Positions 1-64,000 of a stretch of 64,000 nucleotides of DNA are shown piece by piece. Source of the DNA: a virus. Its lineage: Duplodnaviria; Caudoviricetes. The stretch lies in IMG/VR virus record IMGVR_UViG_3300045594_000145, positions 1 to 64,000 of that record; one strand, 5' to 3'. The position numbers and the translations under genes are program-made. Numbering within the stretch: position 1 is the stretch's first letter; the number at the start of each line of letters is the position of its first letter. The notes under the pieces were generated by a model, which saw nothing but the letters and a program-made list of their open reading frames with translations, did no database searches and had not been told where the DNA came from.

Positions 1-1921
1 AAGCTCCTGTTGGCTGTACAGTTCCACTTGTTCCACTTTGGTAAGTGATAATAGTCGACTTGATTCCAACGCCATCCTTGCCCGCTACACCATCTGTACC
101 ATTATTGCCGTCTTTGGCAACGTAGGAAACCGAATAAACAAGCTCACCGCTATTATCCGTATAGGTTAACGTGGTTCTAGTCCAAAGATATTGGCCTTTA
201 GTTAAAGTTGGAACGGTGGCTGACCAGGTCCCAATTGGTGCGGTTGTGCCACTTGAGCTTAATTGATAAGCAACAGCAGTTGATTTAATACCAACACCGT
301 CTTTACCTGCTACACCATCTTTACCTGTGTCACCTTTTGGCCCTTGCACCAGTTGCCAACTATAACTAGCTGGATTAGTACTATCAGCTTGCGTGAAGTC
401 TGTATAGCTACCGATGTACTTTCTAGAGCCGGGAGTATCCAGTGAAAAGTTTGCGTTACCGTCACTGCTATCTGAATAGGCAATATGGAAGTACGGTGTC
501 CTACCATCTGCACCCTTTGGCCCAGGTACCCCATCTTTACCATCTGCACCATCAGCACCCTTAATCAGTGACCAAGCATACTTGGTTGGGTCGTTACTAT
601 CATCAGCAATCTGATCAACATACATACCAATGTAAGTCGTTGAAGCAGAAGGCGTTTGAGTAAGCCCTGAACCTGAATTTGAAGTCGCATAGGCTATGTG
701 AGTGTAGCTTGATTTACCGTCTGCACCCTTAGGGCCTTGTATACCTTGGGCCCCATCTAATAATCTTACGATAGTTTCAGTATCATATACAGTAGAATCA
801 TCTGTCGTTAATTTAATTACGACAGACGTAATCGTGTCAGTATATAAATCAGAATTTTCCGATAAAGTTAATATATTATCTGAAATAGTAATCCCGTGCG
901 CGCCAGTGACCGCATCAATCCAAGTTAAACCGCCATTCACCGAATATTGCCATTTACTGAAGGCAACTGATTGTAAAGATGGCGTTAAAGTAATTAAGTC
1001 TGGAGTAAAAGTTACTCCACCATCCATGGACTTAAAAACCTGCGCGGTCGCTAGAATATTTGCAACTTTCCCAGAAGTACCAGAAGTACCATTTGTACCG
1101 GCCCTTGCTTTACTTAAACTGAAAATTTTAGTGGTCGTTAAAGTTGGTAAATTCGCGGGTGTATAGGTTGCAGTAATTGCAACGTTCCCACTATCGGTGG
1201 TTAGATTTATTACCGTATAAATATGTGAAGTTGAATTATATGAGCCAATTACGTTTGTGAGAACAAAAGATATGTCTGATGTTGAAGTAACATCTTCTGA
1301 ACCATAGTAGACTTTAATAGAGGTTTTCGCATTTGAATAATCTCCGTTCTTCCCGTTGTTATCTGTTGAGATACTTTGATTTTCATTATCCAAAACTATT
1401 ATAAGTTGCTTATTTTTTTGAATCTGATCTGCTAAAACCTCTACTCCATTTAATAAAGCTTTCTCGCCATTTTTAACTTCTCCATCTGAATAGACATAAA
1501 TTACTCTTGTCCAGAGGTAGGGTTTATCAGTTGTTGGAGTTGGTTCAGTCGTAACCCAGCCAGGATCACTCTCAGGTATATCTGTTTTAACATTAGAGTT
1601 AGAAAGATAATATTGCATAGTTAAATCTGAAATAGATTTTCCGCCGCTCACCGTTGAGGTGACGCTGCAAAGTACAACATTATTATCTTCTGAGCCATCG
1701 AATAAAACTAAAATGACCTCACCAATTTTAAAATTAGAGATAGCAGAATATCCAAAATACTCATGATTATTATAAGAAAATTTTACATAACAAGCAATTG
1801 GGTCTAGTGCAACAACCTTACCTTTAACAATCTGCAAATGAGTCATTTGACTATTCTGCATCTTAGTAATGGTTTCGACCGCTTCAATAAACTTTTTTTG
1901 GATATCCTCGACTGTACTCAT
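1..1921 (-). CDS. Tail fibre / host-specificity protein with collagen-like repeats (3' end outside window)
   Basis: Open frame from ATG 1921 (MSTVEDIQKK...) to the window edge, absent from the ORF track because it has no stop; G-X-Y repeats (GAQGIQGPKGADG, GKDGVPGPKGADG), repeated YTHIAYA/YFHIAYS and YLWTR modules typical of Firmicutes siphophage anti-receptors. Confidence 0.8.
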   Translation of the reverse strand, partial: MSTVEDIQKKFIEAVETITKMQNSQMTHLQIVKGKVVALDPIACYVKFSYNNHEYFGYSAISNFKIGEVILVLFDGSEDNNVVLCSVTSTVSGGKSISDLTMQYYLSNSNVKTDIPESDPGWVTTEPTPTTDKPYLWTRVIYVYSDGEVKNGEKALLNGVEVLADQIQKNKQLIIVLDNENQSISTDNNGKNGDYSNAKTSIKVYYGSEDVTSTSDISFVLTNVIGSYNSTSHIYTVINLTTDSGNVAITATYTPANLPTLTTTKIFSLSKARAGTNGTSGTSGKVANILATAQVFKSMDGGVTFTPDLITLTPSLQSVAFSKWQYSVNGGLTWIDAVTGAHGITISDNILTLSENSDLYTDTITSVVIKLTTDDSTVYDTETIVRLLDGAQGIQGPKGADGKSSYTHIAYATSNSGSGLTQTPSASTTYIGMYVDQIADDSNDPTKYAWSLIKGADGADGKDGVPGPKGADGRTPYFHIAYSDSSDGNANFSLDTPGSRKYIGSYTDFTQADSTNPASYSWQLVQGPKGDTGKDGVAGKDGVGIKSTAVAYQLSSSGTTAPIGTWSATVPTLTKGQYLWTRTTLTYTDNSGELVYSVSYVAKDGNNGTDGVAGKDGVGIKSTIITYQSGTSGTVQPTGA

Positions 1922-1931
1922 CTTCCCTCTC

Positions 1932-2453
1932 CTACTCTAACTGCGACTTGCCAATACAAATTGCATCAGCTTCATCTTCTTTAGAGGTTATATTATAAAT
2001 CTTATCTACAAAGTCCATCGTTTCTTTCTTTTGGTCTCTTCGATATTGTGACTTAATTCCACACTTGCTCTTCCATGAACTTGGAGTTATAAACTTATAT
2101 TCATAGCCATTTTGTAAACAGACGTTTGCCAGAACCCCTTGTAAATGAGCTAGTGTTTTAAATGTTACTACATTATTTTGGCTATTACCAAAATATTTTT
2201 TTGAACCATTAATAGTTTCTTGAAGTTGAATATCTTCAAGATATATTAATTTTATATTACCTTTCTGCGCGCAGTATTCAAGTAAGGAAGAAAACCATTT
2301 TCTAATTTCTTCAATTCTTTTGTCCGCGCTATCAAGTGCAGAAGGTTTATATACTCCATGTCCAATTAAACAACTATTCTCCCAAACCGCATAACCGCAA
2401 GCCGTTGTAGATTGATCAAGAGAAATGTAAACATCATTTCCCAGTTGATCCAA
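1932..2453 (-). CDS. RuvC-like Holliday junction resolvase
   Basis: ISLDQSTTACG, IYLED, PSSWK and DEADAICIG motifs; probable TTG start 2453 after GAAAGG. Confidence 0.75.
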   Translation of the reverse strand: MDQLGNDVYISLDQSTTACGYAVWENSCLIGHGVYKPSALDSADKRIEEIRKWFSSLLEYCAQKGNIKLIYLEDIQLQETINGSKKYFGNSQNNVVTFKTLAHLQGVLANVCLQNGYEYKFITPSSWKSKCGIKSQYRRDQKKETMDFVDKIYNITSKEDEADAICIGKSQLE

Positions 2454-2946
2454 AACCAGAAATCCTTTCTTCTGAGATTTCTTCCTCTTGATCAACGGTA
2501 ATGTAGTTCATTATTACTGCCTGCGCGATTCTTTCTCCTTTTTTGATTAATATATCATATGGAGAAAGATTAATCATTGCGACTTTAATTTCATTTGGAT
2601 AATAGTCTGAATCTACTGTGCCAGGAGTATTAGGTATAATTAGTAGATTCTTTGTTGCAATACTACTGCGGGGTCTTATGTCAAGAACATCATTTTGCTG
2701 TCCTTTATAAGTTATTCCTGTCGGAACTAAGGTTGCTTTACTCCCAGTAGCTTTAAGTAATTGTGCAGATTCTTCCAAGGTAAAAAATTGGTCTCTTTTC
2801 GCACAAGAAAAATTTAACGATGGGATCAAGATATCTTCAGAAGCACATAAATCATATCCAGCGCTAAATTTAGTTGCTCTTTTAGGAAGAGAAGTTCCAG
2901 CTGGAGCATTGGTAATTAATTCAAATTTACGCATCTTCTTCTGCAT
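2434..2946 (-). CDS. dut: Trimeric dUTPase
   Basis: SAGYDL, RPRSS, GTVDSDY, ERIAQ, RISGFGSTG motifs I-V. Confidence 0.95.
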   Translation of the reverse strand: MQKKMRKFELITNAPAGTSLPKRATKFSAGYDLCASEDILIPSLNFSCAKRDQFFTLEESAQLLKATGSKATLVPTGITYKGQQNDVLDIRPRSSIATKNLLIIPNTPGTVDSDYYPNEIKVAMINLSPYDILIKKGERIAQAVIMNYITVDQEEEISEERISGFGSTGK

Positions 2947-3163
2947 GAGTCTCGGCTCCGATTAAGGTTTTAACATCCTCGACTCTTTCTTTTAATGTAA
3001 CAATCCAGCACTCAGATGTTTTTGTAGTTGGCTTTTTGTACTTCACAGAAGAATTTTCAATGACCTTTTCTTTGCGATTCTTGTCTACGAAATCATATGC
3101 TGCGGTCTCGGAGAAAAATAATGTTTCAGTTGTTGTTGATAATAAATAATTTTGTTCACTCAT
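2927..3163 (-). CDS. Hypothetical protein
   Basis: ORF with RBS, in operon orientation. Confidence 0.6.
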   Translation of the reverse strand: MSEQNYLLSTTTETLFFSETAAYDFVDKNRKEKVIENSSVKYKKPTTKTSECWIVTLKERVEDVKTLIGAETHAEEDA

Positions 3164-3183
3164 AATAATAGTTCCTTTCTATA

Positions 3184-3411
3184 TTAGTCTAAATGAATTT
3201 GTATGTTTGAATAATTGATAACAAGATCTTTCATCATCTTATGATGCTGAATGGTCAAATCATCAATGCGGTATAACCTTAAATATGATTCTATTTCTTC
3301 TTTTGCTAACTTAGGGCTAATAGAAACAAAGAATGGAGTTGTACCATCTTGCTCAATCTTCATTTTATACCCATAAGTAAAAGTAAGCATATCAATAGTT
3401 GCTTTATTCAT
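3184..3411 (-). CDS. Hypothetical protein
   Basis: ORF with GGAGG RBS. Confidence 0.6.
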   Translation of the reverse strand: MNKATIDMLTFTYGYKMKIEQDGTTPFFVSISPKLAKEEIESYLRLYRIDDLTIQHHKMMKDLVINYSNIQIHLD

Positions 3412-3421
3412 AAATTCCTCC

Positions 3422-3961
3422 TTAAGTCATATAGAATTTTAAATTCTTAAAAGGTGGTATTTGATTTTTTAGCAATCTTTCTAAATCTTCCTCAGATATA
3501 CCAACTTTTTTTTGTACTTCTTTTTGATTTCTATAATAAATAATTTCTTTATTATATATATTATAACTGTAATATTTATAATATCCAGGAGTTACGTTCA
3601 TCGTTTTATCTCTGGCTATAAATCTAGTATTATAATCTTCAGTATTTTTTAACTCTGGGAATAAATATCCAACGAGATTTTTTAGTAATAGCGTAGACTG
3701 TAAAGTATTTAAGTCTTGAGTAGTGTATGAATATTTAATATATTCTTCAACACTATATTTACGTTTGATCTCTAGTATAGCTAATAATTTATTTGGTTTA
3801 TCTTCTTTTAAACTACAGTAAGCTACTCTCCCATAATTACTGCACCAATATCTTTGAATAAATTTTCTATCTTTTATCATCTCTGGTAAAAGTTCTTTCC
3901 AGACTTCTTCTGGATCGCTCCCTATTGGAAATTTTCCACCGCCAAATTTATCTTTTAACAT
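3422..3961 (-). CDS. Hypothetical protein, NUMOD4-like N-terminal motif
   Basis: YWCSNYGRV resembles NUMOD4 (YxVSNxGRV); no clear HNH motif; own sigmaA promoter at ~3985-4011. Confidence 0.45.
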   Translation of the reverse strand: MLKDKFGGGKFPIGSDPEEVWKELLPEMIKDRKFIQRYWCSNYGRVAYCSLKEDKPNKLLAILEIKRKYSVEEYIKYSYTTQDLNTLQSTLLLKNLVGYLFPELKNTEDYNTRFIARDKTMNVTPGYYKYYSYNIYNKEIIYYRNQKEVQKKVGISEEDLERLLKNQIPPFKNLKFYMT

Positions 3962-4012
3962 ATATCATTACCTTATATAATAATTTTATCATATTTTTTT
4001 AATTTTGTCAAA

Positions 4013-4040
4013 TAAAAAGAGCAAATCACTTTGCTCTTTT
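4013..4040 (-). terminator. Intrinsic terminator after nrdG
   Basis: AAAAGAGCAAA...TTTGCTCTTTT hairpin with U-tract. Confidence 0.65.
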
Positions 4041-4523
4041 AAAAATCTTTTCCTCGGTATCTTATCTGTTGGTTGGTAGAACCGCGCAACTCAAGAGTTA
4101 TATCTCTTTTGTCTTCTTCAAAAGGCCCGTCTATTAGAACATCAATAAAATCTAATGCACTTTTTACAATAGGCTCTCTTTCTTTAAGCTGCTCTAAAGT
4201 ATACCCCGTCCAACAATAGATTCTGCGGTCTGGATATTTTTGCTTTACGTGACTAACAACAGTATATGTAAAAGCAATATTATAAGGGGCGAATGGCTCT
4301 CCGCCGAGGACACTAAGATTTCTCTTAATGCCATTAGCGTTTAAAGCCATATCAATCTTATTTAATATATCAGACGGTATTTCTTCTCCGCCATCCGGAT
4401 CCCATGTTTGAGGATTGTGACACCCTTTACAATGAATTGTTAAGGGCATCCCTGAACCCAAATAGAAACACAAACACCATGTCCATCAACAACGTCGTTT
4501 TCCATTAATCCAGCAATGCGCAT
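4039..4523 (-). pseudogene. nrdG: Anaerobic RNR activase (radical SAM), interrupted by a 5-nt insertion
   Basis: ATG 4523 gives MRIAGLMENDVVDGHGVCVSIWVQGCP then TAA; removing TAACA (4438-4442) restores GCPIHCKGCHNP (CxxxCxxC), then LGGEP, DVLIDGPF, RGSTNQ. Confidence 0.8.
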
Positions 4524-4538
4524 CAAACCACCTTCTTT

Positions 4539-6809
4539 CTATAATACTTCATGAGAATTTCTAGCAATTACATCTAACTGCTGTTCTCTTGTTAAGTCAA
4601 TAAACTTAACTGCATATCCACTAACTCTTATTGTAAAGTTAGCATATTCTTCCTTTTCAGGATGCTCCATTGCGTCCTTTAATTTATCTAATCCAAACAC
4701 ATTAACATTCAAATGATGACCCCCACCACTGAAATATCCATCAAGAATATTCACTAAGTTTTCAGATCTTTCTTCTGGAGAGTGACCCAAAGCAGATGGG
4801 TTGATTGTTTGTGTATTTGATATCCCATCAAGCGCATATTCATAAGGTACTTTAGCAACACTATTCAATGAAGCTAATAAACCATCAATTTCTGCGCCAT
4901 AAGATGGGTTAGCGCCTGGAGAGAACGGCGCATAGGCTATCCTTCCATCTGGTAATGCCCCAGTAGCTTTCCCATAAACTACATTCGATGTTATTGTGAG
5001 TATAGAAGTAGTCGGTTCACTATTTCTATATGTATGATTTTTCTTGATTTTTGTAATAAAAGTTTTTAATAGCCAAATTGCAATATCATCCGCGCGATCA
5101 TCATCATTACCATATCTTGGGAAGTCTCCTTCTGTTTGATAATCAATTACTAAGCCATCAGTATTTCTGATAGTCTTTACTTTAGCATATTTAATCGCAC
5201 TCAGTGAATCGACAACGTGCGAAAATCCGGCAATTCCAGTTGCAAAAGTTCTTCTTACATCTGTATCAATTAGAGCCATTTCCGCCGCTTCATAGTAATA
5301 TTTGTCGTGCATATACTGTATAGTATTTAAAATATTAACATATAATCCAGCAAGCCAATCAAGCATAATATCATACTCATGCATTACCTCATTATAGTCT
5401 AAATATTCAGAAGTAATTGGTGCGTACTCTGGCGCTACCTGTAAGGCTTTTCCATTGTCATCGGTGAATTTTTCATCTTTGCCGCCATTGATTGCGTACA
5501 ATAAGCATTTTGCTAAATTTGCTCTTGCCCCAAAGAATTGCATTTCTTTTCCTGTCTGTGTCGCTGAAACGCAACAACAAATACTATAATCATCGCCCCA
5601 GATTGGACGCATTACATCATCATTTTCATATTGAATTGAAGATGTTGCGATAGAAATCTTTGTTGTATATTTTTTAAATGCTCTAGGTAATCTATCACTG
5701 TATAGTACAGTTAAATTTGGTTCTGGAGACGGCCCCATATTCTCTAAGGTATGAAGGAATCTGAAATCATTCTTAGTGACCATATGCCTTCCATCTTGAC
5801 CAATACCACCTACTTCAAGAGTAGCCCAGACAGGATCTCCGGAGAATAGGGCATTATATGACGGAATGCGGGCAAATTTCACCATTCTAAATTTTAGAAC
5901 TAACTGGTCAATTAATTCTTGTGCTTCAGATTCAGTAATCCATCCTTTTTCTAAATCTCTCTGGATATAAATATCTAAAAAAGTAGATATTCTGCCCACA
6001 GACATTGCCGCGCCATTTTGTGTCTTAATTGCAGCTAAATATCCAAAGTATAACCATTGGACAGCTTCCCGTGCAGTCTTAGCTGGTTTAGAAATATCGT
6101 ACCCATAAATAAGCGCCATCGCTTTTATCCCTTCTAAGGCTCTTATCTGATCACTAATTTCTTCCCTCAGACGAATTATATCATCTGTCATGGTGCCATT
6201 GCCGCAATTAGCAAAATCTTCTTGTTTTTTCTCTATTAAGAAATCAATACCATAGAGCGCAATTCTTCTATAATCTCCGACAATGCGACCCCTACCGTAG
6301 GTGTCTGGCAGTCCAGTTACAATATGGCAATGTCTTGCAATTTTCATTTCTGGCGTATATACATCAAAGACACCTTGATTATGAGTCTTATGATATTCAT
6401 TGAAAATTTGATCATACTTTGAATTAATTGTATAACCATAAGTCTTCGCCGCTTCTTGCGCCATCTTAATTCCGCCATAAGGCATAAATGCACGTTTAAG
6501 AGGTTTATCTGTCTGTAGACCGACAATTTTTTCTAGACTTTTGTCAAGATAACCAGGCCCATAGGCTGTGAGACCACTTACGATTTCAGTCTCACAGTCT
6601 AATACGCCGCCATTATTTCTTTCTTGTTTCTGTAAATCTTGCAACTTACTCCAAAGTTTATTAGTTGCATCTGTCGGTTCAGTTAAGAACTCTTCATCAC
6701 CATTATATTGAGTATAATTATGCTGAATGAAATCTCTGACATTAATTTCTGTTTTCCACTTAGAACCTTGGAAAGATGACCATGCTTCATTATAATTATT
6801 TTCAGTCAT
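4539..6809 (-). CDS. pflB: Pyruvate formate-lyase (formate acetyltransferase)
   Basis: 756 aa; [33 protein letters not shown] catalytic Cys pair, C-terminal RVSGYAV glycyl-radical motif. Confidence 0.97.
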
Positions 6810-9021
6810 TTTTCTTCACTCCAACGGCATCGCCAATTTCTTCTCCGCCTAAGTGAACGTATCTATCCTCAATTTCATTAGTTCTTCCATAATTCCAATA
6901 ATGTGAGCCAATATATCCGCAAGTACGTCTAGCTACATTCATTTTAGATTGATCAGTATTTCCGCAATTTGGGCAATACCAACTCATATCTTTAGGATTA
7001 ATTTTTATTTCCCCTTCATATCCGCAAACTTGGCAATAATCTGATTTGGTATTAAGTTCAGCGTACATAATATTATTATATATAAACTTTATCACAGAAA
7101 TTACTGCTGGAATATTTTGTGTTAAATCTGCGCATTCAATATAGCTGATTGCTCCTCCAGGGCTTAATTTTTGGAATTTACTCTCAATACTTAGCTTTGT
7201 AAAAGGATCAATCTTTTCAAAAACTGGAATATGATAGCTATTCGTAATATATTCTCTGTCTTTCCCATCTAATTTAATAAAAGCATCTTCACCAAATCTC
7301 TTCTTGATAGCTTTCGCAAATTTATAAGTAGTTGATTCAATAGGAGAGCCATATAAACTATAATCAATGTCTTCTTCTGATTTCCATTGATTACATTTAT
7401 CATTTAATTTTTTCATTACTTCTAGGCCGAATTTTTCTCCAACTCCATTGTCGCTTTGAGAATTACCCGTCATGTATTTAACACATTCATATAACCCCGC
7501 ATATCCAAGGGATATTGTAGAATAACCATGATGAATTAAATCATGTAACTTTTCTCCTTTATCCAATCTTGCAAATGCGCCAGCTTGCCATAAAATAGGA
7601 GCTACATCAGAAGTAACCTGTTCTAACCTATTAATTCTAACTTGCAATGCTTTATGACATAATTCAGTTCTTTCTTCAAATAACTTCCAGAAAATATTAA
7701 TATCTCTTTCTGAACTCATAGCTAAATCAACTAAATTAATAGTTGTCACGCCCATATTAAATCTTCCATAATATTTATCTTTTTCCGGATTATAATTATT
7801 ACATTTACTATAATTTTTAGTCGTTCTATCTGGAGTTAGGAAAGATCTGCACCCCATACATGGATACACAGCTCCTTTATATTCTAGCATTTTCTTTGCT
7901 GAGATATAATCTGGAACCATCCTCTTAGCAGTACATTTTGCGGCCAATTCTGTTAAATACCAATATGGGCTATCTTCACTAATATTATTTTCTTCTAAAA
8001 CATATAATAACTTAGGAAAAGCCGGAGTGACGTAAACTCCTTTTTCATTCTTCATTCCCTTAATTCTTTGTTTAAGAAATTCTTCGATTAACATTGCTGT
8101 TTCTTTAGTGTATTCTGGATTTTCTGACAAATACATATTAACAGATAAGAATGGCGCTTGACCATTTGTTGTACTCATACTGTTTATTTGATAATTGAAA
8201 GTTTGAACTGAATCTTTTATTTCTTTTTTTGTATCTAAATCTGCAAATTTCTTTGCTTCTTGCTCATTCATGCCTCTATTAATATATTCATTATAATGTT
8301 CTTTCCAAGTCCCACGGATAAATGGAGACAGATGTGAAAGTGAAATGCTACACCCGCCAAATTGCGATGATGCCACGGCAGTAATAATTTGAGTCGCAAC
8401 TGTCATAGCCGTCGATAATCTCTTTTGAGGGTCAATGGTCACGCCATTAATTACAGTACCATTATTCAACATATCATCAAGGTTAATTAAGCAACAATTT
8501 GTTAAAGCCATCTGAGCCATATAATCCATATCATGAACATGAATTATTCCGGCATCATGAGCTTCTCTTACATCTTTTGGCAAAAGAAATCTTCTTGCAA
8601 TATCTGTAGAGGTAATTCCAGCAAGATAATCTCTCTGAGTTGTTACTACATTTGCATCTTTATTTGAATTTTCATGTGTCCAATAATCATTCCTTCCACA
8701 CAATAATTCTAATACTGCGCCATCTGTAATACTTCCTCTTGCGATAGTTCTTGCACTTCTATAATTAATATAGGCTTTTGCCACATCTTTTCTCTTAGTT
8801 GACATTAATCCATTTTCAACAAGATCTTGGATCTGTTCAACTGTTAGTGGCTCCGCAGATTTGTTAGCATTTTCTTCTACATATTCTGCGATGTTATGAG
8901 CCTTTGTGATAGCATACTCGGTCGTTTTGCCATCAACATCTGCAAATGCCGCAAGTACAGCATCTACAATTTTTTGCGGGTTAAATTCTACTTTACGCCC
9001 GTCTCTTTTTACAACGTACAT
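6802..9021 (-). CDS. nrdD: Class III anaerobic ribonucleotide reductase
   Basis: ATP-cone (VVKRDGR), [16 protein letters not shown], Zn-binding CQVC..CPNC, RRTCGY glycyl motif. Confidence 0.97.
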
Positions 9022-9049
9022 ACTTTTCCTCCTTAGTATATAAATTAGT

Positions 9050-9616
9050 TTAAGGATTTTGATTTATTTGCATCATATCTTGAGCAATCTTTATAATGTC
9101 TCCTTCAATCCGGTCAAGATCGAGAACATCTTCATTCTTATAGATATAATCATAAAATTTACCTATTTCTTGGAAATCTTCTTCGTCTGCTAGAAATCTG
9201 CGGCATATCTCATGTGTGTCTGGCTTATCTTCTCGTTCTAATGCTCTTAAGAGCCTAATTTTACCATCTACACTTATGTATATAACCTTTAGAATAAATA
9301 CTTGAGGTAAATCTCTCATAGTTTTTAATTCAGAGAGCGTAAAGATTCCAATGTTTACTTTATCTTGCGATAAGTCATCCATTGAAACCCCATAATGCCA
9401 TCCTCTAAACTCATTTGAAATAAGCCAACCTTTTTTCGACCAATCTGCATCTGATATGAAGTGATACGCATCAAGAGATTCATTATCTCTCTTTGGTCTT
9501 GTGGTTGTTCGTATAATTTTATGCACGGTCTCAGAAGCACGACTAGCAACTCCATCTAAGATGGAATCTTTGCCAGCCGCACTCGGGCCGATTATAGCAA
9601 TAACTTTATAAATCAA
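9050..9616 (-). CDS. gmk: Guanylate kinase-like protein
   Basis: GPSAAGKD P-loop, TTTRPKRDNE, YHFIS, WHYG. Confidence 0.85.
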   Translation of the reverse strand: MIYKVIAIIGPSAAGKDSILDGVASRASETVHKIIRTTTRPKRDNESLDAYHFISDADWSKKGWLISNEFRGWHYGVSMDDLSQDKVNIGIFTLSELKTMRDLPQVFILKVIYISVDGKIRLLRALEREDKPDTHEICRRFLADEEDFQEIGKFYDYIYKNEDVLDLDRIEGDIIKIAQDMMQINQNP

Positions 9617-12600
9617 GCTTCTCCTCCTTGACCATATCGAGTGGAAGTATATTTTATATCTCCATTTTCTTCTACATCGGTAATCAAATAGATACGATGT
9701 TGCTCAATAGTGTCTTTATATCTTTTAGGAACAAAGGAATCTGCTCTTCTGAAACCTATAATCATAACTTTATTCCCAGTATTAAACCAAGACTTTTCAC
9801 GCACTTTCTTAACACCATTAACAACTTCAGAAATTTGCTTATTAAAGAAAGCATAATGTTCGTCAGATAGTTTAACATTAACAACTGAGCCATCTGGTGT
9901 TAATATTGTAAAACTCTTAGCAATATTGTTCTTTGAAATAACGGTTCCAATAATTTTATTAATCTTAAAGATTGGTATTTCCCTACCTTTGATATTATAA
10001 ACTCTGTCTATGATAGGATCTTCTGGTAAATCAGCATAGTTAGAAAGTTGATATTTATCAGAATTTACAATGGACAATTCATGCTCGTGGAAGTATATTC
10101 CCATACTATCCATTTCCCATTTAGAAATATTACCGATACAATATTTATTCCATGTAACATTAAATTGATATTCATTAAATTTAGATAATAATTCAGCTAA
10201 ATTCTTTGAAATATAATCCTTTGCGGGCAACATTGCTTTATCATAGACTTTTCTTTTCCAAGTCTTTGTATCTAATATGATATTATTGTCTTGAATAATA
10301 GTATAATCTTCATATCCTTGATAATTCTCAGATAAGAAAGCCTTTGCTCTATCATCAAGAAGATATTTATCTTCTCCAACCTTAAATTGTTTTAACTTTA
10401 TATACTTGAAGAAATTAAAAGTTCTTCTTTGTAAATCTAATTCTTGCGGAACCAAATTTCTTTCAATTAACCCGCTGAAATTACGCATATTTAATGTTGT
10501 TTTTAAATCTGCAATATTCTTAATATACTCTTTCATCAAATCAATTCTTGATACATTCTCTAAAGAATCAAACGCTCCCGCTTTAATTAAAGCAATAATA
10601 GCTGGTTTCTTAATTCTAACTCTATCATAGAAATCTGCAAAATCTTCATAAGGTCTATTATTAATAATTTCAGTTATCTCTCCGTCACCAACTCCACGGA
10701 GTCCTTTGAGCGCATAGACAATCTGTTCATTATCTGGGTCAGGAGTAAAACCACCTTCTGCAATATTAATATTAGGAGGAATAACTTTAATGCCGGCTGA
10801 TTTGATTTTGTTTAAAGCAACGGCAAGTTTACCGTAGTTGATAGCGCGGTTCTTCTTTTTATCGTCATTAACTTCTTCTTCATCACTATCATCTCCGCTT
10901 ATTTCTTGATAAGTATCAAAAGCAGAGATAGAATCACTATCTACAATTAAACAAGCGGTATCCCAATAAATAGGGTTCCAATGAGTTGCTAGATATGCAG
11001 ACTGATAGCCAATAATTGAATATGATGTGGAGTGGATACATTTAAGATTATTAAACTGACTATTTCTTACTGATTTTGTGAGAAGGTTTAGTAGACCTTC
11101 ATCAGCACACTGTTTCCAAGAACATATCAATAGTTCTTGTACTCTCCGTCTAACCAGAGATAGTCGATACAACGTTTCCATTTTATAGGATTTGTCACGA
11201 GATTTTGCCCTCGTTAGCAACTACAATATGTCTTTACTAGAGACATCAATTCATCAAATAGTTACCCCTGTGATAAGCAGGTTAAGTGTGTAAGCGCCAT
11301 CACAACGCTAAAGCCATAGCCCGCAGAGGGCATGACTACATAATTCCACTCATATTCTCCAAGCGCTTTAGATTTTGCACTTGCTAATATCTTTTCTCTA
11401 AGGGCAGGAAGTTTATCCATCTTTTTCTTAGAGATTACTTTTCTTGCGGCATTCGCATCTTTAAGAGAGAACCCGCAGATATCTGGATCAATAAGTGACC
11501 ACATGATTTGCTCTTGTGAAATTGCAACCCCATGTGATTCAAGCATATATCTTTCCATGACTTTCTGTTCTTGTTCATTTAGACCTTCTTGGCGCATTTC
11601 ATCGTACCAAAGGCTAATATCTTGTTTATATCGAGCAAACTTTTCAAGTGGCCGCTCTTTACCATCTTCAGCCATCAATCTAATTACTCCATTTGTATAA
11701 GATAAATCAGTAATTGTTTCTGGCTGAACAGTCTTAATGCCTTGACTACCTACATTGGAGTCAAACTGGAAGAAAGAAAGAATTTTACCTTCTTTAATCT
11801 TATCCCAAGTATCTTTATCATTCAGATTAAGATTATCTGGATGTAGATACTTCTCATAGGCTTGCCGCAATGTTAAATCTGGATCTATTTCACCATACTG
11901 CTGCAACAGTTGGATTGTTATTTTAATTTTATCTTGTATTGAAGTTAAAAGAAACGTGTTCTTCCATTATTTCTAATGGCACTGACTATATCTTCACCTT
12001 TTTTAAAGGGGGAACCACTTCGAGCGGTAGTTCATCATCCGCCCTAACCATATTTCGATGGATAGTCGATAGACTTTCCTAGTTATTTACTAGGCTTAGC
12101 ACTGGATTGCCTTCAGCATTATCTGTAAGGTTTCCCTGTTAGCAAAGGAATAAATCAGCCATTTCCTGCTGAACTTATTAAGTTCCTTCACACCTCTGAA
12201 CAATAGAGTTCAATTCCTTTCAATTACTTATCTCTAAGTAATAGGACTTTACTTATTTCAAATCATATTTCGTTAAACCTGCGGCTTCCGCAGATTCCAA
12301 ATCATATTGTGTTTCAATATCTCCACTAGGAGTTTTCATATAACAGCAAAATTCATAGGGGTCTTCATCTTGGAAAATAACTCCGCTTGCATGACTACCC
12401 CTTGATACTATAAGTCCTTCGACAGAGAGCATAATATCAAGTAATCCATCAAATGAGTCAACTTCTTTAACAAACGAAGGCAGTCTTCTGCGACCCTTTG
12501 CTTCATTACCATAATAGGCATCTTTAAGCGGCCAAGTGAATCCTCTTTCAGATGGAATAAGTGATGAAAGATATTTTGCAGTATCATCATCAATACCATC

Positions 12601-14154
12601 TGGATATTCTTTGGTTTTATATCCTTTACAAGCAATCTGAATTGCTCTTCTTGAAGAGGCGGTTCCGAATGTAGCAACTAATGTAGCTCCTAATTCTTTT
12701 CTAGCAAAATCTTTAATATCAGAATTAAAGTTTTGTCCACGCTCTTCTTTAATACGCTGAATAATCTTTGGTCTTACTGATGGACACAAGTCTAAATCAA
12801 TATCTCCAAGACCTTGCGTATCTTTATTCATATATCTCTCAAATAAATCTTGATGAAGTGCTATAGGATCGGTCTGCGTGATTTTCATCAGGTAATGGTT
12901 TAGTCCTGCGCTCGAACTCCCTCTTCCACACCCCACGGTAGACCCTTCATTCCAAAATGTATCTACATAGTGCTGTAAAGTAATAGGATAGTCGAACATG
13001 TTTGTGCCAAGTCTAGCACCGACAACTCTTTTAATATCGGCTTCTTTTTCAAGTTCCTTATAATAAGCAGGCTGTTGTAATTTTTTTTCCTTTAATGCTT
13101 CTTGACATTGATTTATCCAATATCTTTCTGATTTATCATCTGAGGTAAACATACTTGATAATATTGGGTATTCTTTTTGAAATTCAAGAGGAGGAGTTTT
13201 CTTAGGATAATCTTTGACTTCTACTCTAGGAATTCTTTGAGGATGCCGCAGATCATATTCAGTAATTTTGTCAAATATCTCCTGTGCGGTATCACAACAT
13301 TCTTGATATACTCTTTCAGTATCTTCACCAAAAGCTGCCCCTAGATGCTTTAATATTTCTTCTTCTGATTGAAGGTATGAATAGTGATAAAAACTATCTG
13401 TTTCACGTTCTCCATCTTTACTTCTTAAGAAAGCTGCATGAACGTTTCTTTTGTCTGCTCTTTCATAATGAGCGTCGCAAGATGTTTCAATTTTGATATT
13501 CTGACTGTGAGCAATCTGATACAATTTTTTATTTACTTCTATTTGTTCTTTAGATGCGCCCGGCGGTATTTCAATATAAAAGTCATCCTTAAATATATCT
13601 TTACACCAATCTAAGAAAGAAATAATTCTGCTATAAGCAAGAGTTTCTTCTTCTTTATTTGCTTTTTCTCTTGCCATTATTAACTGTTTTACATTTGCGG
13701 ATAATTCCCCGGCAAGACAAGCAGTGGTTGCAATCAGATGGCCAGGGTTTCCTCTAACGATCTTTTTGAGTTCACTTTTAAGAGTTGGCACTCTTTCAAG
13801 ACCTCTATCCGAATAAGCTTGGAGCCATGATTCAGAAGAAAGTATCCGCAACTGTTTATGTCCAATTGCATCTTTTGCAATTAATAAGAAATGATAATAG
13901 GGTTGTTTTGCGCCACGTTGTTCAACTAAATAGATTTCATTCCCAATACCTAATTTTAAATCTGGATACTTTTCGCGCATTTCGCATATCTTAATACTGG
14001 CGCTTAGACATTCATGGTCAGTATAAACAAGACCTTTCAGACCTATCTCTTGCGCTCTCTCCGCAAGAGATTCATGCGTATTAATGGCATCTATGAGTCT
14101 TAAATTTGAATAGTCTGTATGATTATGTAAATCAATTACTCTCTTATTTATCAT
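9613..14154 (-). CDS. dnaE: DNA polymerase III alpha subunit, 3 exons (14154-12262, 11954-11305, 11038-9613; ~1322 aa)
   Basis: PHP domain (LHNHTDYS, TDH), GRGS, DIDLD, HASG; splicing restores GLTKYD|FLL and GYGFSVIHSTSY in frame. Confidence 0.93.
11039..11304 (-). mobile_element. Group I intron 2 in dnaE (266 nt, no ORF)
   Basis: P1 AGCGU/GCGCU with U.G at 5' splice site; P7 GACUA/UAGUC (GTATCGACTATC, AAGAAATAGTCAG); terminal G; in-frame exon join. Confidence 0.88.
11955..12261 (-). mobile_element. Group I intron 1 in dnaE (307 nt, no ORF)
   Basis: Exon GAU pairs with intron GUC (U.G); CTATCGACTATCC and AAGATATAGTCAG core; terminal G before TTT CTT TTA. Confidence 0.9.
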
Positions 14155-14230
14155 TTATGCCTTCTTTCTATAATAATATATTTCTCATTACATATATATA
14201 ATAACATATTTTTTGACTTTTGTCAAGGGA

Positions 14231-15382
14231 TTATTGTACATAAACTAATTTATTTCTTGCACGAGTCACCGCAGTATAGAGCATTTTCTTTTTATCCCCA
14301 AAAGCATCCTTAGTATAAACTAATACTTTATCAAATTGACTTCCTTGAGATTTATGAATTGTTAATATATAAGCAAAATCACACTGGACTCTCTCAGCCG
14401 CCTGTGAATTATATCTGCGGCCTGCTCCAACTTCTGCAAGCCCAAAAAACCCATTTAGAGAGATCTTACAGACAAAACTATCATTTTCATCATATGTCGG
14501 AGTCATCTTTACAAAAGCATACTTATCAAAAGGATTATCTAAATAGTAATCAATATTGGTGATTTTACAGATTGTTCCATTTGTTAAAGGTTCTCCATTT
14601 AAACTAAGAATGTCCCAATAATTCTTTGTAATGATAATAGGCTCATATAGAAGAGGATATTTCTCCTCTATTCCTTTTGATCTTCTGATTAAATCTGTAA
14701 ATTCATAACGAGTCTTATTTGTCGCGCATAGTATTACATCTGCCCAGTTCAACATACTCAACGATATTTTTTCACCTTCATCGGTATTGATAGTTTTTAC
14801 AGAGTCATCCATTATATCGCTATGGATATTACCAGTTGTCCTAATTTGGGTTGCTAAATCTAAGATGCCACTGTTCTCTTTCTGCCGATAAATTTTTGTT
14901 AGTACAAAGTCTGGATGTTTTAGCAAAGTATTTGCATCTTCCATGATTGGTGGTAACTGAGCATCGTCTCCCAAGCATAGCAGCGGGATACTATATGATA
15001 GTAAGTCTGACAATAATTTAGTTGACACCATTGATATTTCGTCAATAACAATCAACTTATATTGCTCCAGATCGTAAAAAGATTTTTTCCTAAAATGCCA
15101 TTTCCCTGACCTATCCTTGAAAGCATCATAAATTAAATGATGAATTGTTGTTGCAGGTAAACCATTATCTCTAAGAACACGAGCAGCTTTACCAGTATAA
15201 GCAACATAGGCAACTTCGTAATCTAAAAGTCCCATGTTATCTATAATATATGGAATAAGTGTTGTTTTCCCACTTCCGGCTGGAGCCGCGATCGTATACT
15301 CTGGTTTGCCTTCGTAGAATTTCTTAGTAGCATCTTCTACGCACTTCTTTTGCTCGTCTGATAAAACTATTTCTTTGTTCAA
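14231..15382 (-). CDS. RecD/Dda-like SF1B helicase
   Basis: APAGSGKTT, VIDEISM, GDDAQLPP, LTKIYRQ, TIHKSQGS, LYTAVTRA; probable TTG start 15382. Confidence 0.9.
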   Translation of the reverse strand: MNKEIVLSDEQKKCVEDATKKFYEGKPEYTIAAPAGSGKTTLIPYIIDNMGLLDYEVAYVAYTGKAARVLRDNGLPATTIHHLIYDAFKDRSGKWHFRKKSFYDLEQYKLIVIDEISMVSTKLLSDLLSYSIPLLCLGDDAQLPPIMEDANTLLKHPDFVLTKIYRQKENSGILDLATQIRTTGNIHSDIMDDSVKTINTDEGEKISLSMLNWADVILCATNKTRYEFTDLIRRSKGIEEKYPLLYEPIIITKNYWDILSLNGEPLTNGTICKITNIDYYLDNPFDKYAFVKMTPTYDENDSFVCKISLNGFFGLAEVGAGRRYNSQAAERVQCDFAYILTIHKSQGSQFDKVLVYTKDAFGDKKKMLYTAVTRARNKLVYVQ

Positions 15383-17133
15383 AATGCATTCCACCCTTCT
15401 ATAATAGTTGTGCTTGGGGAATAATCTTGGATAATTAATTGAGGAGTGCTTCTTCCTGCCCAAACATTCTCTGAGCAAGTAGCAATAACATCAATTCTAT
15501 TAGAACTTATTAGTTTATTATATTTCTCTTCTGTTATTTTAAATTGCATGACCTCAAATTCCGGATATACAATTTTAGCAGTATTCTTTAATTTCCCAAT
15601 TAAAGAGCAGACTCCCATTGGGAGATTTTTTACCACAATCATTGGTTCTGGCATATCTTGTCCCCAAAGATTATACTTATTTAATGAGGAAATTGCCTTA
15701 ATAACATCGGGAATCTCATCGCCATCAATATTATAATCAAAAACAAAATCAACGAAATAGCAAGGAGAGAAATCAATATTGCACCACTTCTCATCAAAAT
15801 ATTCTAACAACTTTTCCTTATTATTAAAATCAATACAAAGTCCTGCTGCAGAGGCATGTCCCTGAGCATAAACAACCAAGCCACTATCTTCAAGTTCTTT
15901 TCTAAAATCATCTACAGGAGAATTTCCAAAATTTCTTATTGAACCTTTTAGCCAATGACCTTGATCGTCAGTGATCTTTCTTAAAATCAACGTCGGCTGC
16001 TTATATTTACTTGCAATTTTATTTGCCACAAGACCGACAATTTCTTCTGGCAACATGTTATCTGGAACTGCAATCAATAATAATTTATGTTTCGTTAGAT
16101 CGTATGTCTTAATAAGTGTTTCTATCATTGTCATCTTATCTTCAACAGTCTTATTCTGTCTATTCCTGATATTCTGAGCAATGCGAACCTGCTGTTCTGT
16201 GAAAGCCTCTGTGTCTCCCTCAAGATGGTTCCTTTTTGTACTTGGAACTTCTAGCCATTTATTTTCATCTAAGAAGGCTCTAAATAAATCTTTCTTTTCG
16301 TCAATCGTCCCAACTCTACAAACGCTGTTCAACATTGGCGCTACATACCAAGCAACAGACATTGCGGAAATATTGTTCTTCATTGAGAAAGCCTGAGCAG
16401 AGCACAGATTAACCATCATCTGATTTCTTAAAGTGCAGAATCCTTTGTGAATAATATGTTTTGTTTCTAAATCTGTCAAAGACATCTGATCTGCCGTATT
16501 ACCAAGAGCAACTAAGTCTAAGTAATTCACCATATCAGTCTTTCCATTAAGAAACATGTCATTATAGCATCTTAGGAATTGCCACACAATACCTGCGCCA
16601 CTAAGCATTTTATTTGGATATCTCTTGCTCATTTGATTGTTCACAATAATCGCATAATCACTATATCTATCACATTCGTGGTGATCGAGAGCTAAAATAT
16701 CTGCCCCGTGTTCATGTAATTCTTTATGTTCATCAAAGTCATTACTTCCTGCATCTGCTGTTATTACTAATTTACAGTTCTTTTGTTCAATTAACTCAAC
16801 GGTATCTTTTAGCCCATGCTGTTTCCCTTCATGGACAACAAAATGTAAATCTGCATTTTTGTCTAATTCTTTTTTAATAAAGTTCCACAAAGTTGCTGAA
16901 GATGTAATACCATCTACATCACAATCTACAAGAAGTAAGATTGAATCCTTTGCTTCGGCGTGCTTATGAAGAAGGGCGCAAGCCGCTTCGATATTATCTA
17001 ATAATCTATAATCATTGATATCGCTATCTGTTGTATATAGATATTTATTATAATCAACAGAGATTTTTCTATTTTGTAATATTTCGTTTAGATAATTTTG
17101 TTTGGTGTTATTTCCGAGTAATTTATATTCCAT
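15379..17133 (-). CDS. recJ: RecJ-like ssDNA exonuclease
   Basis: DCDVDG, ITAD, LDHH, GHASAAG DHH/DHHA1 motifs. Confidence 0.9.
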   Translation of the reverse strand: MEYKLLGNNTKQNYLNEILQNRKISVDYNKYLYTTDSDINDYRLLDNIEAACALLHKHAEAKDSILLLVDCDVDGITSSATLWNFIKKELDKNADLHFVVHEGKQHGLKDTVELIEQKNCKLVITADAGSNDFDEHKELHEHGADILALDHHECDRYSDYAIIVNNQMSKRYPNKMLSGAGIVWQFLRCYNDMFLNGKTDMVNYLDLVALGNTADQMSLTDLETKHIIHKGFCTLRNQMMVNLCSAQAFSMKNNISAMSVAWYVAPMLNSVCRVGTIDEKKDLFRAFLDENKWLEVPSTKRNHLEGDTEAFTEQQVRIAQNIRNRQNKTVEDKMTMIETLIKTYDLTKHKLLLIAVPDNMLPEEIVGLVANKIASKYKQPTLILRKITDDQGHWLKGSIRNFGNSPVDDFRKELEDSGLVVYAQGHASAAGLCIDFNNKEKLLEYFDEKWCNIDFSPCYFVDFVFDYNIDGDEIPDVIKAISSLNKYNLWGQDMPEPMIVVKNLPMGVCSLIGKLKNTAKIVYPEFEVMQFKITEEKYNKLISSNRIDVIATCSENVWAGRSTPQLIIQDYSPSTTIIEGWNAF

Positions 17134-18233
17134 TAAATCATTGTCCTCTCCGCTAGTAATTTTTTAAATATCTCTGTACCTTCGTCTACAGGAGCATCTT
17201 TATATTTTAATAGATGTTTCTTGTCAAGAACAAAAGTAACATTAGCATAGTGCCTAATTTTATCTTGTATTTTTATTAATTTCTTTTTCCACTCTTGATA
17301 CTCTTTATCGCAATATTCTTCATATTGTCTATCAAAAGCAATAATAATTTCTTCTACCCCAAGATCAAGTAGTAAATCAAGTTGGTAATTAGTAAGATTA
17401 CTTCCACAAACTGCGACAGAAAAATTATTCTTAAAGCTGTTTTCTGCAAGCATTACACTTTTTTCACCTTCAAAAACAATAACCTTGTGTAATGATTTAA
17501 TATTGTCTTTGTTTTTATCAAGACCATATAAGTTATATCCTAAAGGGTGTGCATAGTTTTTTCCCTCGCCGACATACAAAGGCATATATTTACCAGAAAT
17601 TTTAACTTCTTCTGGATCTAAAGCTCTCCCTCTAATTCCTATCAGCCGACCATCTATGTCTCTATGCGGAATTACTATCTTATTAGTCGGCGCATAATAT
17701 CTTATTTCATATTTCTTTAGCGAGTCGTAAGTAATTCCTTCTTGTTCCCATCCTTCAATATGATAGCATGGCAAATTTTTTATTAATTCATCTGAGTATT
17801 CTTTCAGTACGACTTTTTCCGAAGATCTCCAACTCTCTATTCTATCTAAAAACTGTATTAACTCATCTGCTTCTGGAGTTTTTATGGTGGAAGATACTAC
17901 ATCCTGCGAGAAAGCAAGGTCTCTATGGCCTGTTTGTTCCATAACATAGTACACACAAGCGGTGAACTCAATTGTTTGATGTTTCTGAATATTAAATACT
18001 TTCCTAACAAGCTCATATATATCAAATGAACCACAGTCTCCAGTATAGCAGTGGAAATTTTTCCCATCTTCGTAGTAATATAATTTATGGCTACCTTCAT
18101 TTGGGAAATTATGGCAGATCGTGTCTGATATAAAGCCTTCTTTAGAGTAAGTTGGTTTCCCACCTAAAGACTCAACTAACTTAAACACTTCATTAAGGGT
18201 TAATGATTGTTTTAATAAATCCTTATCAATCAT
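17133..18233 (-). CDS. DNA primase
   Basis: N-terminal Cys/His Zn-binding region, IGIRGR, VFEGEKS and IAFD TOPRIM motifs. Confidence 0.88.
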   Translation of the reverse strand: MIDKDLLKQSLTLNEVFKLVESLGGKPTYSKEGFISDTICHNFPNEGSHKLYYYEDGKNFHCYTGDCGSFDIYELVRKVFNIQKHQTIEFTACVYYVMEQTGHRDLAFSQDVVSSTIKTPEADELIQFLDRIESWRSSEKVVLKEYSDELIKNLPCYHIEGWEQEGITYDSLKKYEIRYYAPTNKIVIPHRDIDGRLIGIRGRALDPEEVKISGKYMPLYVGEGKNYAHPLGYNLYGLDKNKDNIKSLHKVIVFEGEKSVMLAENSFKNNFSVAVCGSNLTNYQLDLLLDLGVEEIIIAFDRQYEEYCDKEYQEWKKKLIKIQDKIRHYANVTFVLDKKHLLKYKDAPVDEGTEIFKKLLAERTMI

Positions 18234-18237
18234 CTAA

Positions 18238-19794
18238 TTAATCATCCTCCTTACTCACTTGTAAATCAACTGGTTTAATATCTGTTCTAAGTGTAAAATC
18301 ATTATCAGTCACAAAAAGTGGCTTTAGTCTACAAGTTGACAAATCATATTTACACCAAAGTCTAACTGCATTATATGGAAGTCCACGATTCTTGAAGAAA
18401 TTAACGGTAACATTCGGCATAGTATCCCCAATAGAATTTTGGACTTTTGAATGAAGAGTCTTTTTGAATATTTCTTTATCATTATCTGTTAATCTGGTTA
18501 TTATCGCGCCGGTATCTATCTTATCTGCGATAGAACTAGCACCTCTTAACATATTGGTACTAGCAGGTTCATCCGCGCCAACCCCAGTTCTATTTAACTG
18601 GGTAGCACTTTCAATAAATACCCCATACTCATTTGCAATATCTTTTAATTTGGTTGATAATAATAACAAAATAGAATCTTCTCTTAAACTTACCCCATGA
18701 GCCTTTTTAGACATTTCTGCTAATAAGGATGTAGAAGTAGAGATATAGTCAAAAGCGCAATACATAATATCATTTTTATCAATATTAAGTTTAATTGTTC
18801 TTTCAATATCTGAAACAGTAAAGTCTGTCAAAACTTCATAATATAATGGTGATTCTTTTAATACGTCGGCCGCATGTTTTAGAATAGAAGATTCATCAAA
18901 AGTCATAGGATCTCTCCCCAAAATCTTATTCTCATCAATACCACTAATAAAAGCCAATGCCATAGAAGTAAGTTCATCATTATTTAACTCGGTGGAAATG
19001 AATAAAGAAGGAAGTGGTTCTTTGCATACCCACTCTCCAGTTTCTTGGTCAAAATATTCTGGAGTTGCTAAATACACCATATGTGATAGCATTGTTCTAG
19101 TTTTACCAACACCCGTGCTGCCTGAGAATAAGTAGAATTTACCTAATCTTGCGCCGCCGGTAAGAGTATTCATTAACCCTCCACCCGCTATTGGCGCCCC
19201 ATATGCTGGAGTTTTGCCAAGGTTACAAAGGAATGAATCTACATTTGAACCCAAGGTCTCCGCTGGCTGAGTTCCTTCAAATTTGAAGATATCTTTTATC
19301 TTATCGACTCTTTGTTGAACAATATTAATTATGTCTTCAACAGTATGCTCTTCTAAATATTTATTCTGCTTTTCGATCTGCGTTTCATCTAATGAATTAG
19401 GATCGTATATCCAAGTTACATCTATACCTTTTTCAGAGAAAGTTCGCAGGAGACTCATTTTTTTCATCTTGAGATAATAATAATCTATTCTCTCAAGTTC
19501 ATTTGAAGCAAGTCTTAAGCACTTATTTAGATAATCAATTCCTTCCTGTTCAAATTGTTTACCTTCAACGGGATAAACTGAATTAAGATATTTTTGGATA
19601 TCAATTAATTCGATTGTTTTTATATCTTCAAGATAAAGATTATTTATTGAAACGAAGATATATTGTGAGAGCCTATCGGTAAAATCTTCTTGACCAAATT
19701 GATATTTTTCAACTCTGTCAAGTATTTCTGGATTTTTAAGTAATGCTCCTAATACAATCATTTCGGAAGTTTTATCTTTATAATTTTCTGCCAT
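18238..19794 (-). CDS. DnaB-like replicative helicase
   Basis: GSTGVGKT, FISTE, FDYI, ATQLNR, LRGASSIADKID, KNR. Confidence 0.9.
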   Translation of the reverse strand: MAENYKDKTSEMIVLGALLKNPEILDRVEKYQFGQEDFTDRLSQYIFVSINNLYLEDIKTIELIDIQKYLNSVYPVEGKQFEQEGIDYLNKCLRLASNELERIDYYYLKMKKMSLLRTFSEKGIDVTWIYDPNSLDETQIEKQNKYLEEHTVEDIINIVQQRVDKIKDIFKFEGTQPAETLGSNVDSFLCNLGKTPAYGAPIAGGGLMNTLTGGARLGKFYLFSGSTGVGKTRTMLSHMVYLATPEYFDQETGEWVCKEPLPSLFISTELNNDELTSMALAFISGIDENKILGRDPMTFDESSILKHAADVLKESPLYYEVLTDFTVSDIERTIKLNIDKNDIMYCAFDYISTSTSLLAEMSKKAHGVSLREDSILLLLSTKLKDIANEYGVFIESATQLNRTGVGADEPASTNMLRGASSIADKIDTGAIITRLTDNDKEIFKKTLHSKVQNSIGDTMPNVTVNFFKNRGLPYNAVRLWCKYDLSTCRLKPLFVTDNDFTLRTDIKPVDLQVSKEDD

Positions 19795-20288
19795 TAATCA
19801 CTCTCTCCTTCCTCAATAATTATTTTTTTACGTTTGTGGAGAGGTTTCCGCTGTGGGCGCTCTATACATACAATTTTTTCTTGATTATTTATTATCTCTT
19901 TGTCTTGATTGTTTTGCTGAATTAAATATAAATTATAGTAATATTCTCTAGCTTCTTTATAGATATAAGGAACAATACCTATACCAACTGCATTCCCCTC
20001 AACTTTGTTACCCTTTACCTCATAAAAATAAACTAGGCTCTTCTTTATTCCAGAATATGTAAAACCTAGTTCGTCATGATACTTCTTAATTTGTGCGTTA
20101 ATAACCGGGCCAGGTGATTTGTAATTGTATAAATTGACAATATACTCCTCTAAGTCTGCCTTGTCTTTTTCGTCTTTGGCTATCGTATCAAAGCAAACTT
20201 TATGATAATATCTATGTTTATACTGAACATTTTCTTCTTTGTCAGCGTTAAAATAGATGCCGCATATCGGGCATTTAACTCTATGCAT
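19794..20288 (-). CDS. Zn-finger protein upstream of helicase
   Basis: CPIC...HKVC; adjacent to helicase start. Confidence 0.6.
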   Translation of the reverse strand: MHRVKCPICGIYFNADKEENVQYKHRYYHKVCFDTIAKDEKDKADLEEYIVNLYNYKSPGPVINAQIKKYHDELGFTYSGIKKSLVYFYEVKGNKVEGNAVGIGIVPYIYKEAREYYYNLYLIQQNNQDKEIINNQEKIVCIERPQRKPLHKRKKIIIEEGESD

Positions 20289-20342
20289 TTGATACTCCTT
20301 CCATCTATATATATTATAACATATTTTTTAAGCTTTGTCAAA

Positions 20343-20373
20343 TAAAAAGGACTTTTTTATTAAAGTCCTTTTT
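20343..20373 (-). terminator. Intrinsic terminator
   Basis: AAAAAGGACTTT...AAAGTCCTTTTT inverted repeat. Confidence 0.6.
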
Positions 20374-20380
20374 ATAAATT

Positions 20381-21643
20381 CTATGCTAATAGAGCCTTTA
20401 GATCATATTCAATCATAATGATCTGCTCTAGATTTTCCTCAGTAGCCTGAGACAGCTTTTTGTCTCTGCCCAATCTTTCTTCTACAATAGCAGAAATCTT
20501 AGGAGCATTTTCTGGAGTAGACATAATCTGTTTAATTAAATTATCAATAGATGATTTAACCTCAGTAAAAGATCTCGCTTCAGTTGGCTTATCATAAACA
20601 ATAAAATCTTCTGTTGCAAGCGTGCCACCATGTTCTTTGTTATCCATGTCAATAGCATTATCTATGGCAATAGTAACAGCTTTGTAATCAAGCGGCACTG
20701 ATTCTGGTACATACTTAAATCTAGCACCAGCCTCCCATTCAGGAGTCTGACGCATGTGCAAGGTATGGACAAGTCCATCTGCGGACTGATCAACCGTTGC
20801 ATAACCATAAACATCAACCATACGAGTTATGAGATTCTTAGGTCTCTTTGGTAATGTACAAGTAGCATATTTAACATCCTTATCATCTTCTGATGCAAGA
20901 GCCTGTTCATGAGAAATAAACATAACTCCATATCCCATCTGAATAATAGAACGCATCTTTGTATCAAATTCATTTGCTACTAAGGTGTATCCGGCGCCGT
21001 AAGGAATATCAGCGACCTTTTCTACGCCCTGCTGAGCGAGAATATATTTTTCACATAAACTCCAAGCGATGTCAACAATATCAATAATAATAGTGTCATA
21101 AGGAAGTTCGTATGTTTCTCCCTTAGCCTTAGCCGTTTCCTCTTTTTTCTTTTCAGATTTTAATTGGTTTAAAACCTGCAAGAACTCTGCCCAAGAGTTA
21201 ATTGGTAAAGCCATGGCGCCTGGAATTGCTTTATATCCGATTTCAAAAGCTAAGATTAATGATTTTGGCATACTGGCGGCAAAGGTTGTTTTGCCTACCT
21301 TCAGTTTTGTTATCGTAAAGGTTTTTTATCCTTTACTTCTTATAGTTTCCTATAAGCTCAGCATAGCTTTTCACCCCATAGGGGTGTATAGTCTCTTGGA
21401 AGTTTATATCACTAAAGTGTTTAATACTTCTATGCGTTGCGCGTGTTTATCCTTTTGCAGACAAACTTCCGCTCTGATTAGCTTGCGTTTTCTCGTTTAG
21501 CTTCCCAGTTTTTTACTATAATTTGCCCTACTAATTACTTAGTAGGCGCCCAAGTGTTTAGGCCCGCCATAAATCAAGAATGAATAGCTTCGAATATCTT
21601 TACTAACTACATTAGGATGAATGTTTAAAATATCAATAGCCAT
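20381..21643 (-). CDS. AAA_24/Sak4-like ATPase, 2 exons (21643-21560, 21301-20381)
   Basis: Splicing restores Walker A LIYGGP|KVGKTT; IIID Walker B, FISHE, AGARF. Confidence 0.85.
21302..21559 (-). mobile_element. Group I intron in AAA gene (258 nt), variant P7
   Basis: P1 GCCU/GGGC with U.G; P7 GCAUA/UAUGC; CTTATAG GAAA CTATAAG P9 hairpin; ends GATAACAAAACTG. Confidence 0.87.
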
Positions 21644-21655
21644 TTATATTCCTCC

Positions 21656-22567
21656 TTAGAAATCAAATCCGGTAGATGCTGTACTCACAGAAGCTGCTGT
21701 ATTTGAAGTGGCAGATGTTACATTCGCCTTAGAGCCCTTGGCATTTTCTGCCCTCTTCTTTGCTTCATTCAACTGCTCATTTCGATTATTCTTAACAGCC
21801 AATAGTTCTTCATCGGACATATCAAATTCCTTTGGAGCGCTTGCACCAGTGATTAGGATATCTCTAACAGGTCTAGATGTTGATACTACTGCCGCAGAGC
21901 CAAATTCCATGTCACCTGCACTTGAAGCTGCCTGAATAACTCTATTAATCATTGTTCCACTAATAGTGGTGTAATAATTTGGAGATTCCACATTGCGAGT
22001 AAACACGGCGATTCCACTAGGATCAGATAACTTCATGGTAAGAGGTCTAAACATCTTTCTATAATCATCAAAGATTTCCATGTTAACTCTGTAACTATCT
22101 GTTGCATTTCCATTAGCATCTGCGATAGGCGCTAAAGATTTAATCAATGCGTCAACATTGAACCCAACAGATGGAACAGCATTCTCATCAATATGTAAGA
22201 AAGAACCCTGCACCTGTAGTGGTTCATGTAACTCTAATTCAGTTTTGCCCCGCGGAGCAGAGTAATAGATATTTGTAGATAACTTACAAGTGCATCTAAC
22301 CTTTGCCGCATCCTTCTTTCCGACTGCCGCAATAGTCTTTTTGGTATCCATTAATTCCTTTAATGCTTCATAGGTAGTATTTTCCTTGCCAGTCTTATAA
22401 ACTTTACTCTGGGGAAGGAAATGTACTTCTACGGTTGTCTCAGTTGGTTCATCAACTAGAACAATAACACTACCATAAATCTTACCATCTTTTTCAGTCA
22501 GTCCAAAACGACCAACATCATAAACAATACCATTTACTGCACATTCATTTTTAACATTAGTAAGCAT
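21656..22567 (-). CDS. Putative single-stranded DNA-binding protein
   Basis: Beta-rich, low-complexity tail ending GFDF, beside Sak4-like gene. Confidence 0.55.
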   Translation of the reverse strand: MLTNVKNECAVNGIVYDVGRFGLTEKDGKIYGSVIVLVDEPTETTVEVHFLPQSKVYKTGKENTTYEALKELMDTKKTIAAVGKKDAAKVRCTCKLSTNIYYSAPRGKTELELHEPLQVQGSFLHIDENAVPSVGFNVDALIKSLAPIADANGNATDSYRVNMEIFDDYRKMFRPLTMKLSDPSGIAVFTRNVESPNYYTTISGTMINRVIQAASSAGDMEFGSAAVVSTSRPVRDILITGASAPKEFDMSDEELLAVKNNRNEQLNEAKKRAENAKGSKANVTSATSNTAASVSTASTGFDF

Positions 22568-22659
22568 TTTATTTTCCCTTTCAATTAAATAACATGTGAT
22601 AAAAGCCTTGGGTTAGGCGGTTTGCCTAACCCAGCAACCTTATCTTCCTTAACAGTTAA

Positions 22660-22980
22660 TTACTTAGCTGCTTCAGCGAAATAGTCTGTTGACTTGCCTT
22701 CGTCTGTAACTGTAATAAACTTAACAAACTTAGCCTTGCCATCTTCCTCGACCTTGACTGGCTCGCCACGGACGATCAGACCCTTCTTCTGAAGAGCTGT
22801 CAAAGAACCGTTAACTGACTGTGCAGACAGATTCATCGCTGCTGCGATGTCAGCTGCTGTAAATTCACCGGACATACCTCTAGCAGTCTCTAAAACTGCG
22901 AAAGACTTTTCTCCTAAAGCATGTGGATCCTTTGGTGCCTTTACCTTCTTTTCCTTTGTTGCTGTTACTTCTTCTGCCAT
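22660..22980 (-). CDS. Winged-helix DNA-binding protein
   Basis: FTAADIAAAMNLSAQSVNGSLTALQKKGLI. Confidence 0.7.
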   Translation of the reverse strand: MAEEVTATKEKKVKAPKDPHALGEKSFAVLETARGMSGEFTAADIAAAMNLSAQSVNGSLTALQKKGLIVRGEPVKVEEDGKAKFVKFITVTDEGKSTDYFAEAAK

Positions 22981-23091
22981 AATAATATATTCCTCCTATT
23001 CTTTTCATAACTTAAATATAAGCTATGGCAAACGTGAGTTTAGAATGGTTTTCTTTCCACTTAATAATTATATCAAATTTTTTTTGTTATG

Positions 23092-24213
23092 TCAACTAAA
23101 AATTTCTTTTAGTTTACAATCAGTTGGATTCTTATCGTCTCTAACTCTCATAACAATAGGGTGCCGCAAAGTTTGTTCAGCATTATCTTTCTCCATGACT
23201 CCGAGTTCTAATACTTTTCCTTCATAACTTTTTAATGCGGCTCTATCGGCATCATTAAAACCAGAACTCACGGAGCCAATAACTTTTAAATTACCTTTTT
23301 CATCATAAGCCCCAATATCCATTGCAGTATACCATCCATAAAAGTATGCCTTAGTAACCGCAATAATATTTGAATATTTCATTCTTAAAGCTGCATATTG
23401 ACCTTGGTAACGAACTTCGGTCTGTTCATCTATACAATATTCCCAATTAGCAATATCATCGCCATTATATAATTTAGTTGGTTCGATAGCTCTAATAGCA
23501 ACAACATCTACTGTATCGTGTCTTTTTAGCTTAATCATATTCCAAGCAGGGCGAAGACCTGGTTCATATAAACCATCTTTCTTTTTTAAGACCAATCCTT
23601 CTTCTCCACGAGCAATCATTTTATCTGCGAAGGCTTCAAGATCTATATCTTTTGAATCGTAATATTTAGCTAATTCAATAGTATCTGGAAGGTCAATTTT
23701 ATTGAATGCTTCCATCAACTTAAAATATCTCTGTTGCGCGCCCAGTTCAAGATATGATTCTCCGTTATACATTAAAATATCATGTATATAATAATGAATA
23801 GGATTATTCTTCTGACGTTCAATAGCCTTTTTAGGCAAACACCCCATAATAGTAACTGTGTCTTTAGCTGTACCGCCCGGATAATAAATTTCTCCGACTA
23901 GAATCGTGTCCGGCGGCATTACTTCTTTTAATTTTGACATTATGTGAGGAACATTATCACCTTTTTCGGTTAAAAGCCCAGTTTTTGCACTATTAGTTCT
24001 TCCAAAAAGATATGAGTAATTTAGAGTATTATCATAGATATACATCGCGCCATCTTTCTTGATGTTTGCAAAATATTCTCCGTTAGTACAAATATCATGT
24101 ATTGTGATTCCCTTGGTGCCGGGGAATTTACCAATTTTCATTGGAGGAATCATGACTGCCTCCGGATATAAATTTTCAACCTTGCTTTGATCGAACCATT
24201 CATTTTTTATCAT
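23092..24213 (-). CDS. ATP-dependent DNA ligase
   Basis: KKDG, LVGEI, EGLVLK, IKLK, LRHP..RDDK. Confidence 0.9.
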   Translation of the reverse strand: MIKNEWFDQSKVENLYPEAVMIPPMKIGKFPGTKGITIHDICTNGEYFANIKKDGAMYIYDNTLNYSYLFGRTNSAKTGLLTEKGDNVPHIMSKLKEVMPPDTILVGEIYYPGGTAKDTVTIMGCLPKKAIERQKNNPIHYYIHDILMYNGESYLELGAQQRYFKLMEAFNKIDLPDTIELAKYYDSKDIDLEAFADKMIARGEEGLVLKKKDGLYEPGLRPAWNMIKLKRHDTVDVVAIRAIEPTKLYNGDDIANWEYCIDEQTEVRYQGQYAALRMKYSNIIAVTKAYFYGWYTAMDIGAYDEKGNLKVIGSVSSGFNDADRAALKSYEGKVLELGVMEKDNAEQTLRHPIVMRVRDDKNPTDCKLKEIFS

Positions 24214-24252
24214 AACATTCTCTCACTTTCTATAAAAATTATAACATAATTT

Positions 24253-24585
24253 TTATAATTTGTCAAACAAGCAATTTCTATTATATTCTTCATGTGCGAT
24301 ATCATAAGCATAATATATTAAAGACCCGCAGCAAACTGAAGTAAGATCTCCAGACCTCCAATATCTTAAAATTACTCTAACAATAGCATCTCGTAAAGCG
24401 TTAATAGTGGAGGCATCATCAGAAAAATCCTTCCGTTTTTCCTCATTTATCTTTTTAATATCAATAAACAAAGTATTAGAGAGATCTACTCCTCTATCAT
24501 TATTATAGAGAGTCTCTCTATACTCTGATTCGATATAACGTCTTACTTCTTCATCATATTCCTCATCAATCATTTTTCTTACCAC
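24253..24585 (-). CDS. Hypothetical protein
   Basis: ORF overlapping gyrA end. Confidence 0.55.
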   Translation of the reverse strand: MVRKMIDEEYDEEVRRYIESEYRETLYNNDRGVDLSNTLFIDIKKINEEKRKDFSDDASTINALRDAIVRVILRYWRSGDLTSVCCGSLIYYAYDIAHEEYNRNCLFDKL

Positions 24586-26626
24586 CCTGGCCGTGTTTAC
24601 CCAAGTACCTTTGATCTATTCCCGCAATCGCGCTCTTTACAAATTGTCCATCATGTAATTTCATAGATTTTATACCCTTGGTTGCTTTTCCAATAGATGT
24701 AATATCATCAACCATATAACTCAAATGATAAGAATCTGTTGATTCTAGAGTTATCCCTTTAGGATTAACCAATACAGAAATAATAGAATCACCATCAGAT
24801 AACTTTGATAATGTGGTCTGTTTAGGGCTAGAGTATAGACTTAAGTCAGATTTTTTAATCATGCCGCACTTGGTCAGAGATACAACAAAACCTTCCTCTG
24901 TAGAAAGAGCATAATCCAAGATTTTTACATTTCTATCAATTTCGCATAAAGAATATAAATCTTGCGCCGTGTCTTTAACCTTTTCTGCTTTTAACTTATA
25001 GCAAATATTATTGTCACAGAAGATTGTGATATGGTCTGTTGAATGGCACTGTATTTCTTTAATAGGAGATAATCTTGTGTTCTGTATTGTCTTCACAATC
25101 CCACCATCAAAGAACCCAATAATCATTGGCGTAGACTCTTTTTCTTTTTTGGCTTTCGATGTAAGATTCTCGGCTACCTCGTTTATTTTTGTTCTACGAG
25201 GATCAGACAATTTTCTTAATTCTACCACATCATTACGAATTAATAAATCTCTATACTCTTCATCTTCAAGAATTTTGACACAATCATCAATAATTCTTTT
25301 ATTCTCTTCTAGGTCAGCATTAATCTCGCCAACATCTAGTTTTGTTAATCTAGCTAACTTTAAATCTAATACCGCATTAGCCTGCTCCTCATTGATTTTA
25401 AAGAAATTTATCAACTTTGTTCTTGCTTCTGCTCTGTTGGACGATTCCTTTATTAATTTAACTGTATTATCAATATCGCCAAGAATTTTTAACAACCCCT
25501 CAAGAATATTAACCTTCTTCTCTGCCTTCTCTTCGTCAAAGGCCGCGACCCGCATCTTAATATCTCTTTGATGGTCTACATATATCTTAATTAAGTCATA
25601 CATAGAACACATTTTTGGAGTGCCATGATATACAAAATTATTATTATAACTTACAGAACTTTGTAAGTCTGTATATTGAAATAGAAAATCAAGGGCATCT
25701 TCTGGAGAAACACCATTTTTGACATTAAAGATAAGTTTTGTGTTTCCTATTTGGCTATAATCATTAAAATCATCAAAGTATTTTTCGACATCTTCAATCT
25801 TTTTATTCAATTGTTTTCTTATATCTGCGCGGTATGCTCTATAAGGAATAGAGGAGAAAATAATTTTGTTCCCCTCAATCGTATAGTCTCCGCGGATCTT
25901 TATTGAAAAATAACTTTTCCCACTTTCAAAAGCACTTCTGATAACACTTTTGTTAATGATGGTTCCGCCAGTTGGAAAATCCGGGCCAGGCATGATATTA
26001 ATGATATCATCTACTGATAAGATGCCTTTTTTATCAAGATATTCGATAATAACATCGCATACTTCTCCCAAGTTATGTGGCAGTGTACTAGAAGACATTG
26101 AAACACCGATGCCATAGTGTCCATTAACTAAAGCATTTGGGATTAAACTTGGAAGAACAACCGGCTCATAACTTTCATTCGTGTACGTTAATTTCATAGG
26201 GACAGCATTTTTATCACTATCCTTAATCATCAAAGGTACAAATACTGAAGGTCTAGCTTCTGTATAACGCGCAGAAGCATATAAGTCAGAAGATTCTTGA
26301 GTTCCCATACTTCCATGAGGATCAATAAGAGGATATCTCATTACAAATGGTAGCGATAAATTTCTTAAAACATCATATAATGAGGCATCGCCATGGACAT
26401 ATGATTCTGCCATTGTGGAACCAACTAAACTGCTACTCTTTTTATAAGAGTCAGTTGGCTTCATTTTTATGACTTTTGACATTGTCCATAGTAATTCTCT
26501 CTGCGCGACAATTAGACCATCTTCTGCATCTGGCAAAGCTCTATTCTGAAGGACTTCTTGAGCATATTCTAGGAACCATTGCTCATTTGCATCATTAATA
26601 TTAAAATTAACAATTTTTTCTTCCAT
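24566..26626 (-). CDS. gyrA: Type IIA topoisomerase A subunit (GyrA/ParC)
   Basis: RALPDAEDGL, HGDAS, SARYTEAR catalytic Tyr, GPDFPTGG. Confidence 0.93.
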   Translation of the reverse strand: MEEKIVNFNINDANEQWFLEYAQEVLQNRALPDAEDGLIVAQRELLWTMSKVIKMKPTDSYKKSSSLVGSTMAESYVHGDASLYDVLRNLSLPFVMRYPLIDPHGSMGTQESSDLYASARYTEARPSVFVPLMIKDSDKNAVPMKLTYTNESYEPVVLPSLIPNALVNGHYGIGVSMSSSTLPHNLGEVCDVIIEYLDKKGILSVDDIINIMPGPDFPTGGTIINKSVIRSAFESGKSYFSIKIRGDYTIEGNKIIFSSIPYRAYRADIRKQLNKKIEDVEKYFDDFNDYSQIGNTKLIFNVKNGVSPEDALDFLFQYTDLQSSVSYNNNFVYHGTPKMCSMYDLIKIYVDHQRDIKMRVAAFDEEKAEKKVNILEGLLKILGDIDNTVKLIKESSNRAEARTKLINFFKINEEQANAVLDLKLARLTKLDVGEINADLEENKRIIDDCVKILEDEEYRDLLIRNDVVELRKLSDPRRTKINEVAENLTSKAKKEKESTPMIIGFFDGGIVKTIQNTRLSPIKEIQCHSTDHITIFCDNNICYKLKAEKVKDTAQDLYSLCEIDRNVKILDYALSTEEGFVVSLTKCGMIKKSDLSLYSSPKQTTLSKLSDGDSIISVLVNPKGITLESTDSYHLSYMVDDITSIGKATKGIKSMKLHDGQFVKSAIAGIDQRYLGKHGQGGKKND

Positions 26627-29600
26627 TACATTTCCTCCATAAAGTTAGCTTTTTCGTATAAGAAATCTTTTCTTGCTTCAACATTTTTACCCATAAGTTG
26701 CTCAAAGAGCGCAGAAGTATCTTCTTCATCAACTACAACAATTTTTTCATAGTTGTGAACATCAAAACAAAATTCTTTTAATTCTTTAGGATTATTTTCA
26801 CCAAGACCTTTTGCGTGAGTCAATTCAATTTTGCTTGCATCCTTGTCTTTTCTGAAGGTAGCCAATTCATCTTCATTGTATAAGAAGTATCTTTTCCCTC
26901 TATATGTTGCAGTATATAATGGAGTAAGAACTCTATAAACTTTGCCTTCTAAAAGTAAAGGTCTCATATATGTCCAGAAGAATGTCAATAATAGTTGTGC
27001 GATGGCTGAACCATCTGGATCCAGTTATTCCGCTATTTCTAGCGGCCCTGACTATATCTTACTCGCATTTGCGAGGACACCATTTCAAACTGCGTACCAA
27101 TAGCAGTCTTACTCTCCCGATTCGGAGATAGTCGATACAGGTTCATCTTATAGATGTTTCCCACGGTATTACCTTCATCTTTCTTGTCAGGTTTCACCGT
27201 TAGCAGATTTCTCTACCCGATTGGTTAATCGTAAAGTGTTACACAGTCAATCTTACTTAGCATCTGTTGCAATTAATATCTTATCAAATTTACATTTATT
27301 AATATCAAAAGTATTACCAAAACCTGCGCCGATACTTTCAATTAAGTCATGATATTCTTGATTTGCCAATACTCTGTCAACAGGTGATTTTAAAGCATTA
27401 ATAACCTTACCTCTTAACATCATGATGGCTTGAGTTTTAGGGTTTCTTGCTTCGACGCAAGCACTTCCTGCACTTAACGTAAATTCCACTATCTCTAGTG
27501 GTACAGACTATTTCTTAGACTCAGATTTGTCAAATCTTCATCGTCTCTCACTGTTTCCACTTTCGTATCAATAGAAAGTGTACTCTCCTACAAAGGAGAT
27601 AGTCGTTACAGCTTTAAAAATCTCTATTTAAATTTTTATTTGCCACGAGATTTCCTTCAACTTAATGCGCTTTGACCTGCACAAATACTTGGTAAGGATG
27701 CCTCGTTAGCCTATCTTTTGATAGACCCCCGTGATTGCGGGTAAAATGAGTAAGGGCCTAAGTTACTTTGTACCCTCTACTACCATTAATTCTCTTTCAT
27801 TTGGGTTTTTGCTTGAGCAATCAATGAATTTATCTGACATTGCGAGTTTTTCTTTTAAACTCTTTTTGGTAGTATCTTTTGGCTTTAATATTTTATCTTT
27901 AGCTTTCTTTGCGGCTTCTTTTGCTTTTTTAGCTAAAGTTGCTTTATCAAAGATTTTCTTAATTTCAATCTCATTTAATTCTAGCCAATCTTGTAATGAG
28001 TCAGATAGAGCAGCATTTAGAGGAGTCATATTAATCTGCGTGACTCTACTCTTTACTTGCGCATCGTATTTGACATCTGGGGCAGTAATATTGAACAAAA
28101 TATAAATTCCGTCTTGCACTTCATCACCGCTCAAATTACTATCTTTATTTTTTAACCATCCGCGAGATTTGAAGAACTTATTCATTTCTCTCGTAACAGT
28201 GGTCTTTATCTGTGTTATATGCGGCCCGCTATCCGTGACTCCGGTATTGACGTATGGCACAATAGTAGCAGAATTGGAATCAGTATATGTTAACACTAAG
28301 TCTAATTTATATTTATCTTGACTATATCTAACATTTAGTCTATTCCTTATAATTTCCTTATTCTTGGTTGCTTCATCAACAAGGTCATTCAGTCCATTTG
28401 TTGAATTAAATTTTTCTATCTTCCCATTAGCAGTTAAATTAATTGTCAACCCTGGACACAGACAAGCGACCGTCTTAAATAGTGTTCTTACCTTAGTTAA
28501 TTCAACTTCAGCATTTGTAAAGAACTGTTCAGATGGTTTCCATCTAACAAAAGTTCCATGTTCTTTAGATGTACCTAGGGTTCTTTTATCAAAGACACCC
28601 TCTTTAAAATCAATAGTTTCAGATTTGCCGTCTCTATAAGTTTCAACGTGTAACCAATGGGATAGAAAAGTTGTAATTTTACTCGGTTATTCTTATATTT
28701 CTATAAGCCCTGACTATATCTTACTTACTATATACATAGTAAGAATACCCATTTCGAAGTGCGTATCAATAGCACCCCTACTCCTCCGATTCGAGGATAG
28801 TCGATACAGCTTTATTGATTATCTTATAGGATAATTTTCATTATCTTGTCTATATATTGTGCCACAATTAATTGAACTAATTGTTTTAGAAGATATATTT
28901 AATCTTCTTCCAATACTTGCTAGACTTTCTTTAGGATTATTTTTTATTTCTGAAATAATTTGAAAAACTTGTTCATTGCTTAATTTTCTTTTTCCTGTTT
29001 TACTTTCTCTCAATGGATAAGTAAGATTAGAATTTATATAAGTTTTTCCTTGGTTTATATTCTGAATTGTGCTTGCATACACACTATATTTATCAGCAAT
29101 TTTTTTCATTGATAATTCAGGATGAAATTGAAGTAATATCAAAATATCTTCAATATCTTGTTGTGAAAATTTTGAATTTCCACTATTAATACCTGCAACC
29201 TTAGGCTTAGTTTTTCTAATTGGATAATCAACAGTAGAATGAAAATATGTATGTCCATTATTCAATTTTGAAAGAGATGATAAATGCATTTCATATTTAT
29301 CTGCTATTTCTTGTAAGCTTAGTTTATTATCAATTAAATCTTTATAAACTTGCTGATACTGTTCTTCAGTTAATTTAGCTTGGCTATTATTACTTCCAAT
29401 ATCAGCGCCATCTCCACCTTCAGAAATATTATATCCAAATTCCTTTTTATTACTATTAAAAGCGGAAATCCAAAATTTTTCTCTTTCTCTCATAAGTTCT
29501 CTGTCATTTGGATTTATTTCTTCTAATATAATAAATTCAGTTATTTTTCCATATTTTTGAATAGCTTTTTCTATTGGAAGATTATTTCTAAAATCTGAAT

Positions 29601-30272
29601 TATGCTCCAACATTCTACGATATATATTATTACTTATTCCAATATAAATTTTATTATTTGGAAAAATAATTTTATATACACCAGAATATACATTATTAAC
29701 TGAACAATTTTGCATTTTTATACTTTTCATATAAAATACCGACCTTTCTATCTTGATATTTAATATGAAAATAATCCTAATAAGATTAATCAAACTTGCC
29801 ACGGGATTCCCTTATGTTTCCACTTAGGGTTCCCCGTTAGCACATACACCATTTGTTTGGTGTGTATGTACCCCAGTGATTACTGGAAAAGGTATAACAG
29901 GCAGTTTAATCTACCAATACCAAATGAACCTAAAGATGTCCCCTCATAAGAACCGTCATCCCTATATTTACCAGAAGTGTTTAACACACTAAAAGCTGCT
30001 TCAAGAATAGTTTTCCCATCTTCTTCTCTAATAGAATTAACTAAAAAACCTTGACCCTCATCTTGAACTGAAACAACATCTCCATCTACCCTAACATCAA
30101 TTTCTGAGCCATGCCCAACTCTGAATTCATCAACCGCATTCGAGAAAATTTCTACGAGCAGTTGAGTTGAATATTCAGTTGATCCCGCATAAACCTGCGG
30201 ACGCAATCTACAGAATTCTAATGGAGATAAAGATTCAATACTTTTTTCATTGTATAAGTTTTTATCTGTCAT
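26626..30272 (-). CDS. gyrB: Type IIA topoisomerase B subunit, 4 exons (30272-29913, 28683-27772, 27477-27259, 27021-26626; ~628 aa)
   Basis: EIFSNAVDE, DEGQG; splicing restores GSFGIG|SKITT, VVEG|LSAG, ATDA|DPDG in frame; LRGK, KGLGE. Confidence 0.92.
27022..27258 (-). mobile_element. Group I intron 3 in gyrB (237 nt)
   Basis: GTATCGACTATC / AAGATATAGTCAG core; terminal G before GAT CCA GAT; P1 less clear. Confidence 0.85.
27478..27771 (-). mobile_element. Group I intron 2 in gyrB (294 nt)
   Basis: P1 GAGGGU/GCCCUU; GTAACGACTATC / AAGAAATAGTCTG core; terminal G. Confidence 0.88.
28684..29912 (-). mobile_element. Group I intron 1 in gyrB (1229 nt) with homing endonuclease ORF
   Basis: P1 GGUAG/CUGCC; core GTATCGACTATCC and AAGATATAGTCAG 3' of the ORF; terminal G before AGT AAA. 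Confidence 0.9.
28819..29730 (-). CDS. Intron-encoded GIY-YIG homing endonuclease
   Basis: GVYKI..IYIG, RRMLEH, REKFWI, GYN; three tandem C-terminal HTH-like repeats ending YPIR/YPLR. Confidence 0.9.
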   Translation of the reverse strand: MKSIKMQNCSVNNVYSGVYKIIFPNNKIYIGISNNIYRRMLEHNSDFRNNLPIEKAIQKYGKITEFIILEEINPNDRELMREREKFWISAFNSNKKEFGYNISEGGDGADIGSNNSQAKLTEEQYQQVYKDLIDNKLSLQEIADKYEMHLSSLSKLNNGHTYFHSTVDYPIRKTKPKVAGINSGNSKFSQQDIEDILILLQFHPELSMKKIADKYSVYASTIQNINQGKTYINSNLTYPLRESKTGKRKLSNEQVFQIISEIKNNPKESLASIGRRLNISSKTISSINCGTIYRQDNENYPIR

Positions 30273-30319
30273 AATATTCCTTTCTCTTTATATTATAATA
30301 TCTTATTTTTTATCTTTTG

Positions 30320-30847
30320 TCAAAATACATTGTTTTCACTTGGAGAAAATATCATTGGATCCCCAGAGTCATATTTCTTTCTTAAAGTTTCAGCAGTTTT
30401 CTGCGCGGCTTCATCGACAATATTATTCCCATCAACAACGCTATGTCCTTTTACCCATCTAAAATTCAGATATTCTGGAACAAATTTAGTGTAATAATAA
30501 TATATCTCTTTAATTAACTCAAGATTAATAATTTCCTTATCACCTTGACGTTTCCACCCATTTTGCTCCCATTTCTTTGACCATTCTAAAGCACAGTTCA
30601 AAGCATATTTTGAGTCGGAGTTAATAAAAATCTTCTCATTCGGGTGCGCTTGGTGATATTGTTCTGCTTTATTACATCCTTTTAAAAGTGCCATTAACTC
30701 CATTCGTTGATTAGTAGCATTTCCGACCTCACCGCCGCAAATAATCGGATCTTCCGTTCCCGGCATATATACTGCCCATCCACCAATATATGTTCCATCT
30801 TTTGCGATCTTACTACTTCCATCAGTATAAAATTCTATCATAGGCAT
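30320..30847 (-). CDS. rnhA: Ribonuclease HI
   Basis: YTDGS, TNQRMEL, SDSKY, WVKGH, GNNIVD. Confidence 0.93.
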   Translation of the reverse strand: MPMIEFYTDGSSKIAKDGTYIGGWAVYMPGTEDPIICGGEVGNATNQRMELMALLKGCNKAEQYHQAHPNEKIFINSDSKYALNCALEWSKKWEQNGWKRQGDKEIINLELIKEIYYYYTKFVPEYLNFRWVKGHSVVDGNNIVDEAAQKTAETLRKKYDSGDPMIFSPSENNVF

Positions 30848-30894
30848 ATTTTCCTTTATATAATAATTATATCATAAAAAAAGAGATTTGTCAA

Positions 30895-31353
30895 TTAAAC
30901 CTCTTTTTTGACTCTCTTAAAGAAATCATTTACCTTCTTAGTAACAATTTCATCTGTATCAAGTCTTGTAATTTTATGACTACAGACAGAAACCCATGGA
31001 ACTCTTTTAATCGAACACCCCATTGGCAACTCTGTTAAATCAGATGTACATGGAAGATACCATCCAAATCTTTTATCTATTTTACAAATTCCAGATAATT
31101 TTTTCTCGTCACCACGCACCACGTATATATAACCTTTTGGTTTGAAGCCTAACTCTTTATATTCATCATAGAATACATGAGTTACCCTATTAAAGTCAAT
31201 AGAAGATTTTTCTTCTTTTGCTTCATAGGCCCTTACTTCTTTTTCTTTACCACTTTTTAAAATTACTTTGATATAATGTTTTCCATTTTTCTCAAATACA
31301 TCCCCAACAGTGGCAAGATTTACATAACTTGGCGCAACATAATAATCTTCCAT
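30895..31353 (-). CDS. Hypothetical protein
   Basis: ORF with RBS and own promoter. Confidence 0.65.
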   Translation of the reverse strand: MEDYYVAPSYVNLATVGDVFEKNGKHYIKVILKSGKEKEVRAYEAKEEKSSIDFNRVTHVFYDEYKELGFKPKGYIYVVRGDEKKLSGICKIDKRFGWYLPCTSDLTELPMGCSIKRVPWVSVCSHKITRLDTDEIVTKKVNDFFKRVKKEV

Positions 31354-31407
31354 ATAAATCTCCTTTTCTATATTATAATAATATCATAATATAGAAAAGT
31401 TGTCAAT

Positions 31408-32676
31408 TTACATCTCAAGTGCCTTCTTCGCAATCCCGCTGCGATAAATATTCTTTAACTCTACCTGCGCATAGTCTGGATATCCTCTAAAAATTTCAGA
31501 GACTCTTCTCATACCATTGCAACCACCGGCATATACATAATTATCTACCTGAGTTGTATAGTCACCTTCTACTATTAACTGACAATCCTCACCAATTCTT
31601 TGGATAGCTAACTGTAATAAATACCTGTCTAAATTCTGCGCTTCTGTTATTAACACAACTGCATTCATGCCCGTTGTATCATATCCACGAAGATCCGCGA
31701 AAGTTAATAATTCTAACTTTTTCGCTCCAATTAGCTTCTCTACATTATCTCTACCGCCAAGTTTAGCAGCTAAGATATTACCAATAGAAGAGTCTAGCAA
31801 TTTTTCATTTTTATCGCCCTTTAAGAATCCAATCTCAGCGGCATTCATTGCGGCAACTGGATTTGCAAAGACAATTAACTTACTTTTTGTTCCATGTTCG
31901 ATTTCATACATCGCGTGAGATAAAGCTAATAAAGTTTTTGCAGTTCCAGCTTTCCCAGTTAGCATTACGAATTGATTATGTGCAAGGGCATCTGCGGCCA
32001 TCTTTTGATAAATATCTTTTGGTTGTACTTCAACCATATATTTACTATCATAAGGATGGTAAGACAGTTGACTATATTTGTTGCTTCTCCAACATCTTAC
32101 AACATCTTTCCCACAATCTGCTCCCTTTAAGATGATATACTCATTATTGAGAAGATTCTGAGTGTTTACATCTGGTTGAGAAAATAAATCATTGGCTTCC
32201 TCGTCCGTTAAAGTCTTTTCTGTATATCCTAGATAACTTCTTCGATCAATTACTTTTGCTCTTTCGACCTTGATAGATGTTTTATTGGCGATATTAGCTA
32301 ATGATAAATCATTAGTAACTAAAGTTTCTATATCATTATCATATAGGGCGCACAATAAAATTTTGATATCATTTGTTATCTCATAATCGGCGAACTCTTG
32401 AGAAAAGTATGCATCCATAATATCATTATAGTTTACTACATCATAGCTTTTAGAATTATTCCATAAGTCTCGAACCACTCTGCGCGCAGCATATTTTGTT
32501 GCTTCGTCTTTATTATGACTTGTTTTAATATTCTCTAATTCACTTAAAGTGATAGAGCTAATTTTAAAATGTTCTTTTGGCAATTCATCCAAAATCAACA
32601 AACTCGAAGTATCATATAGCTTAATAGTAAATCCCTCCTGTTGTTTTGGTAATACGAGAACGAGATTCTTATGCAA
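31408..32676 (-). CDS. phoH: PIN-domain PhoH-like ATPase
   Basis: YDTSSL/ELE/VTND PIN residues; GKAGTAKT, LRG, EAQN, RIGE, GDYTTQ, YRS; true start may be ~32625. Confidence 0.85.
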   Translation of the reverse strand: MHKNLVLVLPKQQEGFTIKLYDTSSLLILDELPKEHFKISSITLSELENIKTSHNKDEATKYAARRVVRDLWNNSKSYDVVNYNDIMDAYFSQEFADYEITNDIKILLCALYDNDIETLVTNDLSLANIANKTSIKVERAKVIDRRSYLGYTEKTLTDEEANDLFSQPDVNTQNLLNNEYIILKGADCGKDVVRCWRSNKYSQLSYHPYDSKYMVEVQPKDIYQKMAADALAHNQFVMLTGKAGTAKTLLALSHAMYEIEHGTKSKLIVFANPVAAMNAAEIGFLKGDKNEKLLDSSIGNILAAKLGGRDNVEKLIGAKKLELLTFADLRGYDTTGMNAVVLITEAQNLDRYLLQLAIQRIGEDCQLIVEGDYTTQVDNYVYAGGCNGMRRVSEIFRGYPDYAQVELKNIYRSGIAKKALEM

Positions 32677-33277
32677 GAATCTCGTCTACCATACCATATT
32701 TTTTCATATCCTCAGCAGTAAAGTACCAGTCTTCTCTCCAGTGCTTTTCATAATCTTCTGCCGATAAACTAGAGTTATTTAAGACAAAATTCTTTGTCAT
32801 TTCATCTAGTCGATCATTAAAATTTACTAAATCTCTTACTTTATCAGTATTTCCATCGACGGTCATGTTTCCAGCATGGAGCAATCCGATAGAGCGATTA
32901 TAACAAACTCTCTTCACATTAGGGTTGTTTTTACCCGCAATAAATAATAAGAACCCTGCACTTAAGGCATAGCCCATATTAACTATTACCAATGGTTTCT
33001 TATAACTCTCGATAATGTTTGTAATGAAGAATGAATCAAACGCACTTCCACCATTTGAGTTAATATAAAAATATACTGGTTCATTAGAAGCGTCTTTTTC
33101 AAATTCCATAATAGGAACTACGACACTCTCAATAATTGAGCCATTAATTTCATCATTTAACAGAATTTTTCTCTGCTTTAACATTGAAATATATGCTGCT
33201 TTTTCAACGGTGTTACCTTTTAGGACATCAAGAAGTTCTTCGACATCACCTACTGCATTATCTACTTGTAAAGACAT
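32669..33277 (-). CDS. clpP: ClpP-like protease
   Basis: INSNGGS, ALSAG (Ser), LLH (His), DWYFTAE..YGMVD. Confidence 0.85.
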   Translation of the reverse strand: MSLQVDNAVGDVEELLDVLKGNTVEKAAYISMLKQRKILLNDEINGSIIESVVVPIMEFEKDASNEPVYFYINSNGGSAFDSFFITNIIESYKKPLVIVNMGYALSAGFLLFIAGKNNPNVKRVCYNRSIGLLHAGNMTVDGNTDKVRDLVNFNDRLDEMTKNFVLNNSSLSAEDYEKHWREDWYFTAEDMKKYGMVDEILA

Positions 33278-33678
33278 TAGTTACTCTCACTTTCTTCGGT
33301 TAGTTTGTTCGGGTCATTAATCACTAAATCGTGATAAAGTTCATTAGCTTTTTCAGAAATGTCATTATTTTTCTGCATTTGCTTAGCAATACCTCTCATG
33401 GCTTCTTCAAAATAACTGTGTTCTCTTGCCAATCTTGCTTCATAAATTTTTGCATTGTAACTGTAAAGTTTATCTAATGCTCTAGCATAAGCCAACTTCT
33501 TGCCGAAATTAACATCGTACTTGTCTCCGGCCTCACGATTGAGTTTAGCAACTCCAACAAACTTCTTATTGTTTGGATAAGTATAAATAATAGCCTTGGT
33601 AATTGTTGGTATCCCTACATAAATATAAGCCACATTTTTTTCTCTACAAACACTTTCATAAGCAATTTCGTTTTTCAT
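33277..33678 (-). CDS. Hypothetical phage protein
   Basis: GVAK..DKYDVNFGKKLAYARA, a common phage motif. Confidence 0.65.
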   Translation of the reverse strand: MKNEIAYESVCREKNVAYIYVGIPTITKAIIYTYPNNKKFVGVAKLNREAGDKYDVNFGKKLAYARALDKLYSYNAKIYEARLAREHSYFEEAMRGIAKQMQKNNDISEKANELYHDLVINDPNKLTEESESN

Positions 33679-33718
33679 TTTATAATATTTCCTTTCTTTA
33701 TAAATATTATATCATATT

Positions 33719-34435
33719 TTAATGTGTTTTCAAAGGAATTTTATTAAAAGTCTCAAGAATTCTTTTACATTTCACACATCCAATACAATCTTGTTCACAT
33801 TGAGATCTTAATTGATCAAATTCTTCTGGCAGCAGCCCAATTCCAACTTGATCTTTGTGCGGAACCCCGCAAATAATGTCATCTTCCTCATTGCTGGCAC
33901 ATATCCCGCTCTGATATCTTCTAATGGCATTACTAATATTATTTACATAATTTATATTCCAATTAGAAATAAGATTATCGTAAATTTTGATTCCTTCTGG
34001 TCTAATCCAGAACTGTCCATTCTTTCCATTATTTGGAGTTGAAAAGAAAATAATATCTTTGTCAATATTTTTGTTTAATAATCTCCAATTTGATAATAAT
34101 TCTTGCCCGATGGTAATGATTTTATATCCTCTATTAATGGCGTGATCAATTTGAGATTCAGAATGGCACACTTTTGGGTACATTGTATTTGGATATACAA
34201 GTTCTTCATTCTCATCATTATAAAAATATATTTTTAGTTTATCAAAAGTTTCTGCGTATTTTGCAAATTTTTTAGGTATAACTAAAACAATATCACCAAC
34301 AATGGGGTCTTTAGTATATTTAGCAATACGCTCTAAAAAGGCAGTTTCTTTTTCTTGAGGGTCTTTTGTCATAAATAACCCTATTGGTAGTACATTACTA
34401 ACTTCTTTAAAGTATTCTTCTTCAATATATAACAT
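33719..34435 (-). CDS. Hypothetical protein, C-terminal Cys cluster
   Basis: CEQDCIGCVKC. Confidence 0.6.
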   Translation of the reverse strand: MLYIEEEYFKEVSNVLPIGLFMTKDPQEKETAFLERIAKYTKDPIVGDIVLVIPKKFAKYAETFDKLKIYFYNDENEELVYPNTMYPKVCHSESQIDHAINRGYKIITIGQELLSNWRLLNKNIDKDIIFFSTPNNGKNGQFWIRPEGIKIYDNLISNWNINYVNNISNAIRRYQSGICASNEEDDIICGVPHKDQVGIGLLPEEFDQLRSQCEQDCIGCVKCKRILETFNKIPLKTH

Positions 34436-34438
34436 ATA

Positions 34439-35113
34439 TTAACCTTGCGCCCATCGCCAACATTGACGATTAGGTTTACTCTCTAAAGTTATATTATACT
34501 TATTTTCATAATTTTGACACTCTAAAAAGATTACTGCTTCAATTCTACTATCCTCAAGTGCGGTATGATCTTCTGCATAATCTGGATTGCCTGTGAGAAA
34601 GGCATATACTGACTCCGCATTAGTTAATCTATTTCCTGCGGGACTTAATCTTCCAGTTTCTGTACAAAAGACTGAGTATGCTTCTTTATTTCTTTTTAAC
34701 ATGTCACAAGCCATTGCATAAATATCTTTAATCTCATATTTACTAAGATCTATATACATGTGCATATAATCACAAGTATCCAACAATGACTGCTGGTCAA
34801 AAGAAATATTATAAGCAAGAACGGTGTTTACATTGTATTTTTGTAATAGATTTTTTATATTTTTAATTGCATCTGAGAAGGTAACTTCTGTAATATCTTG
34901 AAATTTATCAAGACGATCCTTAAAATAAAAATTATCCATAATCTCTTCGTTTTCCCAAATTTCTCCAATAAGGTAATCGAATTCTTCAATAATTTCTTGC
35001 CGTTCTACGTCAATAATAACTCCACCGATATTCAGAATCATATTTCCGTTTATAGAAAAACAATCTGAATGGTTTATATTTGAGGTTTCTGTATCAAACA
35101 CTAATACATTCAT
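34439..35113 (-). CDS. DEDDh 3'-5' exonuclease
   Basis: FDTET, AYNISFD, HTALEDS. Confidence 0.88.
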   Translation of the reverse strand: MNVLVFDTETSNINHSDCFSINGNMILNIGGVIIDVERQEIIEEFDYLIGEIWENEEIMDNFYFKDRLDKFQDITEVTFSDAIKNIKNLLQKYNVNTVLAYNISFDQQSLLDTCDYMHMYIDLSKYEIKDIYAMACDMLKRNKEAYSVFCTETGRLSPAGNRLTNAESVYAFLTGNPDYAEDHTALEDSRIEAVIFLECQNYENKYNITLESKPNRQCWRWAQG

Positions 35114-35115
35114 TC

Positions 35116-35307
35116 TTAGTTGTCCTGGTGATATTTCTCACTAGTCCAAGTCTTTAAAAGCTCTTCTAATTCTTCATTTATTTCATATACATAACAAGTA
35201 ACTTTTGTCTTGCTATGAATGAATTTTCTAATATACTCCTGCCCATTATCTTCAAGATACTTGTGAAGTGGTCTTGAGTAACATTCATAAACTTTCTTAT
35301 CCATCAT
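35116..35307 (-). CDS. Small hypothetical protein
   Basis: ORF with RBS and promoter at 35333-35360. Confidence 0.6.
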   Translation of the reverse strand: MMDKKVYECYSRPLHKYLEDNGQEYIRKFIHSKTKVTCYVYEINEELEELLKTWTSEKYHQDN

Positions 35308-35332
35308 GCGATACCTTCTTTCCTTAATAAAA

Positions 35333-35401
35333 TTATATCATTTTTTTTCAATTTTGTCAAGAGTAAAATGACTTGATTTTATTAAAAAAATAGTGTATAA
35401 T
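35333..35401. promoter_or_regulatory. Divergent sigmaA-type promoters
   Basis: Minus TTGACA..TGATATAAT and plus TTGATT..TGTATAAT. Confidence 0.65.
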
Positions 35402-35411
35402 ATATATATAG

Positions 35412-35855
35412 ATGGTAGTGGAGGATTTTATGAGCAGAAAAAGATTAAATAATGGAAGACTATTACATACATATTCAGAAGTAATGGATGATTTTGGTTA
35501 CTTCTTAGATATCGGTGGCGCAATGGAAATTGGCGTAGGATGGATGAATTGCGTTTATGACTGTTGTGCTAAAATAGATGCTCTTGATCCTCAAAATTTT
35601 ACTATAACAATTATTACCGAACATGATGGCCTTCTCCATATAGGGTATAGTTATACTTACACTGGCACCGAAGAGGATATAGATTTTATCACTAAGGTTG
35701 ATAAAGCTATTAAAGAGGCAGAAGAAGAATCTTCTATAACTTGTGAATCTTGCGGGAACGCTGGTATTTTAAGAGATAAAGACTGGAAGAGAGTAACGTG
35801 TATAGATTGCGAACAATATTTATATGATATTGATGCAACTGACGATAATAAATAA
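35412..35855 (+). CDS. Hypothetical Zn-ribbon protein
   Basis: CESCG...CIDC; own promoter and terminator (35854-35882). Confidence 0.65.
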   Translation: MVVEDFMSRKRLNNGRLLHTYSEVMDDFGYFLDIGGAMEIGVGWMNCVYDCCAKIDALDPQNFTITIITEHDGLLHIGYSYTYTGTEEDIDFITKVDKAIKEAEEESSITCESCGNAGILRDKDWKRVTCIDCEQYLYDIDATDDNK

Positions 35856-35975
35856 AAAATCGCAGGAAAATGCGATTTTTTTGTGATCTTTTAAATTCCA
35901 TTTTCAGAAAAAACAGGATTCCACTTTTTGAAATCGAGCGGCTGTAAACGACTGGAGCAAATTTCACCCCAATCG

Positions 35976-37412
35976 TTAATTATAATTATCTTCTAAAATT
36001 CCAACCGCGTCTCCTTCTCGTTCTGACTCTTCTAATTCGTCATAACACTCCGGGCAAATTAAATCTCCATTTTCTCTCTCAATTAAAGAATCTCTATGAT
36101 ATCTTTCCCCACAAGAACCACATTCGTAAATATCTAAGCAAGTATCACACCAGAAGCCATTATCATCATAATATTCGTTACTATAACTAATTCGATCACC
36201 ACAGCCAAAACAGTACGCGCAATCCCTAGGGTTATATGAATAACTCTTACTATTACCCTCTTTAAAATTCTCTGTTGTTGCCATTAATTTGCATGGCCCA
36301 TCGTCATAGGCAACTCTTAAGTTGAAATAAGCTTGGATATCTTTTTTAGATACGTCTTTGCTATATTTATTATTAGTTAATTCATTTACGAATTTAACGA
36401 TTTCCTCTGAGAAAGCTAAATTTTGGATAGGATAGTTTTTATCAATAGTTATGGCACTTTCATCTGCAAATACCCATGCCCTAATTATTTTATTACTTAC
36501 AAGATTATCTTCCTTGTCTCCATCTGCGTCTATTAATCTATATGGCTTATCCGTTTTTAAATAAGCTAAAAAGACGTTGTGTGCAGTAAGCATTGATAAT
36601 GAATGAACATAATTACATCCAGTTGGCATCATAGAAAAGCAACTATTCCATCCCAAAGAGTTATCAGAACAAGTAATAAATTCAAATGGATCAATGCTTA
36701 TACATAAAGTACCCTTTAGTGTACTAGATCCTTCTAGTTGCGCTCCATACCCTCCAATTTGATCAATATATCCTCTGCATTGCTTTGCAGTCTTAGGGGT
36801 TATATAATTGATATTTTCTAATAAATCAATAATTTGATTAACTACTTTCGCGCATCGAGAATGCTTTTGAATAGTTATGCTCTTATGCTCCCCAGATTTG
36901 GAGACATAATTTATCTTTTCTGCCTTTGGTGTATTTAATAAAGATTCACCTAAATCACAAAAAGATGACTGAAGCCAGTCTTCTTTTACACACCACAAAG
37001 TTATTAAAACCATATCTAAATTATTATCTTTTACTTCTAACGCATCTTTTAAAATTTTACATATTTTTATAATATTGTCTGTATAACTCTTATATATATT
37101 AATCATTCTATCATCTTTTAATTCATAATTATATCCCATCTTTAAGATGTCTTCTTTTGTTATTTGTAAGTTTATTTCTTTTTCATAAGTGAATTTATCC
37201 TTAAAGATCTCTGGGATTAAAAAATCACTTTTTGCTTCTGCATAATCATCAAGATATTCTCTTGGAAAACCGTCTCCAGATCTTTCTAGATGGTTTTCAC
37301 TCTGAACAAATTTTAAATATCTGTTCATACGGTCATAAAACAAAGATTGAGCATCATCGGTTGAAAGATGATGCTCTTTAATTATTGGATTACAATTATT
37401 TATCTCGCTCAT
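35976..37412 (-). CDS. Hypothetical protein with C-terminal multi-Zn ribbon
   Basis: ISIDPFEFITCSDN..WNSC; four CxxC pairs. Confidence 0.7.
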   Translation of the reverse strand: MSEINNCNPIIKEHHLSTDDAQSLFYDRMNRYLKFVQSENHLERSGDGFPREYLDDYAEAKSDFLIPEIFKDKFTYEKEINLQITKEDILKMGYNYELKDDRMINIYKSYTDNIIKICKILKDALEVKDNNLDMVLITLWCVKEDWLQSSFCDLGESLLNTPKAEKINYVSKSGEHKSITIQKHSRCAKVVNQIIDLLENINYITPKTAKQCRGYIDQIGGYGAQLEGSSTLKGTLCISIDPFEFITCSDNSLGWNSCFSMMPTGCNYVHSLSMLTAHNVFLAYLKTDKPYRLIDADGDKEDNLVSNKIIRAWVFADESAITIDKNYPIQNLAFSEEIVKFVNELTNNKYSKDVSKKDIQAYFNLRVAYDDGPCKLMATTENFKEGNSKSYSYNPRDCAYCFGCGDRISYSNEYYDDNGFWCDTCLDIYECGSCGERYHRDSLIERENGDLICPECYDELEESEREGDAVGILEDNYN

Positions 37413-37849
37413 TATTCTCCCTCATATTCTAATTTAAAATCTTTAAGATTATATTTAGCTTCAATTTTTTGCCAAGAACCACCATAACAAGTTTTAGTGC
37501 TACCACTTAAATTTCTCTTTATCGTGGCTTTTATATTTGACTCATTTTTATCTGGATATAGTTCTTTAAGAACTTTTACTGCTTCGTCGATATCCTTTGC
37601 GGCTATCTTAGTTGTTCCCTTTTTATAGATATATCCAATTTGTACGATAATTTCAGGATTTTTTTGAATATTGCCTAAATAATCAATATGTACTCCTTTT
37701 AAACGACAAAGTTCCATACTTTTGTCAAATTTATCTGCAACTTCATTTCCAGTCATCTTGCAAATCTTTGCCATGTATCCCACGGAAGCCGCAGAGGAAA
37801 TAAGCTTTACGGTTTTGTTGTCATAGTTGATCACACCCAAAAATTTCAT
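37412..37849 (-). CDS. Hypothetical protein
   Basis: Coupled ORF. Confidence 0.55.
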   Translation of the reverse strand: MKFLGVINYDNKTVKLISSAASVGYMAKICKMTGNEVADKFDKSMELCRLKGVHIDYLGNIQKNPEIIVQIGYIYKKGTTKIAAKDIDEAVKVLKELYPDKNESNIKATIKRNLSGSTKTCYGGSWQKIEAKYNLKDFKLEYEGE

Positions 37850-38096
37850 AATATTTATTCACTATCCTTTCTAATTCCTGCTCTTTGTCCAAGATTTCTT
37901 TTTGAAAATCTGTGCCATTACTGAATACTTCTGGATTAGTTAATTCTTCTTTTAAAACCTTATATGTAAGGAGTTTCATTGCATATCGAGATAATTCTTC
38001 TATTTTCTGTTCTCCATTCTCAATAATATACATTTGATTATGAGCAATGGGGAAATTATGATTACACCAATTGTCTCTAAATTCTTTTGCGTTCAT
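37821..38096 (-). CDS. Hypothetical protein
   Basis: ATG 38096 after AAGGAG. Confidence 0.55.
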   Translation of the reverse strand: MNAKEFRDNWCNHNFPIAHNQMYIIENGEQKIEELSRYAMKLLTYKVLKEELTNPEVFSNGTDFQKEILDKEQELERIVNKYYEIFGCDQL

Positions 38097-38189
38097 ATCT
38101 ATAATCTCCTTATCTATTATTATTATATCATAGAAATTAAAAATCGTCAATAAAAAAGGGCAGTGCGGTTTCACGCTGTCCTCTTTATA

Positions 38190-38489
38190 TTATCTAAAAT
38201 GATTTGTCGTTACAATCCTACCAATATCTTTATTATAGCAACTTTCACAGAGAGTTCTTCCATCAAAATCACTATGTTTTACGTGACCAGGCTCTATTAA
38301 TCTTTTACAGTCCTTACAAGTGCATTGTGTATTTGTATCGGTCGGCGGGACATAATAATTTCCAGAACTTGGTGAAGCGGGTGAAGAGAAGTAGCTCCAC
38401 AATAAAACTACTCCAAAAAATAATAATAAAAGCCAAACAAGCGGGTTCTTAAAAATTTCTATAAGTATCATACCTAAGAACGTAACCAT
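38190..38489 (-). CDS. Small membrane protein with Zn finger
   Basis: N-terminal hydrophobic helix, CKDC...CESC. Confidence 0.6.
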   Translation of the reverse strand: MVTFLGMILIEIFKNPLVWLLLLFFGVVLLWSYFSSPASPSSGNYYVPPTDTNTQCTCKDCKRLIEPGHVKHSDFDGRTLCESCYNKDIGRIVTTNHFR

Positions 38490-38541
38490 ATTTAAATTCT
38501 CCTTCTTTATAATTATATTATATCACAAAAATTAAAAAATG

Positions 38542-38823
38542 TCAAAAAACATGTATCTCAAAATCTTCTAGTATATTAGTAAGTTCTATGGCTTCTTTAT
38601 TATCAGAAGTCAAGATCCTATATATGTGAGATATCGCCGTTTCATTTTCTCTTTTACTTATGATCTTCAAGATTTCTCTATATTCTTCTGGAATTTGCAC
38701 AAGAGTTATCTCTTTATTGTCAAGTTTTTCTAAATATTCTAAAATATTTATTGTTCGATCATAACTTCCATATAATTGTTTGCTCATAGCCACTGCGATT
38801 GACTCTTTATCTTCTATTTCCAT
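38542..38823 (-). CDS. Hypothetical protein
   Basis: ORF with GAGGAG RBS. Confidence 0.55.
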   Translation of the reverse strand: MEIEDKESIAVAMSKQLYGSYDRTINILEYLEKLDNKEITLVQIPEEYREILKIISKRENETAISHIYRILTSDNKEAIELTNILEDFEIHVF

Positions 38824-38844
38824 ATAATCTCCTCTCTAGGATAA

Positions 38845-38878
38845 AAAAATAACTGCAAGACTCTATCATGCAGTTATT
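38845..38878 (-). terminator. Terminator of the large noncoding transcript
   Basis: AATAACTGCA...TGCAGTTATT hairpin plus U-tract. Confidence 0.7.
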
Positions 38879-38964
38879 AATACATAGGTTATAGCCTGTA
38901 TTCAGAATTGCACTGAATGTTATCTACTAAGACAGACAGTTTAGCAGGATTATCGCACCTGCTA

Positions 38965-39560
38965 GGCGACTTAGGCTGAGAAAATTGACCTTCATTTACT
39001 TACATCCTTGCTCGGTTGGCCGCGCAATTTCACACAACTGTTTTACAATTGTAGTAAGTATCGACACTGGTTTTGTGAAAACCAGCAAACTCTTACTATA
39101 TCCTCAGATAACTTTCCTTTCCTAACAGCTCCCCTTGGAAGGGTTCGATAGCTCCCGCCACCTAAGTTAAATTAGTAATTGTACTTGTTTGCCCTATACC
39201 TTGCGAGCTAGTAGCATCTGTATGTTACAACAGAATAAGTCGATATGTCAGAATATAGTCGAGCACGCTTTTGCTTTTGTTAGAAAACTTTTCAATATCC
39301 AATTGATTTTTCATATTTTCATAAAAGTTTCGCGTAATAACGATTTATTAGTCGATGTGGTGCTCGTTCGGTATCCCACTCTTTTGGAGTGGATCCAACC
39401 AACACCGCCTTCCTTTCGCGTCACCTACTCAGTTTATTTGCTGTTTACAAGTGATGTTTCAATCGACTCGTTGCAAATAATGAAGCCCGCACTTAAGTTT
39501 GACGAACTTTGCACGAACAACCTCTATCCGTAATCGTATATTTCTATACTTATTTACCGG
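38965..39560 (-). ncRNA. Large structured ncRNA, ROOL-like (boundaries approximate)
   Basis: No sense ORF between promoter 39872-39900 and terminator 38845; many hairpins; GAGTAGG, CTCCAAAAGAG, GCAAAAG, GCTCGCAAG and 3' GAAGG..TCTCAGCCT segments resemble ROOL as I recall it; not verified with a covariance model. Confidence 0.55.
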
Positions 39561-39730
39561 CTACGAACCGATAACTGCTCTAATAACTATAAAATCTGCA
39601 CGAAGTTATAGCTAGCACTACGCATAATATAGAGTCTTTCTGTGGAAGCATTACACTCGCAAAGCACGTTGAACTTTGCTTTGGCCCCATTACTGGGGTT
39701 ATCCTTGGCTACGGCTACGAAGACTAGCCG

Positions 39731-39803
39731 CTGAGAATTTAGCTTATTGACCGAAGTCATAATTTCTAGGCAATACCACGTAGAGGTATCTCAATCATTG
39801 CCC
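39731..39803 (-). ncRNA. HDV-like ribozyme A
   Basis: P1 GGGCAAU/AUUGCCU (G.U), P2 UGAGA/UCUCA, P3 ACC/GGU, L3 UCUACGU, P1.1 CU/AG, P4 UUCG hairpin, J4/2 GCUAA. Confidence 0.8.
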
Positions 39804-39896
39804 GACTGGCTTGCGCCAGCTTCTTTTGTCGTTTCTATTAATAAATTAAGTTTTCCTTAACTTATATAATAATTATATCATATTTTTTAAAATGAG

Positions 39897-40526
39897 TCAA
39901 GAAATTTTTGAAAGAATTAATTCACTTTCCGGAAGTGTTTCTACCCACTCGCAAAAAATTCTCCACTCTGGTAAACGATGGTTTTTTCTTTGAGAATAAA
40001 TAGTCTTTAATTCTCTATAGTTAGTAACTATGCGCGCAGTCAAACGGAAACCCGCAGGATTAGAATATAGAATCTCTAAATATTTCTCATTTAACTCTCT
40101 TCCATAAAGTTCTTTTTGTTCTTTTGTTTCAGCTAAATCTGATTTTTGAAGAAGATCTTCATATTTAGCAATTTTGTCTCTCATAATTTCTATGATGCGC
40201 GGATCAACTTCTTTCATATAACTTGTATCAAGATCAAAAGAAGTAATTCTGTGCATTGTAGACTGAGAGGAAACAAAATTTGCAAAACGGTATCTTTCAA
40301 ATTCTACCCACGCCTTATTGGAAAAGCAAAGATCGAACATTACGGTTATTCCAGTTAAAAATTGGTCTTCACCGCATCCTTTAGGAGAATTTGCAAGAGC
40401 TTTAACCGTCTTAGTAATCTCTGGGGTTGCTTTTGAAAGGTCTGTTAAGTAAGAAAATTTAGAGCCTTGAATAGATTCTTCTAATCCGTAAACATGGACA
40501 TTTGAAATTATATCATCAATTTCCAT
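39897..40526 (-). CDS. ThyX-like (flavin-dependent thymidylate synthase-like) protein
   Basis: EFERYR..SSQSTMH, TNYREL..QRKNHRLPEW. Confidence 0.6.
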   Translation of the reverse strand: MEIDDIISNVHVYGLEESIQGSKFSYLTDLSKATPEITKTVKALANSPKGCGEDQFLTGITVMFDLCFSNKAWVEFERYRFANFVSSQSTMHRITSFDLDTSYMKEVDPRIIEIMRDKIAKYEDLLQKSDLAETKEQKELYGRELNEKYLEILYSNPAGFRLTARIVTNYRELKTIYSQRKNHRLPEWRIFCEWVETLPESELILSKIS

Positions 40527-40527
40527 A

Positions 40528-40968
40528 TTACTTCTTTGCCCCCCGAGACTTCAGTCCAAGGCTTCCAAGAGGATATCTACACCATGGTATAAGATTTTGA
40601 TACATTCCTTCTGTGCCATAGAAAACAGCGATTGGTCTATTGGTATCACTTTTAATTTCCAACATTTCGCCGGTCACGTTCAAATAAACTCTTTCAATGA
40701 AGGCTGGCGCAGGGGTTAAATGGTCACATTGGAACTGTAAGAAATCTTTCTCTTGCTTATTTAGTAAAGAATATTCTTCACATTCAGATTCTGCCCATCT
40801 TTTCTGAACATCCCTACAAGACTCACTTACGCCAGGTTCGGGGTAAAAAGAACAATCACTACAGTTACAAGTGTTGCAGTCAACTAGTTTTCCATCTTTT
40901 AGTGCGATTATTTTATTTTCGAGGGCAAATTGAGCTAAAGTTTCAAGATTTTTTTCTTTGTTGTTCAT
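40528..40968 (-). CDS. Hypothetical protein
   Basis: Cys-rich N-terminus. Confidence 0.55.
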   Translation of the reverse strand: MNNKEKNLETLAQFALENKIIALKDGKLVDCNTCNCSDCSFYPEPGVSESCRDVQKRWAESECEEYSLLNKQEKDFLQFQCDHLTPAPAFIERVYLNVTGEMLEIKSDTNRPIAVFYGTEGMYQNLIPWCRYPLGSLGLKSRGAKK

Positions 40969-40998
40969 AATAATAATTACCTTTCTATGGGTTAATTA

Positions 40999-41071
40999 GT
41001 GCGTCCAGAAGGGGACGATCCTTCGACTGGCCCTTATCAGGAGCCTGTTTTTACCGTTGAACTATACGAAT
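40999..41071 (-). tRNA. Degenerate tRNA-Ile(GAT)
   Basis: GGCTC CTGATAA GGGCC anticodon arm; acceptor stem mispaired. Confidence 0.45.
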
Positions 41072-41117
41072 ATAAGAATCTTTAATAAGAATAACATATT
41101 TTTTAAAAATTGTCAAG

Positions 41118-41190
41118 TGGACACTTTTGGAGTCGAACCAAATTCCAAGGCTCTTCAAACCTCTGCTATAACCGTATCAGCTAAGTGTCC
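41118..41190 (-). tRNA. tRNA-Phe(GAA)
   Basis: Full cloverleaf, loop TTGAAGA. Confidence 0.85.
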
Positions 41191-41195
41191 ATAAA

Positions 41196-41256
41196 TTTTG
41201 GTATCATGGCTCGAACATGAGATTGCCGACCGTTTTACCTACTAAACTATACCAAA
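41196..41256 (-). ncRNA. tRNA-like RNA lacking an anticodon arm (#1)
   Basis: Acceptor TTTGGTA/TACCAAA, D arm GTTT/AAAC, 11-nt linker, T arm TCATG TTCGAGC CATGA. Confidence 0.65.
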
Positions 41257-41307
41257 ATATGCTATTTTTATTTTTAAATACAGAATACTGCTATTGAATG
41301 GGAAGAA

Positions 41308-41691
41308 TTAGTCTTTTTCATGCGCCTTGTTATACTCATCTTCAATCTTAACCAGAACCGCTCCAAGACATTGTGGATATAAATATACACGAATGGCAAC
41401 ATCGCAATATTCTGCCCCTTTTTTGATGAGGACACTTCCATCCATTTCAAATTCCTTCAATACATCAAATAACAAATCTAGATTATGGCATAGATATTCT
41501 TCTGCTTGATATGTGTTGAAAGTATAAGAACCAGAACTATTGCCTGTGATACTATCTTCATTTATTACTTCATCGTTTAAATATTCTTCAAGGTCATTAA
41601 AAGTATCATAATCCTCAAAATCAATATTATCTTTTACATACTCTAAGATATCATTCTTTACTGCCTGTTCATAATCATAAGTTTCTGACAT
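41308..41691 (-). CDS. Acidic hypothetical protein (family with 52594 and 54502)
   Basis: DSITGNSSGSY..AEEYLCHNLDLL..DVAIR. Confidence 0.65.
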   Translation of the reverse strand: MSETYDYEQAVKNDILEYVKDNIDFEDYDTFNDLEEYLNDEVINEDSITGNSSGSYTFNTYQAEEYLCHNLDLLFDVLKEFEMDGSVLIKKGAEYCDVAIRVYLYPQCLGAVLVKIEDEYNKAHEKD

Positions 41692-41752
41692 AAGACTCTC
41701 CTGTCTATCATAAACCATAAACTTTGTCAAACTATTTCATACGATATTTTAG

Positions 41753-41824
41753 TATCCCCACAGAGATTCGAACTCTGATTGTAGGTTTAGAAGACCTATG
41801 CACTCTCCTTTGTCCTGTGAGGAT
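41753..41824 (-). tRNA. tRNA-Arg(TCT)
   Basis: TAGGT CTTCTAA ACCTA. Confidence 0.8.
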
Positions 41825-41828
41825 ATAA

Positions 41829-41901
41829 GGGTGTCATTCAAGAATCGAACTTGAATAAGATGTTTCACAGACATCCACGCTACCTTTGCGCCAATGACAC
41901 C
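41829..41901 (-). tRNA. tRNA-His(GTG)
   Basis: GATGT CTGTGAA ACATC; encoded G-1. Confidence 0.85.
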
Positions 41902-41904
41902 AGA

Positions 41905-41978
41905 TGGAGGACGGAGTGAGAGTCGGACTCACGATCTAGGGGTTGCGGCCCTATGCCTTACCGCTTGGCTAACCGTTC
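41905..41978 (-). tRNA. tRNA-Cys(GCA)
   Basis: TAGGG CCGCAAC CCCTA; CCA encoded. Confidence 0.8.
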
Positions 41979-42014
41979 TAGTTTTGAATTAACTACTTTC
42001 TTAAGAAAGTATAG

Positions 42015-42085
42015 TATACGCACTAAGAATTGAACTTGGATTTAGCGCTTATCAGGCGCTCGTTCTACCATTGAACTATGCGTAT
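42015..42085 (-). tRNA. tRNA-Ile(GAT)
   Basis: AGCGC CTGATAA GCGCT. Confidence 0.8.
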
Positions 42086-42091
42086 ATATAA

Positions 42092-42164
42092 TGTTCTGAT
42101 TGGGACTTGAACCCAAAATCTTATTCTTGAGAGGAATACGATTTAACCATTCGTCTACCGCAGC
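42092..42164 (-). tRNA. tRNA-Glu(CTC), degenerate acceptor
   Basis: TATTC CTCTCAA GAATA; good T arm. Confidence 0.55.
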
Positions 42165-42170
42165 AAATAG

Positions 42171-42259
42171 CGCAAACTGCTAGCTTCGATCTCGCGCTAC
42201 GAATAATCGTAGGACGGTTTAGCGAACCGTTGGTTTCAACCAGACTCACCCAAGTTTGC
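42171..42259 (-). tRNA. tRNA-Ser(GCT)
   Basis: ACGGT TCGCTAA ACCGT, long variable arm. Confidence 0.8.
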
Positions 42260-42263
42260 ATAG

Positions 42264-42345
42264 TCGGTTGCGGGAGACTTGAACTCCCACGTCTTTCAAC
42301 ATTAGCTTCTAAGGCTAACGCGTCTGCCAGTTCCGCCAGCAACCG
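42264..42345 (-). tRNA. tRNA-Leu(TAG)
   Basis: TTAGC CTTAGAA GCTAA. Confidence 0.85.
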
Positions 42346-42351
42346 ATAACT

Positions 42352-42423
42352 TGTGGAGTAATGAGATCGAACCGATATTATCTGTTTGGTAAACAGACTT
42401 ACTAGCCGTTGTAAGACCTCCAC
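42352..42423 (-). tRNA. tRNA-like gene with ACC anticodon (Gly-type), weak T stem
   Basis: TCTGT TTACCAA ACAGA; acceptor GTGGAG/CTCCAC. Confidence 0.5.
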
Positions 42424-42436
42424 AATTTTGAAGCAG

Positions 42437-42507
42437 TCTCCGCAGAATGAATCGAACATTCGTCTCTCGGTCCCAGGCCGAGTGGTCTACCATTAACCTA
42501 CACAGAG
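42437..42507 (-). tRNA. tRNA-Pro(TGG)
   Basis: CTCGG CCTGGGA CCGAG. Confidence 0.8.
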
Positions 42508-42511
42508 ATAG

Positions 42512-42585
42512 TGGAAGATAAAGAGATCGAATCTTTAGTCTATCGGTTATGGGCCGAGTGCTTTATCCTATTAAGCTAATCTTCC
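42512..42585 (-). tRNA. tRNA-Met/Ile2(CAT)
   Basis: TCGG CCCATAA CCGA. Confidence 0.75.
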
Positions 42586-42621
42586 AATAATTGCATATTT
42601 TATAGCGTTATGCTACGCTAA

Positions 42622-42694
42622 GGCCAAGTAGTGGAATTGAACCACTAACCTCCTACTTACGAAGTAGTTGCTCTACCGATTGAGCTAAATTGGC
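42622..42694 (-). tRNA. tRNA-Thr(CGT)
   Basis: CTAC TTCGTAA GTAG. Confidence 0.8.
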
Positions 42695-42705
42695 AATTTG
42701 ATAAG

Positions 42706-42785
42706 TCCTTGAAGTGAGGTTCGAACTCACACGCTCTCGCAGTGGATTTTAAGTCCACTTTGTCTGCCAGTTGCAACATCCAAGG
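42706..42785 (-). tRNA. tRNA-Leu(TAA)
   Basis: GTGGA CTTAAAA TCCAC. Confidence 0.85.
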
Positions 42786-42790
42786 AGTAG

Positions 42791-42864
42791 TGCGCGACGT
42801 AGAACTCGAATCTACAATAACCTATTTTTGAGACAGGCTCCTCTGCCAGTTGGGACAGCCGCGC
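42791..42864 (-). tRNA. tRNA-Leu(CAA), short variable loop
   Basis: CCTGT CTCAAAA ATAGG. Confidence 0.75.
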
Positions 42865-43023
42865 AAGATTTTAAATTTATTTAATTCTTTCTTTGTTTAT
42901 GTATATATTATATCATTATATTAGGAGATTGTCAAGCTTTCTCTTTTAAAAATGAGGACAAAAGACGGAAGAATTACCTACGTCTTTCTGGTATCGTTCC
43001 TACACTTGGCAGGACAATGAAAT

Positions 43024-43079
43024 TAGAGGCAGCCAGACTCGAACTGACATATTGACTCTTACCCTTGAGCTATACCTCT
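43024..43079 (-). ncRNA. tRNA-like RNA lacking an anticodon arm (#2)
   Basis: Acceptor AGAGGTA/TGCCTCT, D arm GCTC/GAGT, 6-nt linker CAATAT, T arm GTCAG TTCGAGT CTGGC. Confidence 0.7.
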
Positions 43080-43186
43080 TCTGTTTGATCGTGCACAATC
43101 CTCCACAGATGGAGTGCCGCTTAGTAAATAAAAGAACAAGCAGGCTTATTCAGTCAGATGGCACTGCCATCTATTACATGCGGCAA

Positions 43187-43306
43187 TTTGTTCGGTAAGG
43201 ATTTGCACCTTACAAGCATAGTCATTGCTTTTTCAACTTTAATTAGAGTGATAGCTCTATGCGGTGCTCACTGGACACCCGTGTTTACCTATTCCGCCAC
43301 GAACAA
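43187..43306 (-). ncRNA. Expanded tRNA-like RNA (120 nt)
   Basis: Acceptor TTGTTCG/CGAACAA, GGAATAGGTA D-loop, GGTG/CACC arm with 9-nt loop, long GCATAG/CTATGC arm, GTAAGG TGCAAAT CCTTAC T-like arm. Confidence 0.6.
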
Positions 43307-43311
43307 TTTAA

Positions 43312-43530
43312 TTACTTACTCAATTTAATATCTTCAATCTGGGCACGAGTTTCAAGCACATATAAATACTGCCCCATGATTGATGCCTGCTTTCTCAATA
43401 AATCAATTGGGCATGTAGGTGTAAACTCTAACTTTCCCGCATCATATTTAACAAGCATCTTATGTAATTTCTGGTACTTATCATCTAAATCTTTATATTC
43501 CTTCACAAATCTAACTTTGTAATCTTCCAT
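43312..43530 (-). CDS. Small conserved phage protein (crAss001_48-like)
   Basis: DYKVRFVKEY..LLRKQASIMGQYLYVLETR. Confidence 0.65.
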   Translation of the reverse strand: MEDYKVRFVKEYKDLDDKYQKLHKMLVKYDAGKLEFTPTCPIDLLRKQASIMGQYLYVLETRAQIEDIKLSK

Positions 43531-43544
43531 GTTATTCTCCTTTC

Positions 43545-43925
43545 TTATAGTCCTAATTCCTTTGGTGTATAATCACATTCTCTTTTCATGCCAATGAACT
43601 TAGTCCCTCTATCAAAAGGAAATAGAAGAATATTTTCTCCGCCTTCTGTTTCAATATCAATGTTCTCACGATTGGCGTTATATAGTTTGCAAATTGAAAT
43701 TATTTTTCTATCTGCTTGACTGATTACGGTTTTTAGATAATCATGTTCTTCCTGCGTTAAGATTGGTTCTGGCTTAATAGGCTCCCATGCATTAGGCGAT
43801 ATTTCTGTTAATTTACAGATACCATTATTTCTGCCAATCAAGCAATTATCACATCTATCTTGTTTTTCACAACAATTCCGTATTGTTTCGATAGCTTCAT
43901 TCAATTTTTTGATTTCATTTTCCAT
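43545..43925 (-). CDS. Hypothetical protein
   Basis: Cys-rich N-terminus, ends YTPKELGL; resembles 40528 ORF. Confidence 0.55.
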   Translation of the reverse strand: MENEIKKLNEAIETIRNCCEKQDRCDNCLIGRNNGICKLTEISPNAWEPIKPEPILTQEEHDYLKTVISQADRKIISICKLYNANRENIDIETEGGENILLFPFDRGTKFIGMKRECDYTPKELGL

Positions 43926-44097
43926 ATTATTTTCCTCTTTCAATATTATCTTATCATTTTTAAATTAATTGTCTATAATTTGTAACCATTTTCGCAGTTA
44001 GCCTAAAGCCCGTTTTGCTAGATACCGATGGCCGAAGCCATAGAGTCCTACCATCAAACGATGACCTAATATTAAGTGGAGGTGTGGGGCAATGCTC

Positions 44098-44727
44098 CTA
44101 TAAATATTCAAAATGATAACCCAAATAGCTTGTTTTGTTATTATATCCAGTAAGAGACTCACTTATCTTTTTCCCTACATTATCCACTTTTTTGGTTCTT
44201 GTATAGTTGTTATCTATCAACCACTGAGCACATTCAACTACAGAGGAAAACTCTTTTTCTAATTCTTTAACTTTAATTGGTTTTGCGTGAATTTCTGCAC
44301 TACTTTTTATCGGAATATTATTTTGAATTAATATATCATGAACGCTATCTGTAGATATTCCTAATTTCGTGGCTGTTTTTCTTATATTCTGTTCTTCTTT
44401 ATAAGTTTTAATAACAAGATCTCTATCAATATAAGGTTTTCCATCCCCGCCTTTTGTTGCGTTATACCCATTTCCATAAGAGCCGTATCGACTAATCCAA
44501 TAGATTTCTCTTTCTTCAGCTTCTGAATCTTCACATTGTTCTACCTCTTCAACTGAAAAATTTTCAACACCATATTTGTTCATGGCAGAATAAAGAGGCC
44601 GGTGTTCCATCCGACATTTCTTATAATCTTGACAATGTTCTTTAAATCTTTTTTCTATCGTGCCCAGAGTTTTTCCGATATAAATTTTGCCATTAATTGA
44701 ATTTGTTATTTTATAAATATATGCCAC
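44098..44727 (-). CDS. Free-standing GIY-YIG endonuclease within tRNA cluster
   Basis: YIYKITN..IYIGKT..RFKEH, REIYWI, GYN. Confidence 0.88.
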   Translation of the reverse strand: MAYIYKITNSINGKIYIGKTLGTIEKRFKEHCQDYKKCRMEHRPLYSAMNKYGVENFSVEEVEQCEDSEAEEREIYWISRYGSYGNGYNATKGGDGKPYIDRDLVIKTYKEEQNIRKTATKLGISTDSVHDILIQNNIPIKSSAEIHAKPIKVKELEKEFSSVVECAQWLIDNNYTRTKKVDNVGKKISESLTGYNNKTSYLGYHFEYL

Positions 44728-44833
44728 GATGACTAACTCCTTTTCTATAAAAACTCTATAGAAATTGGTAAAGTAATATCACAATAATTCTTGTAATCTT
44801 GCTCGCCTACCAATTACGACACATGCCGAATAG

Positions 44834-44904
44834 TAGTGATTATAGGTAATGCTCCTATGTCTACCGCTTATCAGGCGATTGCTCTACTTTTGAGCTAAAT
44901 CACT
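44834..44904 (-). tRNA. tRNA-Ile(GAT), non-canonical T loop
   Basis: ATCGC CTGATAA GCGGT; T loop AGCATTA. Confidence 0.7.
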
Positions 44905-44908
44905 AAAG

Positions 44909-44979
44909 AGTTCTATATCGGGATTGAACCGATGCTATCTGCTTGGAGGGCAGATGTACTACCATTATACGAATAGAAC
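44909..44979 (-). tRNA. tRNA-Gly(TCC)
   Basis: TCTGC CCTCCAA GCAGA. Confidence 0.8.
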
Positions 44980-44980
44980 A

Positions 44981-45054
44981 TGGCTGGCTCTAAGTGAATT
45001 GAACACTTATACTCTCCTTAACAGGGAGGAGTTCTACCATTGAACTAAGAGCCA
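44981..45054 (-). tRNA. tRNA-Asn(GTT)
   Basis: CTCC CTGTTAA GGAG; CCA encoded. Confidence 0.8.
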
Positions 45055-45175
45055 ATATTAAGCACTATCGCAGTACCCGCGTCCCTTGCTATTATTGATA
45101 GCGCCGGAGACAGCTGATTTTTTAAACGTCGCGACCGAATCATCCTAGATGTTAGACGGTCTATTCCAGACGTAG

Positions 45176-45246
45176 CACAGGAGCAAGGATTTGAACCTCG
45201 ATAAGCAGTTTTGGAGACTGCCGTCCTGCCGTTGGACGACTCCTAT
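45176..45246 (-). tRNA. tRNA-Trp(CCA)
   Basis: GCAGT CTCCAAA ACTGC. Confidence 0.85.
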
Positions 45247-45251
45247 ATAAG

Positions 45252-45326
45252 CCTTCTCTGAGAGAGTTGAACTCTCAACCTCTTCGTTCGTAGCGAAGCC
45301 GTCTATCCAATTGACTATAAGAGAAG
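45252..45326 (-). tRNA. tRNA-Arg(ACG)
   Basis: CTTCG CTACGAA CGAAG. Confidence 0.75.
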
Positions 45327-45332
45327 ATAATA

Positions 45333-45403
45333 AGCCGGCTGGGAGAGTTGAACTCACATTTACAGCTTACAAGGCAGTTGGTCTACCGTTAATCTAAGCC
45401 GGC
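45333..45403 (-). tRNA. tRNA-Thr(TGT)
   Basis: Loop CTTGTAA, acceptor GCCGGCT/AGCCGGC. Confidence 0.8.
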
Positions 45404-45407
45404 ATAG

Positions 45408-45480
45408 CACGCTCATAGAGATTTGAACTCTAATTATGCGCTTAGAAGGCGCATGCCCTATCCAATTAGACTATAAGCGT
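45408..45480 (-). tRNA. tRNA-Arg(TCT)
   Basis: TGCGC CTTCTAA GCGCA. Confidence 0.85.
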
Positions 45481-45484
45481 ATAG

Positions 45485-45557
45485 TTGCGTGAGGCCGGAA
45501 TTGCACCGGCGACCTCTTGGTTATGAGCCAAGCGAGCTACTACTGCTCCACTCCGCG
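45485..45557 (-). tRNA. Initiator tRNA-fMet(CAT)
   Basis: 5' CGCGG with C1:A72 mismatch, loop CTCATAA. Confidence 0.85.
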
Positions 45558-45880
45558 ATAAGAGATAATATTAAAGAAGAAAACTCTTTCCTTACTATAT
45601 AATATTATCATAAATCTATGAAAGTGTCAAGAAACACTTTCTGTCATCTTTTGTTTCAATCTGAACTTCGGTTCTGCTGATGACTTACCGATACACGTAG
45701 TAAAACTACAATTTGTGAACGTCACTTCTATTCACTTGCGCCTGTCGTTTAAAGATGGCGCTGACGCCGCAAAACTCTTTTACGGAGAACTAGTGCATGG
45801 GTTTATAAGGTTTTCCTTCCTTTACTATATATATTATACTACTTTTTTAAAATTTTGTCAAGTGGTTTTCTCTAAAACTT

Positions 45881-46555
45881 TTACCAAGCCGTTGCAATAT
45901 CTAGTTGAGTTGGATTACCCTCAGCAAAACCACCCGTATCTGCTACGATTGCTTCCCCTAAAGAACATAAAACAATCGAACCGCGAGGCCGCAGATTAAG
46001 ATTAGCCGCAACCATAACATAGCTGCCAAGCATCTTCGCGCCATCCGATCTTACCCAATATGGATATTCTTCTGCTGAATAGCCCATATTTCTCATAATT
46101 CTAACAACCCCACTCATATCAAGATTATAGTAAGTTTCTTTGCCAGATGGCCCGATAATAGAACCATTAGACGGGTTAAGAACTGCGCCGCTATAATCTA
46201 TCGTATAAGTAGACTGCGTTACAGAACTTTGAGCAGCCTGTATAGCTTCTTCTGCGGCCTTCTTGGCGGCTTCATCCTCAATCTGTTGGTTTAGTGTGTC
46301 AATCTGTGTATTCAAATCATCCTGTGCGGCTATAAGAGCAACATTTTTTTCACAAAGTAGTTTATTAGTTTCATTTTTATCATTATTTTCTACGATTAAA
46401 GCAGCGTTTTGTGCTGCAATATCTTCATTTTTATTTTGTAGTGTATTATTTGCCTTGTAGGTGATTGATGTAGTAACTATTCCTATAAAGATAACTACTG
46501 CTAACAGGATAGTTAAGCATTTTTCTCGTTTTGTCATTTTCCTCCTATGCCCCAC
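45881..46555 (-). CDS. Membrane-anchored coiled-coil protein with 3D-like cell-wall domain
   Basis: N-terminal TM helix; VAAN..PRGS..VADTGG..LDI. Confidence 0.65.
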   Translation of the reverse strand: MGHRRKMTKREKCLTILLAVVIFIGIVTTSITYKANNTLQNKNEDIAAQNAALIVENNDKNETNKLLCEKNVALIAAQDDLNTQIDTLNQQIEDEAAKKAAEEAIQAAQSSVTQSTYTIDYSGAVLNPSNGSIIGPSGKETYYNLDMSGVVRIMRNMGYSAEEYPYWVRSDGAKMLGSYVMVAANLNLRPRGSIVLCSLGEAIVADTGGFAEGNPTQLDIATAW

Positions 46556-46723
46556 GACAAAAAAGTCTGGATCACTTTAAGTCATGACGTCTTTTTAAAT
46601 ATTCTTGGTAATCTCTTTCTCTGCGCTCGTCTTCTAAAGAAGCCGCCTTTGCTAAAGCAAAAACCATTACTAATAATCCGCCAATAACAATAATAGTCAT
46701 AATAAAAGCTTGTAACTTTAACA

Positions 46724-47068
46724 TCAAACTATCTCCTTCTTGTAGACCTGAGCAACCATTAAATCTGGAGCTGTCCGCGCATACCGAACTTTATCGGCAT
46801 ATTTCTTCATGTCTGTATCGTCATCTTCATACAGAATATTTCTATACCAGTCAAGGATAGTTTGAATATTCTCATTTGAAGATTTCCCTTCAGAAGTTCC
46901 GCCCTGCATCTTTGCACAAGTTAATAGGCACTCTGCGGCTTCTTCATCAGTTTCTAACATACCTTCCATTGCAATAATTAAATCTGCTGGAAATTCAATA
47001 ATGAACTTGCTCGGCCAATCTTTGTATAAAATATTGACTGTCTCCTTCTTCTTCTGTTTTATAATCAT
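46724..47068 (-). CDS. Hypothetical protein
   Basis: ORF track. Confidence 0.55.
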   Translation of the reverse strand: MIIKQKKKETVNILYKDWPSKFIIEFPADLIIAMEGMLETDEEAAECLLTCAKMQGGTSEGKSSNENIQTILDWYRNILYEDDDTDMKKYADKVRYARTAPDLMVAQVYKKEIV

Positions 47069-47669
47069 ATTTCCACTCTCTAAACTTTCTAGCGGCTACA
47101 TCAAAATATTGAGGATTAACAAATACATACGTCAGCGGCCAGCGCGCAGAATATCTTGTGCAATATATTACTCCTAAATCTCTTAAAGCATCTAAATAGT
47201 AACTCACAGTAGTGTGTGAATAATTACTTAGTTTTGCTAAAGTTGAAACTTTGGGGTGAAGAGTAGATTTAACAGGATTTAATCTTGATAAGATATAAAG
47301 ATTTCTTAGTCTATAATATATCACTAGCAATGAACTTGCATTATTTTTATACTCGCCAGAGACAATTTTATTATATGCCTCATCTGGGATCGGGGTATAA
47401 TTAAATTCTCCATTGTCCGCGCAATGGCAAATAATAATTGGTTCATTTATCGTGGTATGGTCTCTCTTTATAACCCCAAGAGAAGATAATTTATCAAGTT
47501 GCCTTAATATGCTAGATTTTGATACTCCTGCTAATTCTGCTAATTCTTTGGTCTTTAATGTGCAAACTCCATTTATTTCTTTCTTGTTAAGGATAGAATA
47601 TAATAAAGTTACACTTTGATTGTGGGAAGTCATAATTGCATCCATATCAATCTGAGTCAAATTTATCAT
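46995..47669 (-). CDS. Tandem HTH DNA-binding protein
   Basis: ELAELAGVSKSSILRQL and TLAKLSNYSHTTVSYYL. Confidence 0.65.
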   Translation of the reverse strand: MINLTQIDMDAIMTSHNQSVTLLYSILNKKEINGVCTLKTKELAELAGVSKSSILRQLDKLSSLGVIKRDHTTINEPIIICHCADNGEFNYTPIPDEAYNKIVSGEYKNNASSLLVIYYRLRNLYILSRLNPVKSTLHPKVSTLAKLSNYSHTTVSYYLDALRDLGVIYCTRYSARWPLTYVFVNPQYFDVAARKFREWKYDYKTEEEGDSQYFIQRLAEQVHY

Positions 47670-47723
47670 TTATTTTTCCTCATAATTATATATTATCATA
47701 TTTTTTAACATTTGTCAAGGAAT

Positions 47724-48008
47724 TTAATTTAAATGAGAAAAATCTTTTTTCTCATTCTCCTCTTGCGCCTTCTCAGACAGATCTTTAAGGCTGTCGTAGG
47801 TATTGTCTAAAATAGTATTTAAATCTTTAACCGATATGCTCCCTTCTTCTCCGTAGATGTGTGCGACACCATTTTTAATGGCTTTAATCTGAGATAACGA
47901 ACCCAAATATACGCCTTTTTTGTAGGCTTCTTTTATACTATCCTCAATTTCATCATAAAGCTCATAATATCTTTTTAAAGATTCTTCGTCTTTATCATTA
48001 CTTGACAT
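47724..48008 (-). CDS. Hypothetical protein
   Basis: ORF track. Confidence 0.55.
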   Translation of the reverse strand: MSSNDKDEESLKRYYELYDEIEDSIKEAYKKGVYLGSLSQIKAIKNGVAHIYGEEGSISVKDLNTILDNTYDSLKDLSEKAQEENEKKDFSHLN

Positions 48009-48357
48009 TTTTTTCGCTCGTTACTTTTAGTTGAGAGTGAAAGTCATCTACGAAGTCTGTCGGAGTTCTTGTAGTAGAAGTTGTATTATCCTTCTTAATC
48101 AAAGTTGCATCGGCGCTACTATTATTACAAGTAGATGTGAATTTAGATGGACCCCAAACAGGCACTACCTTTGGTGTCTCTAGTGGCGCAGTGGGAAAAG
48201 GGAAATTATTATATACAACTGGTGAATTTAAAATATATCCGATCGTTTCATCTATCCCATTATTAAAATCATCATGACTAATTTCTGCAAGATTATACTT
48301 GATATGATATAGGAAATCTAAACAATCTCTTTTCTTCTGTAAATCTGTTTTTTCCAT
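47998..48357 (-). CDS. Hypothetical protein
   Basis: ORF with RBS. Confidence 0.55.
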   Translation of the reverse strand: MEKTDLQKKRDCLDFLYHIKYNLAEISHDDFNNGIDETIGYILNSPVVYNNFPFPTAPLETPKVVPVWGPSKFTSTCNNSSADATLIKKDNTTSTTRTPTDFVDDFHSQLKVTSEKNVK

Positions 48358-48591
48358 TTTATTTTTCTCCTATTTCTTTCATTATGTTTTTATATCTTTT
48401 GCGGATACAAATATAATATTATTATAATTATCTACAATCACTCTGGAATTATCTACCACAGGCCGCATTTAATGTTATTCTTCTTCTTCAATTATTCTTC
48501 ACTCTTTATCTTAATGACAGGAGGAACTACGATAATGATTGCAGCAACAACTAAAACCGCAAAGGTCTTGATGATGAAGGATGTTTTAATT

Positions 48592-48912
48592 CTACCAGTT
48601 GTTTTCATTTTTTTCTCTCCAACGTGTTACAGTTACAAGTCTTGTTTCTTCTTTTTTTACTACTTCAACCGGATTAAAAGGGAAATAGTTCTCTTGGTGT
48701 TCCGTTAAACCCTGCTCCCAAGTGAAGCGAAAATACCTGTCTTCAGCTTTTAGTATAGTAGTTACTGAACGAGTCCAACGACCAAGGTCTGAACTGAAAT
48801 TTTCATCCACAAGTTCAAGGGGTTCTTTTTTATAATGATGGCAATAAATTAGTTCTTTTAATTCATCTTTTGTAAACTCATGGTCTGAGTCATAATCTTT
48901 AAGAAATTTCAT
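48592..48912 (-). CDS. Hypothetical protein, paralogue of 49198-49521
   Basis: MKFLKDYDSDH..RWTRSVTT..WEQGLTEHQEN. Confidence 0.7.
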   Translation of the reverse strand: MKFLKDYDSDHEFTKDELKELIYCHHYKKEPLELVDENFSSDLGRWTRSVTTILKAEDRYFRFTWEQGLTEHQENYFPFNPVEVVKKEETRLVTVTRWREKNENNW

Positions 48913-49197
48913 AATGGTTTTCTCCTTTTAGTAGATGAAATTTGATAGTTCTATTCAAAGTAAAAGAGCCTAGTCTACCATACTTACTCATGCGCGATCG
49001 CAAAGTCCATTGTTAACTGAGGGAAGTCTGAGTCACTGCGGTCTCATTTCCTACTAAGCCGGAGAAGGTATTATCCATGATGGCAATTTCATGTTCACTT
49101 AGTCTTACAACGAGGGTTCCTTCTCCATTATCCATCTCTAAAATTTGCATATTTATCTTTCCTCTTTCTATATAGGGTGGCCGCATTAGCCTTTAGT

Positions 49198-49521
49198 TTA
49201 TATCGCTTTTCTGACAACTTCCCATGTGGTTGTAGTAGTTTGTACCATTTTTGTTTCAGTGTGCGGGATAACTTCATCAATCTTGTCCCAGTAAGAGTTC
49301 TCTTGGTATTCTGTTAAGCCTTGTGCCCAGTTGACTCTAAAATATCTATCTTTGACCTTGAAGGTGGTAGTTACATTACGAGTCCAACGATCAAGCATTT
49401 CAGAATAGTCTGTATCAACAATTTCAATAGGCTCGTTGTGGTAGATTTGATCACAAACCAGTTCTTCTATTTCGTCCTCAGAGAAGCAATGATCTGAGTC
49501 GTAGTCTTCAAGAAATTTCAT
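49198..49521 (-). CDS. Hypothetical protein, paralogue of 48592-48912
   Basis: MKFLEDYDSDH..RWTRNVTT..WAQGLTEYQEN. Confidence 0.7.
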   Translation of the reverse strand: MKFLEDYDSDHCFSEDEIEELVCDQIYHNEPIEIVDTDYSEMLDRWTRNVTTTFKVKDRYFRVNWAQGLTEYQENSYWDKIDEVIPHTETKMVQTTTTTWEVVRKAI

Positions 49522-49625
49522 ATATTTTTTCTCCTTTTAGTTAAGATATATAGTGATGCGGTCATGGTTAGAAATATTTGTAGAAGGAATGATTTCTTAA
49601 TTGTCCCGCTTGTCCTTATAATTAA

Positions 49626-50285
49626 TCACTTCTCGCAGAAGTCACAAACTTTAACCTTAGTGACAATGCGGCGCCCTCTGCGGTCACGCAATTCAAGAAT
49701 AGGCTTACAGACAAGGCCTTCCATCACTAAAGAAGGATCCTCAGCAACAAGAGAAGTAGGCTTTGTCTTGACAAAAGCAATAGCTTCAGCTAGTGTCGCA
49801 GAAGGAAGTACAACTGGGGCCGCAGATATACCAAATTTAGTGGCAACATCTTCAACATCCTGCCGAGAAAGGTATAGGTCGCCCTCAGGGAAATATACAT
49901 CAAAGAGCGCAAAGCCGCAAGAGTCGTGTAAATATCTTCCTCCACCCTTTTGAATCTTCGCCCCATAACCTTCTCCAAAGAGAATAACCTGAGTCGAGCC
50001 AAAGACTTGCTCAAAGAGTTCCTCGGTGTTAGAGTCTCCAAAAGTAGAAGTCAAGTAGAAAACTAGATTAGAAGGAAGTTGCGCCCTGTCAGTGTGTCCC
50101 GCAAAAGATACTCGATGCCCATCCCAGATAACTCTGGTATTAGTTCCGTCAATTTTTTCAGTGCAACAGAATGGCAAGTCTTTAATAAACTCAAGTTCCT
50201 CAGAACGATATGCGCCCTCTATTAACCTCTTAGTCCCATCTTCCGCTCTGCGGAATGGAGTTTCTATCTTTTGATATTCAATCAT
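49626..50285 (-). CDS. ATP-dependent RNA ligase (Rnl2-like nucleotidyltransferase)
   Basis: TEKIDGTN, FGEGYG, FALFDV, EGLV, TKVK. Confidence 0.8.
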   Translation of the reverse strand: MIEYQKIETPFRRAEDGTKRLIEGAYRSEELEFIKDLPFCCTEKIDGTNTRVIWDGHRVSFAGHTDRAQLPSNLVFYLTSTFGDSNTEELFEQVFGSTQVILFGEGYGAKIQKGGGRYLHDSCGFALFDVYFPEGDLYLSRQDVEDVATKFGISAAPVVLPSATLAEAIAFVKTKPTSLVAEDPSLVMEGLVCKPILELRDRRGRRIVTKVKVCDFCEK

Positions 50286-51065
50286 AATCTTTCCTCCTTA
50301 TCTAAAATAATTATATCATATTTTTTAGAAATCGTCAAAAATTTGCACTGCGAAATTAGAGCATTTCGAGGGAAATTTATAGGGTTTTCCCTGAAAAAAG
50401 GCTCTTTTATTTATGCTTTAAATCAACCAAAAAGCGTTTTTAATGCAAAAACTTGACAGTATAAGTAAAGGAAATGATAACTCATTTTCCAGAAAAAATC
50501 TAACGATTTTTTCTTCCAAATTCGTTATCATTTCCTTAGGAGAAAAGTGCCTTCGGCACTTTTCTCCTAGGGCGGTTTCAAATATTCCAGAAAAACGGAT
50601 TATCTAATCCATCCAAAGGTCATGACTATCCCTTATCCTCTTAGTTCATGCAGAGGGGATAGATAAAATCCTAACATAGTGGCGCATATCTTTCTTCTTC
50701 TTCTTTTTCTTCTATGGCTCTATTGTTTCTCTTCTAGTGTCTATGAGAGGAACTAGGAGTCAGTGTAATGGTAGATATGCGGTCTTTCTTCTGTATTGCT
50801 TCTTCCTCTATTGAAAAAACTTTCGCCGTTGGCTCAGTTTTTTCCCTTAGAGCAAGATCTGCTGCGCAGATCTTCCTCTGCTAACTACTGGGTAGTTTTG
50901 ATATGCGCCTGCCGCATTTGTAAAGAGATGGCTTCGCCATCTATTTACCCTAGCTCGCTTCGCTCGCGCCAGACGTCAGCAGAGGAGGAGTGGAGGAAGG
51001 AAGATAGAAGAGAGATTGCGGCCCTTAGAAGACTGTTCCGCGTTTTATCTAAATTCGGCAATGTT

Positions 51066-51362
51066 CTATTTTGCCGAATTTTGATGAACTATAGGGAGTC
51101 TAGGGGTTCTAGGGGTTCTTGAGAATATGCGCGAACAATGAACACTTCGGAAATGCTTTTCAAACCACTCTTCCGATTTCAACTCCAAGAAATCAAAGAA
51201 ATAAGTCTTATTAGTTCTATAATCAATCATGTAAACAACGATATAGTCTTCAAAAGAACGGGCTGTAAAGTCGCAAAAGCTAGTTGTCCATTCCTTAACT
51301 AAAGGGAGATCTTCATAGGTAACTGAAGACTCGGTTGTTCCTTTTGTAAAATACATTAGCAT
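51066..51362 (-). CDS. Hypothetical protein, paralogue of 55019-55288
   Basis: YMIDYRTNKTYFFDF..EEWFEKHFRSVHCSR. Confidence 0.65.
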   Translation of the reverse strand: MLMYFTKGTTESSVTYEDLPLVKEWTTSFCDFTARSFEDYIVVYMIDYRTNKTYFFDFLELKSEEWFEKHFRSVHCSRIFSRTPRTPRLPIVHQNSAK

Positions 51363-51928
51363 AGTATATTTCCTTTCAACTTTATAATATCACAGCAATA
51401 GTAAAAGGTCAAAGGAAGCGCGCGGAGCGCGATTCCTGTCGCAGAAAATTGACTCTTCCAAAAAAAGATGGTAAAATATATATAGATAGAAAAATAAATT
51501 GCGTTCGCGCAAGTGCGCGCAAGTGTTTATAGAGGTGTGTATGCTTATAAGAAAGAGTTCATTAAGAGAGGTGAGTCGAAGGGGGGTGTGGCCTCAGCGT
51601 ACGCTCCTTCCACGAGAGGTTGATGGTTTCTATATGTTGCTTTTAGATGTTGAAGATATAACGGAGCGCATATCTGGTGGAACCCTAACAAAAGCGGAAC
51701 ATCAAGAAGCGTATATATTATTGCCCTCTCTCTAAAGTTAATTCTTCTTTTACTATTTAAAGTATATCATAAAAAAAAAGAGCCTGTCAACCAGACTCTT
51801 TAGTAAACTAAAACTTTAAGTTCCAATCTGAAAAAGCATCTTTATCAATTTGCTAATGTTGATGATTTTTTAAGATCTGTTGCCATTTCTTATTTCCACA
51901 ACCATATTCTGCTTTAAATCAGATTTTT

Positions 51929-52249
51929 TCATCTTCCTTTTTCCTCTTCATTTCTTACAACATCTTCAACATTCAAAGCGAAGGAGACAACACAAAAATA
52001 AGATTCTTTAAAGAACAAATAATTATAAACTTCGTCCTTTTTCATACCAGCTTGTTCTTCTGTTATCTCACCCCAAGTTAAGCGCTGAGCTATTTCATAT
52101 TTTTCTTTTAATTCTTTATCCTCTTTGATCTTTTTGTCTCTTAACTCTTCTGCGCCGCGCTTATTATCGAAAACACCTACAATCCATTCTTCGTGATCAG
52201 AATATTCTCCGCTTTCACCATTAACTATGTATATTCTTTTGTTTTCCAT
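51929..52249 (-). CDS. Hypothetical protein
   Basis: IYIV..GEYSD..IVGVF common phage motif. Confidence 0.6.
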   Translation of the reverse strand: MENKRIYIVNGESGEYSDHEEWIVGVFDNKRGAEELRDKKIKEDKELKEKYEIAQRLTWGEITEEQAGMKKDEVYNYLFFKESYFCVVSFALNVEDVVRNEEEKGR

Positions 52250-52280
52250 TGTCTTTCTCCTTTATCGCTGATACGATATC

Positions 52281-52559
52281 TCATTTATCCATAGAGTTTT
52301 CAACTTCCACTTTCGCAAGTTTGTCTCTATAAATTGCCTCCAGATTGTTCCAAAAATTTGCTGGTAGTCCAAGAACCATCTCAAGTCGATTCGCAACATC
52401 AGGTGTCAACTGGACTTCACCGTTGACTAAATGACTCACATGCTTCTCTGACATACCCATTCGAGAAGCAAATTCTTTCTGACTCATACCACGGTTCTCT
52501 AATTGTTCTTTTATAGTGGCACCGGGTGGAGTAGCTATAAAGTTCCGACTCCTCGTCAT
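52281..52559 (-). CDS. HigA-like XRE HTH antitoxin (orphan)
   Basis: TPPGATIKEQL..MSQKEFA..ANRLEMVLG..FWNNLEAIY. Confidence 0.8.
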   Translation of the reverse strand: MTRSRNFIATPPGATIKEQLENRGMSQKEFASRMGMSEKHVSHLVNGEVQLTPDVANRLEMVLGLPANFWNNLEAIYRDKLAKVEVENSMDK

Positions 52560-52593
52560 AATGTTTTCCTCCTTTAATTACGAAGCAGGTAAC

Positions 52594-52959
52594 TCAAGAA
52601 AGATCAGCAAGAGCTAACTCAATACAAGATTTAAGCAAGTACTGACGAATGAAAGAATCATCAATCCGAACATCTTCGTCTGGAGAAATCTCTAGTGCTT
52701 CAACAGCTTCAAAAAGTAAAGGAATGTTAGAAGCAACAGCTTCTGCGGCATCCTCTTCCCTAGAGAAATAGTAAGAATAACCTCCAGTAATGTTATCGAG
52801 CGATTCTAATTCATCGTAGAGAGAGGCAATAACCTCATTGGCAGATGGATCTTTTGGAAGTTCATGTCGAGCCGCGTAATCTTCAAGAGAATCATAATTA
52901 GAGTGAAAGTATGAAACAATATTAGAAATCATGGAGCTTTCATAATCATAACAGGACAT
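52594..52959 (-). CDS. Acidic hypothetical protein (family with 41308)
   Basis: DNITGGYSY..NIPLLFEA..DSFIRQYLL. Confidence 0.6.
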   Translation of the reverse strand: MSCYDYESSMISNIVSYFHSNYDSLEDYAARHELPKDPSANEVIASLYDELESLDNITGGYSYYFSREEDAAEAVASNIPLLFEAVEALEISPDEDVRIDDSFIRQYLLKSCIELALADLS

Positions 52960-53124
52960 TTTAGTTCTCCTTTCTTTAATATATATATTATAACACAAAA
53001 GAGAAGAAAAGTCAACAGGGGCCGCAAAATGGGTTCAAAGAATGGGGAAAAGATACCCCCCTGTTCCGCTCGCCCCCCCCCTTTTTTTTCAATATCTAAG
53101 AAATCTATAAAGCAGCGGCGCCAA

Positions 53125-53415
53125 TTAGTTGTCGGCCTTCAAATTATAAATAGGATATAAGTGATCAAGAACCTCCGCAGTAGGCGCGATTAATTCTTCA
53201 ATCTCTGCGGCGTCCTTATAGGCATCTGGGGCTTCGTCTAAAGTATTGGCAGAAACAGAGGTAGTAACAATATCTTCCATCTGCTCCTTATAGGCATTGA
53301 GATCAATTGTTGCCTTAGCAACTGTTCTACTCATTGCGCGACCCGCGCCATGTGGGGCTGAGCAGTTCCATTCTTCATTCCCTAGACCCCTACAAATTAG
53401 AGTGCCGGCGCGCAT
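53125..53415 (-). pseudogene. rtcB: C-terminal fragment of RtcB RNA ligase
   Basis: GLGNEEWNCSAPHGAGRAMSR, DEAPDAYK, PIYNLKA; N-terminal part absent. Confidence 0.8.
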
Positions 53416-53702
53416 ATCTTACAAGAACTGCATTTCGTCCCTTGATTGCCTTTTGTTTCTTGCTTAGTGGGCTCTAACACTCTTTCGTCAAAATACCAGT
53501 CCGTTACATCAAGAAAATAATCTGCATTACCATCAACGCCACCACACTTTTTAGTAACAGTGTGAACTGTATTACAGAAATCTGCCATTTGTCTACAGAA
53601 ACCTGTATTTCCTTTAAGGTTTCCACACTCGTCTACTCCAAATTCTTTTTCCATACTCTCCCAACTTCTAACTCTAACCTTGTCACCTACTTTGAATTTC
53701 AT
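53397..53702 (-). CDS. Hypothetical phage protein
   Basis: MKFKVGDKVRVRSWESMEKEFG. Confidence 0.6.
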   Translation of the reverse strand: MKFKVGDKVRVRSWESMEKEFGVDECGNLKGNTGFCRQMADFCNTVHTVTKKCGGVDGNADYFLDVTDWYFDERVLEPTKQETKGNQGTKCSSCKICAPAL

Positions 53703-53780
53703 AATATTCTCCTCTTTAATTAAATCTGAAAATTCAATAATTTCAAAACCTTCCTAAAGTGAGTACACTGGCGACATCTA

Positions 53781-54239
53781 CTAATTCCGCTTTTTTTCGA
53801 AATACCAACTATTGGCTGCAAATATTTTCTGTGCGCGGACTTTTTTGATTCTATCTAAAGAGGTATTAATAATATCGTAATCAGAACTAAGACTACCATC
53901 TACTTTATCAGACGGACTCAACGTAATCATCTGACACTTATTTGGTAAGATTGATTGAATAAAATTTTCCGCATCATCAATAAAGAATAATACGTTTTCT
54001 TCCTTAAGTGCCTTATTTAAAGGTTCTTCTCCATAGAGTTGCCGCATTAAAGTTTCTGCTAATAATGGTTTATTTTGAAATGGCATAGATAACTCTCTAG
54101 CCTTGGCTTCAATCGAATTTCTATTCATTGAATTTGTACAAATTAAATAGCAATTATAACCTTCCTTTTGTTTCTGGAATATTTCGTAAATCATTTCGGT
54201 TGTTTTGCCAGTTCCTCTTGGCGCATAAATTATCTTCAT
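53781..54239 (-). CDS. Small P-loop protein
   Basis: APRGTGKTT, FFIDD. Confidence 0.6.
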   Translation of the reverse strand: MKIIYAPRGTGKTTEMIYEIFQKQKEGYNCYLICTNSMNRNSIEAKARELSMPFQNKPLLAETLMRQLYGEEPLNKALKEENVLFFIDDAENFIQSILPNKCQMITLSPSDKVDGSLSSDYDIINTSLDRIKKVRAQKIFAANSWYFEKKRN

Positions 54240-54501
54240 ATTATATTACTTCCTTTTCTGATTTTTTACTAATAGACTTTAAGTAAGAAGAAATTTGTTC
54301 TTCCTCTTCTGCGGTTGGATTCTTAAATTGTACTGCTCTTTATAAAGTTCTGGAAGTGGCATCTCCTTTCAACAAAGTATGACTTTAAATAGTGCTATGA
54401 CTAAAAGTGTTATAGCAATGATAAGTAAACCTAAACTATAAGCTGCTAATGCGGTTAGACAATGCTCGATTGAGAAAATTTTCTTTAGCCTGCTGATGAA
54501 A

Positions 54502-54939
54502 TTATTCATATTTGTTCTCTTCGTTCAAATCTTCAGTAGAGTTCCAAAAAGTTCTTGCAACTCCACTATTAACTACGTCTGCAATAATTCCGTCCATAAT
54601 CCCATCATAGGCATATTGCGCAACCATCCTTGACATGTATCCTTCACCTTCGCGGATATCGCGCCAGTTGAGATCAAGGTTATAGCAAGCTTCGGCAAGA
54701 AGTTCAAAGTTCCCAAAAAGACGCGCCGCACCAGTCATGTTGTCATCTACTTCTCCGACAATGGCATCTTCCTCTTGCATATCTTCACAGACGTAATTCA
54801 CAAACTCTACAAAAGTATCAAAATAAGTAAAATCAGTTCCCTCATAAAGCCACTTATATGCGGCGGCCTTTACTTCCTTATGATAGTCAAAAACATTGTT
54901 GGTTGATAACAGAAGCGTTGAACACTTATTCTTTTTCAT
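54502..54939 (-). CDS. Acidic hypothetical protein
   Basis: Weak similarity to 41308/52594 family. Confidence 0.55.
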   Translation of the reverse strand: MKKNKCSTLLLSTNNVFDYHKEVKAAAYKWLYEGTDFTYFDTFVEFVNYVCEDMQEEDAIVGEVDDNMTGAARLFGNFELLAEACYNLDLNWRDIREGEGYMSRMVAQYAYDGIMDGIIADVVNSGVARTFWNSTEDLNEENKYE

Positions 54940-55018
54940 AAGATGTAATTCCTTCCTTTTATATATTAATTATAACATAAAAAGCCGCAGAGGTCAACAA
55001 AAATCTGCGGCAACCACA

Positions 55019-55288
55019 TTAGAGGGTTCTAATCGGTAACCTTGAGAAATACCTAGAGCAGTGCATCGATCTGAAGTGTAACTCTAACCATTCCTCTGAT
55101 GGCTCCTGTTGAAAATCAAAGAAGAAGGTGCGGTTATCCCTGTGGTCTATCAAATATAAGATATATGGGTAAATACCTGAAGGATATTTCCGCAAAATAA
55201 AATGACACCATTCTCCCTCGAAGTCATCTATCATAGGGAACGACTCAAAATCTTCGCCCTCTGGCTTATCAACTGTGTATACTTTCAT
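55019..55288 (-). CDS. Hypothetical protein, paralogue of 51066-51362
   Basis: YLIDHRDNRTFFFDF..EEWLELHFRSMHCSR. Confidence 0.65.
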   Translation of the reverse strand: MKVYTVDKPEGEDFESFPMIDDFEGEWCHFILRKYPSGIYPYILYLIDHRDNRTFFFDFQQEPSEEWLELHFRSMHCSRYFSRLPIRTL

Positions 55289-55574
55289 CTGGCAGTATCC
55301 TTCCCCAAACTACCCAGTTCCAATCTAGTCCTAAGCAGTTCGCATCAGCAGTGGTTTGAATGCGGTCATAGTCAATCAAGGCGTCCTTTTCGATGAACCC
55401 CTTGGCTTCCTCGACTCTATCAAAATAGAACATTGACCGTACATACTTCCCATTCATCAACTTGAAGCAGTAATAGCACTTCTCTGGCTCGCCACTGATG
55501 GCACAAAGGTCATAGCGATATATACCATCTTCAGAGAGCCACTGGTCTTTGCTTCGTATTTTCTTAAATCTCAT
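55269..55574 (-). CDS. Hypothetical protein
   Basis: Coupled ORF. Confidence 0.55.
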   Translation of the reverse strand: MRFKKIRSKDQWLSEDGIYRYDLCAISGEPEKCYYCFKLMNGKYVRSMFYFDRVEEAKGFIEKDALIDYDRIQTTADANCLGLDWNWVVWGRILPDESIHS

Positions 55575-56011
55575 AGAGTCTCAATCTCCCAAACGTTCCT
55601 ATCCGCAGGTTTACTGATATAGATGTTCCCATTATCCTTACAGTTTTCCGCACTAAAGGTAAGCATAGTGAATTGTGAATTATGTCTTCCTTCCCTATAC
55701 CCGACAGCAAGACTCAGATCGCGGCCTTTTCTTTCTACCATAACTCTAATAGAAGTTACCAGAATGAAGTCTCCAGTGAGTAAATCGTCTGCTAACCATT
55801 GGTCACTTGTTTCAAATTCTGCCTGTTCATCTGCCGTCGAGATAGTTGCCTCAAAGAAATCTTCTGAAGACAGCTCTGCGTTCCCTAAACTTGAGAGTGT
55901 TACCGTTATGCCCTGTTGCGGCATTCCATCTTCCTGCTCAGTTTTCTGGATTTTGAGAGTGCAAAACCCATAGAAATTCTTTTCAATATTTACATCAACA
56001 CTGTTTTTCAT
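55571..56011 (-). CDS. Hypothetical protein
   Basis: RBS and promoter 56032-56061. Confidence 0.6.
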   Translation of the reverse strand: MKNSVDVNIEKNFYGFCTLKIQKTEQEDGMPQQGITVTLSSLGNAELSSEDFFEATISTADEQAEFETSDQWLADDLLTGDFILVTSIRVMVERKGRDLSLAVGYREGRHNSQFTMLTFSAENCKDNGNIYISKPADRNVWEIETL

Positions 56012-56139
56012 AGTTTTATCTCCTTCTATTATATTATATCATAGTGCGCGCAAAGTGTCAATAAGCACATTTTTTGACAATTTTTAAAAAATATGCTATA
56101 ATTAGTATGTAAGAGAGGAAAAGGAGCTTAAAAACTAAC

Positions 56140-56691
56140 ATGGGACTAAATTTATCGCAAACTGAACGTTTGCTTTCATATAAAGTGATACTGGGATACT
56201 TCAGACACCAAAGAGTAGCAGATTATATAGGTGTCGACAGAGGAGTCATCCACAATGTGCGGCGTCACGCAGATTTAACAGAAGAAGAATTGAAGGACTT
56301 GGAATCAACTATGTACTTCAATCTCTATCCGAATGAGGTTAATGCCCTCCTCGACCTCATGGAAATGCTCCAAGTGCATGCAGAGGAGTTAACTAATAAA
56401 GATTTAACAGATGCGGAACGTGAGGCGCATATGAAAGTCCTCATGTACTACCTAAGACCTACACTAGTTGGTCGTATGGCAGGTGTCTCCGAATCTGATA
56501 TTCACAATCGGCTTACCCTTTTTAGAAGGAAGCCTCGGATCAGCGTTTACAAACAGGTTCAAGAGATATTACTTGCTGATTTCTTCCCGCTAAAAGAGTG
56601 CCTTAAAGAAGAGAATCTTTCAGAAGAAGCTCTTGAGCAATTTAGGAAGCTTGACGGCAAGGAACGTTTCAAACAAGTAAGACTCCGCTAA
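56140..56691 (+). CDS. Putative HTH regulator with internal duplication
   Basis: VADYIGVDRGVIHN and VGRMAGVSESDIHN; divergent promoter TTGACA..TGCTATAAT at 56074-56102. Confidence 0.6.
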   Translation: MGLNLSQTERLLSYKVILGYFRHQRVADYIGVDRGVIHNVRRHADLTEEELKDLESTMYFNLYPNEVNALLDLMEMLQVHAEELTNKDLTDAEREAHMKVLMYYLRPTLVGRMAGVSESDIHNRLTLFRRKPRISVYKQVQEILLADFFPLKECLKEENLSEEALEQFRKLDGKERFKQVRLR

Positions 56692-56697
56692 ATCTCC

Positions 56698-57351
56698 TTA
56701 GCAGTTTGCTTCATCTGCTTCATCACAGAGCTGCTCCTCTCCCTCAGCATTAAACAAACCTACATAGTCTTTATCAAATAGACCATCCACTCCGCCGTAA
56801 TCAATAAATACAATTCGACCGTCATAAATACCAATATTTCCGTCATGGGCATCTTTAAGTAAAAAGATATAAAGGTCCCCATTTTCAGCCCACATTTTAG
56901 ACATTCCGTCTAAAAAGTTACTCACCATAGCATTTACATCTTCAGCAGACATTCCGAGTTCAGCGGCATTGTAGAGAGAAGTTTTAACAACTTCCTTCAA
57001 TTCATATTTCCAGCCATCAGCAAAAGCATTTTCGTGAGACTCAGAGATCTGATTAGTTCTGCTCACATAGGAATTATCTTCTTCCTTGCTATTAGGATAA
57101 TATCCTTTGCAAGTTGCGCGAGCCATCTTAATGCACTCATAATCGCTATGCTGTAGGTCAATAGGACATAACACATTATACTTAGATCCGAATTCGTTGA
57201 AAATACCAAGCTCATTGAGATTGGTGTAGAGAATATCGAGGTTAGAAGATTCTCCACTTTCAACATTCTCAGTGTTGTAGTGCTTCTCAACATAGTCTGG
57301 GTAAATCTCAGTTCTTCTAAATAAACCATAACGTACATCTTCTGGAGTCAT
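56698..57351 (-). CDS. Protein kinase-like protein
   Basis: DAHDGNIG catalytic loop and FIDYG. Confidence 0.6.
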   Translation of the reverse strand: MTPEDVRYGLFRRTEIYPDYVEKHYNTENVESGESSNLDILYTNLNELGIFNEFGSKYNVLCPIDLQHSDYECIKMARATCKGYYPNSKEEDNSYVSRTNQISESHENAFADGWKYELKEVVKTSLYNAAELGMSAEDVNAMVSNFLDGMSKMWAENGDLYIFLLKDAHDGNIGIYDGRIVFIDYGGVDGLFDKDYVGLFNAEGEEQLCDEADEANC

Positions 57352-57689
57352 AATTGTATTCTCCTTTTCTTTATACATATAGTATACCATAAAAGGTAAA
57401 AAACGTCAACAGAGAAGTTTTAGAGATCTTGATAGTATTGTTACCAAAGCACGGAGCGCAATTTCTACTAAGATGTCAACTAAGATCCCACATGACGAGT
57501 CGATCTCCTGTTCACACACTTTTCTGTCCTTCCCCCACTTTTTATCTACTTTTCTCCCACATTTTGCAGGAAATCTTCACTTTTGGTAGCACTGTTTCTT
57601 CCGGTTTTTAGATATGATTTTAGCTTAATCGTTCATTTAGGCTCAGAAAAACGGGTAAATATCCGAAAAAGGGCAAAAGCTAAATTTAA

Positions 57690-58490
57690 AGCTGCTCAGA
57701 ATCAGCCAAAAGCTTAATTTTCATAGTAAAAAATCGGACAAAAGACTCCTCCGGAGAGAAAAAATTTGCTCTGTGTTTCGTCGGCAAGGCTCTATGCTTT
57801 TAGCTTATCTTAAAGTGCGCGCACGCCCATCATTGGGTTCAATTCTTCAGTCATTATTCCACTATTTGCGGCTAGACATTCCCTAATTTTTGTCTAAAAA
57901 GTCAGGTTTCCCCCATATTTGGTCGAGTTTCTTACATTTTCCCCACAATTTCATCGAGTTTCCTACAATTTTCTCATCCTTCCATCCTATTTCTTCTAAA
58001 AACTGCCTATCCCGCAACGTCTTTTTTCTATTACTGCCAATTATGTGATTTTTATAGCTTTTTCCCTTGTTTTTTCACATATTTATGCTAATAGAGCAAA
58101 TTAAATTTTTCCCTCTACTCTCCCAAAGGAAGGGGCAAAAAGCGCTTTCTTATTCAGCTAGAATTCAGCGAAAAGCTTGATTTTTGAGTCAAAAAATATG
58201 ACAAAACAACTTTCGGAGAGAAAATTTTGTCCTGTGTAATGTCAGAAGAACATTATGCTTTTAGCTGGTTGAAAATCCTGCGCAAAGAGTGCGGCCAGGT
58301 ATGTCAGGATGCGCCGCATTTCAATAAAAACACCTGTGATATAGCTTTAAATTTTTTTTACGGGTATTTACTCGAAAAATGGAAAAACGCTTTTTTAAAG
58401 CGCTAAATAGGAAGCAAAAAGCTTGTTTTTTGAGTCAAAAATCATGACAAAAGACTGCCCGGAGAGGAAAATTTTAGTTAAAAATCTGAC
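57690..58490. repeat. Three degenerate direct repeats (~80-130 bp)
   Basis: AAAAGCTT..AAAAAT..GACAAAA..CGGAGAG.AAAATTT at ~57708, ~58171, ~58417. Confidence 0.65.
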
Positions 58491-58824
58491 ACAGGAGTAC
58501 ACCCAATTTTTGATTTTAGAAGATATTGCGCGATGGACACTTTCTAAAATTTGTCTACCATTTGAAGTCTCACTAGTCCGCCATTTCGGGTTGGACTTTT
58601 TTGCCGTTTCAGTGGTCAAGATTTCCTTGACAAGTGGCCGACATGCGCGTAAAATTGTCGCGTTTGACGGGACACTGTATCTCTTAGTTGCGCCGCAGTT
58701 TATAATTTACTCCAAAAATTTTGTGTACCATTTTCAGAATACAGAATTTTTTTAAGCTTTTTGCACAAAAAAAAATTGTGTACTCATTTCAGAATACAGA
58801 AATTTTTCCAGCTATGGGCGCAAT

Positions 58825-58852
58825 AAAAAAGAGAAGCCGCAAGGCTTCTCTC
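58825..58852 (-). terminator. Intrinsic terminator
   Basis: AGAGAAGCC TTGC GGCTTCTCT plus U-tract. Confidence 0.7.
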
Positions 58853-58863
58853 TAGGTCAACTA

Positions 58864-59157
58864 TTAGAACCAGAATGGAAAATTGAAAATTGAATCAAAG
58901 ATATCGGTTGGCTTGTCATCAATGCGCGTCTCAACAGAGAACCAGGTGCCGTAATCCTTGATGAACTGATTCTTCAATTCATTGTAGTGATCGATTGCGT
59001 CTTCAGCAGACTTCTGCGCCTTCTCAACCTCAGCCGCACGCGCCTTCTTTTCTGCGTTCTTCTTCTTTGTGAGTTCTGCGCTCTTGGCTGCTTCTACTTC
59101 AGCCTTCTTTGCATCCTCGATGTTGTCAAATGTCTTTGTTCCTACTAAATACTTCAT
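58864..59157 (-). CDS. Hypothetical coiled-coil protein
   Basis: ATG 59157 after AAGGAG. Confidence 0.65.
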   Translation of the reverse strand: MKYLVGTKTFDNIEDAKKAEVEAAKSAELTKKKNAEKKARAAEVEKAQKSAEDAIDHYNELKNQFIKDYGTWFSVETRIDDKPTDIFDSIFNFPFWF

Positions 59158-59289
59158 GTGTTTTCTCCTTTGCGGCCCTTGCTGCCGTCTTACTACTGCG
59201 TCTATCACGCAGGAAAAACCTGCCGAAGCAGGTTGTATGCGTAAATGATATATACGTAGAATTATCCCAGTGGATTATCATTTACGACT

Positions 59290-59374
59290 AGAGAATTGGT
59301 TCTTCTACTTCGGCGGCGAACCGCTTCCTTGAATTAGTAGACTGCGCCGCATAGAGGCTTCTCTTATGCAGTCC
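59290..59374 (-). ncRNA. HDV-like ribozyme B
   Basis: P1 GGACUGC/GCAGUCU, P2 AGAGAA/UUCUCU, P3 GCC/GGC, L3 UCUAUGC, long P4, J4/2 CCAA; P1.1 partial. Confidence 0.7.
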
Positions 59375-59544
59375 TAATCAAATCATAATACACATACTTC
59401 TCAGGTATGCCGAGGCTTATTTGCACTGGTCATGACTCCACGCTTATTCGCCATTTCTGCCGCAACCTACTTTCATCGCGATGTCCAGTAAGTTCTTTTG
59501 GTGTAACCATCCTAACAGTAAGGACTGGTAAGATTTGATTGTGA

Positions 59545-59610
59545 TAGATTTAGTTCTCTCGCCCAAGAGCAAGTCCAGCCGCACCCCGTGGAGGTATCTA
59601 ACTTGCGGCC
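59545..59610 (-). ncRNA. HDV-like ribozyme C
   Basis: P1 GGCCGC/GCGGCU, P2 UAGAU/AUCUA, P3 ACC/GGU, L3 UCCACGG, P1.1 CC/GG, P4 CUUGCUC/GGGCGAG, J4/2 CUAA. Confidence 0.8.
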
Positions 59611-59859
59611 ACCCGCTTATCTTATTGAAAGCGGTAGAAAGTCAGTTTTGCTCTTTGAAAAGCTAAGTCAACCTGCCGCCGCAGGATTTAAAGCGTACGC
59701 AACTCTTCTTTTTGGTTAAGAGAGGTATTGACGAGAGAACCGCCCCACGTCTGGGGACTTAGTGGCTTAAGCTTTGACTTCGTACAGTGCTACACTAACT
59801 GAAGTCTAGGCGTTAGTATGTCATTACATTGCAGTAATGGATACTTAATCCTTGTATTT

Positions 59860-59932
59860 TGGGTACGTCTGGAATCGAACCAAAACCTTCTCCCCATACA
59901 AGAGGAGATGCACAGCCACGCACTGTATACCG
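59860..59932 (-). tRNA. Degenerate tRNA-like element (TGT loop)
   Basis: T arm TTTGG TTCGATT CCAGA, TCTCCTC/GGGGAGA stem, GGTAT/GTACC acceptor-like pairing. Confidence 0.45.
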
Positions 59933-59959
59933 TCAGGGTCTTTCACCAAAGGATTATTT

Positions 59960-60030
59960 GTAGAACTTTGTTTAGTCTGGAGCTACCAAATTGTCCACTC
60001 TCGCCACGGGGAGGCGTCTACTATGAGAGC
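59960..60030 (-). ncRNA. HDV-like ribozyme D
   Basis: P1 GCUCUC/GAGAGU, P2 GUAGA/UCUAC, P3 GCC/GGC, L3 UCCCCGU, P1.1 CC/GG, J4/2 CAAA. Confidence 0.78.
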
Positions 60031-60086
60031 ATATAGATTGCGCGGTTACTTACTTGGGCGCGCCAATGAACCGTCTGCCGCAATCT

Positions 60087-60140
60087 TGATGTATTAGTTG
60101 GATATCCAGACACGCCACGAGGAGGCTACATCATGTGTCC
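60087..60140 (-). ncRNA. HDV-like ribozyme E (minimal, 54 nt)
   Basis: P1 GGACAC/GUGUCU, P2 UGAUGUA/UACAUCA, P3 GCC/GGC, L3 UCCUCGU, P1.1 CC/GG, J4/2 CUAA. Confidence 0.85.
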
Positions 60141-60608
60141 ATCCCCTTGCCTAGGAGCTACCTAGACAGGAGTTATATGCTTTCCCTAAGCAGGGGCCGA
60201 AGCCCAAGGGGTTAGTTCGCGTGGGAAACTACCAAGGTGCTAAATCCGATCGGTTGCGCGCAATTTTCCTGACACTCTTTAGACTCGCGAGGAAAATTTC
60301 TAATTCTACGAGCAAGCTTTTCTCTTCTTTATACTTGGTGAGCGTTCATCCAAGCGGCGTTTACTTCTTTATCCTCGCATAAACACCAAAACGCGAGTCG
60401 GCCGCAGGCCGTTTATCCTTTAATTTTACCACTAGAGAAGTAGGAATATGGGTATGTTCACTCGCGGAACATACAAGTAGCGCTTTGCTCTAATCACGGG
60501 ATAGAGGTACGAGATCGGCAGTTCCTGTTTACCGCAAAGGTGGAGGTTTAGGGGTGCGTGAACCTGTTTCTTTCAATTATAACGCCCGAAGTTCTAAGAG
60601 GCAGCTTA

Positions 60609-60938
60609 TTACTTATTAGCTTTATAATTCTTCCAGAAATCGGAGTTGACTATAAAGTTATTCATATGGAGATAGAAGTTATCACTATAACCGGTTGCCG
60701 CATTAGTCATGTGATACTGATCAAACCATGCTTCTTCACTGTAACCATTTGCTCTATCGTGGAAAGTAACACGATACACTGAATTGACGCCACTGTGGTC
60801 TTCATACCTATTATCGTATCTTTCATGGATAACCGCGTAGAAGCGACCTTTGTAAACGTCCTTTTCTATTTGTTTATTCATGTGACGAACAGCAGTTCTA
60901 GCGCGTCTTTTATTCGCTCTTACTTTTTTGTCTATCAT
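60609..60938 (-). CDS. Hypothetical protein
   Basis: ATG 60938 after GAGGGAG; promoter 60964-60992. Confidence 0.65.
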   Translation of the reverse strand: MIDKKVRANKRRARTAVRHMNKQIEKDVYKGRFYAVIHERYDNRYEDHSGVNSVYRVTFHDRANGYSEEAWFDQYHMTNAATGYSDNFYLHMNNFIVNSDFWKNYKANK

Positions 60939-61001
60939 GTTAACTCCCTCACTTTCTATATATATTATATCATAGATTTTGAAGATTGTCAAGCAGATGT
61001 T

Positions 61002-61057
61002 TGATGATTCTCAGTAGAAGAGCAGTTGCGCCGCGAGCAGGCGATCATCATGCAACC
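61002..61057 (-). ncRNA. HDV-like ribozyme F (minimal)
   Basis: P1 GGUUGC/GCAACU, P2 UGAUGAU/AUCAUCA, P3 GCC/GGC, L3 UGCUCGC, compensatory P1.1 GC/GC, J4/2 CUGA. Confidence 0.75.
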
Positions 61058-61109
61058 ATATGGGGAGCCGTCTGGCAAACGACTCCCAGCAAAAGAGAGA
61101 GTATACAAA

Positions 61110-61171
61110 CGAACTTTTAGAACCCGAAGGGGTAGCCGCATTGCCACGTCAAGGCAAGTTCGATAATGCGG
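61110..61171 (-). ncRNA. HDV-like ribozyme G (variant)
   Basis: P1 CCGCAUU/AAUGCGG (C-G first pair), P2 CGAACUU/AAGUUCG, P3 GCC/GGC, L3 UUGACGU, UUCG P4, J4/2 CUAA. Confidence 0.62.
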
Positions 61172-61203
61172 GAGTCAATGCCCCGAAGGGCATCGACCGA
61201 TAA

Positions 61204-61572
61204 TTACTTAGCGAGACTGTAAACCTTAGTCTTCTTCTCGCCGTCTGCTGAAACAGCCTTACCAGCCTTAACAAGAGCTGTTAATGCGCCGATAGCCTGA
61301 GCAGTTGTGATGTTAGCCTTAGCTGCGATATCCTTAGAACCTGCTGGTTCATCAGTCAGAACCGCAAGGACTGCGGCCCTACGAGCTTCAACTTCAGGAT
61401 CAGCCTTACGGACTACTGGGTGAGCCTTACGATACTCCTTAACATGAGCATCCTGTTCGATCTTTGCATCAACCCAAGCTGCCAGTTCAGCATCTGTATT
61501 TCCATTAGCGGTGAGGAAGTCCTTAATCATCTGTAAACCCTTAGTGTTAGTGATTTTTTCTGTCTTTTCCAT
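61204..61572 (-). CDS. Winged-helix DNA-binding protein (paralogue)
   Basis: KADPEVEARRAAVLAVLT..SKDIA..ALTALVKAG. Confidence 0.7.
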   Translation of the reverse strand: MEKTEKITNTKGLQMIKDFLTANGNTDAELAAWVDAKIEQDAHVKEYRKAHPVVRKADPEVEARRAAVLAVLTDEPAGSKDIAAKANITTAQAIGALTALVKAGKAVSADGEKKTKVYSLAK

Positions 61573-61797
61573 GATTTTCTTTTCGAGATTTTATAATCTC
61601 TTTCCCTTTCTTATAAGTACATTATACCATATAATTTTGAAATCGTCAATAATTTTTTTGTAAGATTTTTTCTTTGGGAATTTTCCCTTTCCTTACCTTA
61701 CATAATAATTATAACATATTTTTTTGAGTCTGTCAACAACAATTTATTTAAGCGATGAGAGGAAGTGCGCGCTGGGCGCACTTCCGATCAGTGAAGG

Positions 61798-62160
61798 TTA
61801 GGCATTAACCTTGTAAGTATTCGGCTTTTTGCCATTGTCGACCTTAGTGATAGAACCTGCCTTAGCAAGAGCAACCAGAGCCGCAGATGCCTGACCAGCA
61901 GTTAAGCCAGTCTTTTCAGCAACTTCCTTAGAGGTCATCTCATCAGCAGTTAGAACTGCAAGCACAGTAGCCTTTCTTGCTTCGACTTCTGGATTAGCCT
62001 TTTTAACAGCTGGGCGCGCGGCGCGTCTAGCCTTTACCTTTTCCTCAGCTTCGATTCTAGAGTCGATGAAATCAAGTAACTCCTTCTGATTCTCAACGTT
62101 TGACGCCTCAACCAAAGCCTTTACCTCTGCAAATCTCTGTTCATTAGTAACCTTTTTCAT
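61798..62160 (-). CDS. Winged-helix DNA-binding protein (paralogue)
   Basis: KANPEVEARKATVLAVLT..SKEVA..ALVALAKAG. Confidence 0.7.
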   Translation of the reverse strand: MKKVTNEQRFAEVKALVEASNVENQKELLDFIDSRIEAEEKVKARRAARPAVKKANPEVEARKATVLAVLTADEMTSKEVAEKTGLTAGQASAALVALAKAGSITKVDNGKKPNTYKVNA

Positions 62161-62336
62161 GATGTTATTCTCCTTATTTTTTACATTTATATTATAACAT
62201 AGAATTTTTAGTTTGTCTACAATGACTTTTGGGGAATTTTCATTGTTGAGTGTAATTCATAAGGTTTTTATTACCCTTCCCCTACCTTATATAAATATTA
62301 TACCATAGAATGTGAAGATTGTCAACAACAACTTAA

Positions 62337-62996
62337 TCAATCCTTGTGGTGAGTCATCTTCACAGATCCGAATGGGTACTTCCCATTTACCATTGCGTAG
62401 CCGCACTGAGAACCAGCAACAGAGAGCGCAACGAATAACTCAGGATTTTCTCTCAGTACATTCTCAAGTGCCATGCATCTGAGTTCAACATCGGTAGGTG
62501 AAGTAGGAACTGGCTTGCCCTCTGCATCTTTAGCAAGTCCGCGTCTCTTAATTTCCTTGGTAACCACCTTCGGAGTCTTATGCTTTGCTAACTTAATGGT
62601 CAGCTGCTTGCCATCTGGCAAGTTGTACTCAAGAGTTGATTCATCTTCTGCAACAAGCTCGCCGAATAAGAACTTGTATTCAGCTTCAATACGTTCCGCA
62701 ATGAACTTAGTGCGGGACGCTTGATCTGCCTTAGTCTTTGCGGTTACTTCCTTAGACACCTTGGTTGGCATTGCTAAACCAAGCAGACGAGTTGACTTAT
62801 AGAATAATTCATCAACCTTCTCCTTCTTCATGCCGCAGTGGTCGATGAGGTAAGCTTTGGTGTCTTCATCCTTGTCGCAATACTTAGTATCAAAGACATA
62901 TAACTCCTGCGCCTCATCATCAGTGCATCTATAAGCCTTCTTGTAGCGCGTAATCATCTTTTCTTTCTCACTCTGGACAGTAGTGTTCTTTAACAT
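62337..62996 (-). CDS. Hypothetical protein
   Basis: RBS and own promoter. Confidence 0.65.
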   Translation of the reverse strand: MLKNTTVQSEKEKMITRYKKAYRCTDDEAQELYVFDTKYCDKDEDTKAYLIDHCGMKKEKVDELFYKSTRLLGLAMPTKVSKEVTAKTKADQASRTKFIAERIEAEYKFLFGELVAEDESTLEYNLPDGKQLTIKLAKHKTPKVVTKEIKRRGLAKDAEGKPVPTSPTDVELRCMALENVLRENPELFVALSVAGSQCGYAMVNGKYPFGSVKMTHHKD

Positions 62997-63061
62997 AACT
63001 TACCCCTTTCTTATCTTACACATATATTATACCACGGAACCCTGAAGATGTCAACAATGAC

Positions 63062-63259
63062 TTACTCAGAAATTCTCTTCCAAGAGACAATCTCGCAACC
63101 GTGGAACCCATCAGTGGAGTATGAACTTGAACCCCAGATCTTAAAGCATTCTCCTTCGACCTCTGTCATGGAATTGACTTTTACAGTCACAATTTCTGCA
63201 GCATTGCGGTTCACGTAAGGAGTGTGCCGAACTGTTACTTCGTATTTTTTATTTTCCAT
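63062..63259 (-). CDS. Hypothetical protein
   Basis: RBS and own promoter. Confidence 0.55.
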   Translation of the reverse strand: MENKKYEVTVRHTPYVNRNAAEIVTVKVNSMTEVEGECFKIWGSSSYSTDGFHGCEIVSWKRISE

Positions 63260-63630
63260 TTTTACATCTCTCTTTCTTTATATATATATTATATCATATT
63301 CTGGGGTAAAGTTCAATAGACAATTGTGAGGGAGTGTATAGTGGGATCCTGAAAGTGAAAATTTTGACTTGTCAATAGACAGATATAGTAAAGTGTCTAT
63401 TGACAGTTTACGGGATCCGTGCTTTGGGGAAATGTTGATATACAAATTGTGTAAAATGCCTATTGACAACTCGCGAAAAGTGCCGCCGGCTAGCGGTGGC
63501 TGATTGAAAAGTCAAATAGAAAATTTTTTACATTATTTTATTTTTGTTTCTGAAAATTTTTCATTCGCCGCAACTTTCTTTACATTTCTTTCTGAAACAA
63601 TTTTCATGAAAATGTAAATAAAAAGAAAGC

Positions 63631-63840
63631 TTACGCTTTCTTTTCATATCTTTCAACGCCACGCTTCGGAGCAATTGGTTTTAACTGTACATCAAACTTT
63701 TCAAGATGAATTACCATGGTGCCTTCAGTAAAACCGTATTCCATGCCATCATCAAATTTAATGCCATTTGCTTCCAACATCTTTGAAACCATTGCCATAA
63801 CTTCATTTTTTGCTACAACCTTTTCATCAACCTTTTTCAT
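63631..63840 (-). CDS. Hypothetical protein
   Basis: RBS and own promoter. Confidence 0.55.
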   Translation of the reverse strand: MKKVDEKVVAKNEVMAMVSKMLEANGIKFDDGMEYGFTEGTMVIHLEKFDVQLKPIAPKRGVERYEKKA

Positions 63841-64000
63841 ATTCTCTCTTATCTCTCTTTCTACATATAGTATATATCAGATTGGGCGGAATGTCAAGAC
63901 TTATTTTTGAAATTCTTTATAAATCTTTTCAGTGCTGTTGTAAATCTGGTCGAGTGCATTTTCCATAAATTCGCAAATCTGTTCATCAATCACTTCAGCT

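Follow-up and report, generated by a model that had tools for sequence, protein, structure and literature searches.

GOLLD RNA, reportedly described by Weinberg et al. in 2009, is among the largest noncoding RNAs of bacteria and phages, and the structure of its cage became available in 2025. The family combines a conserved 3′ domain with a variable 5′ domain, is located in tRNA arrays, and forms cages, with closed 12- to 14-mers seen by cryo-EM for the env-38 and S. agalactiae GOLLDs (PMC12286853; PMC12990946); the published description places env-38 GOLLD "downstream of Met-tRNA." ROOL RNAs share this context, both families being large ornate RNAs near phage tRNAs (PMC5737381). In addition, 526 phage HDV-like ribozymes have been reported that do not lie beside tRNAs; they are found mostly in noncoding regions, and their function is unknown (PMC10879173). 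Here, we describe a phage locus that is probably a GOLLD RNA gene equipped to process its own 5′ end, a reading drawn from sequence comparison and predicted structure. GOLLD and HDV-like ribozymes were each known already, and the apparent novelty is a predicted HDV-like ribozyme at the 5′ end of a GOLLD RNA; a literature search found no paper tying the two together.

The locus belongs to an uncultivated phage represented by a viral contig that is 109 kb long and has terminal repeats (IMG/VR record IMGVR_UViG_3300045594_000145), of which positions 1 to 64,000 make up the stretch analyzed here (the window). It is a minus-strand, ORF-free unit at positions 39900 to 38843, with a strong sigma-A-type promoter at its start and a terminator at its end. 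The promoter (39900 to 39872) consists of a −35 box TTGACT (39900 to 39895), a 17-nt spacer with an upstream TG, and a −10 box TATAAT (39877 to 39872); it matches 11 of 12 consensus positions, and transcription is predicted, from the consensus match alone, to start at about 39865. The leader of ∼62 nt (39866 to 39804) that would be lost on cleavage folds at −17.6 kcal/mol into two hairpins, the second of which (39820 to 39806, GCAA loop) stops 2 nt short of the predicted cleavage site. At the other end, a 3′ tail (38972 to 38843) forms three small hairpins followed by the intrinsic terminator, a hairpin with the stem 38875 to 38869/38857 to 38851 and then seven U residues (38849 to 38843), which a simple scan overlooked because its stem is AU-rich and its loop is 11 nt long. 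No sense ORF longer than 57 amino acids was found in 38845 to 39900, and the 831-nt RNA from 39803 to 38973 folds better than shuffled sequences (z = −3.8; 0 of 20 shuffles equally good). The promoter, the lack of a sense ORF, the dense hairpins, and the terminator had all been put forward in the original prediction and were borne out. Upstream lies an ORF of 209 amino acids, whose stop codon (39899 to 39897) falls within the −35 box; its protein has relatives at three loci, none of which carries a GOLLD or a ribozyme. An array of 20 phage tRNA genes (41117 to 45557, minus strand) is located on the strand of the RNA, 1.3 to 5.7 kb upstream; ARAGORN detected no tRNA in 38800 to 40000, the nearest being the one at 41117. 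In a blastn search of 50,697 phage records, the stretch had no match.

By its covariance model matches, the element is a giant phage GOLLD RNA that spans the whole of 39730 to 38973 and includes both domains. The conserved 3′ domain (39410 to 38973) matches the Rfam GOLLD model RF02032 from position 1 to 416 of 416, with 97.1 bits; the E value is 7e-26 when the region is searched and 1.4e-27 when the genome is. This score is below the curated Rfam gathering threshold of 150 bits, and the closest relatives are likewise below it, at 79 to 104 bits, so the cut-off misses this phage subclade; L087, a GOLLD locus sharing the 5′ domain, reaches 204.9 bits. The 3′ domain includes the A-rich linker, the landmark AAAGCAAAAG (39277 to 39268), and the long-range pseudoknot, of which 9 of 10 pairs are kept in the Rfam alignment, one G·U among them, and nhmmer found it to be similar to 17 other GOLLD loci. 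The 831 nt between the predicted cleavage site and the end of this domain correspond to the usual GOLLD size (family criterion, ∼700 to 830 nt).

The divergent 5′ domain (39730 to 39411) is composed of a conserved start (39730 to 39627), a variable middle (39626 to 39561), and a conserved end (39560 to 39411). Two covariance models, R1 and R2, were built from the 5′ domains of relatives with the sequence under study left out. R1 matched 39737 to 39627 (25.9 bits, E value of 9e-5) and R2 matched 39560 to 39408 (35.4 bits, E value of 6e-6); each match is full-length and the top match in 64 kb, and the two stand in the correct order, adjoining the ribozyme and the 3′ domain. The segment 39730 to 39560, initially taken for extra structured sequence, is thus part of the GOLLD 5′ domain. 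A relatives-only nhmmer profile, which uses sequence only, missed the 5′ domain at an E value of <1e-3, and a region-limited profile search gave only weak collinear matches. Strain variants keep two 5′-domain hairpins: C39695 and G39688 are deleted as a pair, which leaves one predicted base pair fewer, and A39675G occurs together with U39663C, which turns an A-U pair into G-C. A plain MAFFT/RNAalifold alignment showed compensatory changes at 38 of 60 pairs, yet the sequence of this phage satisfies just 30 of 60 (16 to 25 in slid controls), and the alignment was therefore set aside as support for this copy.

Between leader and 5′ domain lies a predicted self-cleaving HDV-like ribozyme (39803 to 39731). 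As originally proposed, the fold starts exactly at 39803, and P1.1 pairs C39783 and U39782 with G39766 and A39767 (2 of 2 pairs), so that self-cleavage, predicted to occur between C39804 and G39803, would give a 5′ end at G39803. The remaining elements follow in the HDV order P1-P2-P3-L3-P3′-P1′-P1.1-P4-J4/2-P2′ as a nested double pseudoknot: P1 (39803 to 39797/39774 to 39768, 7 of 7 pairs, the first being the wobble G39803·U39768), P2 (39794 to 39789/39736 to 39731, 6 of 6 pairs), P3 (39787 to 39785/39777 to 39775, 3 of 3 pairs) with the 7-nt L3 (39784 to 39778), P4 within 39765 to 39743 (7 pairs, UUCG loop), and C39742, the predicted catalytic residue, as the first base of J4/2 (CUAAAU). A strict descriptor of this fold found one match in the 109-kb genome and none in 100 shuffled genomes, and with the catalytic C replaced it had no match in the genome. 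The Rfam model HDV-F-prausnitzii (RF02682) scored 18.8 bits (E value of 1) at 39803 to 39738, which does not reach its cut-off of 44; this model is blind to P2 and P1.1, and a clear family member in contig L025 scores just 24 bits. The same 13-nt P3/L3 core occurs at 141 other loci (22 viral and 119 metagenomic), and the full fold was recovered in 116 of 145 core matches; in the viral set it was recovered in 20 of 22 and in the metagenomic set in 95 of 122. Around the shared core, the helices are diverse, with 17 + 32 distinct P1 and 19 + 36 distinct P2 sequences; on this comparison, the ribozyme family is one with helix covariation. Within the lineage of this phage there is no such covariation, because four strain variants leave the ribozyme unchanged.

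The position of the ribozyme can be compared with that of the tRNAs that flank related GOLLDs. From its 3′ end to the landmark there are 453 nt, and in relatives the distance from the tRNA 3′ end to the same landmark is 436, 443, 465, 466, 487, or 492 nt. The upstream tRNA of the closest relatives is mostly tRNA-Met, and a further tRNA follows 10 to 115 nt past the 3′ domain, where this locus has its tail and terminator. These flanking tRNAs imply that host tRNA-processing enzymes would set the ends of the related GOLLDs. A 5′ ribozyme fusion was found at none of 84 other GOLLD loci and none of 141 other ribozyme loci, and the case for selection on the fusion itself thus comes from one lineage; three contigs contain both the ribozyme core and a GOLLD, but the two are not adjacent, and the layout in L025 is different. 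A locus of the same subclade, L038 (IMG/VR contig 3300033463_005665), has the order promoter-leader-GOLLD-hairpin-HDV-like ribozyme-ORF and is, as far as its predicted fold goes, an independent example of a GOLLD whose end is defined by a ribozyme. It shares with our locus the promoter of its own, the hairpin against the cleavage site, and the HDV-like ribozyme at one end of the RNA. It differs in that the ribozyme lies ∼40 nt past the 3′ domain, heading the downstream mRNA, and is unrelated in sequence (L3 UCCACGU, P1.1 CC/GG, P4 nearly absent). Homology between the promoter and leader regions of the two loci was considered as well, and the alignment was unconvincing.

Contigs from two metatranscriptome studies cover 39050 to 39796 and 38979 to 39757 of the locus, and the stretch is present in 20 runs from 13 studies. 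One RNA-library contig crosses the junction between ribozyme and 5′ domain and reaches 66 nt into the ribozyme, which makes the ribozyme part of the assembled RNA species. The two contigs (X15 and X19) end at different places, 39796 and 39757, and the assembled contigs thus do not map the 5′ end. Neither run covered the flanks (37500 to 38978 and 39797 to 41200), an absence that carries no weight as evidence. In the X19 contig, an Illumina adapter follows directly at 38979, which may mark a discrete 3′ end; such an end would cut the last GOLLD hairpin. A DNA joint of 39036 to 39805 in run X2 has a short side of just 26 letters and probably represents an assembly or strain artifact.

In the mechanism that we propose, RNA polymerase would produce a primary transcript of ∼1.02 kb, and readthrough from upstream genes may enter as well, since no terminator precedes the promoter. 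The ribozyme would then fold, and C39742 would catalyze attack of the 2′-OH of C39804 on the adjacent phosphate, releasing the leader or upstream mRNA with a 2′,3′-cyclic phosphate that follows a protective hairpin. The GOLLD RNA would begin at G39803, with its 5′-OH buried in ribozyme helix P1, and the ribozyme would remain on it as a compact cap; measured from here through the 3′ domain, the product would be 831 nt long. The ribozyme would thereby do the 5′ job of the relatives' tRNA, without host enzymes and in a gene outside the tRNA array. Because GOLLD assembles into closed cages of 12 to 14 units, a uniform end may matter for this step. Shielding of the 5′-OH by P1 is an assumption; in Bacillus subtilis, a 5′-OH end can attract RNase J1, as with the glmS ribozyme product. 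Should the promoter be the sole source of transcripts, the gain from cutting off a 62-nt leader is not obvious.

In a different view of the same cut, the ribozyme mainly serves the upstream RNA as a terminator substitute, ending readthrough with a hairpin and a 2′,3′-cyclic phosphate, and its place before GOLLD is secondary. We consider this unlikely, even though it would fit the missing terminator between the 209-amino-acid ORF and the ribozyme, the overlap of the ORF stop codon with the −35 box, the hairpin next to the cleavage site, which 47 of 80 nonredundant ribozymes of this type have as well, and L038, whose ribozyme separates GOLLD from the downstream ORF. A near-consensus promoter lies between ORF and hairpin, the ribozyme sits precisely where related GOLLDs have their upstream tRNA, and it is still joined to GOLLD in the RNA-library contig. 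Since one cut makes both ends, service to the upstream RNA would be better described as an additional role than as a competing explanation. Slightly less credible still is that the HDV-like fold is not active in vivo and is a structural module of the 5′ domain or a decaying remnant, the full primary transcript being the functional form. The lack of covariation inside the lineage, the uniqueness of the fusion in the sampled data, and the sub-cut-off Rfam score would fit this, but C39742, the G·U first pair, P1.1, and perfect P1 (7 bp) and P2 (6 bp) helices are all intact, whereas mismatches would be expected in a decaying copy, and the ribozyme sequence is identical across strains of several habitats while the neighboring 5′ domain and upstream ORF vary.

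Two further explanations can be set aside as highly improbable. The original prediction had likened the 3′ ∼600 nt to ROOL RNA, and a ROOL-family RNA with extra 5′ sequence would share the context, being large, ornate, and close to phage tRNAs. That much of the proposal stands, given the 20-tRNA array upstream, but the family is GOLLD: the ROOL model had no match at its gathering score in the window and none at an E value of ≤10 in a permissive search of 38700 to 40000, as against 7e-26 for RF02032 over the whole model, and models of the 5′ domains of GOLLDs match the 5′ part. The proposed comparison with the Rfam models for ROOL, GOLLD, and OLE thus gave a full-length match for GOLLD and none for the other two, OLE being searched for in the window at the gathering score and in 38700 to 40000 permissively. 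Chance hairpins in an AT-rich intergenic spacer without a functional RNA would be helped by the ease with which promoter and terminator consensus matches arise in AT-rich DNA (6 promoter-like sites observed at a loose threshold, 6.2 expected), but stand against model E values of 7e-26, 9e-5, and 6e-6, zero descriptor matches in shuffled genomes, RNA-library contigs from two studies, and the recurrence of the stretch in 20 runs of 13 studies.

Taking the GOLLD gene with a 5′ processing device as the preferred reading, the RNAs of one subclade obtain their ends from flanking tRNAs, from a ribozyme on the 3′ side, or from one on the 5′ side. This variety is an argument for selection on defined ends and suggests that cage-forming GOLLD RNAs have to be excised precisely. 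This locus and L038 together give a first hint about GOLLD biogenesis, and this locus offers a plausible job for one phage HDV-like ribozyme of the class not associated with tRNAs; experimenters would gain a self-processing GOLLD construct with a predicted precise natural 5′ end. It is a long step further, and one that we hold to be doubtful, to regard ribozymes and tRNAs as interchangeable end-setting modules for an RNA that works only after exact excision and for which end chemistry matters. If this were true, exact ends could serve closure of the multimeric cage, the 5′-OH and cyclic-phosphate ends could be substrates of the phage's own putative RNA ligase or repair enzymes, the tRNAs flanking ordinary GOLLDs would be part of GOLLD biogenesis and not mere neighbors, and large RNAs yet to be discovered would have their ends marked by some of the hundreds of orphan phage HDV-like ribozymes that are not associated with tRNAs.

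In comparison with known systems, ROOL RNA (RF03087) is likewise a large, ornate, cage-forming phage RNA near tRNA genes, but no match to its sequence or structure is present here. The ribozyme shares with the F. prausnitzii-type HDV ribozymes (RF02682) and the phage theta ribozymes (PMC10879173) the P3/L3 core ACC-UCUACGU-GGU, the phage setting, the nested double pseudoknot, the cleavage-site G·U, and the catalytic C opening J4/2 (CUAA). It differs from both in having a true P4 (7 pairs, UUCG loop) in place of a minimal one and in heading a giant structured RNA. Characterized theta ribozymes are defined by an adjoining tRNA, with cleavage a few nucleotides from the tRNA 3′ end, a trait that is absent here, and the ribozyme belongs instead to the phage group without tRNA association and of unknown function (PMC10879173). 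The RNA resembles GOLLD (RF02032) in its full-length 3′ domain with the pseudoknot, its size of ∼830 nt, its phage origin, the strand that it shares with a tRNA array, and a variable 5′ domain common to a subclade of phage GOLLDs. It departs from the family description in its score below the Rfam cut-off, which is a trait of the whole subclade, in the placement of the gene outside the tRNA array, under its own promoter and followed by its own terminator, and in the predicted HDV-like ribozyme in the slot held by a tRNA in relatives. With the tRNA-flanked GOLLDs L068, L097, L109, L064, L071, L053, and L087, it has the 5′-domain architecture in common, and the distance from upstream processing element to 3′ domain, 453 nt here, lies within their range of 436 to 492 nt; unlike them, it would owe its 5′ end to self-cleavage and its 3′ side to a terminator, and not to the host tRNA enzymes.

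The unit lies on the minus strand (39900-38843). A 209-amino-acid open reading frame (ORF) upstream (40526-39897) has its stop inside a near-consensus promoter (39900-39872) composed of TTGACT, a 17-nt spacer with TG, and TATAAT. The unit ends in a closing hairpin with a seven-U run (38875-38843), the next ATG, with a strong ribosome-binding site, is located at 38823, and no sense ORF longer than 57 amino acids was found between the promoter and this ATG, all of which agrees with the anatomy originally predicted. The G+C content rises from ∼0.30 in the flanks to 0.39 to 0.41 over the unit, and the fold of the 831-nt segment 39803-38973 has a z score of −3.8 relative to dinucleotide shuffles, bearing out the claim of dense structure. 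DNA contigs from a manure run break or diverge at 39805, 39857, 39869, and 39888 (within 39805-39909); related phage strains seem to join the RNA cassette to differing upstream genes, with mosaic junctions at the promoter and leader.

Starting at G39803, the RNA can form P1 (7 pairs, the first a G·U wobble), P2 (6 pairs), P3 (ACC/GGU), a 7-nt L3 (UCUACGU), P1.1 (CU with AG), P4 (7 pairs with a UUCG loop), and J4/2, which opens with C39742 followed by UAA. This is the helix order that defines HDV-like ribozymes, and the fold that had been proposed here, including its CU/AG P1.1, is thus complete. The Rfam HDV-F-prausnitzii model, which does not score the two pseudoknot helices, matched weakly at these coordinates (18.8 bits, E = 1). 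A strict structural descriptor recovered a single site in the 109-kb genome, the ribozyme at 39803, and yielded no matches when the catalytic C was replaced or in 100 dinucleotide-shuffled genomes. Another 22 viral and 119 metagenome contigs carry the 13-nt P3/L3 core together with AG and GCUAA, and the whole fold is formed by 20 of the 22 viral and 95 of the 122 metagenomic core matches, with 17 and 32 distinct P1 and 19 and 36 distinct P2 sequences, respectively. Since complete folds are retained with so many different P1 and P2 sequences, the phage copy is a regular member of a covarying HDV-like family and is predicted to self-cleave.

At curated thresholds, Rfam detected only tRNAs in the window. 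In permissive mode, the sole strong match in 38700-40000 was GOLLD (RF02032) at 39410-38973 (97.1 bits, E = 7e-26), which spans all 416 model positions and was reproduced in a repeat search, while neither ROOL nor OLE matched at an E value of ≤10. A ROOL identity, as first suggested by resemblance, is therefore ruled out; the prediction of a giant ornate RNA headed by an HDV-like ribozyme was correct in kind and mistaken only in family. The score falls under the curated GOLLD cutoff of 150 bits, but so do those of the most similar GOLLDs (L068, 104; L071, 99; L053, 96; L072, 92.5; L109, 80; L064, 79), and L087, which shares their 5′-domain architecture, reaches 205 bits. The cutoff thus misses a phage subclade, and the subthreshold score is no argument against GOLLD membership.

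GOLLD RNAs have two parts, a 3′ domain that is conserved universally and a variable 5′ domain (PMC12286853; PMC12990946). In an alignment of 39730-39411 and six relatives' 5′ domains, RNAalifold reported compensatory changes at 38 of 60 pairs; the relatives satisfied 55 to 60 of the pairs, the phage sequence 30, and slid controls 16 to 25. A sequence profile built without the phage copy gave no match in the window at an E value of <1e-3. We therefore built two covariance models, R1 and R2, exclusively from sequences of ten relatives (alignments A2 and A3) and searched the full 64-kb window. Each returned one clear match over the full model length, R1 at 39737-39627 (25.9 bits, E = 9e-5) and R2 at 39560-39408 (35.4 bits, E = 6e-6), the next best scoring ≤12 bits. 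The two are collinear, flank a variable middle (39626-39561), and adjoin the ribozyme at one end and the Rfam 3′ domain at the other, which identifies 39730-39411 as a divergent GOLLD 5′ domain; what had been taken for extra structured sequence at 39730-39560 is part of it. In a contig from a river metatranscriptome, both C39695 and G39688, mutual partners in a predicted hairpin, are deleted, and the next hairpin has G-C in place of an A-U pair through A39675G and U39663C, so that strain variants lend modest support to the predicted hairpins. Of the 14 differences that separate this strain from the phage, 10 fall within 84 nt of the 5′ domain (39612-39695), a local hypervariable patch; the 3′ domain (438 nt) has 1, and the part of the ribozyme covered by the contig has none.

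The stretch is present in 20 public runs from 13 studies (manure, wastewater, sludge, river, and soil), of which 6 are RNA libraries. Contigs from two metatranscriptome studies span 39050-39796 and 38979-39757, and the ribozyme/GOLLD junction is bridged by one contig. RNA libraries can contain DNA and contigs cannot show transcript ends, so what these data show is the presence of the stretch in RNA libraries and the continuity of ribozyme and GOLLD, not cleavage. The river contig stops at 38979 directly against Illumina adapter, a possible sign of a discrete 3′ end of the RNA ∼6 nt inside the GOLLD model end and ∼130 nt before the terminator.

The phage genome is 108,945 bp long and has direct terminal repeats. 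Its genes include those for NrdD, a PFL-like glycyl-radical enzyme, a split Pol III alpha, DnaB, GyrA, and PhoH, and its polymerase shares only ∼35% identity with the enzymes of SPbeta-like, Enterococcus, and gut phages; from this we infer an uncultivated phage whose host is probably an anaerobic member of the Bacillota. The full-length PFL-like enzyme (756 amino acids) lies beside the anaerobic ribonucleotide reductase NrdD (4539-9021, minus strand), a pair that points to an anaerobic host. Further HDV-like ribozymes occur at 59.5 to 61.2 kb, where descriptors recover 61057-61002, 60140-60087, and 59610-59545. A second ORF-free stretch of ∼1.45 kb is found there (59157-60608 and 61002-61171, minus strand), with a weak Rfam HDV match (60030-59961), a tRNA-Thr (59932-59860) between two of its ribozymes, and no Rfam family match in the remainder. 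The phage evidently makes repeated use of this class, which raises the plausibility of activity for the copy at the GOLLD gene.

Among 80 nonredundant metagenomic copies with the ACC-UCUACGU-GGU core, 6 follow a tRNA, the published theta context, and 47 have a strong hairpin abutting the cleavage site, as does the phage copy (39820-39806). These 47 hairpins are GC rich and end ≤4 nt from the cleavage site, and in many cases a terminator-like UUU comes next. Such an arrangement is apparently general in the class and may indicate 3′-end formation of the upstream RNA. The theta ribozyme study listed 526 non-tRNA matches of unknown function, 493 of them in noncoding regions (PMC10879173), and the phage ribozyme belongs to this unexplained group. 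In a phage contig of 266 kb, another ribozyme of this type (L025:2364-2427) opens an ORF-free stretch of ∼3 kb (L025:2137-5100) containing two unusually long tRNA-like matches (102 and 124 nt), a tRNA-Met, and a high-scoring GOLLD (275 bits), followed by a tRNA array.

A 5′ ribozyme-GOLLD fusion was found neither in our comparison set of 84 other GOLLD loci from IMG/VR nor among 141 further loci carrying the ribozyme core. A literature search found no paper linking GOLLD with HDV-like ribozymes, and those it returned that name GOLLD and ribozymes report no fusion or end processing. Both parts are known families; as far as we can tell, their combination and the replacement of a tRNA by a ribozyme are new.

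Same-strand upstream tRNAs at the 84 loci form two clusters, 0 to 17 nt (the known linker tRNAs) and 414 to 693 nt (at the RNA's 5′ edge, with tRNA-Met predominating) before AAAGCAAAAG, a landmark motif in the conserved 3′ domain (39277-39268). In the subclade relatives, the tRNA 3′ end lies 436 to 492 nt before AAAGCAAAAG and a second tRNA lies 10 to 115 nt past the 3′ domain, which places these GOLLDs within tRNA arrays. RNase P and RNase Z have established tRNA-processing roles, and tRNA processing would thereby free both RNA ends. At L087, a tmRNA gene (L087:3883-4286, 128 bits) is located ∼1 kb downstream of the GOLLD, inside the tRNA array. We scanned 215 kb surrounding the 84 loci for HDV-like ribozymes, with decoys as controls (0 matches), and obtained one clean case, L038 of the same subclade. 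There, the GOLLD has its own promoter and a leader, no upstream tRNA, and, after it, a hairpin, an HDV-like ribozyme, and an ORF; the 3′ domain ends near L038:4326, and the ribozyme (L038:4228-4283, minus strand; P1 of 6 bp, P2 of 8 bp, L3 UCCACGU, P1.1 CC/GG), predicted to cut ∼40 nt past it, is followed by a ribosome-binding site and the ORF. Whereas the tRNA-flanked relatives carry a tRNA at the 5′ edge, the phage GOLLD gene, 1.3 kb outside the tRNA array and with its own promoter and terminator, has an HDV-like ribozyme in that position, its 3′ end 453 nt before AAAGCAAAAG. One GOLLD subclade thus shows three ways of setting RNA ends, as predicted from locus layouts, and this variety is what chiefly supports the processing model.

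Follow-up and report, generated by a model that had tools for sequence, protein, structure and literature searches.

The locus and its transcription unit

The locus lies in the window, by which we mean the whole 64,000-nt stretch of DNA analysed, and belongs to a large phage of pig-gut, manure and wastewater samples; it consists of an ORF-free stretch with no tRNA adjoining, flanked by two small ORFs and carrying an array of HDV-like elements (Table 1). The promoter-like site from which transcription had been proposed to start is conserved in all ten related contigs, and the four annotated elements are on its strand and within its transcription unit. The first-pass annotation described the transcript as noncoding, which holds for the stretch itself, where neither an ORF nor codon periodicity was found, but not for its beginning: the transcript opens with a 109-aa ORF (ORF109, 60938-60609), so that self-cleavage would first release the ORF109 mRNA together with a tail of 468 nt. 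The variable sites of ORF109 are skewed to the third codon position (13/12/35, p = 2e-4), its relatives are near-identical only (one protein cluster) and it has no family match. When the flanking small proteins were used as IMG/VR probes no relatives were found, and a blastn search of the 1.4-kb stretch against GenBank phages gave no match. The protein of the last cistron was found in identical form on contigs in 135 blocks of public assemblies, and in a distant relative of the phage (G001, 100 kb) neither DNA similarity to the locus nor theta matches were found.

Table 1. Minus-strand features in and around the array (positions are those of the window)
Positions	Strand	Feature	Basis and details
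39731..39803	-	Separate HDV-like candidate in another ORF-poor region	Descriptor match; CU/AG P1.1
58864..59157	-	97-aa ORF, last cistron	Strong Shine-Dalgarno; terminator follows at 58853-58828
59214..59234	-	Terminator-like hairpin, UUCG loop, U tract	Read from sequence; invariant in ten relatives
59289..59374	-	Ribozyme 4, probable HDV-like element, long P4 hairpin	G1 59374, candidate catalytic C 59299
59543..59610	-	Ribozyme 3, predicted HDV-like, 6-bp P4, CUUG loop	G1 59610, putative catalytic C 59553
59767..59845	-	Two-hairpin module, ~80 nt	Comparison of relatives, among which present or absent
59860..59932	-	tRNA-like remnant, canonical T arm	ARAGORN call only
59960..60030	-	Ribozyme 2, predicted HDV-like, short P4	G1 60030, likely catalytic C 59970
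60031..60086	-	Hairpin spacer between ribozymes 1 and 2	Conserved 8-bp closing stem; ends 4 nt before G1 of ribozyme 2
60087..60140	-	Ribozyme 1, predicted minimal theta-type HDV-like	G1 60140, putative catalytic C 60097
60141..60608	-	Noncoding tail, 468 nt	No ORF under any code; hairpin ends 2 nt before first cleavage site
60609..60938	-	109-aa ORF, basic N-terminus, first cistron	ORF list
60964..60992	-	Sigma-70/sigma-A type promoter-like site	TTGACA, 17 nt, TATAAT, TG extension; 12/12 consensus
61002..61057	-	Theta-type ribozyme just upstream of promoter	R1 and R2 models; covarying GC/GC P1.1
61106..61171	-	HDV-like fold in 3' UTR of ORF 61572-61204	P1/P2 perfect 7 bp, P4 hairpin, CTAA junction

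The variation in the 468-nt tail shows no codon periodicity (p = 0.11), and hidden coding by recoded stops was ruled out, no ORF appearing under any stop-codon reassignment. Local hairpins with a few compensatory changes are present in the tail. Its MFE is not below that of shuffles (z = +0.2) and, the tail being no stabler than shuffled sequence, the released pieces need not all be structured functional RNAs. A reading of the tail as a giant ornate RNA gains no support from this value or from Rfam, and for the 1.4-kb stretch as a large structured phage RNA (ROOL, GOLLD) Rfam gave no match anywhere in the window at gathering thresholds, nor in the region when the limit was relaxed to E <= 10. 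A cloverleaf upstream of ribozyme 1, suggested by folding, was also rejected, as changes in two relatives (L022 and L025) break its closing stem and fit a long hairpin. When analysing the positions directly upstream of the elements, a stable hairpin ending 1-5 nt before G1 was found for five out of seven, compared with 17% of the positions in the region. The hairpin at 59234-59214 also supplies the terminator part of a chance alignment to rsmX (Rfam).

HDV-like ribozymes of the array

The four minus-strand elements are HDV-like (theta-type) ribozymes, the fourth only probably so. They are situated where they had been annotated, with ends shifted by at most 2 nt (Table 1), and all four show the order P1, P2, P3, 7-nt L3, P3', P1', P1.1, L4/P4, J4/2 beginning with C, and P2', as well as the G1.U opening pair of P1 (at 60140, 60030, 59610 and 59374), which is invariant in relatives. 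The stem sequences are distinct among the four, in agreement with the annotation, and L3 is alike, conforming to the published form U-NN-N-C-G-Y at 60140 and 60030. P1.1 consists of CC/GG in three of the four and of GC/GC, a covarying version, in a further element at 61057. J4/2 reads CTAA (60097), CAAA (59970), CTAA/CCAA (59553) and CCAA/CTAA (59299), its second position being variable and the candidate catalytic C unchanged in all copies seen of each element; the junction variants CTAA, CCAA and CAAA all occur in the published theta hit list.

To locate such folds a descriptor was built after the published theta format and run over the whole genome (108,945 bp), revealing 6 matches, all on the minus strand, against a mean of 0.11 (max 2) in 100 dinucleotide shuffles, and for the region 59200-61100 alone 5 matches against 0.001 in 1000 shuffles. 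Two covariance models, R1 and R2, were made solely from 7 published theta ribozymes, with the window sequences left out, and their five best window matches fall exactly on predicted elements. Among ten related contigs all model matches at E <= 1 (51/51) were on the sense strand and none were in the flanking genes. Two other comparisons were not counted: the descriptor also accepted A, G or T in place of the catalytic C, a non-discriminating control because the lengths of L4 and J4/2 had been left free, and a count of covariation between the paralogues (100% paired, 6/10 pairs changed on both sides) is circular and carries no weight alone, since the copies were chosen by a pairing descriptor.

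A purely fortuitous resemblance to the HDV fold, arising in noncoding sequence of higher GC content, is very improbable. Such a reading could point to Rfam, which at gathering thresholds reported only tRNAs and no HDV family in the whole window and at E <= 10 gave only chance-level matches and a sub-threshold RF02682 in the region, and to the weak fourth element; the shuffle controls, the significant scores with the published-sequence models, the strand exclusivity in relatives and the compensatory changes in ribozyme 3 all argue against it, and for the 60140, 60030 and 59610 elements it is already contradicted. The folds exist, match published theta ribozymes, are confined to one strand and are kept by selection in natural relatives.

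Ribozyme 1 agrees exactly with the published theta format and scores 44.5 bits (E 3e-7) and 48 bits (E 4e-10) with the two published-sequence models. Its diversity is 0.010 compared with 0.07 in the adjacent ORF and tail, the sole change being T or C at J4/2 position 2, and its stems, which never vary in relatives, are uninformative for compensatory change. Ribozyme 2 was matched by R1 with 26.4 bits (E 1.5e-3) and also gave, at 60030-59961, the best sub-threshold Rfam match (RF02682, F. prausnitzii HDV, 17.7 bits against a threshold of 44). Its 3' halves differ between relatives, yet P2 with a one-base bulge and the C-N-A-A junction are retained, and a U.G pair in P4 is replaced by C-G. The catalytic C is most likely 59970 (C-A-A-A) and not the C of a CTAA further upstream, at 59975, where most relatives have T.

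Ribozyme 3 scores 32.1 bits (E 1e-4) with R1 and 18 bits (E 0.03) with R2. An alignment of its orthologues showed 98.8% of cells paired, against at most 42.5% with partners slid, and revealed double-sided changes in two P1 pairs and one P4 pair; where the window copy has a P2 mismatch, relatives show A-U or G.U, and L3, which ends in G in the window, ends in U or C in most of them. Exceptions are one relative with a one-base deletion in P3' and another (L024) with a recombinant P1 containing an A.C mismatch. Ribozyme 4 also fits the fold, but its L3 has UG where theta has CG, its P1.1 is reduced to one pair (CU vs AC) and its R1 score of 15.9 bits (E 0.22) is not significant, on which grounds it is graded as a probable HDV-like element; of the four ribozymes annotated, three thus reach significance. 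Among 11 copies of ribozyme 4 stem variation is limited to a single position out of 34 (A to G, with G.U kept), against 11 of 52 other positions, and in one relative the first U of L3 is lost.

Further elements and searches elsewhere

Four was an undercount, as further elements were found at 61057-61002, 61171-61106 and 39803-39731. The 61057 element scores 30.4 bits (E 2e-4) with R1 and 35.4 bits (E 9e-7) with R2 and is invariant in ten relatives (diversity 0.000). The 61171 element is found in relatives with small changes; its first pair is C-G and not G.U, and with a non-G first base its activity is uncertain. The third, at 39803, gave 10.5 bits (E 2.8) with the published-sequence model, which is not significant.

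Scanning IMG/VR with exact patterns of the ribozyme 1 and ribozyme 4 cores gave no match, although near-identical records may have been withheld from these scans. A strict IMG/VR search for two canonical theta ribozymes separated by 32-62 nt gave 0 matches, only a weak sign of rarity since the pattern is narrow, and a loose IMG/VR scan for two L3 cores 86-116 nt apart gave at least 120 matches; those examined were chance or coding repeats in GC-rich genomes, and none had two descriptor matches.

Variation among relatives and the relation to tRNAs

When comparing relatives, as the annotation had suggested, the sites at 60140 and 61057 were found to be fixed in all of them, whereas the middle of the locus is a mosaic, swapped between phages that are otherwise 94-98% identical. 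The variable middle can carry another ribozyme, mini tRNA-like modules or a sub-threshold preQ1-like fold. The ~80-nt module is absent from three relatives (L013, L018 and L020), whereas L017, L019, L021 and L023, as well as an RNA-library contig, have it in different surroundings. Several of the breakpoints interrupt a ribozyme, namely in the 3' half of ribozyme 2, in P1 of ribozyme 3 in L024 and in L3 at 60010 in an RNA-library contig. In L017 and L023 ribozymes 1 and 2 seem to be duplicated, but these copies flank runs of N and were discarded as scaffold artefacts.

Mosaicism of this kind and breakpoints within ribozymes 2 and 3 and at 60010 would be expected if the elements were selfish or neutral RNA modules, shuffled by recombination at a shared catalytic core and cleaving without benefit to the phage. 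We regard this as unlikely: the 60140 and 61057 elements are nearly invariant as well as fixed in position, every copy is on the strand of the transcription unit, and neither a reverse transcriptase nor any other mobility gene was found in the genome.

The annotation noted that none of the elements directly follows a tRNA, and indeed no tRNA found by ARAGORN or Rfam has its 3' end within 5 nt of a G1; the closest call stops 250 nt upstream of 59610, and not one of the 20 real tRNAs of the phage is followed by a ribozyme. A tRNA-Thr called at 59932-59860 was rejected, its cloverleaf being poor with many wobbles and mismatches and the Rfam tRNA model giving no match at E <= 10; the call is absent from all relatives, in several of which the arm before the T arm is replaced. 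One mini tRNA-like module of a relative scores 27 bits, short of the 29-bit threshold of the Rfam tRNA model. In cases where a ribozyme adjoins a tRNA-like module the ribozyme is the upstream partner, and no such module ends within 5 nt of a cleavage site.

These modules bear on the possibility that the locus is a decayed tRNA-processing array, in which theta ribozymes once trimmed tRNA 3' ends, the role proposed for the tRNA-associated subclass, and now linger with little function beside degenerated tRNAs. The T-arm-bearing remnant at 59932-59860, the mini tRNA-like modules in the same slot of relatives and the mostly tRNA-associated theta ribozymes of the literature (PMC10879173) are consistent with it. 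The position of the ribozymes upstream of the modules they adjoin and the real tRNAs, all free of a following ribozyme, speak against it, and as the ribozymes are more constrained than the flanking ORF they fit poorly to relics; decay of a tRNA array is accordingly of low probability.

RNA libraries, host and co-occurring genes

Samples from pigs, manure and wastewater (>10 studies) commonly contain the phage, whose host is probably a member of the Bacillota. Metatranscriptome libraries of two studies hold contigs on the locus, although assembled contigs cannot show RNA ends. In one library contigs span the 61057, 60140, 60030 and 59610 sites, which means uncleaved precursor, carried-over DNA, or both. 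A contig on 60253-60494 has a depth of 94.7 against 4-7 on the ORFs, a hint only, as contig depth cannot rank the parts of a transcript.

An RNA ligase domain protein (PF09414) is encoded at 49626-50285, and an RtcB C-terminal fragment at 53125-53415 (96 aa, profile positions 327-425 of 426). In theta-ribozyme phages an ORF annotated as a DRB0094-family RNA ligase is 140-fold enriched (Kienbeck et al. 2024, PMC10879173); against the Rnl2 and DRB0094 models of NCBIfam the PF09414 protein stays far under the cut-off, so the parallel is a loose one.

Both genes were considered together with the possibility that the pieces between ribozymes are circularised, giving small circular RNAs. The 5'-OH and 2',3'-cyclic phosphate ends left by HDV-like cleavage, a well established chemistry, are substrates of RtcB-type ligases. 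However, the RtcB piece with its 96 C-terminal aa is not a ligase, the PF09414 ligase requires 3'-OH and 5'-phosphate ends and a search for a PF13671-type end-healing kinase domain found none, and back-joined contigs were absent among the RNA-library joints reported, contigs being a poor test of this; circularisation thus seems quite improbable.

Proposed mechanism

We consider it likely that the locus represents a cluster of self-cleaving, theta-type (minimal HDV-like) ribozymes that this large phage carries within a single transcription unit on the sense strand. Transcription would start at the promoter 60992-60964 and run through the 109-aa ORF and ~1.45 kb of noncoding RNA, and read-through from the upstream operon may also enter the unit. 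Each ribozyme would fold during synthesis and cut directly 5' of its own G1, at 60140, 60030, 59610 and probably 59374, leaving an upstream piece that ends in a 2',3'-cyclic phosphate, mostly 1-5 nt past a stable hairpin, and a downstream piece that starts with a 5'-OH buried within the ribozyme fold. The products would be the ORF109 mRNA with its tail and small RNAs of ~110, ~420 and ~236 nt, sizes which had been annotated and do follow from the G1 positions. A 5'-OH mRNA for ORF 59157-58864, annotated downstream of the last ribozyme, would need read-through, as the conserved terminator-like hairpin lies between the two; the last piece may end at this hairpin or, upon read-through, carry the ORF. 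The array may serve to give each RNA module defined nuclease-resistant ends and to uncouple neighbouring cistrons. The cleavage in vivo, the end chemistry and the purpose of the array are inferred.

A further idea, to which we give a rather small chance, is that of a hypervariable "RNA cassette island", in which theta ribozymes would be both module cutters and short conserved joints for exchange between phages and the released modules would be effectors; the mosaic structure and the types of module are observed, and the role as effectors is speculative. Among the modules would be T-arm-bearing mini RNAs of tRNA-like form whose "anticodon" loops change fast, along with hairpin RNAs and a pseudoknot resembling an aptamer. 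They might, for example, divert tRNA-targeting or RNA-sensing defences of the host as decoys, and host RtcB might circularise some of them.

About four in ten published theta hits, like most self-cleaving ribozymes of bacteria and phages, have no known job, and with several ribozymes in one short promoter-defined unit the locus could make the question of function testable. It also belongs to a common phage with natural compensatory mutants and module swaps and with sequence in metatranscriptome libraries. If cleavage by the array is true, theta ribozymes would be general makers of RNA ends for phage noncoding RNAs and mRNAs, beyond the trimming of tRNAs, and the phage would set 5'-OH and cyclic phosphate ends without host RNases. 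Compact, mutually insulated and sequence-diverse cutters would further be of practical interest for building multi-RNA transcripts.

Comparison with known systems

Theta hits that do not adjoin tRNAs have been reported in 526 cases, of which 493 are noncoding (Kienbeck et al. 2024, PMC10879173). The elements described here share with this isolated class the fold, element order, size, G1.U pair and, in part, the L3 pattern and the covarying two-base P1.1; they also have a J4/2 that opens with the putative catalytic C and lie in noncoding DNA in sense orientation; in common with theta ribozymes in general are the gut-type phage host and the co-occurrence of an RNA ligase gene (PMC10879173). They differ from theta ribozymes in that none abuts a tRNA despite the 20 tRNAs of the phage, in the P4 hairpin of ribozymes 2, 3 and 4, where theta has a minimal L4, and in ribozyme 4, which departs from the L3 and P1.1 rules. 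The nested double pseudoknot, the predicted cut 5' of position 1 and the putative catalytic C in J4/2 are shared with the HDV, CPEB3 and drz families (RF00094, RF02682), but no threshold of the Rfam HDV families was reached (RF02682, 17.7 vs 44 bits) and there is no retrotransposon context.

An early transcript that yields several small structured RNAs, some of them tRNA-like, as proposed here, is known from phage stable-RNA and tRNA operons such as that of T4. There the tRNA cluster and two extra stable RNAs are processed by host RNases (RNase P, RNase E and others), whereas self-cleavage is proposed for the locus here.

Self-cleaving ribozymes cluster in bacterial and phage DNA, a known pattern for which the processing of polycistronic transcripts has been proposed and whose function is unexplained (PMC6765202). 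The clusters of hammerhead, twister, pistol and hatchet ribozymes resemble the present array in having several self-cleaving ribozymes close together near phage genes; they differ from it in that the array consists of one class, HDV-like, with modules exchanged between near-identical phages. The first-pass annotation knew of no description of such an arrangement, which is too strong, since both isolated theta ribozymes and clusters of other classes are published, but a dense theta array was not found in the papers examined, among them PMC10879173 and PMC6765202. In the published theta list at most two occur per contig, kilobases apart, whereas here six or seven elements lie in 2.2 kb and four of them in 0.85 kb.

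Fold and model searches

All four minus-strand elements lying between ORF109 and ORF97 (ribozymes 1 to 4, with G1 at 60140, 60030, 59610 and 59374) could be parsed into P1, P2, P3, a 7-nt L3, P3', P1', a two-base P1.1 partner, L4/P4, a C-first junction and P2', bearing out the HDV-like order claimed in the first-pass annotation. Kienbeck et al. 2024 (PMC10879173) print theta ribozymes in exactly this segmented form in their supplement. Ribozyme 1 fits the theta format base for base and ribozymes 2 and 3 fit it with the short L4 replaced by a P4 hairpin, while in ribozyme 4 the order fits but L3 carries U-G in place of the family's C-G and P1.1 consists of one possible pair.

A descriptor modelled on the theta format, and authored after the elements were already known, gave six matches genome-wide, every one of them on the minus strand, against a mean of 0.11 in 100 dinucleotide shuffles, and five within 59200-61100 against 0.001. 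The two matches beyond the four elements start at 61057 and 39803, and a relaxed scan added element 61171. Since the descriptor postdated sight of the elements, models were built separately from published sequences: seven theta sequences were aligned into two covariance models (P1+P3 and P2+P3), with which the window was searched on both strands without filters. The top five matches of the P1+P3 model each fell exactly on a predicted element (see table). No Rfam HDV model reached threshold in the window, the best being RF02682 on ribozyme 2 (17.7 bits against 44). Theta or minimal HDV-like membership is well supported for ribozymes 1, 2 and 3, whereas ribozyme 4, which the first-pass annotation had placed in the same class, did not reach significance and is a candidate member.

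The match at 39803 lies in a second ORF-poor region of ~1 kb (38845-39900), in which no Rfam match to ROOL or GOLLD was found; it fell short of significance under the published-sequence model (E 2.8).

Features of the ribozyme locus and of the surrounding window
Feature	Position	Strand	P1+P3 model	P2+P3 model	Remarks
Ribozyme 1	G1 60140	-	44.5 bits, E 3e-7	48 bits, E 4e-10	
Ribozyme 2	G1 60030	-	26.4 bits, E 1.5e-3	partial match only, 14.7 bits, E 0.22	
Ribozyme 3	G1 59610	-	32.1 bits, E 1e-4	18 bits, E 0.03	
Ribozyme 4	G1 59374	-	15.9 bits, E 0.22	no match at E <= 10	
Element 61057	61057	-	30.4 bits, E 2e-4	35.4 bits, E 9e-7	
Element 61171	61171				first pair C-G
HDV-like candidate	39803-39731	-			covarying CU/AG P1.1, UUCG P4 hairpin
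Upstream ORF	61572-61204				
Promoter	60992-60964	-			12/12 consensus, TG extension
ORF109	60938-60609	-			
468-nt tail	60608-60141	-			
80-nt module	59845-59767				two hairpins
UUCG hairpin and U tract	59234-59214	-			conserved, between ribozyme 4 and ORF97
ORF97	59157-58864	-			
Terminator	58853-58828	-			strong
55-nt tandem repeat	58714-58823				immediately past the terminator
62-nt repeat, three copies	57704, 58167, 58413				
RtcB C-terminal fragment	53125-53415	-			stand-alone 96-aa ORF; PF01139 positions 327-425, 57 bits
RNA ligase domain protein	49626-50285	-			219 aa; PF09414, 57 bits; weak Rnl2 and DRB0094 similarity
tRNA genes (20)	41117-45557				
Pol III alpha-like ORFs	9613-11220; 12253-14154	-			HHH_6 part; PHP plus NTPase part

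Genomic setting

The whole IMG/VR virus record comprises 108,945 bp with terminal repeats and 36% G+C, the window being its first 64 kb. Its replication genes include a PHP-type Pol III alpha, DnaB, gyrase A, NrdD and a PFL-like gene. The polymerase distantly resembles its counterparts in SPbeta-type Bacillus phages and in Enterococcus phages; this likeness, the sigma-A-type promoters and the strong Shine-Dalgarno sites jointly suggest a host among the Bacillota. The Pol III alpha-like polymerase looks split into two ORFs ~1 kb apart.

The gap between ORF109 (109 aa) and ORF97 (97 aa) measures 1.45 kb with a G+C of 45-50%, contains no ORF above 81 aa, and opens no long frame under TGA, TAG or TAA reassignment. 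No terminator is present between the upstream ORF and the promoter, a gap occupied by the ribozyme-like elements 61171 and 61057. Beyond the locus on its downstream side, the adjoining 1.5 kb (57300-58900) is likewise ORF-poor and carries a 62-nt repeat.

Variation among related contigs

Sequencing runs on pig, manure and wastewater samples of more than 10 studies, metatranscriptome libraries included, contain all or part of the locus. A pattern search gave the JGI contig L013, and an exact look-up of the ORF97 protein gave nine further relatives (L017-L025) as well as L016, which is identical to the window. The published-sequence model gave 51 matches in related contigs at E <= 1, all 51 on the sense strand at predicted elements and none in the flanking genes.

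The clearest sign of selection appears in ribozyme 3. Its P1 reads GGCCGC/GCGGCU in the window copy, where relatives have GGCUAU/GUAGCU or GGCUAU/AUAGCU; two pairs are changed on both sides, one passing through C-G, U.G and U-A. The only P2 position mismatched in the window copy forms A-U or G.U in relatives, and one contig has CUUGUU/AACAAG as its P4 instead of CUUGCU/GGCGAG. Across the alignment, 98.8% of cells are paired, against at most 42.5% with partners slid. Ribozyme 1 and element 61057 are near-invariant (diversity 0.010 and 0.000, against 0.07 in the adjacent ORF and tail), and in ribozyme 1 nothing changes but the second base of the junction (CTAA or CCAA), which is variable among the published sequences too. 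Ribozyme 2 has three alternative 3' halves; in each of them P2 retains six pairs and a single bulged base, and the junction reads C-N-A-A. Because a CTAA further upstream lacks its C in most relatives, the likely catalytic base is the C at 59970. In ribozyme 4, 11 of 52 loop or junction positions vary against 1 of 34 stem positions, where a G.U pair is preserved, and the P4 loop alternates between UUCG, CUUG and GUCG; this pattern suggests constraint but is not proof of it. Defects occur as well: P3' of ribozyme 3 lacks one base in L023, P1 of ribozyme 3 is recombinant in L024 and contains an A.C mismatch, and L3 of ribozyme 4 has lost its first U in L021.

Relatives share 94-98% identity in the flanks (61700-60086 and 59766-58820). 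The middle (~60040-59766) is mosaic, so that ORF109 and ORF97 lie between 1368 and 2198 nt apart. The contents of this slot differ, and some breakpoints lie inside ribozyme cores. The window version holds ribozyme 2 and a T-arm-bearing tRNA-like remnant, which in another variant are retained with a different hairpin 5' of the T arm. A further variant carries an extra HDV-like ribozyme followed after 9 nt by a mini tRNA-like module, the short 'anticodon' loop of which differs among contigs, and another has more tRNA-like modules, one of which reaches 27 bits under Rfam's tRNA model. The mini modules (L017:2780-2990, and L017, L019 and L023 near 3270-3350) have canonical T arms, one with a typical D loop, and short hairpins replace the anticodon arm, one loop differing among otherwise near-identical contigs. 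In a variant lacking ribozyme 2 the place is taken by a preQ1-I-like pseudoknot (RF00522, 29.9 bits at E 0.02, below the threshold of 39). This site (L021:3172-3216) comprises a small hairpin and an A-rich tail, with a similar motif in L017 and L019 just 5' of the 80-nt module, which is itself present or absent independently among relatives.

Flanking hairpins, RNA libraries and RNA-related genes

Upstream hairpins can guard HDV ribozymes against misfolding with flanking sequence. A stable hairpin ending 1-5 nt 5' of G1 was found for five of seven elements, compared with 17% of positions in the region, and a longer folding window added a sixth case, a 56-nt hairpin before ribozyme 2. After cleavage, such a hairpin would cap the 3' end of the upstream product.

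The 468 nt that follow ORF109 form a noncoding tail. Its variable sites are distributed 25/39/25 over the three phases (p = 0.11), compared with 13/12/35 and 6/7/20 in the two ORFs. It contains local hairpins with a few compensatory changes, but its stability does not exceed that of shuffled controls (z = +0.2).

Metatranscriptome contigs on the locus came from libraries of two studies and are assemblies, so ends and strand are not visible. In one library contigs bridge four predicted cleavage sites and could be precursor RNA or carried-over DNA; in another, coverage is very uneven and no contig crosses a cleavage site. These contigs are evidence of the presence of the sequence in RNA libraries, and no more. 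One 240-nt contig on the tail (60253-60494), from a wastewater metatranscriptome library, has a depth of 94.7 against 4-7 for flanking-ORF contigs and derives from a variant with 21 differences.

The phage encodes a protein with an RNA ligase domain. In theta-bearing phages, an ORF carrying the annotation DRB0094-family RNA ligase is reported to be 140-fold enriched (Kienbeck et al. 2024, PMC10879173). The RtcB-like ORF was rejected as a ligase: it covers the C-terminal quarter only and, since neighbouring small ORFs show no RtcB similarity, is a fragment or mini-protein. A search of the phage for an RNA end-healing kinase domain of the PF13671 type, a CCA-adding enzyme, a reverse transcriptase, QueC and TGT found none of them.

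Interpretation and comparison with known ribozymes

The locus is best read as a theta-ribozyme array that would segment an early polycistronic transcript. The predicted products are the tailed ORF109 mRNA, three small RNAs and one terminal piece, and the ribozymes would define the ends of each.

As the first-pass annotation had noted, none of the ribozymes directly follows a tRNA; none of the 20 phage tRNA genes has a theta ribozyme 3' of it, despite six or seven such ribozymes elsewhere in the genome. The array elements belong to the 'isolated' (non-tRNA) theta group, published without an assigned function (Kienbeck et al. 2024, PMC10879173). The view that the arrangement is undescribed holds in part: no account of a dense theta array, or of phages exchanging its modules, was found in that paper or in the other literature found, but isolated theta ribozymes are already published, and clustering near phage genes is known for other ribozyme classes (PMC6765202).

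Follow-up and report, generated by a model that had tools for sequence, protein, structure and literature searches.

A tandem pair of HDV-like ribozyme motifs between a phage early gene and the next promoter heads a six-unit array

The virus record IMGVR_UViG_3300045594_000145 is a 108,945-bp genome with direct terminal repeats, and the window analysed here is its first 64 kb. Within the window there are some 20 tRNA genes, together with a GOLLD-like RNA and a putative group I intron, and the replication genes share about 30% amino-acid identity with known phages, indicating a distant relationship. The intron-like match (11963–12221, minus strand; E 4e-7, below the gathering score) sits between ORFs 12253–14154 and 9613–11220, which have PHP/Pol III alpha and HHH_6 matches, so that a gene for DNA polymerase III alpha may be split here by the intron. 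A blastn comparison of 60600–62200 with a phage GenBank set found no relative, and direct IMG/VR searches with the 122-aa protein described below and with an exact 20-mer of the upstream ribozyme gave no match.

Between 58 and 64 kb, small ORFs on the minus strand form a block of early type, and a consensus scan places a near-perfect TTGACA-17-TATAAT promoter ahead of each of them. The 122-aa ORF at 61204–61572 (minus strand) is adjacent to its paralogue, the 120-aa ORF at 61798–62160 (minus strand), and each has a consensus promoter of its own. The 122-aa product, a probable winged-helix protein, had been labelled wHTH in the original prediction. In the profile search it gave weak DprA_WH and TrmB matches (DprA_WH E 0.005, under the curated cut-off), so the label applies weakly to this protein and more firmly to the paralogue, whose DprA_WH match reaches 24.9 bits against a cut-off of 22.9. 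The paralogue gene is followed by a hairpin at about 61785–61761 with a poor U tract, and by no ribozyme.

Two putative sigma-70-type promoters, identified purely as consensus matches at 61736–61708 (12/12) and 61649–61621 (11/12) on the minus strand, are positioned to transcribe the 122-aa gene and then the ribozymes. The next putative promoter (60992–60964, minus strand; a perfect 12/12 consensus with TG) begins with its -35 box 10 nt past the downstream ribozyme and precedes ORF 60938–60609 (109 aa), an arrangement supported by the gene calls in related loci. Along the minus strand, the order is ORF 61572–61204, hairpin 1, C61172, the upstream ribozyme, a spacer, hairpin 2, CAUAU, the downstream ribozyme and the promoter.

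As predicted, the 122-aa gene is followed by a GC-rich hairpin. Hairpin 1 (61198–61173, minus strand) starts 5 nt past the stop codon, has 11 bp and a UUCG loop, is very stable in the minimum-free-energy fold, and ends 1 nt before the first predicted cut site. The predicted hairpin between the two ribozymes is likewise present: hairpin 2 (61087–61063, minus strand) has 9 bp and a 7-nt loop, and is followed by CAUAU (61062–61058) and the second cut site, 5 nt from its end. No RNA family in Rfam matched hairpin 2. A reading of it as a tRNA T-arm or minihelix was dropped, as its loop, UUGCCAG, does not have the C56/A58 pattern of a T-loop and the tRNA search made no call at this place. Ahead of hairpin 2 lies a pyrimidine-rich spacer of 22 nt (61109–61088, minus strand), the CU run of which is invariant among relatives. 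An anti-Shine-Dalgarno role for this spacer was also dropped: its pairing with the ribosome-binding site of the next gene, at -14.2 kcal/mol, was equalled by 72 of 1000 shuffles.

The two HDV-like folds, at 61171–61110 and 61057–61002 on the minus strand, are complete nested double pseudoknots and match a strict motif descriptor. Both follow the order P1-P2-P3-L3-P3'-P1'-P1.1-P4/L4-J4/2-P2', both form a P1.1 of two pairs, and both carry a C-N-R-A J4/2 (CUAA upstream and CUGA downstream). The spacing between them is also as anticipated, the RNA from 61171 to 61058 between the predicted cut sites being 114 nt long.

The downstream element (61057–61002, 56 nt) is by its fold a textbook minimal HDV-like (theta) ribozyme, and is predicted to cleave between 61058 and 61057. 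Its P1 of 6 bp (61057–61052 with 61029–61024) opens with the G61057•U61024 wobble that is expected at +1, and its P2 of 7 bp (61050–61044 with 61008–61002) contains the usual mismatch beside P3, giving 0/1/0 mismatches in P1, P2 and P3. The GCC/GGC P3 (61042–61040 with 61032–61030) closes the L3 loop UGCUCGC (61039–61033), which has the 5' U and the C-G of the family. In P1.1, the GC within L3 pairs with the GC following P1 (G61038–C61022 and C61037–G61023). A 7-nt L4 (61021–61015) takes the place of P4, and C61014 in the J4/2 (61014–61011) is the candidate catalytic cytosine. This element also fits the refined minimal theta descriptor that was rebuilt from segmented matches.

The upstream element (61171–61110, 62 nt) is of a different type, which we call C1. 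All four of its helices are perfect in the window copy, with 0/0/0 mismatches in P1 (7 bp, 61171–61165 with 61142–61136), P2 (7 bp, 61162–61156 with 61116–61110) and P3 (GCC/GGC, 61155–61153 with 61145–61143). The L3 loop UUGACGU (61152–61146) has the 5' U and, near its 3' end, the C-G that correspond to HDV U20, C24 and G25, and its ACGU ending is the commonest among theta L3 loops. The P1.1 consists of one G–C pair plus a U•U (G61150–C61135 and U61151•U61134), and is followed by a 13-nt P4 hairpin (61133–61121) and by the J4/2 (61120–61117) with the candidate catalytic C61120. The predicted cut lies between 61172 and 61171. However, the first pair is C61171–G61136, in place of the G•U or other purine–pyrimidine pair found at +1 in HDV-like ribozymes. 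The original prediction had noticed both a compensatory GC/GC P1.1 and a C–G first pair, which do exist, but, going by the order of its coordinates, had interchanged them: it is 61057–61002, starting with G•U, that has the GC/GC P1.1, and 61171–61110, with a P1.1 of G–C plus U•U, that has the C–G first pair.

To scan the genome, we rebuilt the descriptor in a script from the segmented theta-ribozyme listings that Kienbeck et al. (2024) give in their supplementary tables. In the 108,945-bp genome, all six matches to the strict descriptor were on the minus strand, which is the gene strand, and the plus strand had none. By chance, 0.2 matches would be expected per shuffled genome (mean of 40) and 0.004 per shuffled 2-kb region, confirming that both elements of the pair are real HDV-like motifs, far above chance. 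The remaining strict matches start at 39803, 59610, 60030 and 60140, and a weaker one starts at 59374. The other six motifs all begin with G1•U, the upstream element alone having C at +1. No helix sequence is common to the seven motifs of the phage genome, and they are thus not recent copies of one another.

The pair opens an array of six ribozyme motifs that ends at 59289. The tandem arrangement that had been predicted is present, but it is not a stand-alone device. The other four units (60140–60087, 60030–59959, 59610–59543 and the weaker 59374–59289, all on the minus strand) are found within 59250–60608, a stretch of about 1.35 kb on that strand that contains no credible ORF. A tRNA-Thr at 59932–59860 was called there by ARAGORN only. 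The unit at 60140–60087 is letter-for-letter identical to isolated theta ribozyme 1934 (Kienbeck et al., Supplementary Data 2), and so directly ties this phage lineage to the published family. Among the related contigs, the intergenic length varies from 1094 to 2199 nt, with modules gained, lost and replaced; the segment 59845–59766, for example, is absent from contigs L003, L006 and L007. Outside the array, the canonical HDV-like motif at 39803–39731 (minus strand) is followed after about 320 nt by a GOLLD-like RNA (38973–39410, minus strand; Rfam E 3.5e-24, below the gathering score).

Across the whole window, no HDV-family match by Rfam attained the gathering score. With E values up to 10 allowed, it returned nothing at 61002–61171, and the sole HDV-family match was a weak HDV-F-prausnitzii hit at 59961–60030. 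This null result counts for little, since the Rfam models cannot score the pseudoknot.

The 122-aa protein belongs to a single 90% cluster with 64 members from metagenomes. We fetched 14 metagenomic contigs carrying its gene, and aligned the window with 12 of them in 13 rows. The flanking ORFs have 10.6–17.1% segregating sites in this alignment. In the 81 nt made up of hairpin 2 and the downstream ribozyme, a single site segregates; it is located in L4, and hairpin 2 itself has none. The variants of hairpin 1 all preserve pairing, G•U being replaced by A–U and U–A by U•G. The upstream ribozyme occurs in two forms among the relatives, one of which is that of the window. Six contigs share the second form, in which L3 is longer by one U and a U•U replaces the seventh P1 pair; the L3 of genomic HDV is likewise 8 nt long. 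A one-base deletion in P4 among the relatives leaves the upstream P4 hairpin intact, and contig L001, which diverges most, has lost P1 pair 2 of the upstream ribozyme as well. Given the variation in L3 and P1 and the mismatch in L001, the sequence constraint is clear on the downstream unit and weaker on the upstream one. Part of the intergenic conservation could be due to the adjacent promoter or to recombination.

The terminator scan called no intrinsic terminator in 61000–61210, between the stop codon of the 122-aa gene and the next promoter, and the first convincing minus-strand terminator downstream is at about 58853–58828. Since no intrinsic terminator intervenes before the next promoter, transcripts begun at the 61736 and 61649 promoters very likely extend into both ribozymes. 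Alternatively, transcription might stop at hairpin 1, or this hairpin might be a nuclease or stability element, leaving the motifs beyond it scarcely transcribed and idle. The great stability of an 11-bp hairpin so close to the stop codon is in keeping with such a role, and hairpin 1 does resemble an intrinsic terminator both in being a GC-rich hairpin right after a stop codon and in its proposed role at the 3' end. However, a terminator has a U tract and leaves a 3'-OH, whereas hairpin 1 is followed by CCCGCAUUAUCG, with no U tract and no call by the terminator scan, and the end predicted here is a cyclic phosphate. Moreover, the 81 nt of hairpin 2 and the downstream ribozyme are more constrained than the ORFs, which would be unexpected, the promoter apart, of untranscribed DNA. 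We therefore regard a stop at hairpin 1 as very improbable.

As for direct evidence of transcripts, 24 public RNA runs were listed, all as contigs, and four metatranscriptomes were compared with the region. Coverage in these four was low and patchy, with no RNA ends or joints reported, in libraries that may contain DNA. One contig (60923–61117) spans the second cut site, a point against cleavage there that is tempered by the possible DNA in its RNA library.

The C at +1 of the upstream element raises the question of its activity. Pyrimidine–purine pairs at the cleavage site reportedly misfold in genomic HDV. In CPEB3, the G1A change lowers cleavage from 92% to 3% (PMC8233481). The upstream element might be a slow or inactive fold in the 3' UTR, with the downstream ribozyme the only one to cleave; the mRNA would in that case end at 61058, and no 114-nt RNA would be released. 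The CPEB3 effect indicates that the +1 base can matter, the C1–G first pair is non-standard beside the G1•U kept by the other six motifs of the genome, and the upstream element varies among relatives (with the P1 mismatch in L001) where the downstream one is near-invariant, with one variable site in L4. Against these points stand the four perfect helices of the window copy and the recurrence of the C1 type elsewhere.

We scanned IMG/VR twice for this type. The first scan used the upstream P3-L3-P3 word with a C seven bases later. Among the matches listed, it gave at least 111, of which 31 are complete HDV-like folds, with at least 22 unique sequences having C1–G37, the L3 UUGACGU and 'CU' after P1. 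The second scan, with ACC/GGU as P3, gave at least 27 unique folds, 24 with C1–G37 and 3 starting with G, so that the rule was replicated with a different P3. In total, the C1 type comprises at least 46 unique IMG/VR folds from unrelated phages, with L3 UUGACGU or UUGACGC and an intact J4/2 C. A MAFFT alignment of these ribozymes was rejected as it lost the helix register, and pairs were counted in register by a script instead. In the first set plus the window copy (23 sequences), P1 positions 2–7 show three to six pair types each and are canonical in 21–23 of the 23, and P2 covaries likewise. As compared to the canonical type, both stacked active-site pairs are swapped, with C1–G37 on G22–C38 in place of G1•U37 on C22–G38.

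The C1-type elements, among IMG/VR loci L016–L234, occur in several settings. One element (L029:6185–6257) directly follows a tRNA-Tyr, its first base adjoining the terminal ACCA, the same layout as in the tRNA-linked theta ribozymes, and this is a position where only cleavage makes sense; the same locus has U1–A37 variants at 202–271 and 6914–6982. Further examples are L095:2426–2481, L095:2893–2949 and L185:5326–5381. The last is from an unrelated phage contig of 178 kb, in which a C1-type unit is followed 143 nt on by a G1-type unit, in a mixed array lying among tRNAs and noncoding DNA with few long ORFs. Near C1-type ribozymes in L025 (ribozyme 2380–2433, GOLLD 2736–3134) and L093, GOLLD RNAs were found above the gathering score. 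Rfam searches of four loci with C1-type elements returned no ribozyme family at the gathering score, and six P1 words of the C1 set were absent from those sequences of the theta supplement (Kienbeck et al. 2024) with which they were compared.

By these sequence comparisons, the C1 type is a recurrent and apparently undescribed HDV-like subclass, and the upstream element is an ordinary member of it rather than a decayed copy. This membership raises our estimate of its activity, and we consider that the upstream element probably cleaves. The covarying helices and intact J4/2 C in unrelated phages, together with the position at the tRNA CCA end, make it unlikely that only the downstream ribozyme is active. 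A broader proposal is that the C1 type is an unrecognised natural subclass with strand-swapped active-site pairs and a conserved U•U, that it is catalytically active and common in phages, and that it serves both tRNA 3' trimming and, mixed with G1 units, the terminator-free dicing of early or noncoding transcripts into hairpin-ended modules; taken as a whole, we see this proposal as evenly balanced.

Minimal HDV-like ribozymes of gut phages were reportedly described by Riccitelli et al. in 2014. The theta ribozymes are an HDV-like family of Caudoviricetes, class members of which cleave in vitro (PMC10879173). Both elements resemble them in their segments, which include a P1 of 6–7 nt, a short J1/2, a 7-nt P2, a 3-bp GCC/GGC P3, a 7-nt L3 of the form U-NN-NCGY, a 2-nt P1.1, a short L4 and a C-N-R-A J4/2, as well as in their Caudoviricetes host. 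The downstream element fits fully, including the published combination of a GC/GC P1.1 with CUGA, with the same P3, L3, P1.1 and J4/2 words. The upstream element differs in its P1.1, in retaining a real P4 hairpin of 13 nt, and in its C at +1, as opposed to the G of all listed theta sequences. Neither 61171–61110 nor 61057–61002 was found among the entries compared from the tables of Kienbeck et al. In tRNA-associated theta ribozymes the cut is at most 5 nt away from the 3' end of a tRNA. Here, neither element is preceded by a tRNA, and both fall into the 'isolated' category; they are distinguished by lying behind an ORF, in tandem and at the head of a six-unit array. Kienbeck et al. (2024) found 526 non-tRNA matches in noncoding DNA, in the sense orientation with nearby genes and of unknown function (PMC10879173), and the words 'tandem' and 'array' are absent from the main text of that paper. 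The family is already known, and what is new is the C+1 subclass and the occurrence of a tandem pair at an mRNA end as part of an array of six.

The active-site variations of the upstream element have partial precedents. HDV, CPEB3 and the Ackermannviridae phage ribozyme share with both elements the same nested double pseudoknot, a J4/2 that opens with the catalytic C, and the U and G of L3 that pair as a reverse wobble. The P1.1 of active CPEB3 is one Watson–Crick pair plus a U•U (PMC4836649), and so, in the crystal structure, is that of the Ackermannviridae ribozyme, which cleaves at 4.2 per min (PMC13635239). However, all three have a purine at +1, as opposed to the C of the upstream element, and in HDV and CPEB3 the G•U wobble helps to bind Mg2+. 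Clustered hammerheads in the polycistronic RNAs of prophages offer a second comparison: all of them cut during transcription, and it was proposed that they cut the RNA into segments that differ in stability (Perreault et al. 2011; PMC3088659). There, as here, a phage-type operon has several ribozymes of a self-cleaving kind within some 2 kb, but the ribozymes are of another class and flank genes, whereas the present pair lies between a stop codon and a promoter, followed by noncoding RNA.

An ORF annotated 'RNA ligase, DRB0094 family' is enriched in phages with theta ribozymes (PMC10879173). The present genome encodes a 219-aa protein (49626–50285, minus strand) that matches the RNA_ligase family PF09414 at 57 bits. 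A 96-aa ORF (53125–53415, minus strand) matches only the last 100 or so positions of RtcB, also at 57 bits; the N-terminal part of RtcB was not found near 53125–53415, and this ORF may be a fragment or a stand-alone domain. The C-terminal match of 96 aa is too little to assign an RtcB end-joining enzyme to the genome, and this candidate was dropped. A CCA-adding enzyme (PF01743) was not found in the phage genome.

These observations suggest how the pair could work. Transcription from the two promoters ahead of the 122-aa gene would encounter no terminator and continue into both ribozymes, each of which would fold during transcription and cut at its own 5' edge. Cleavage by HDV-family ribozymes leaves a 5'-OH and a 2',3'-cyclic phosphate. 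The cut by the upstream C1 element, at 61172/61171, would leave an mRNA ending in the 11-bp hairpin plus a single C with a 2',3'-cyclic phosphate, and the downstream cut, at 61058/61057, would free the 114-nt piece comprising the upstream ribozyme, the spacer and hairpin 2. Any read-through RNA continuing into the next gene, which has a promoter of its own, would keep the downstream ribozyme as a structured 5'-OH cap. The stable hairpins 1 and 5 nt before the cuts may shield the new 3' ends; in genomic HDV, upstream hairpins stop the upstream sequence from misfolding the ribozyme. In this scheme, the pair would form mRNA 3' ends without a terminator, would insulate two early transcription units from each other, and would head a six-ribozyme array that dices the early transcript.

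Such trimming of the mRNA is plausible because there is no terminator and each predicted cut closely follows a stable hairpin, at 1 nt and 5 nt respectively. The original proposal that ribozymes define the mRNA 3' end in place of a terminator thus fits the anatomy, including the location of both elements on the gene strand, while cleavage, the end chemistry (from the HDV family) and any stabilising effect of the new ends are what we infer. Another reading accepts that both ribozymes cleave but places the selected role in a noncoding-RNA processing array, which would yield hairpin-ended modules or ribozyme-capped 5'-OH RNAs, with the upstream gene being incidental. The four further motifs in the ORF-free stretch, the gain and loss of modules among relatives, the similar mixed array in L185 and the invariance of hairpin 2 all accord with it. 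Nevertheless, the 114-nt piece is mostly ribozyme, its hairpin has no RNA family match, and the pair lies exactly between the stop codon and the next promoter, a position that fits mRNA-end and insulator duty. We consider an exclusively noncoding role quite unlikely, although the two readings are not exclusive of each other. On the whole, we moderately favor the complete mechanism, in which the tandem ribozymes cut the mRNA of the putative wHTH gene, form its 3' end and insulate the next unit.

The work of 2024 tied phage HDV-like ribozymes to tRNA 3' ends and left several hundred isolated ones without a function. The present locus offers a concrete candidate role for the isolated ones, namely terminator-free 3'-end formation and the insulation of strongly promoted early genes, and, as members of an array, the conversion of a long transcript into defined pieces. 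Short natural cassettes of ribozyme and hairpin between promoters may also be ready parts for insulating transcription units. If active, the C+1 subclass would widen the sequence rules of the HDV active site, since the wobble at the cleavage site would not be required, and its members would escape motif searches that fix G at +1.
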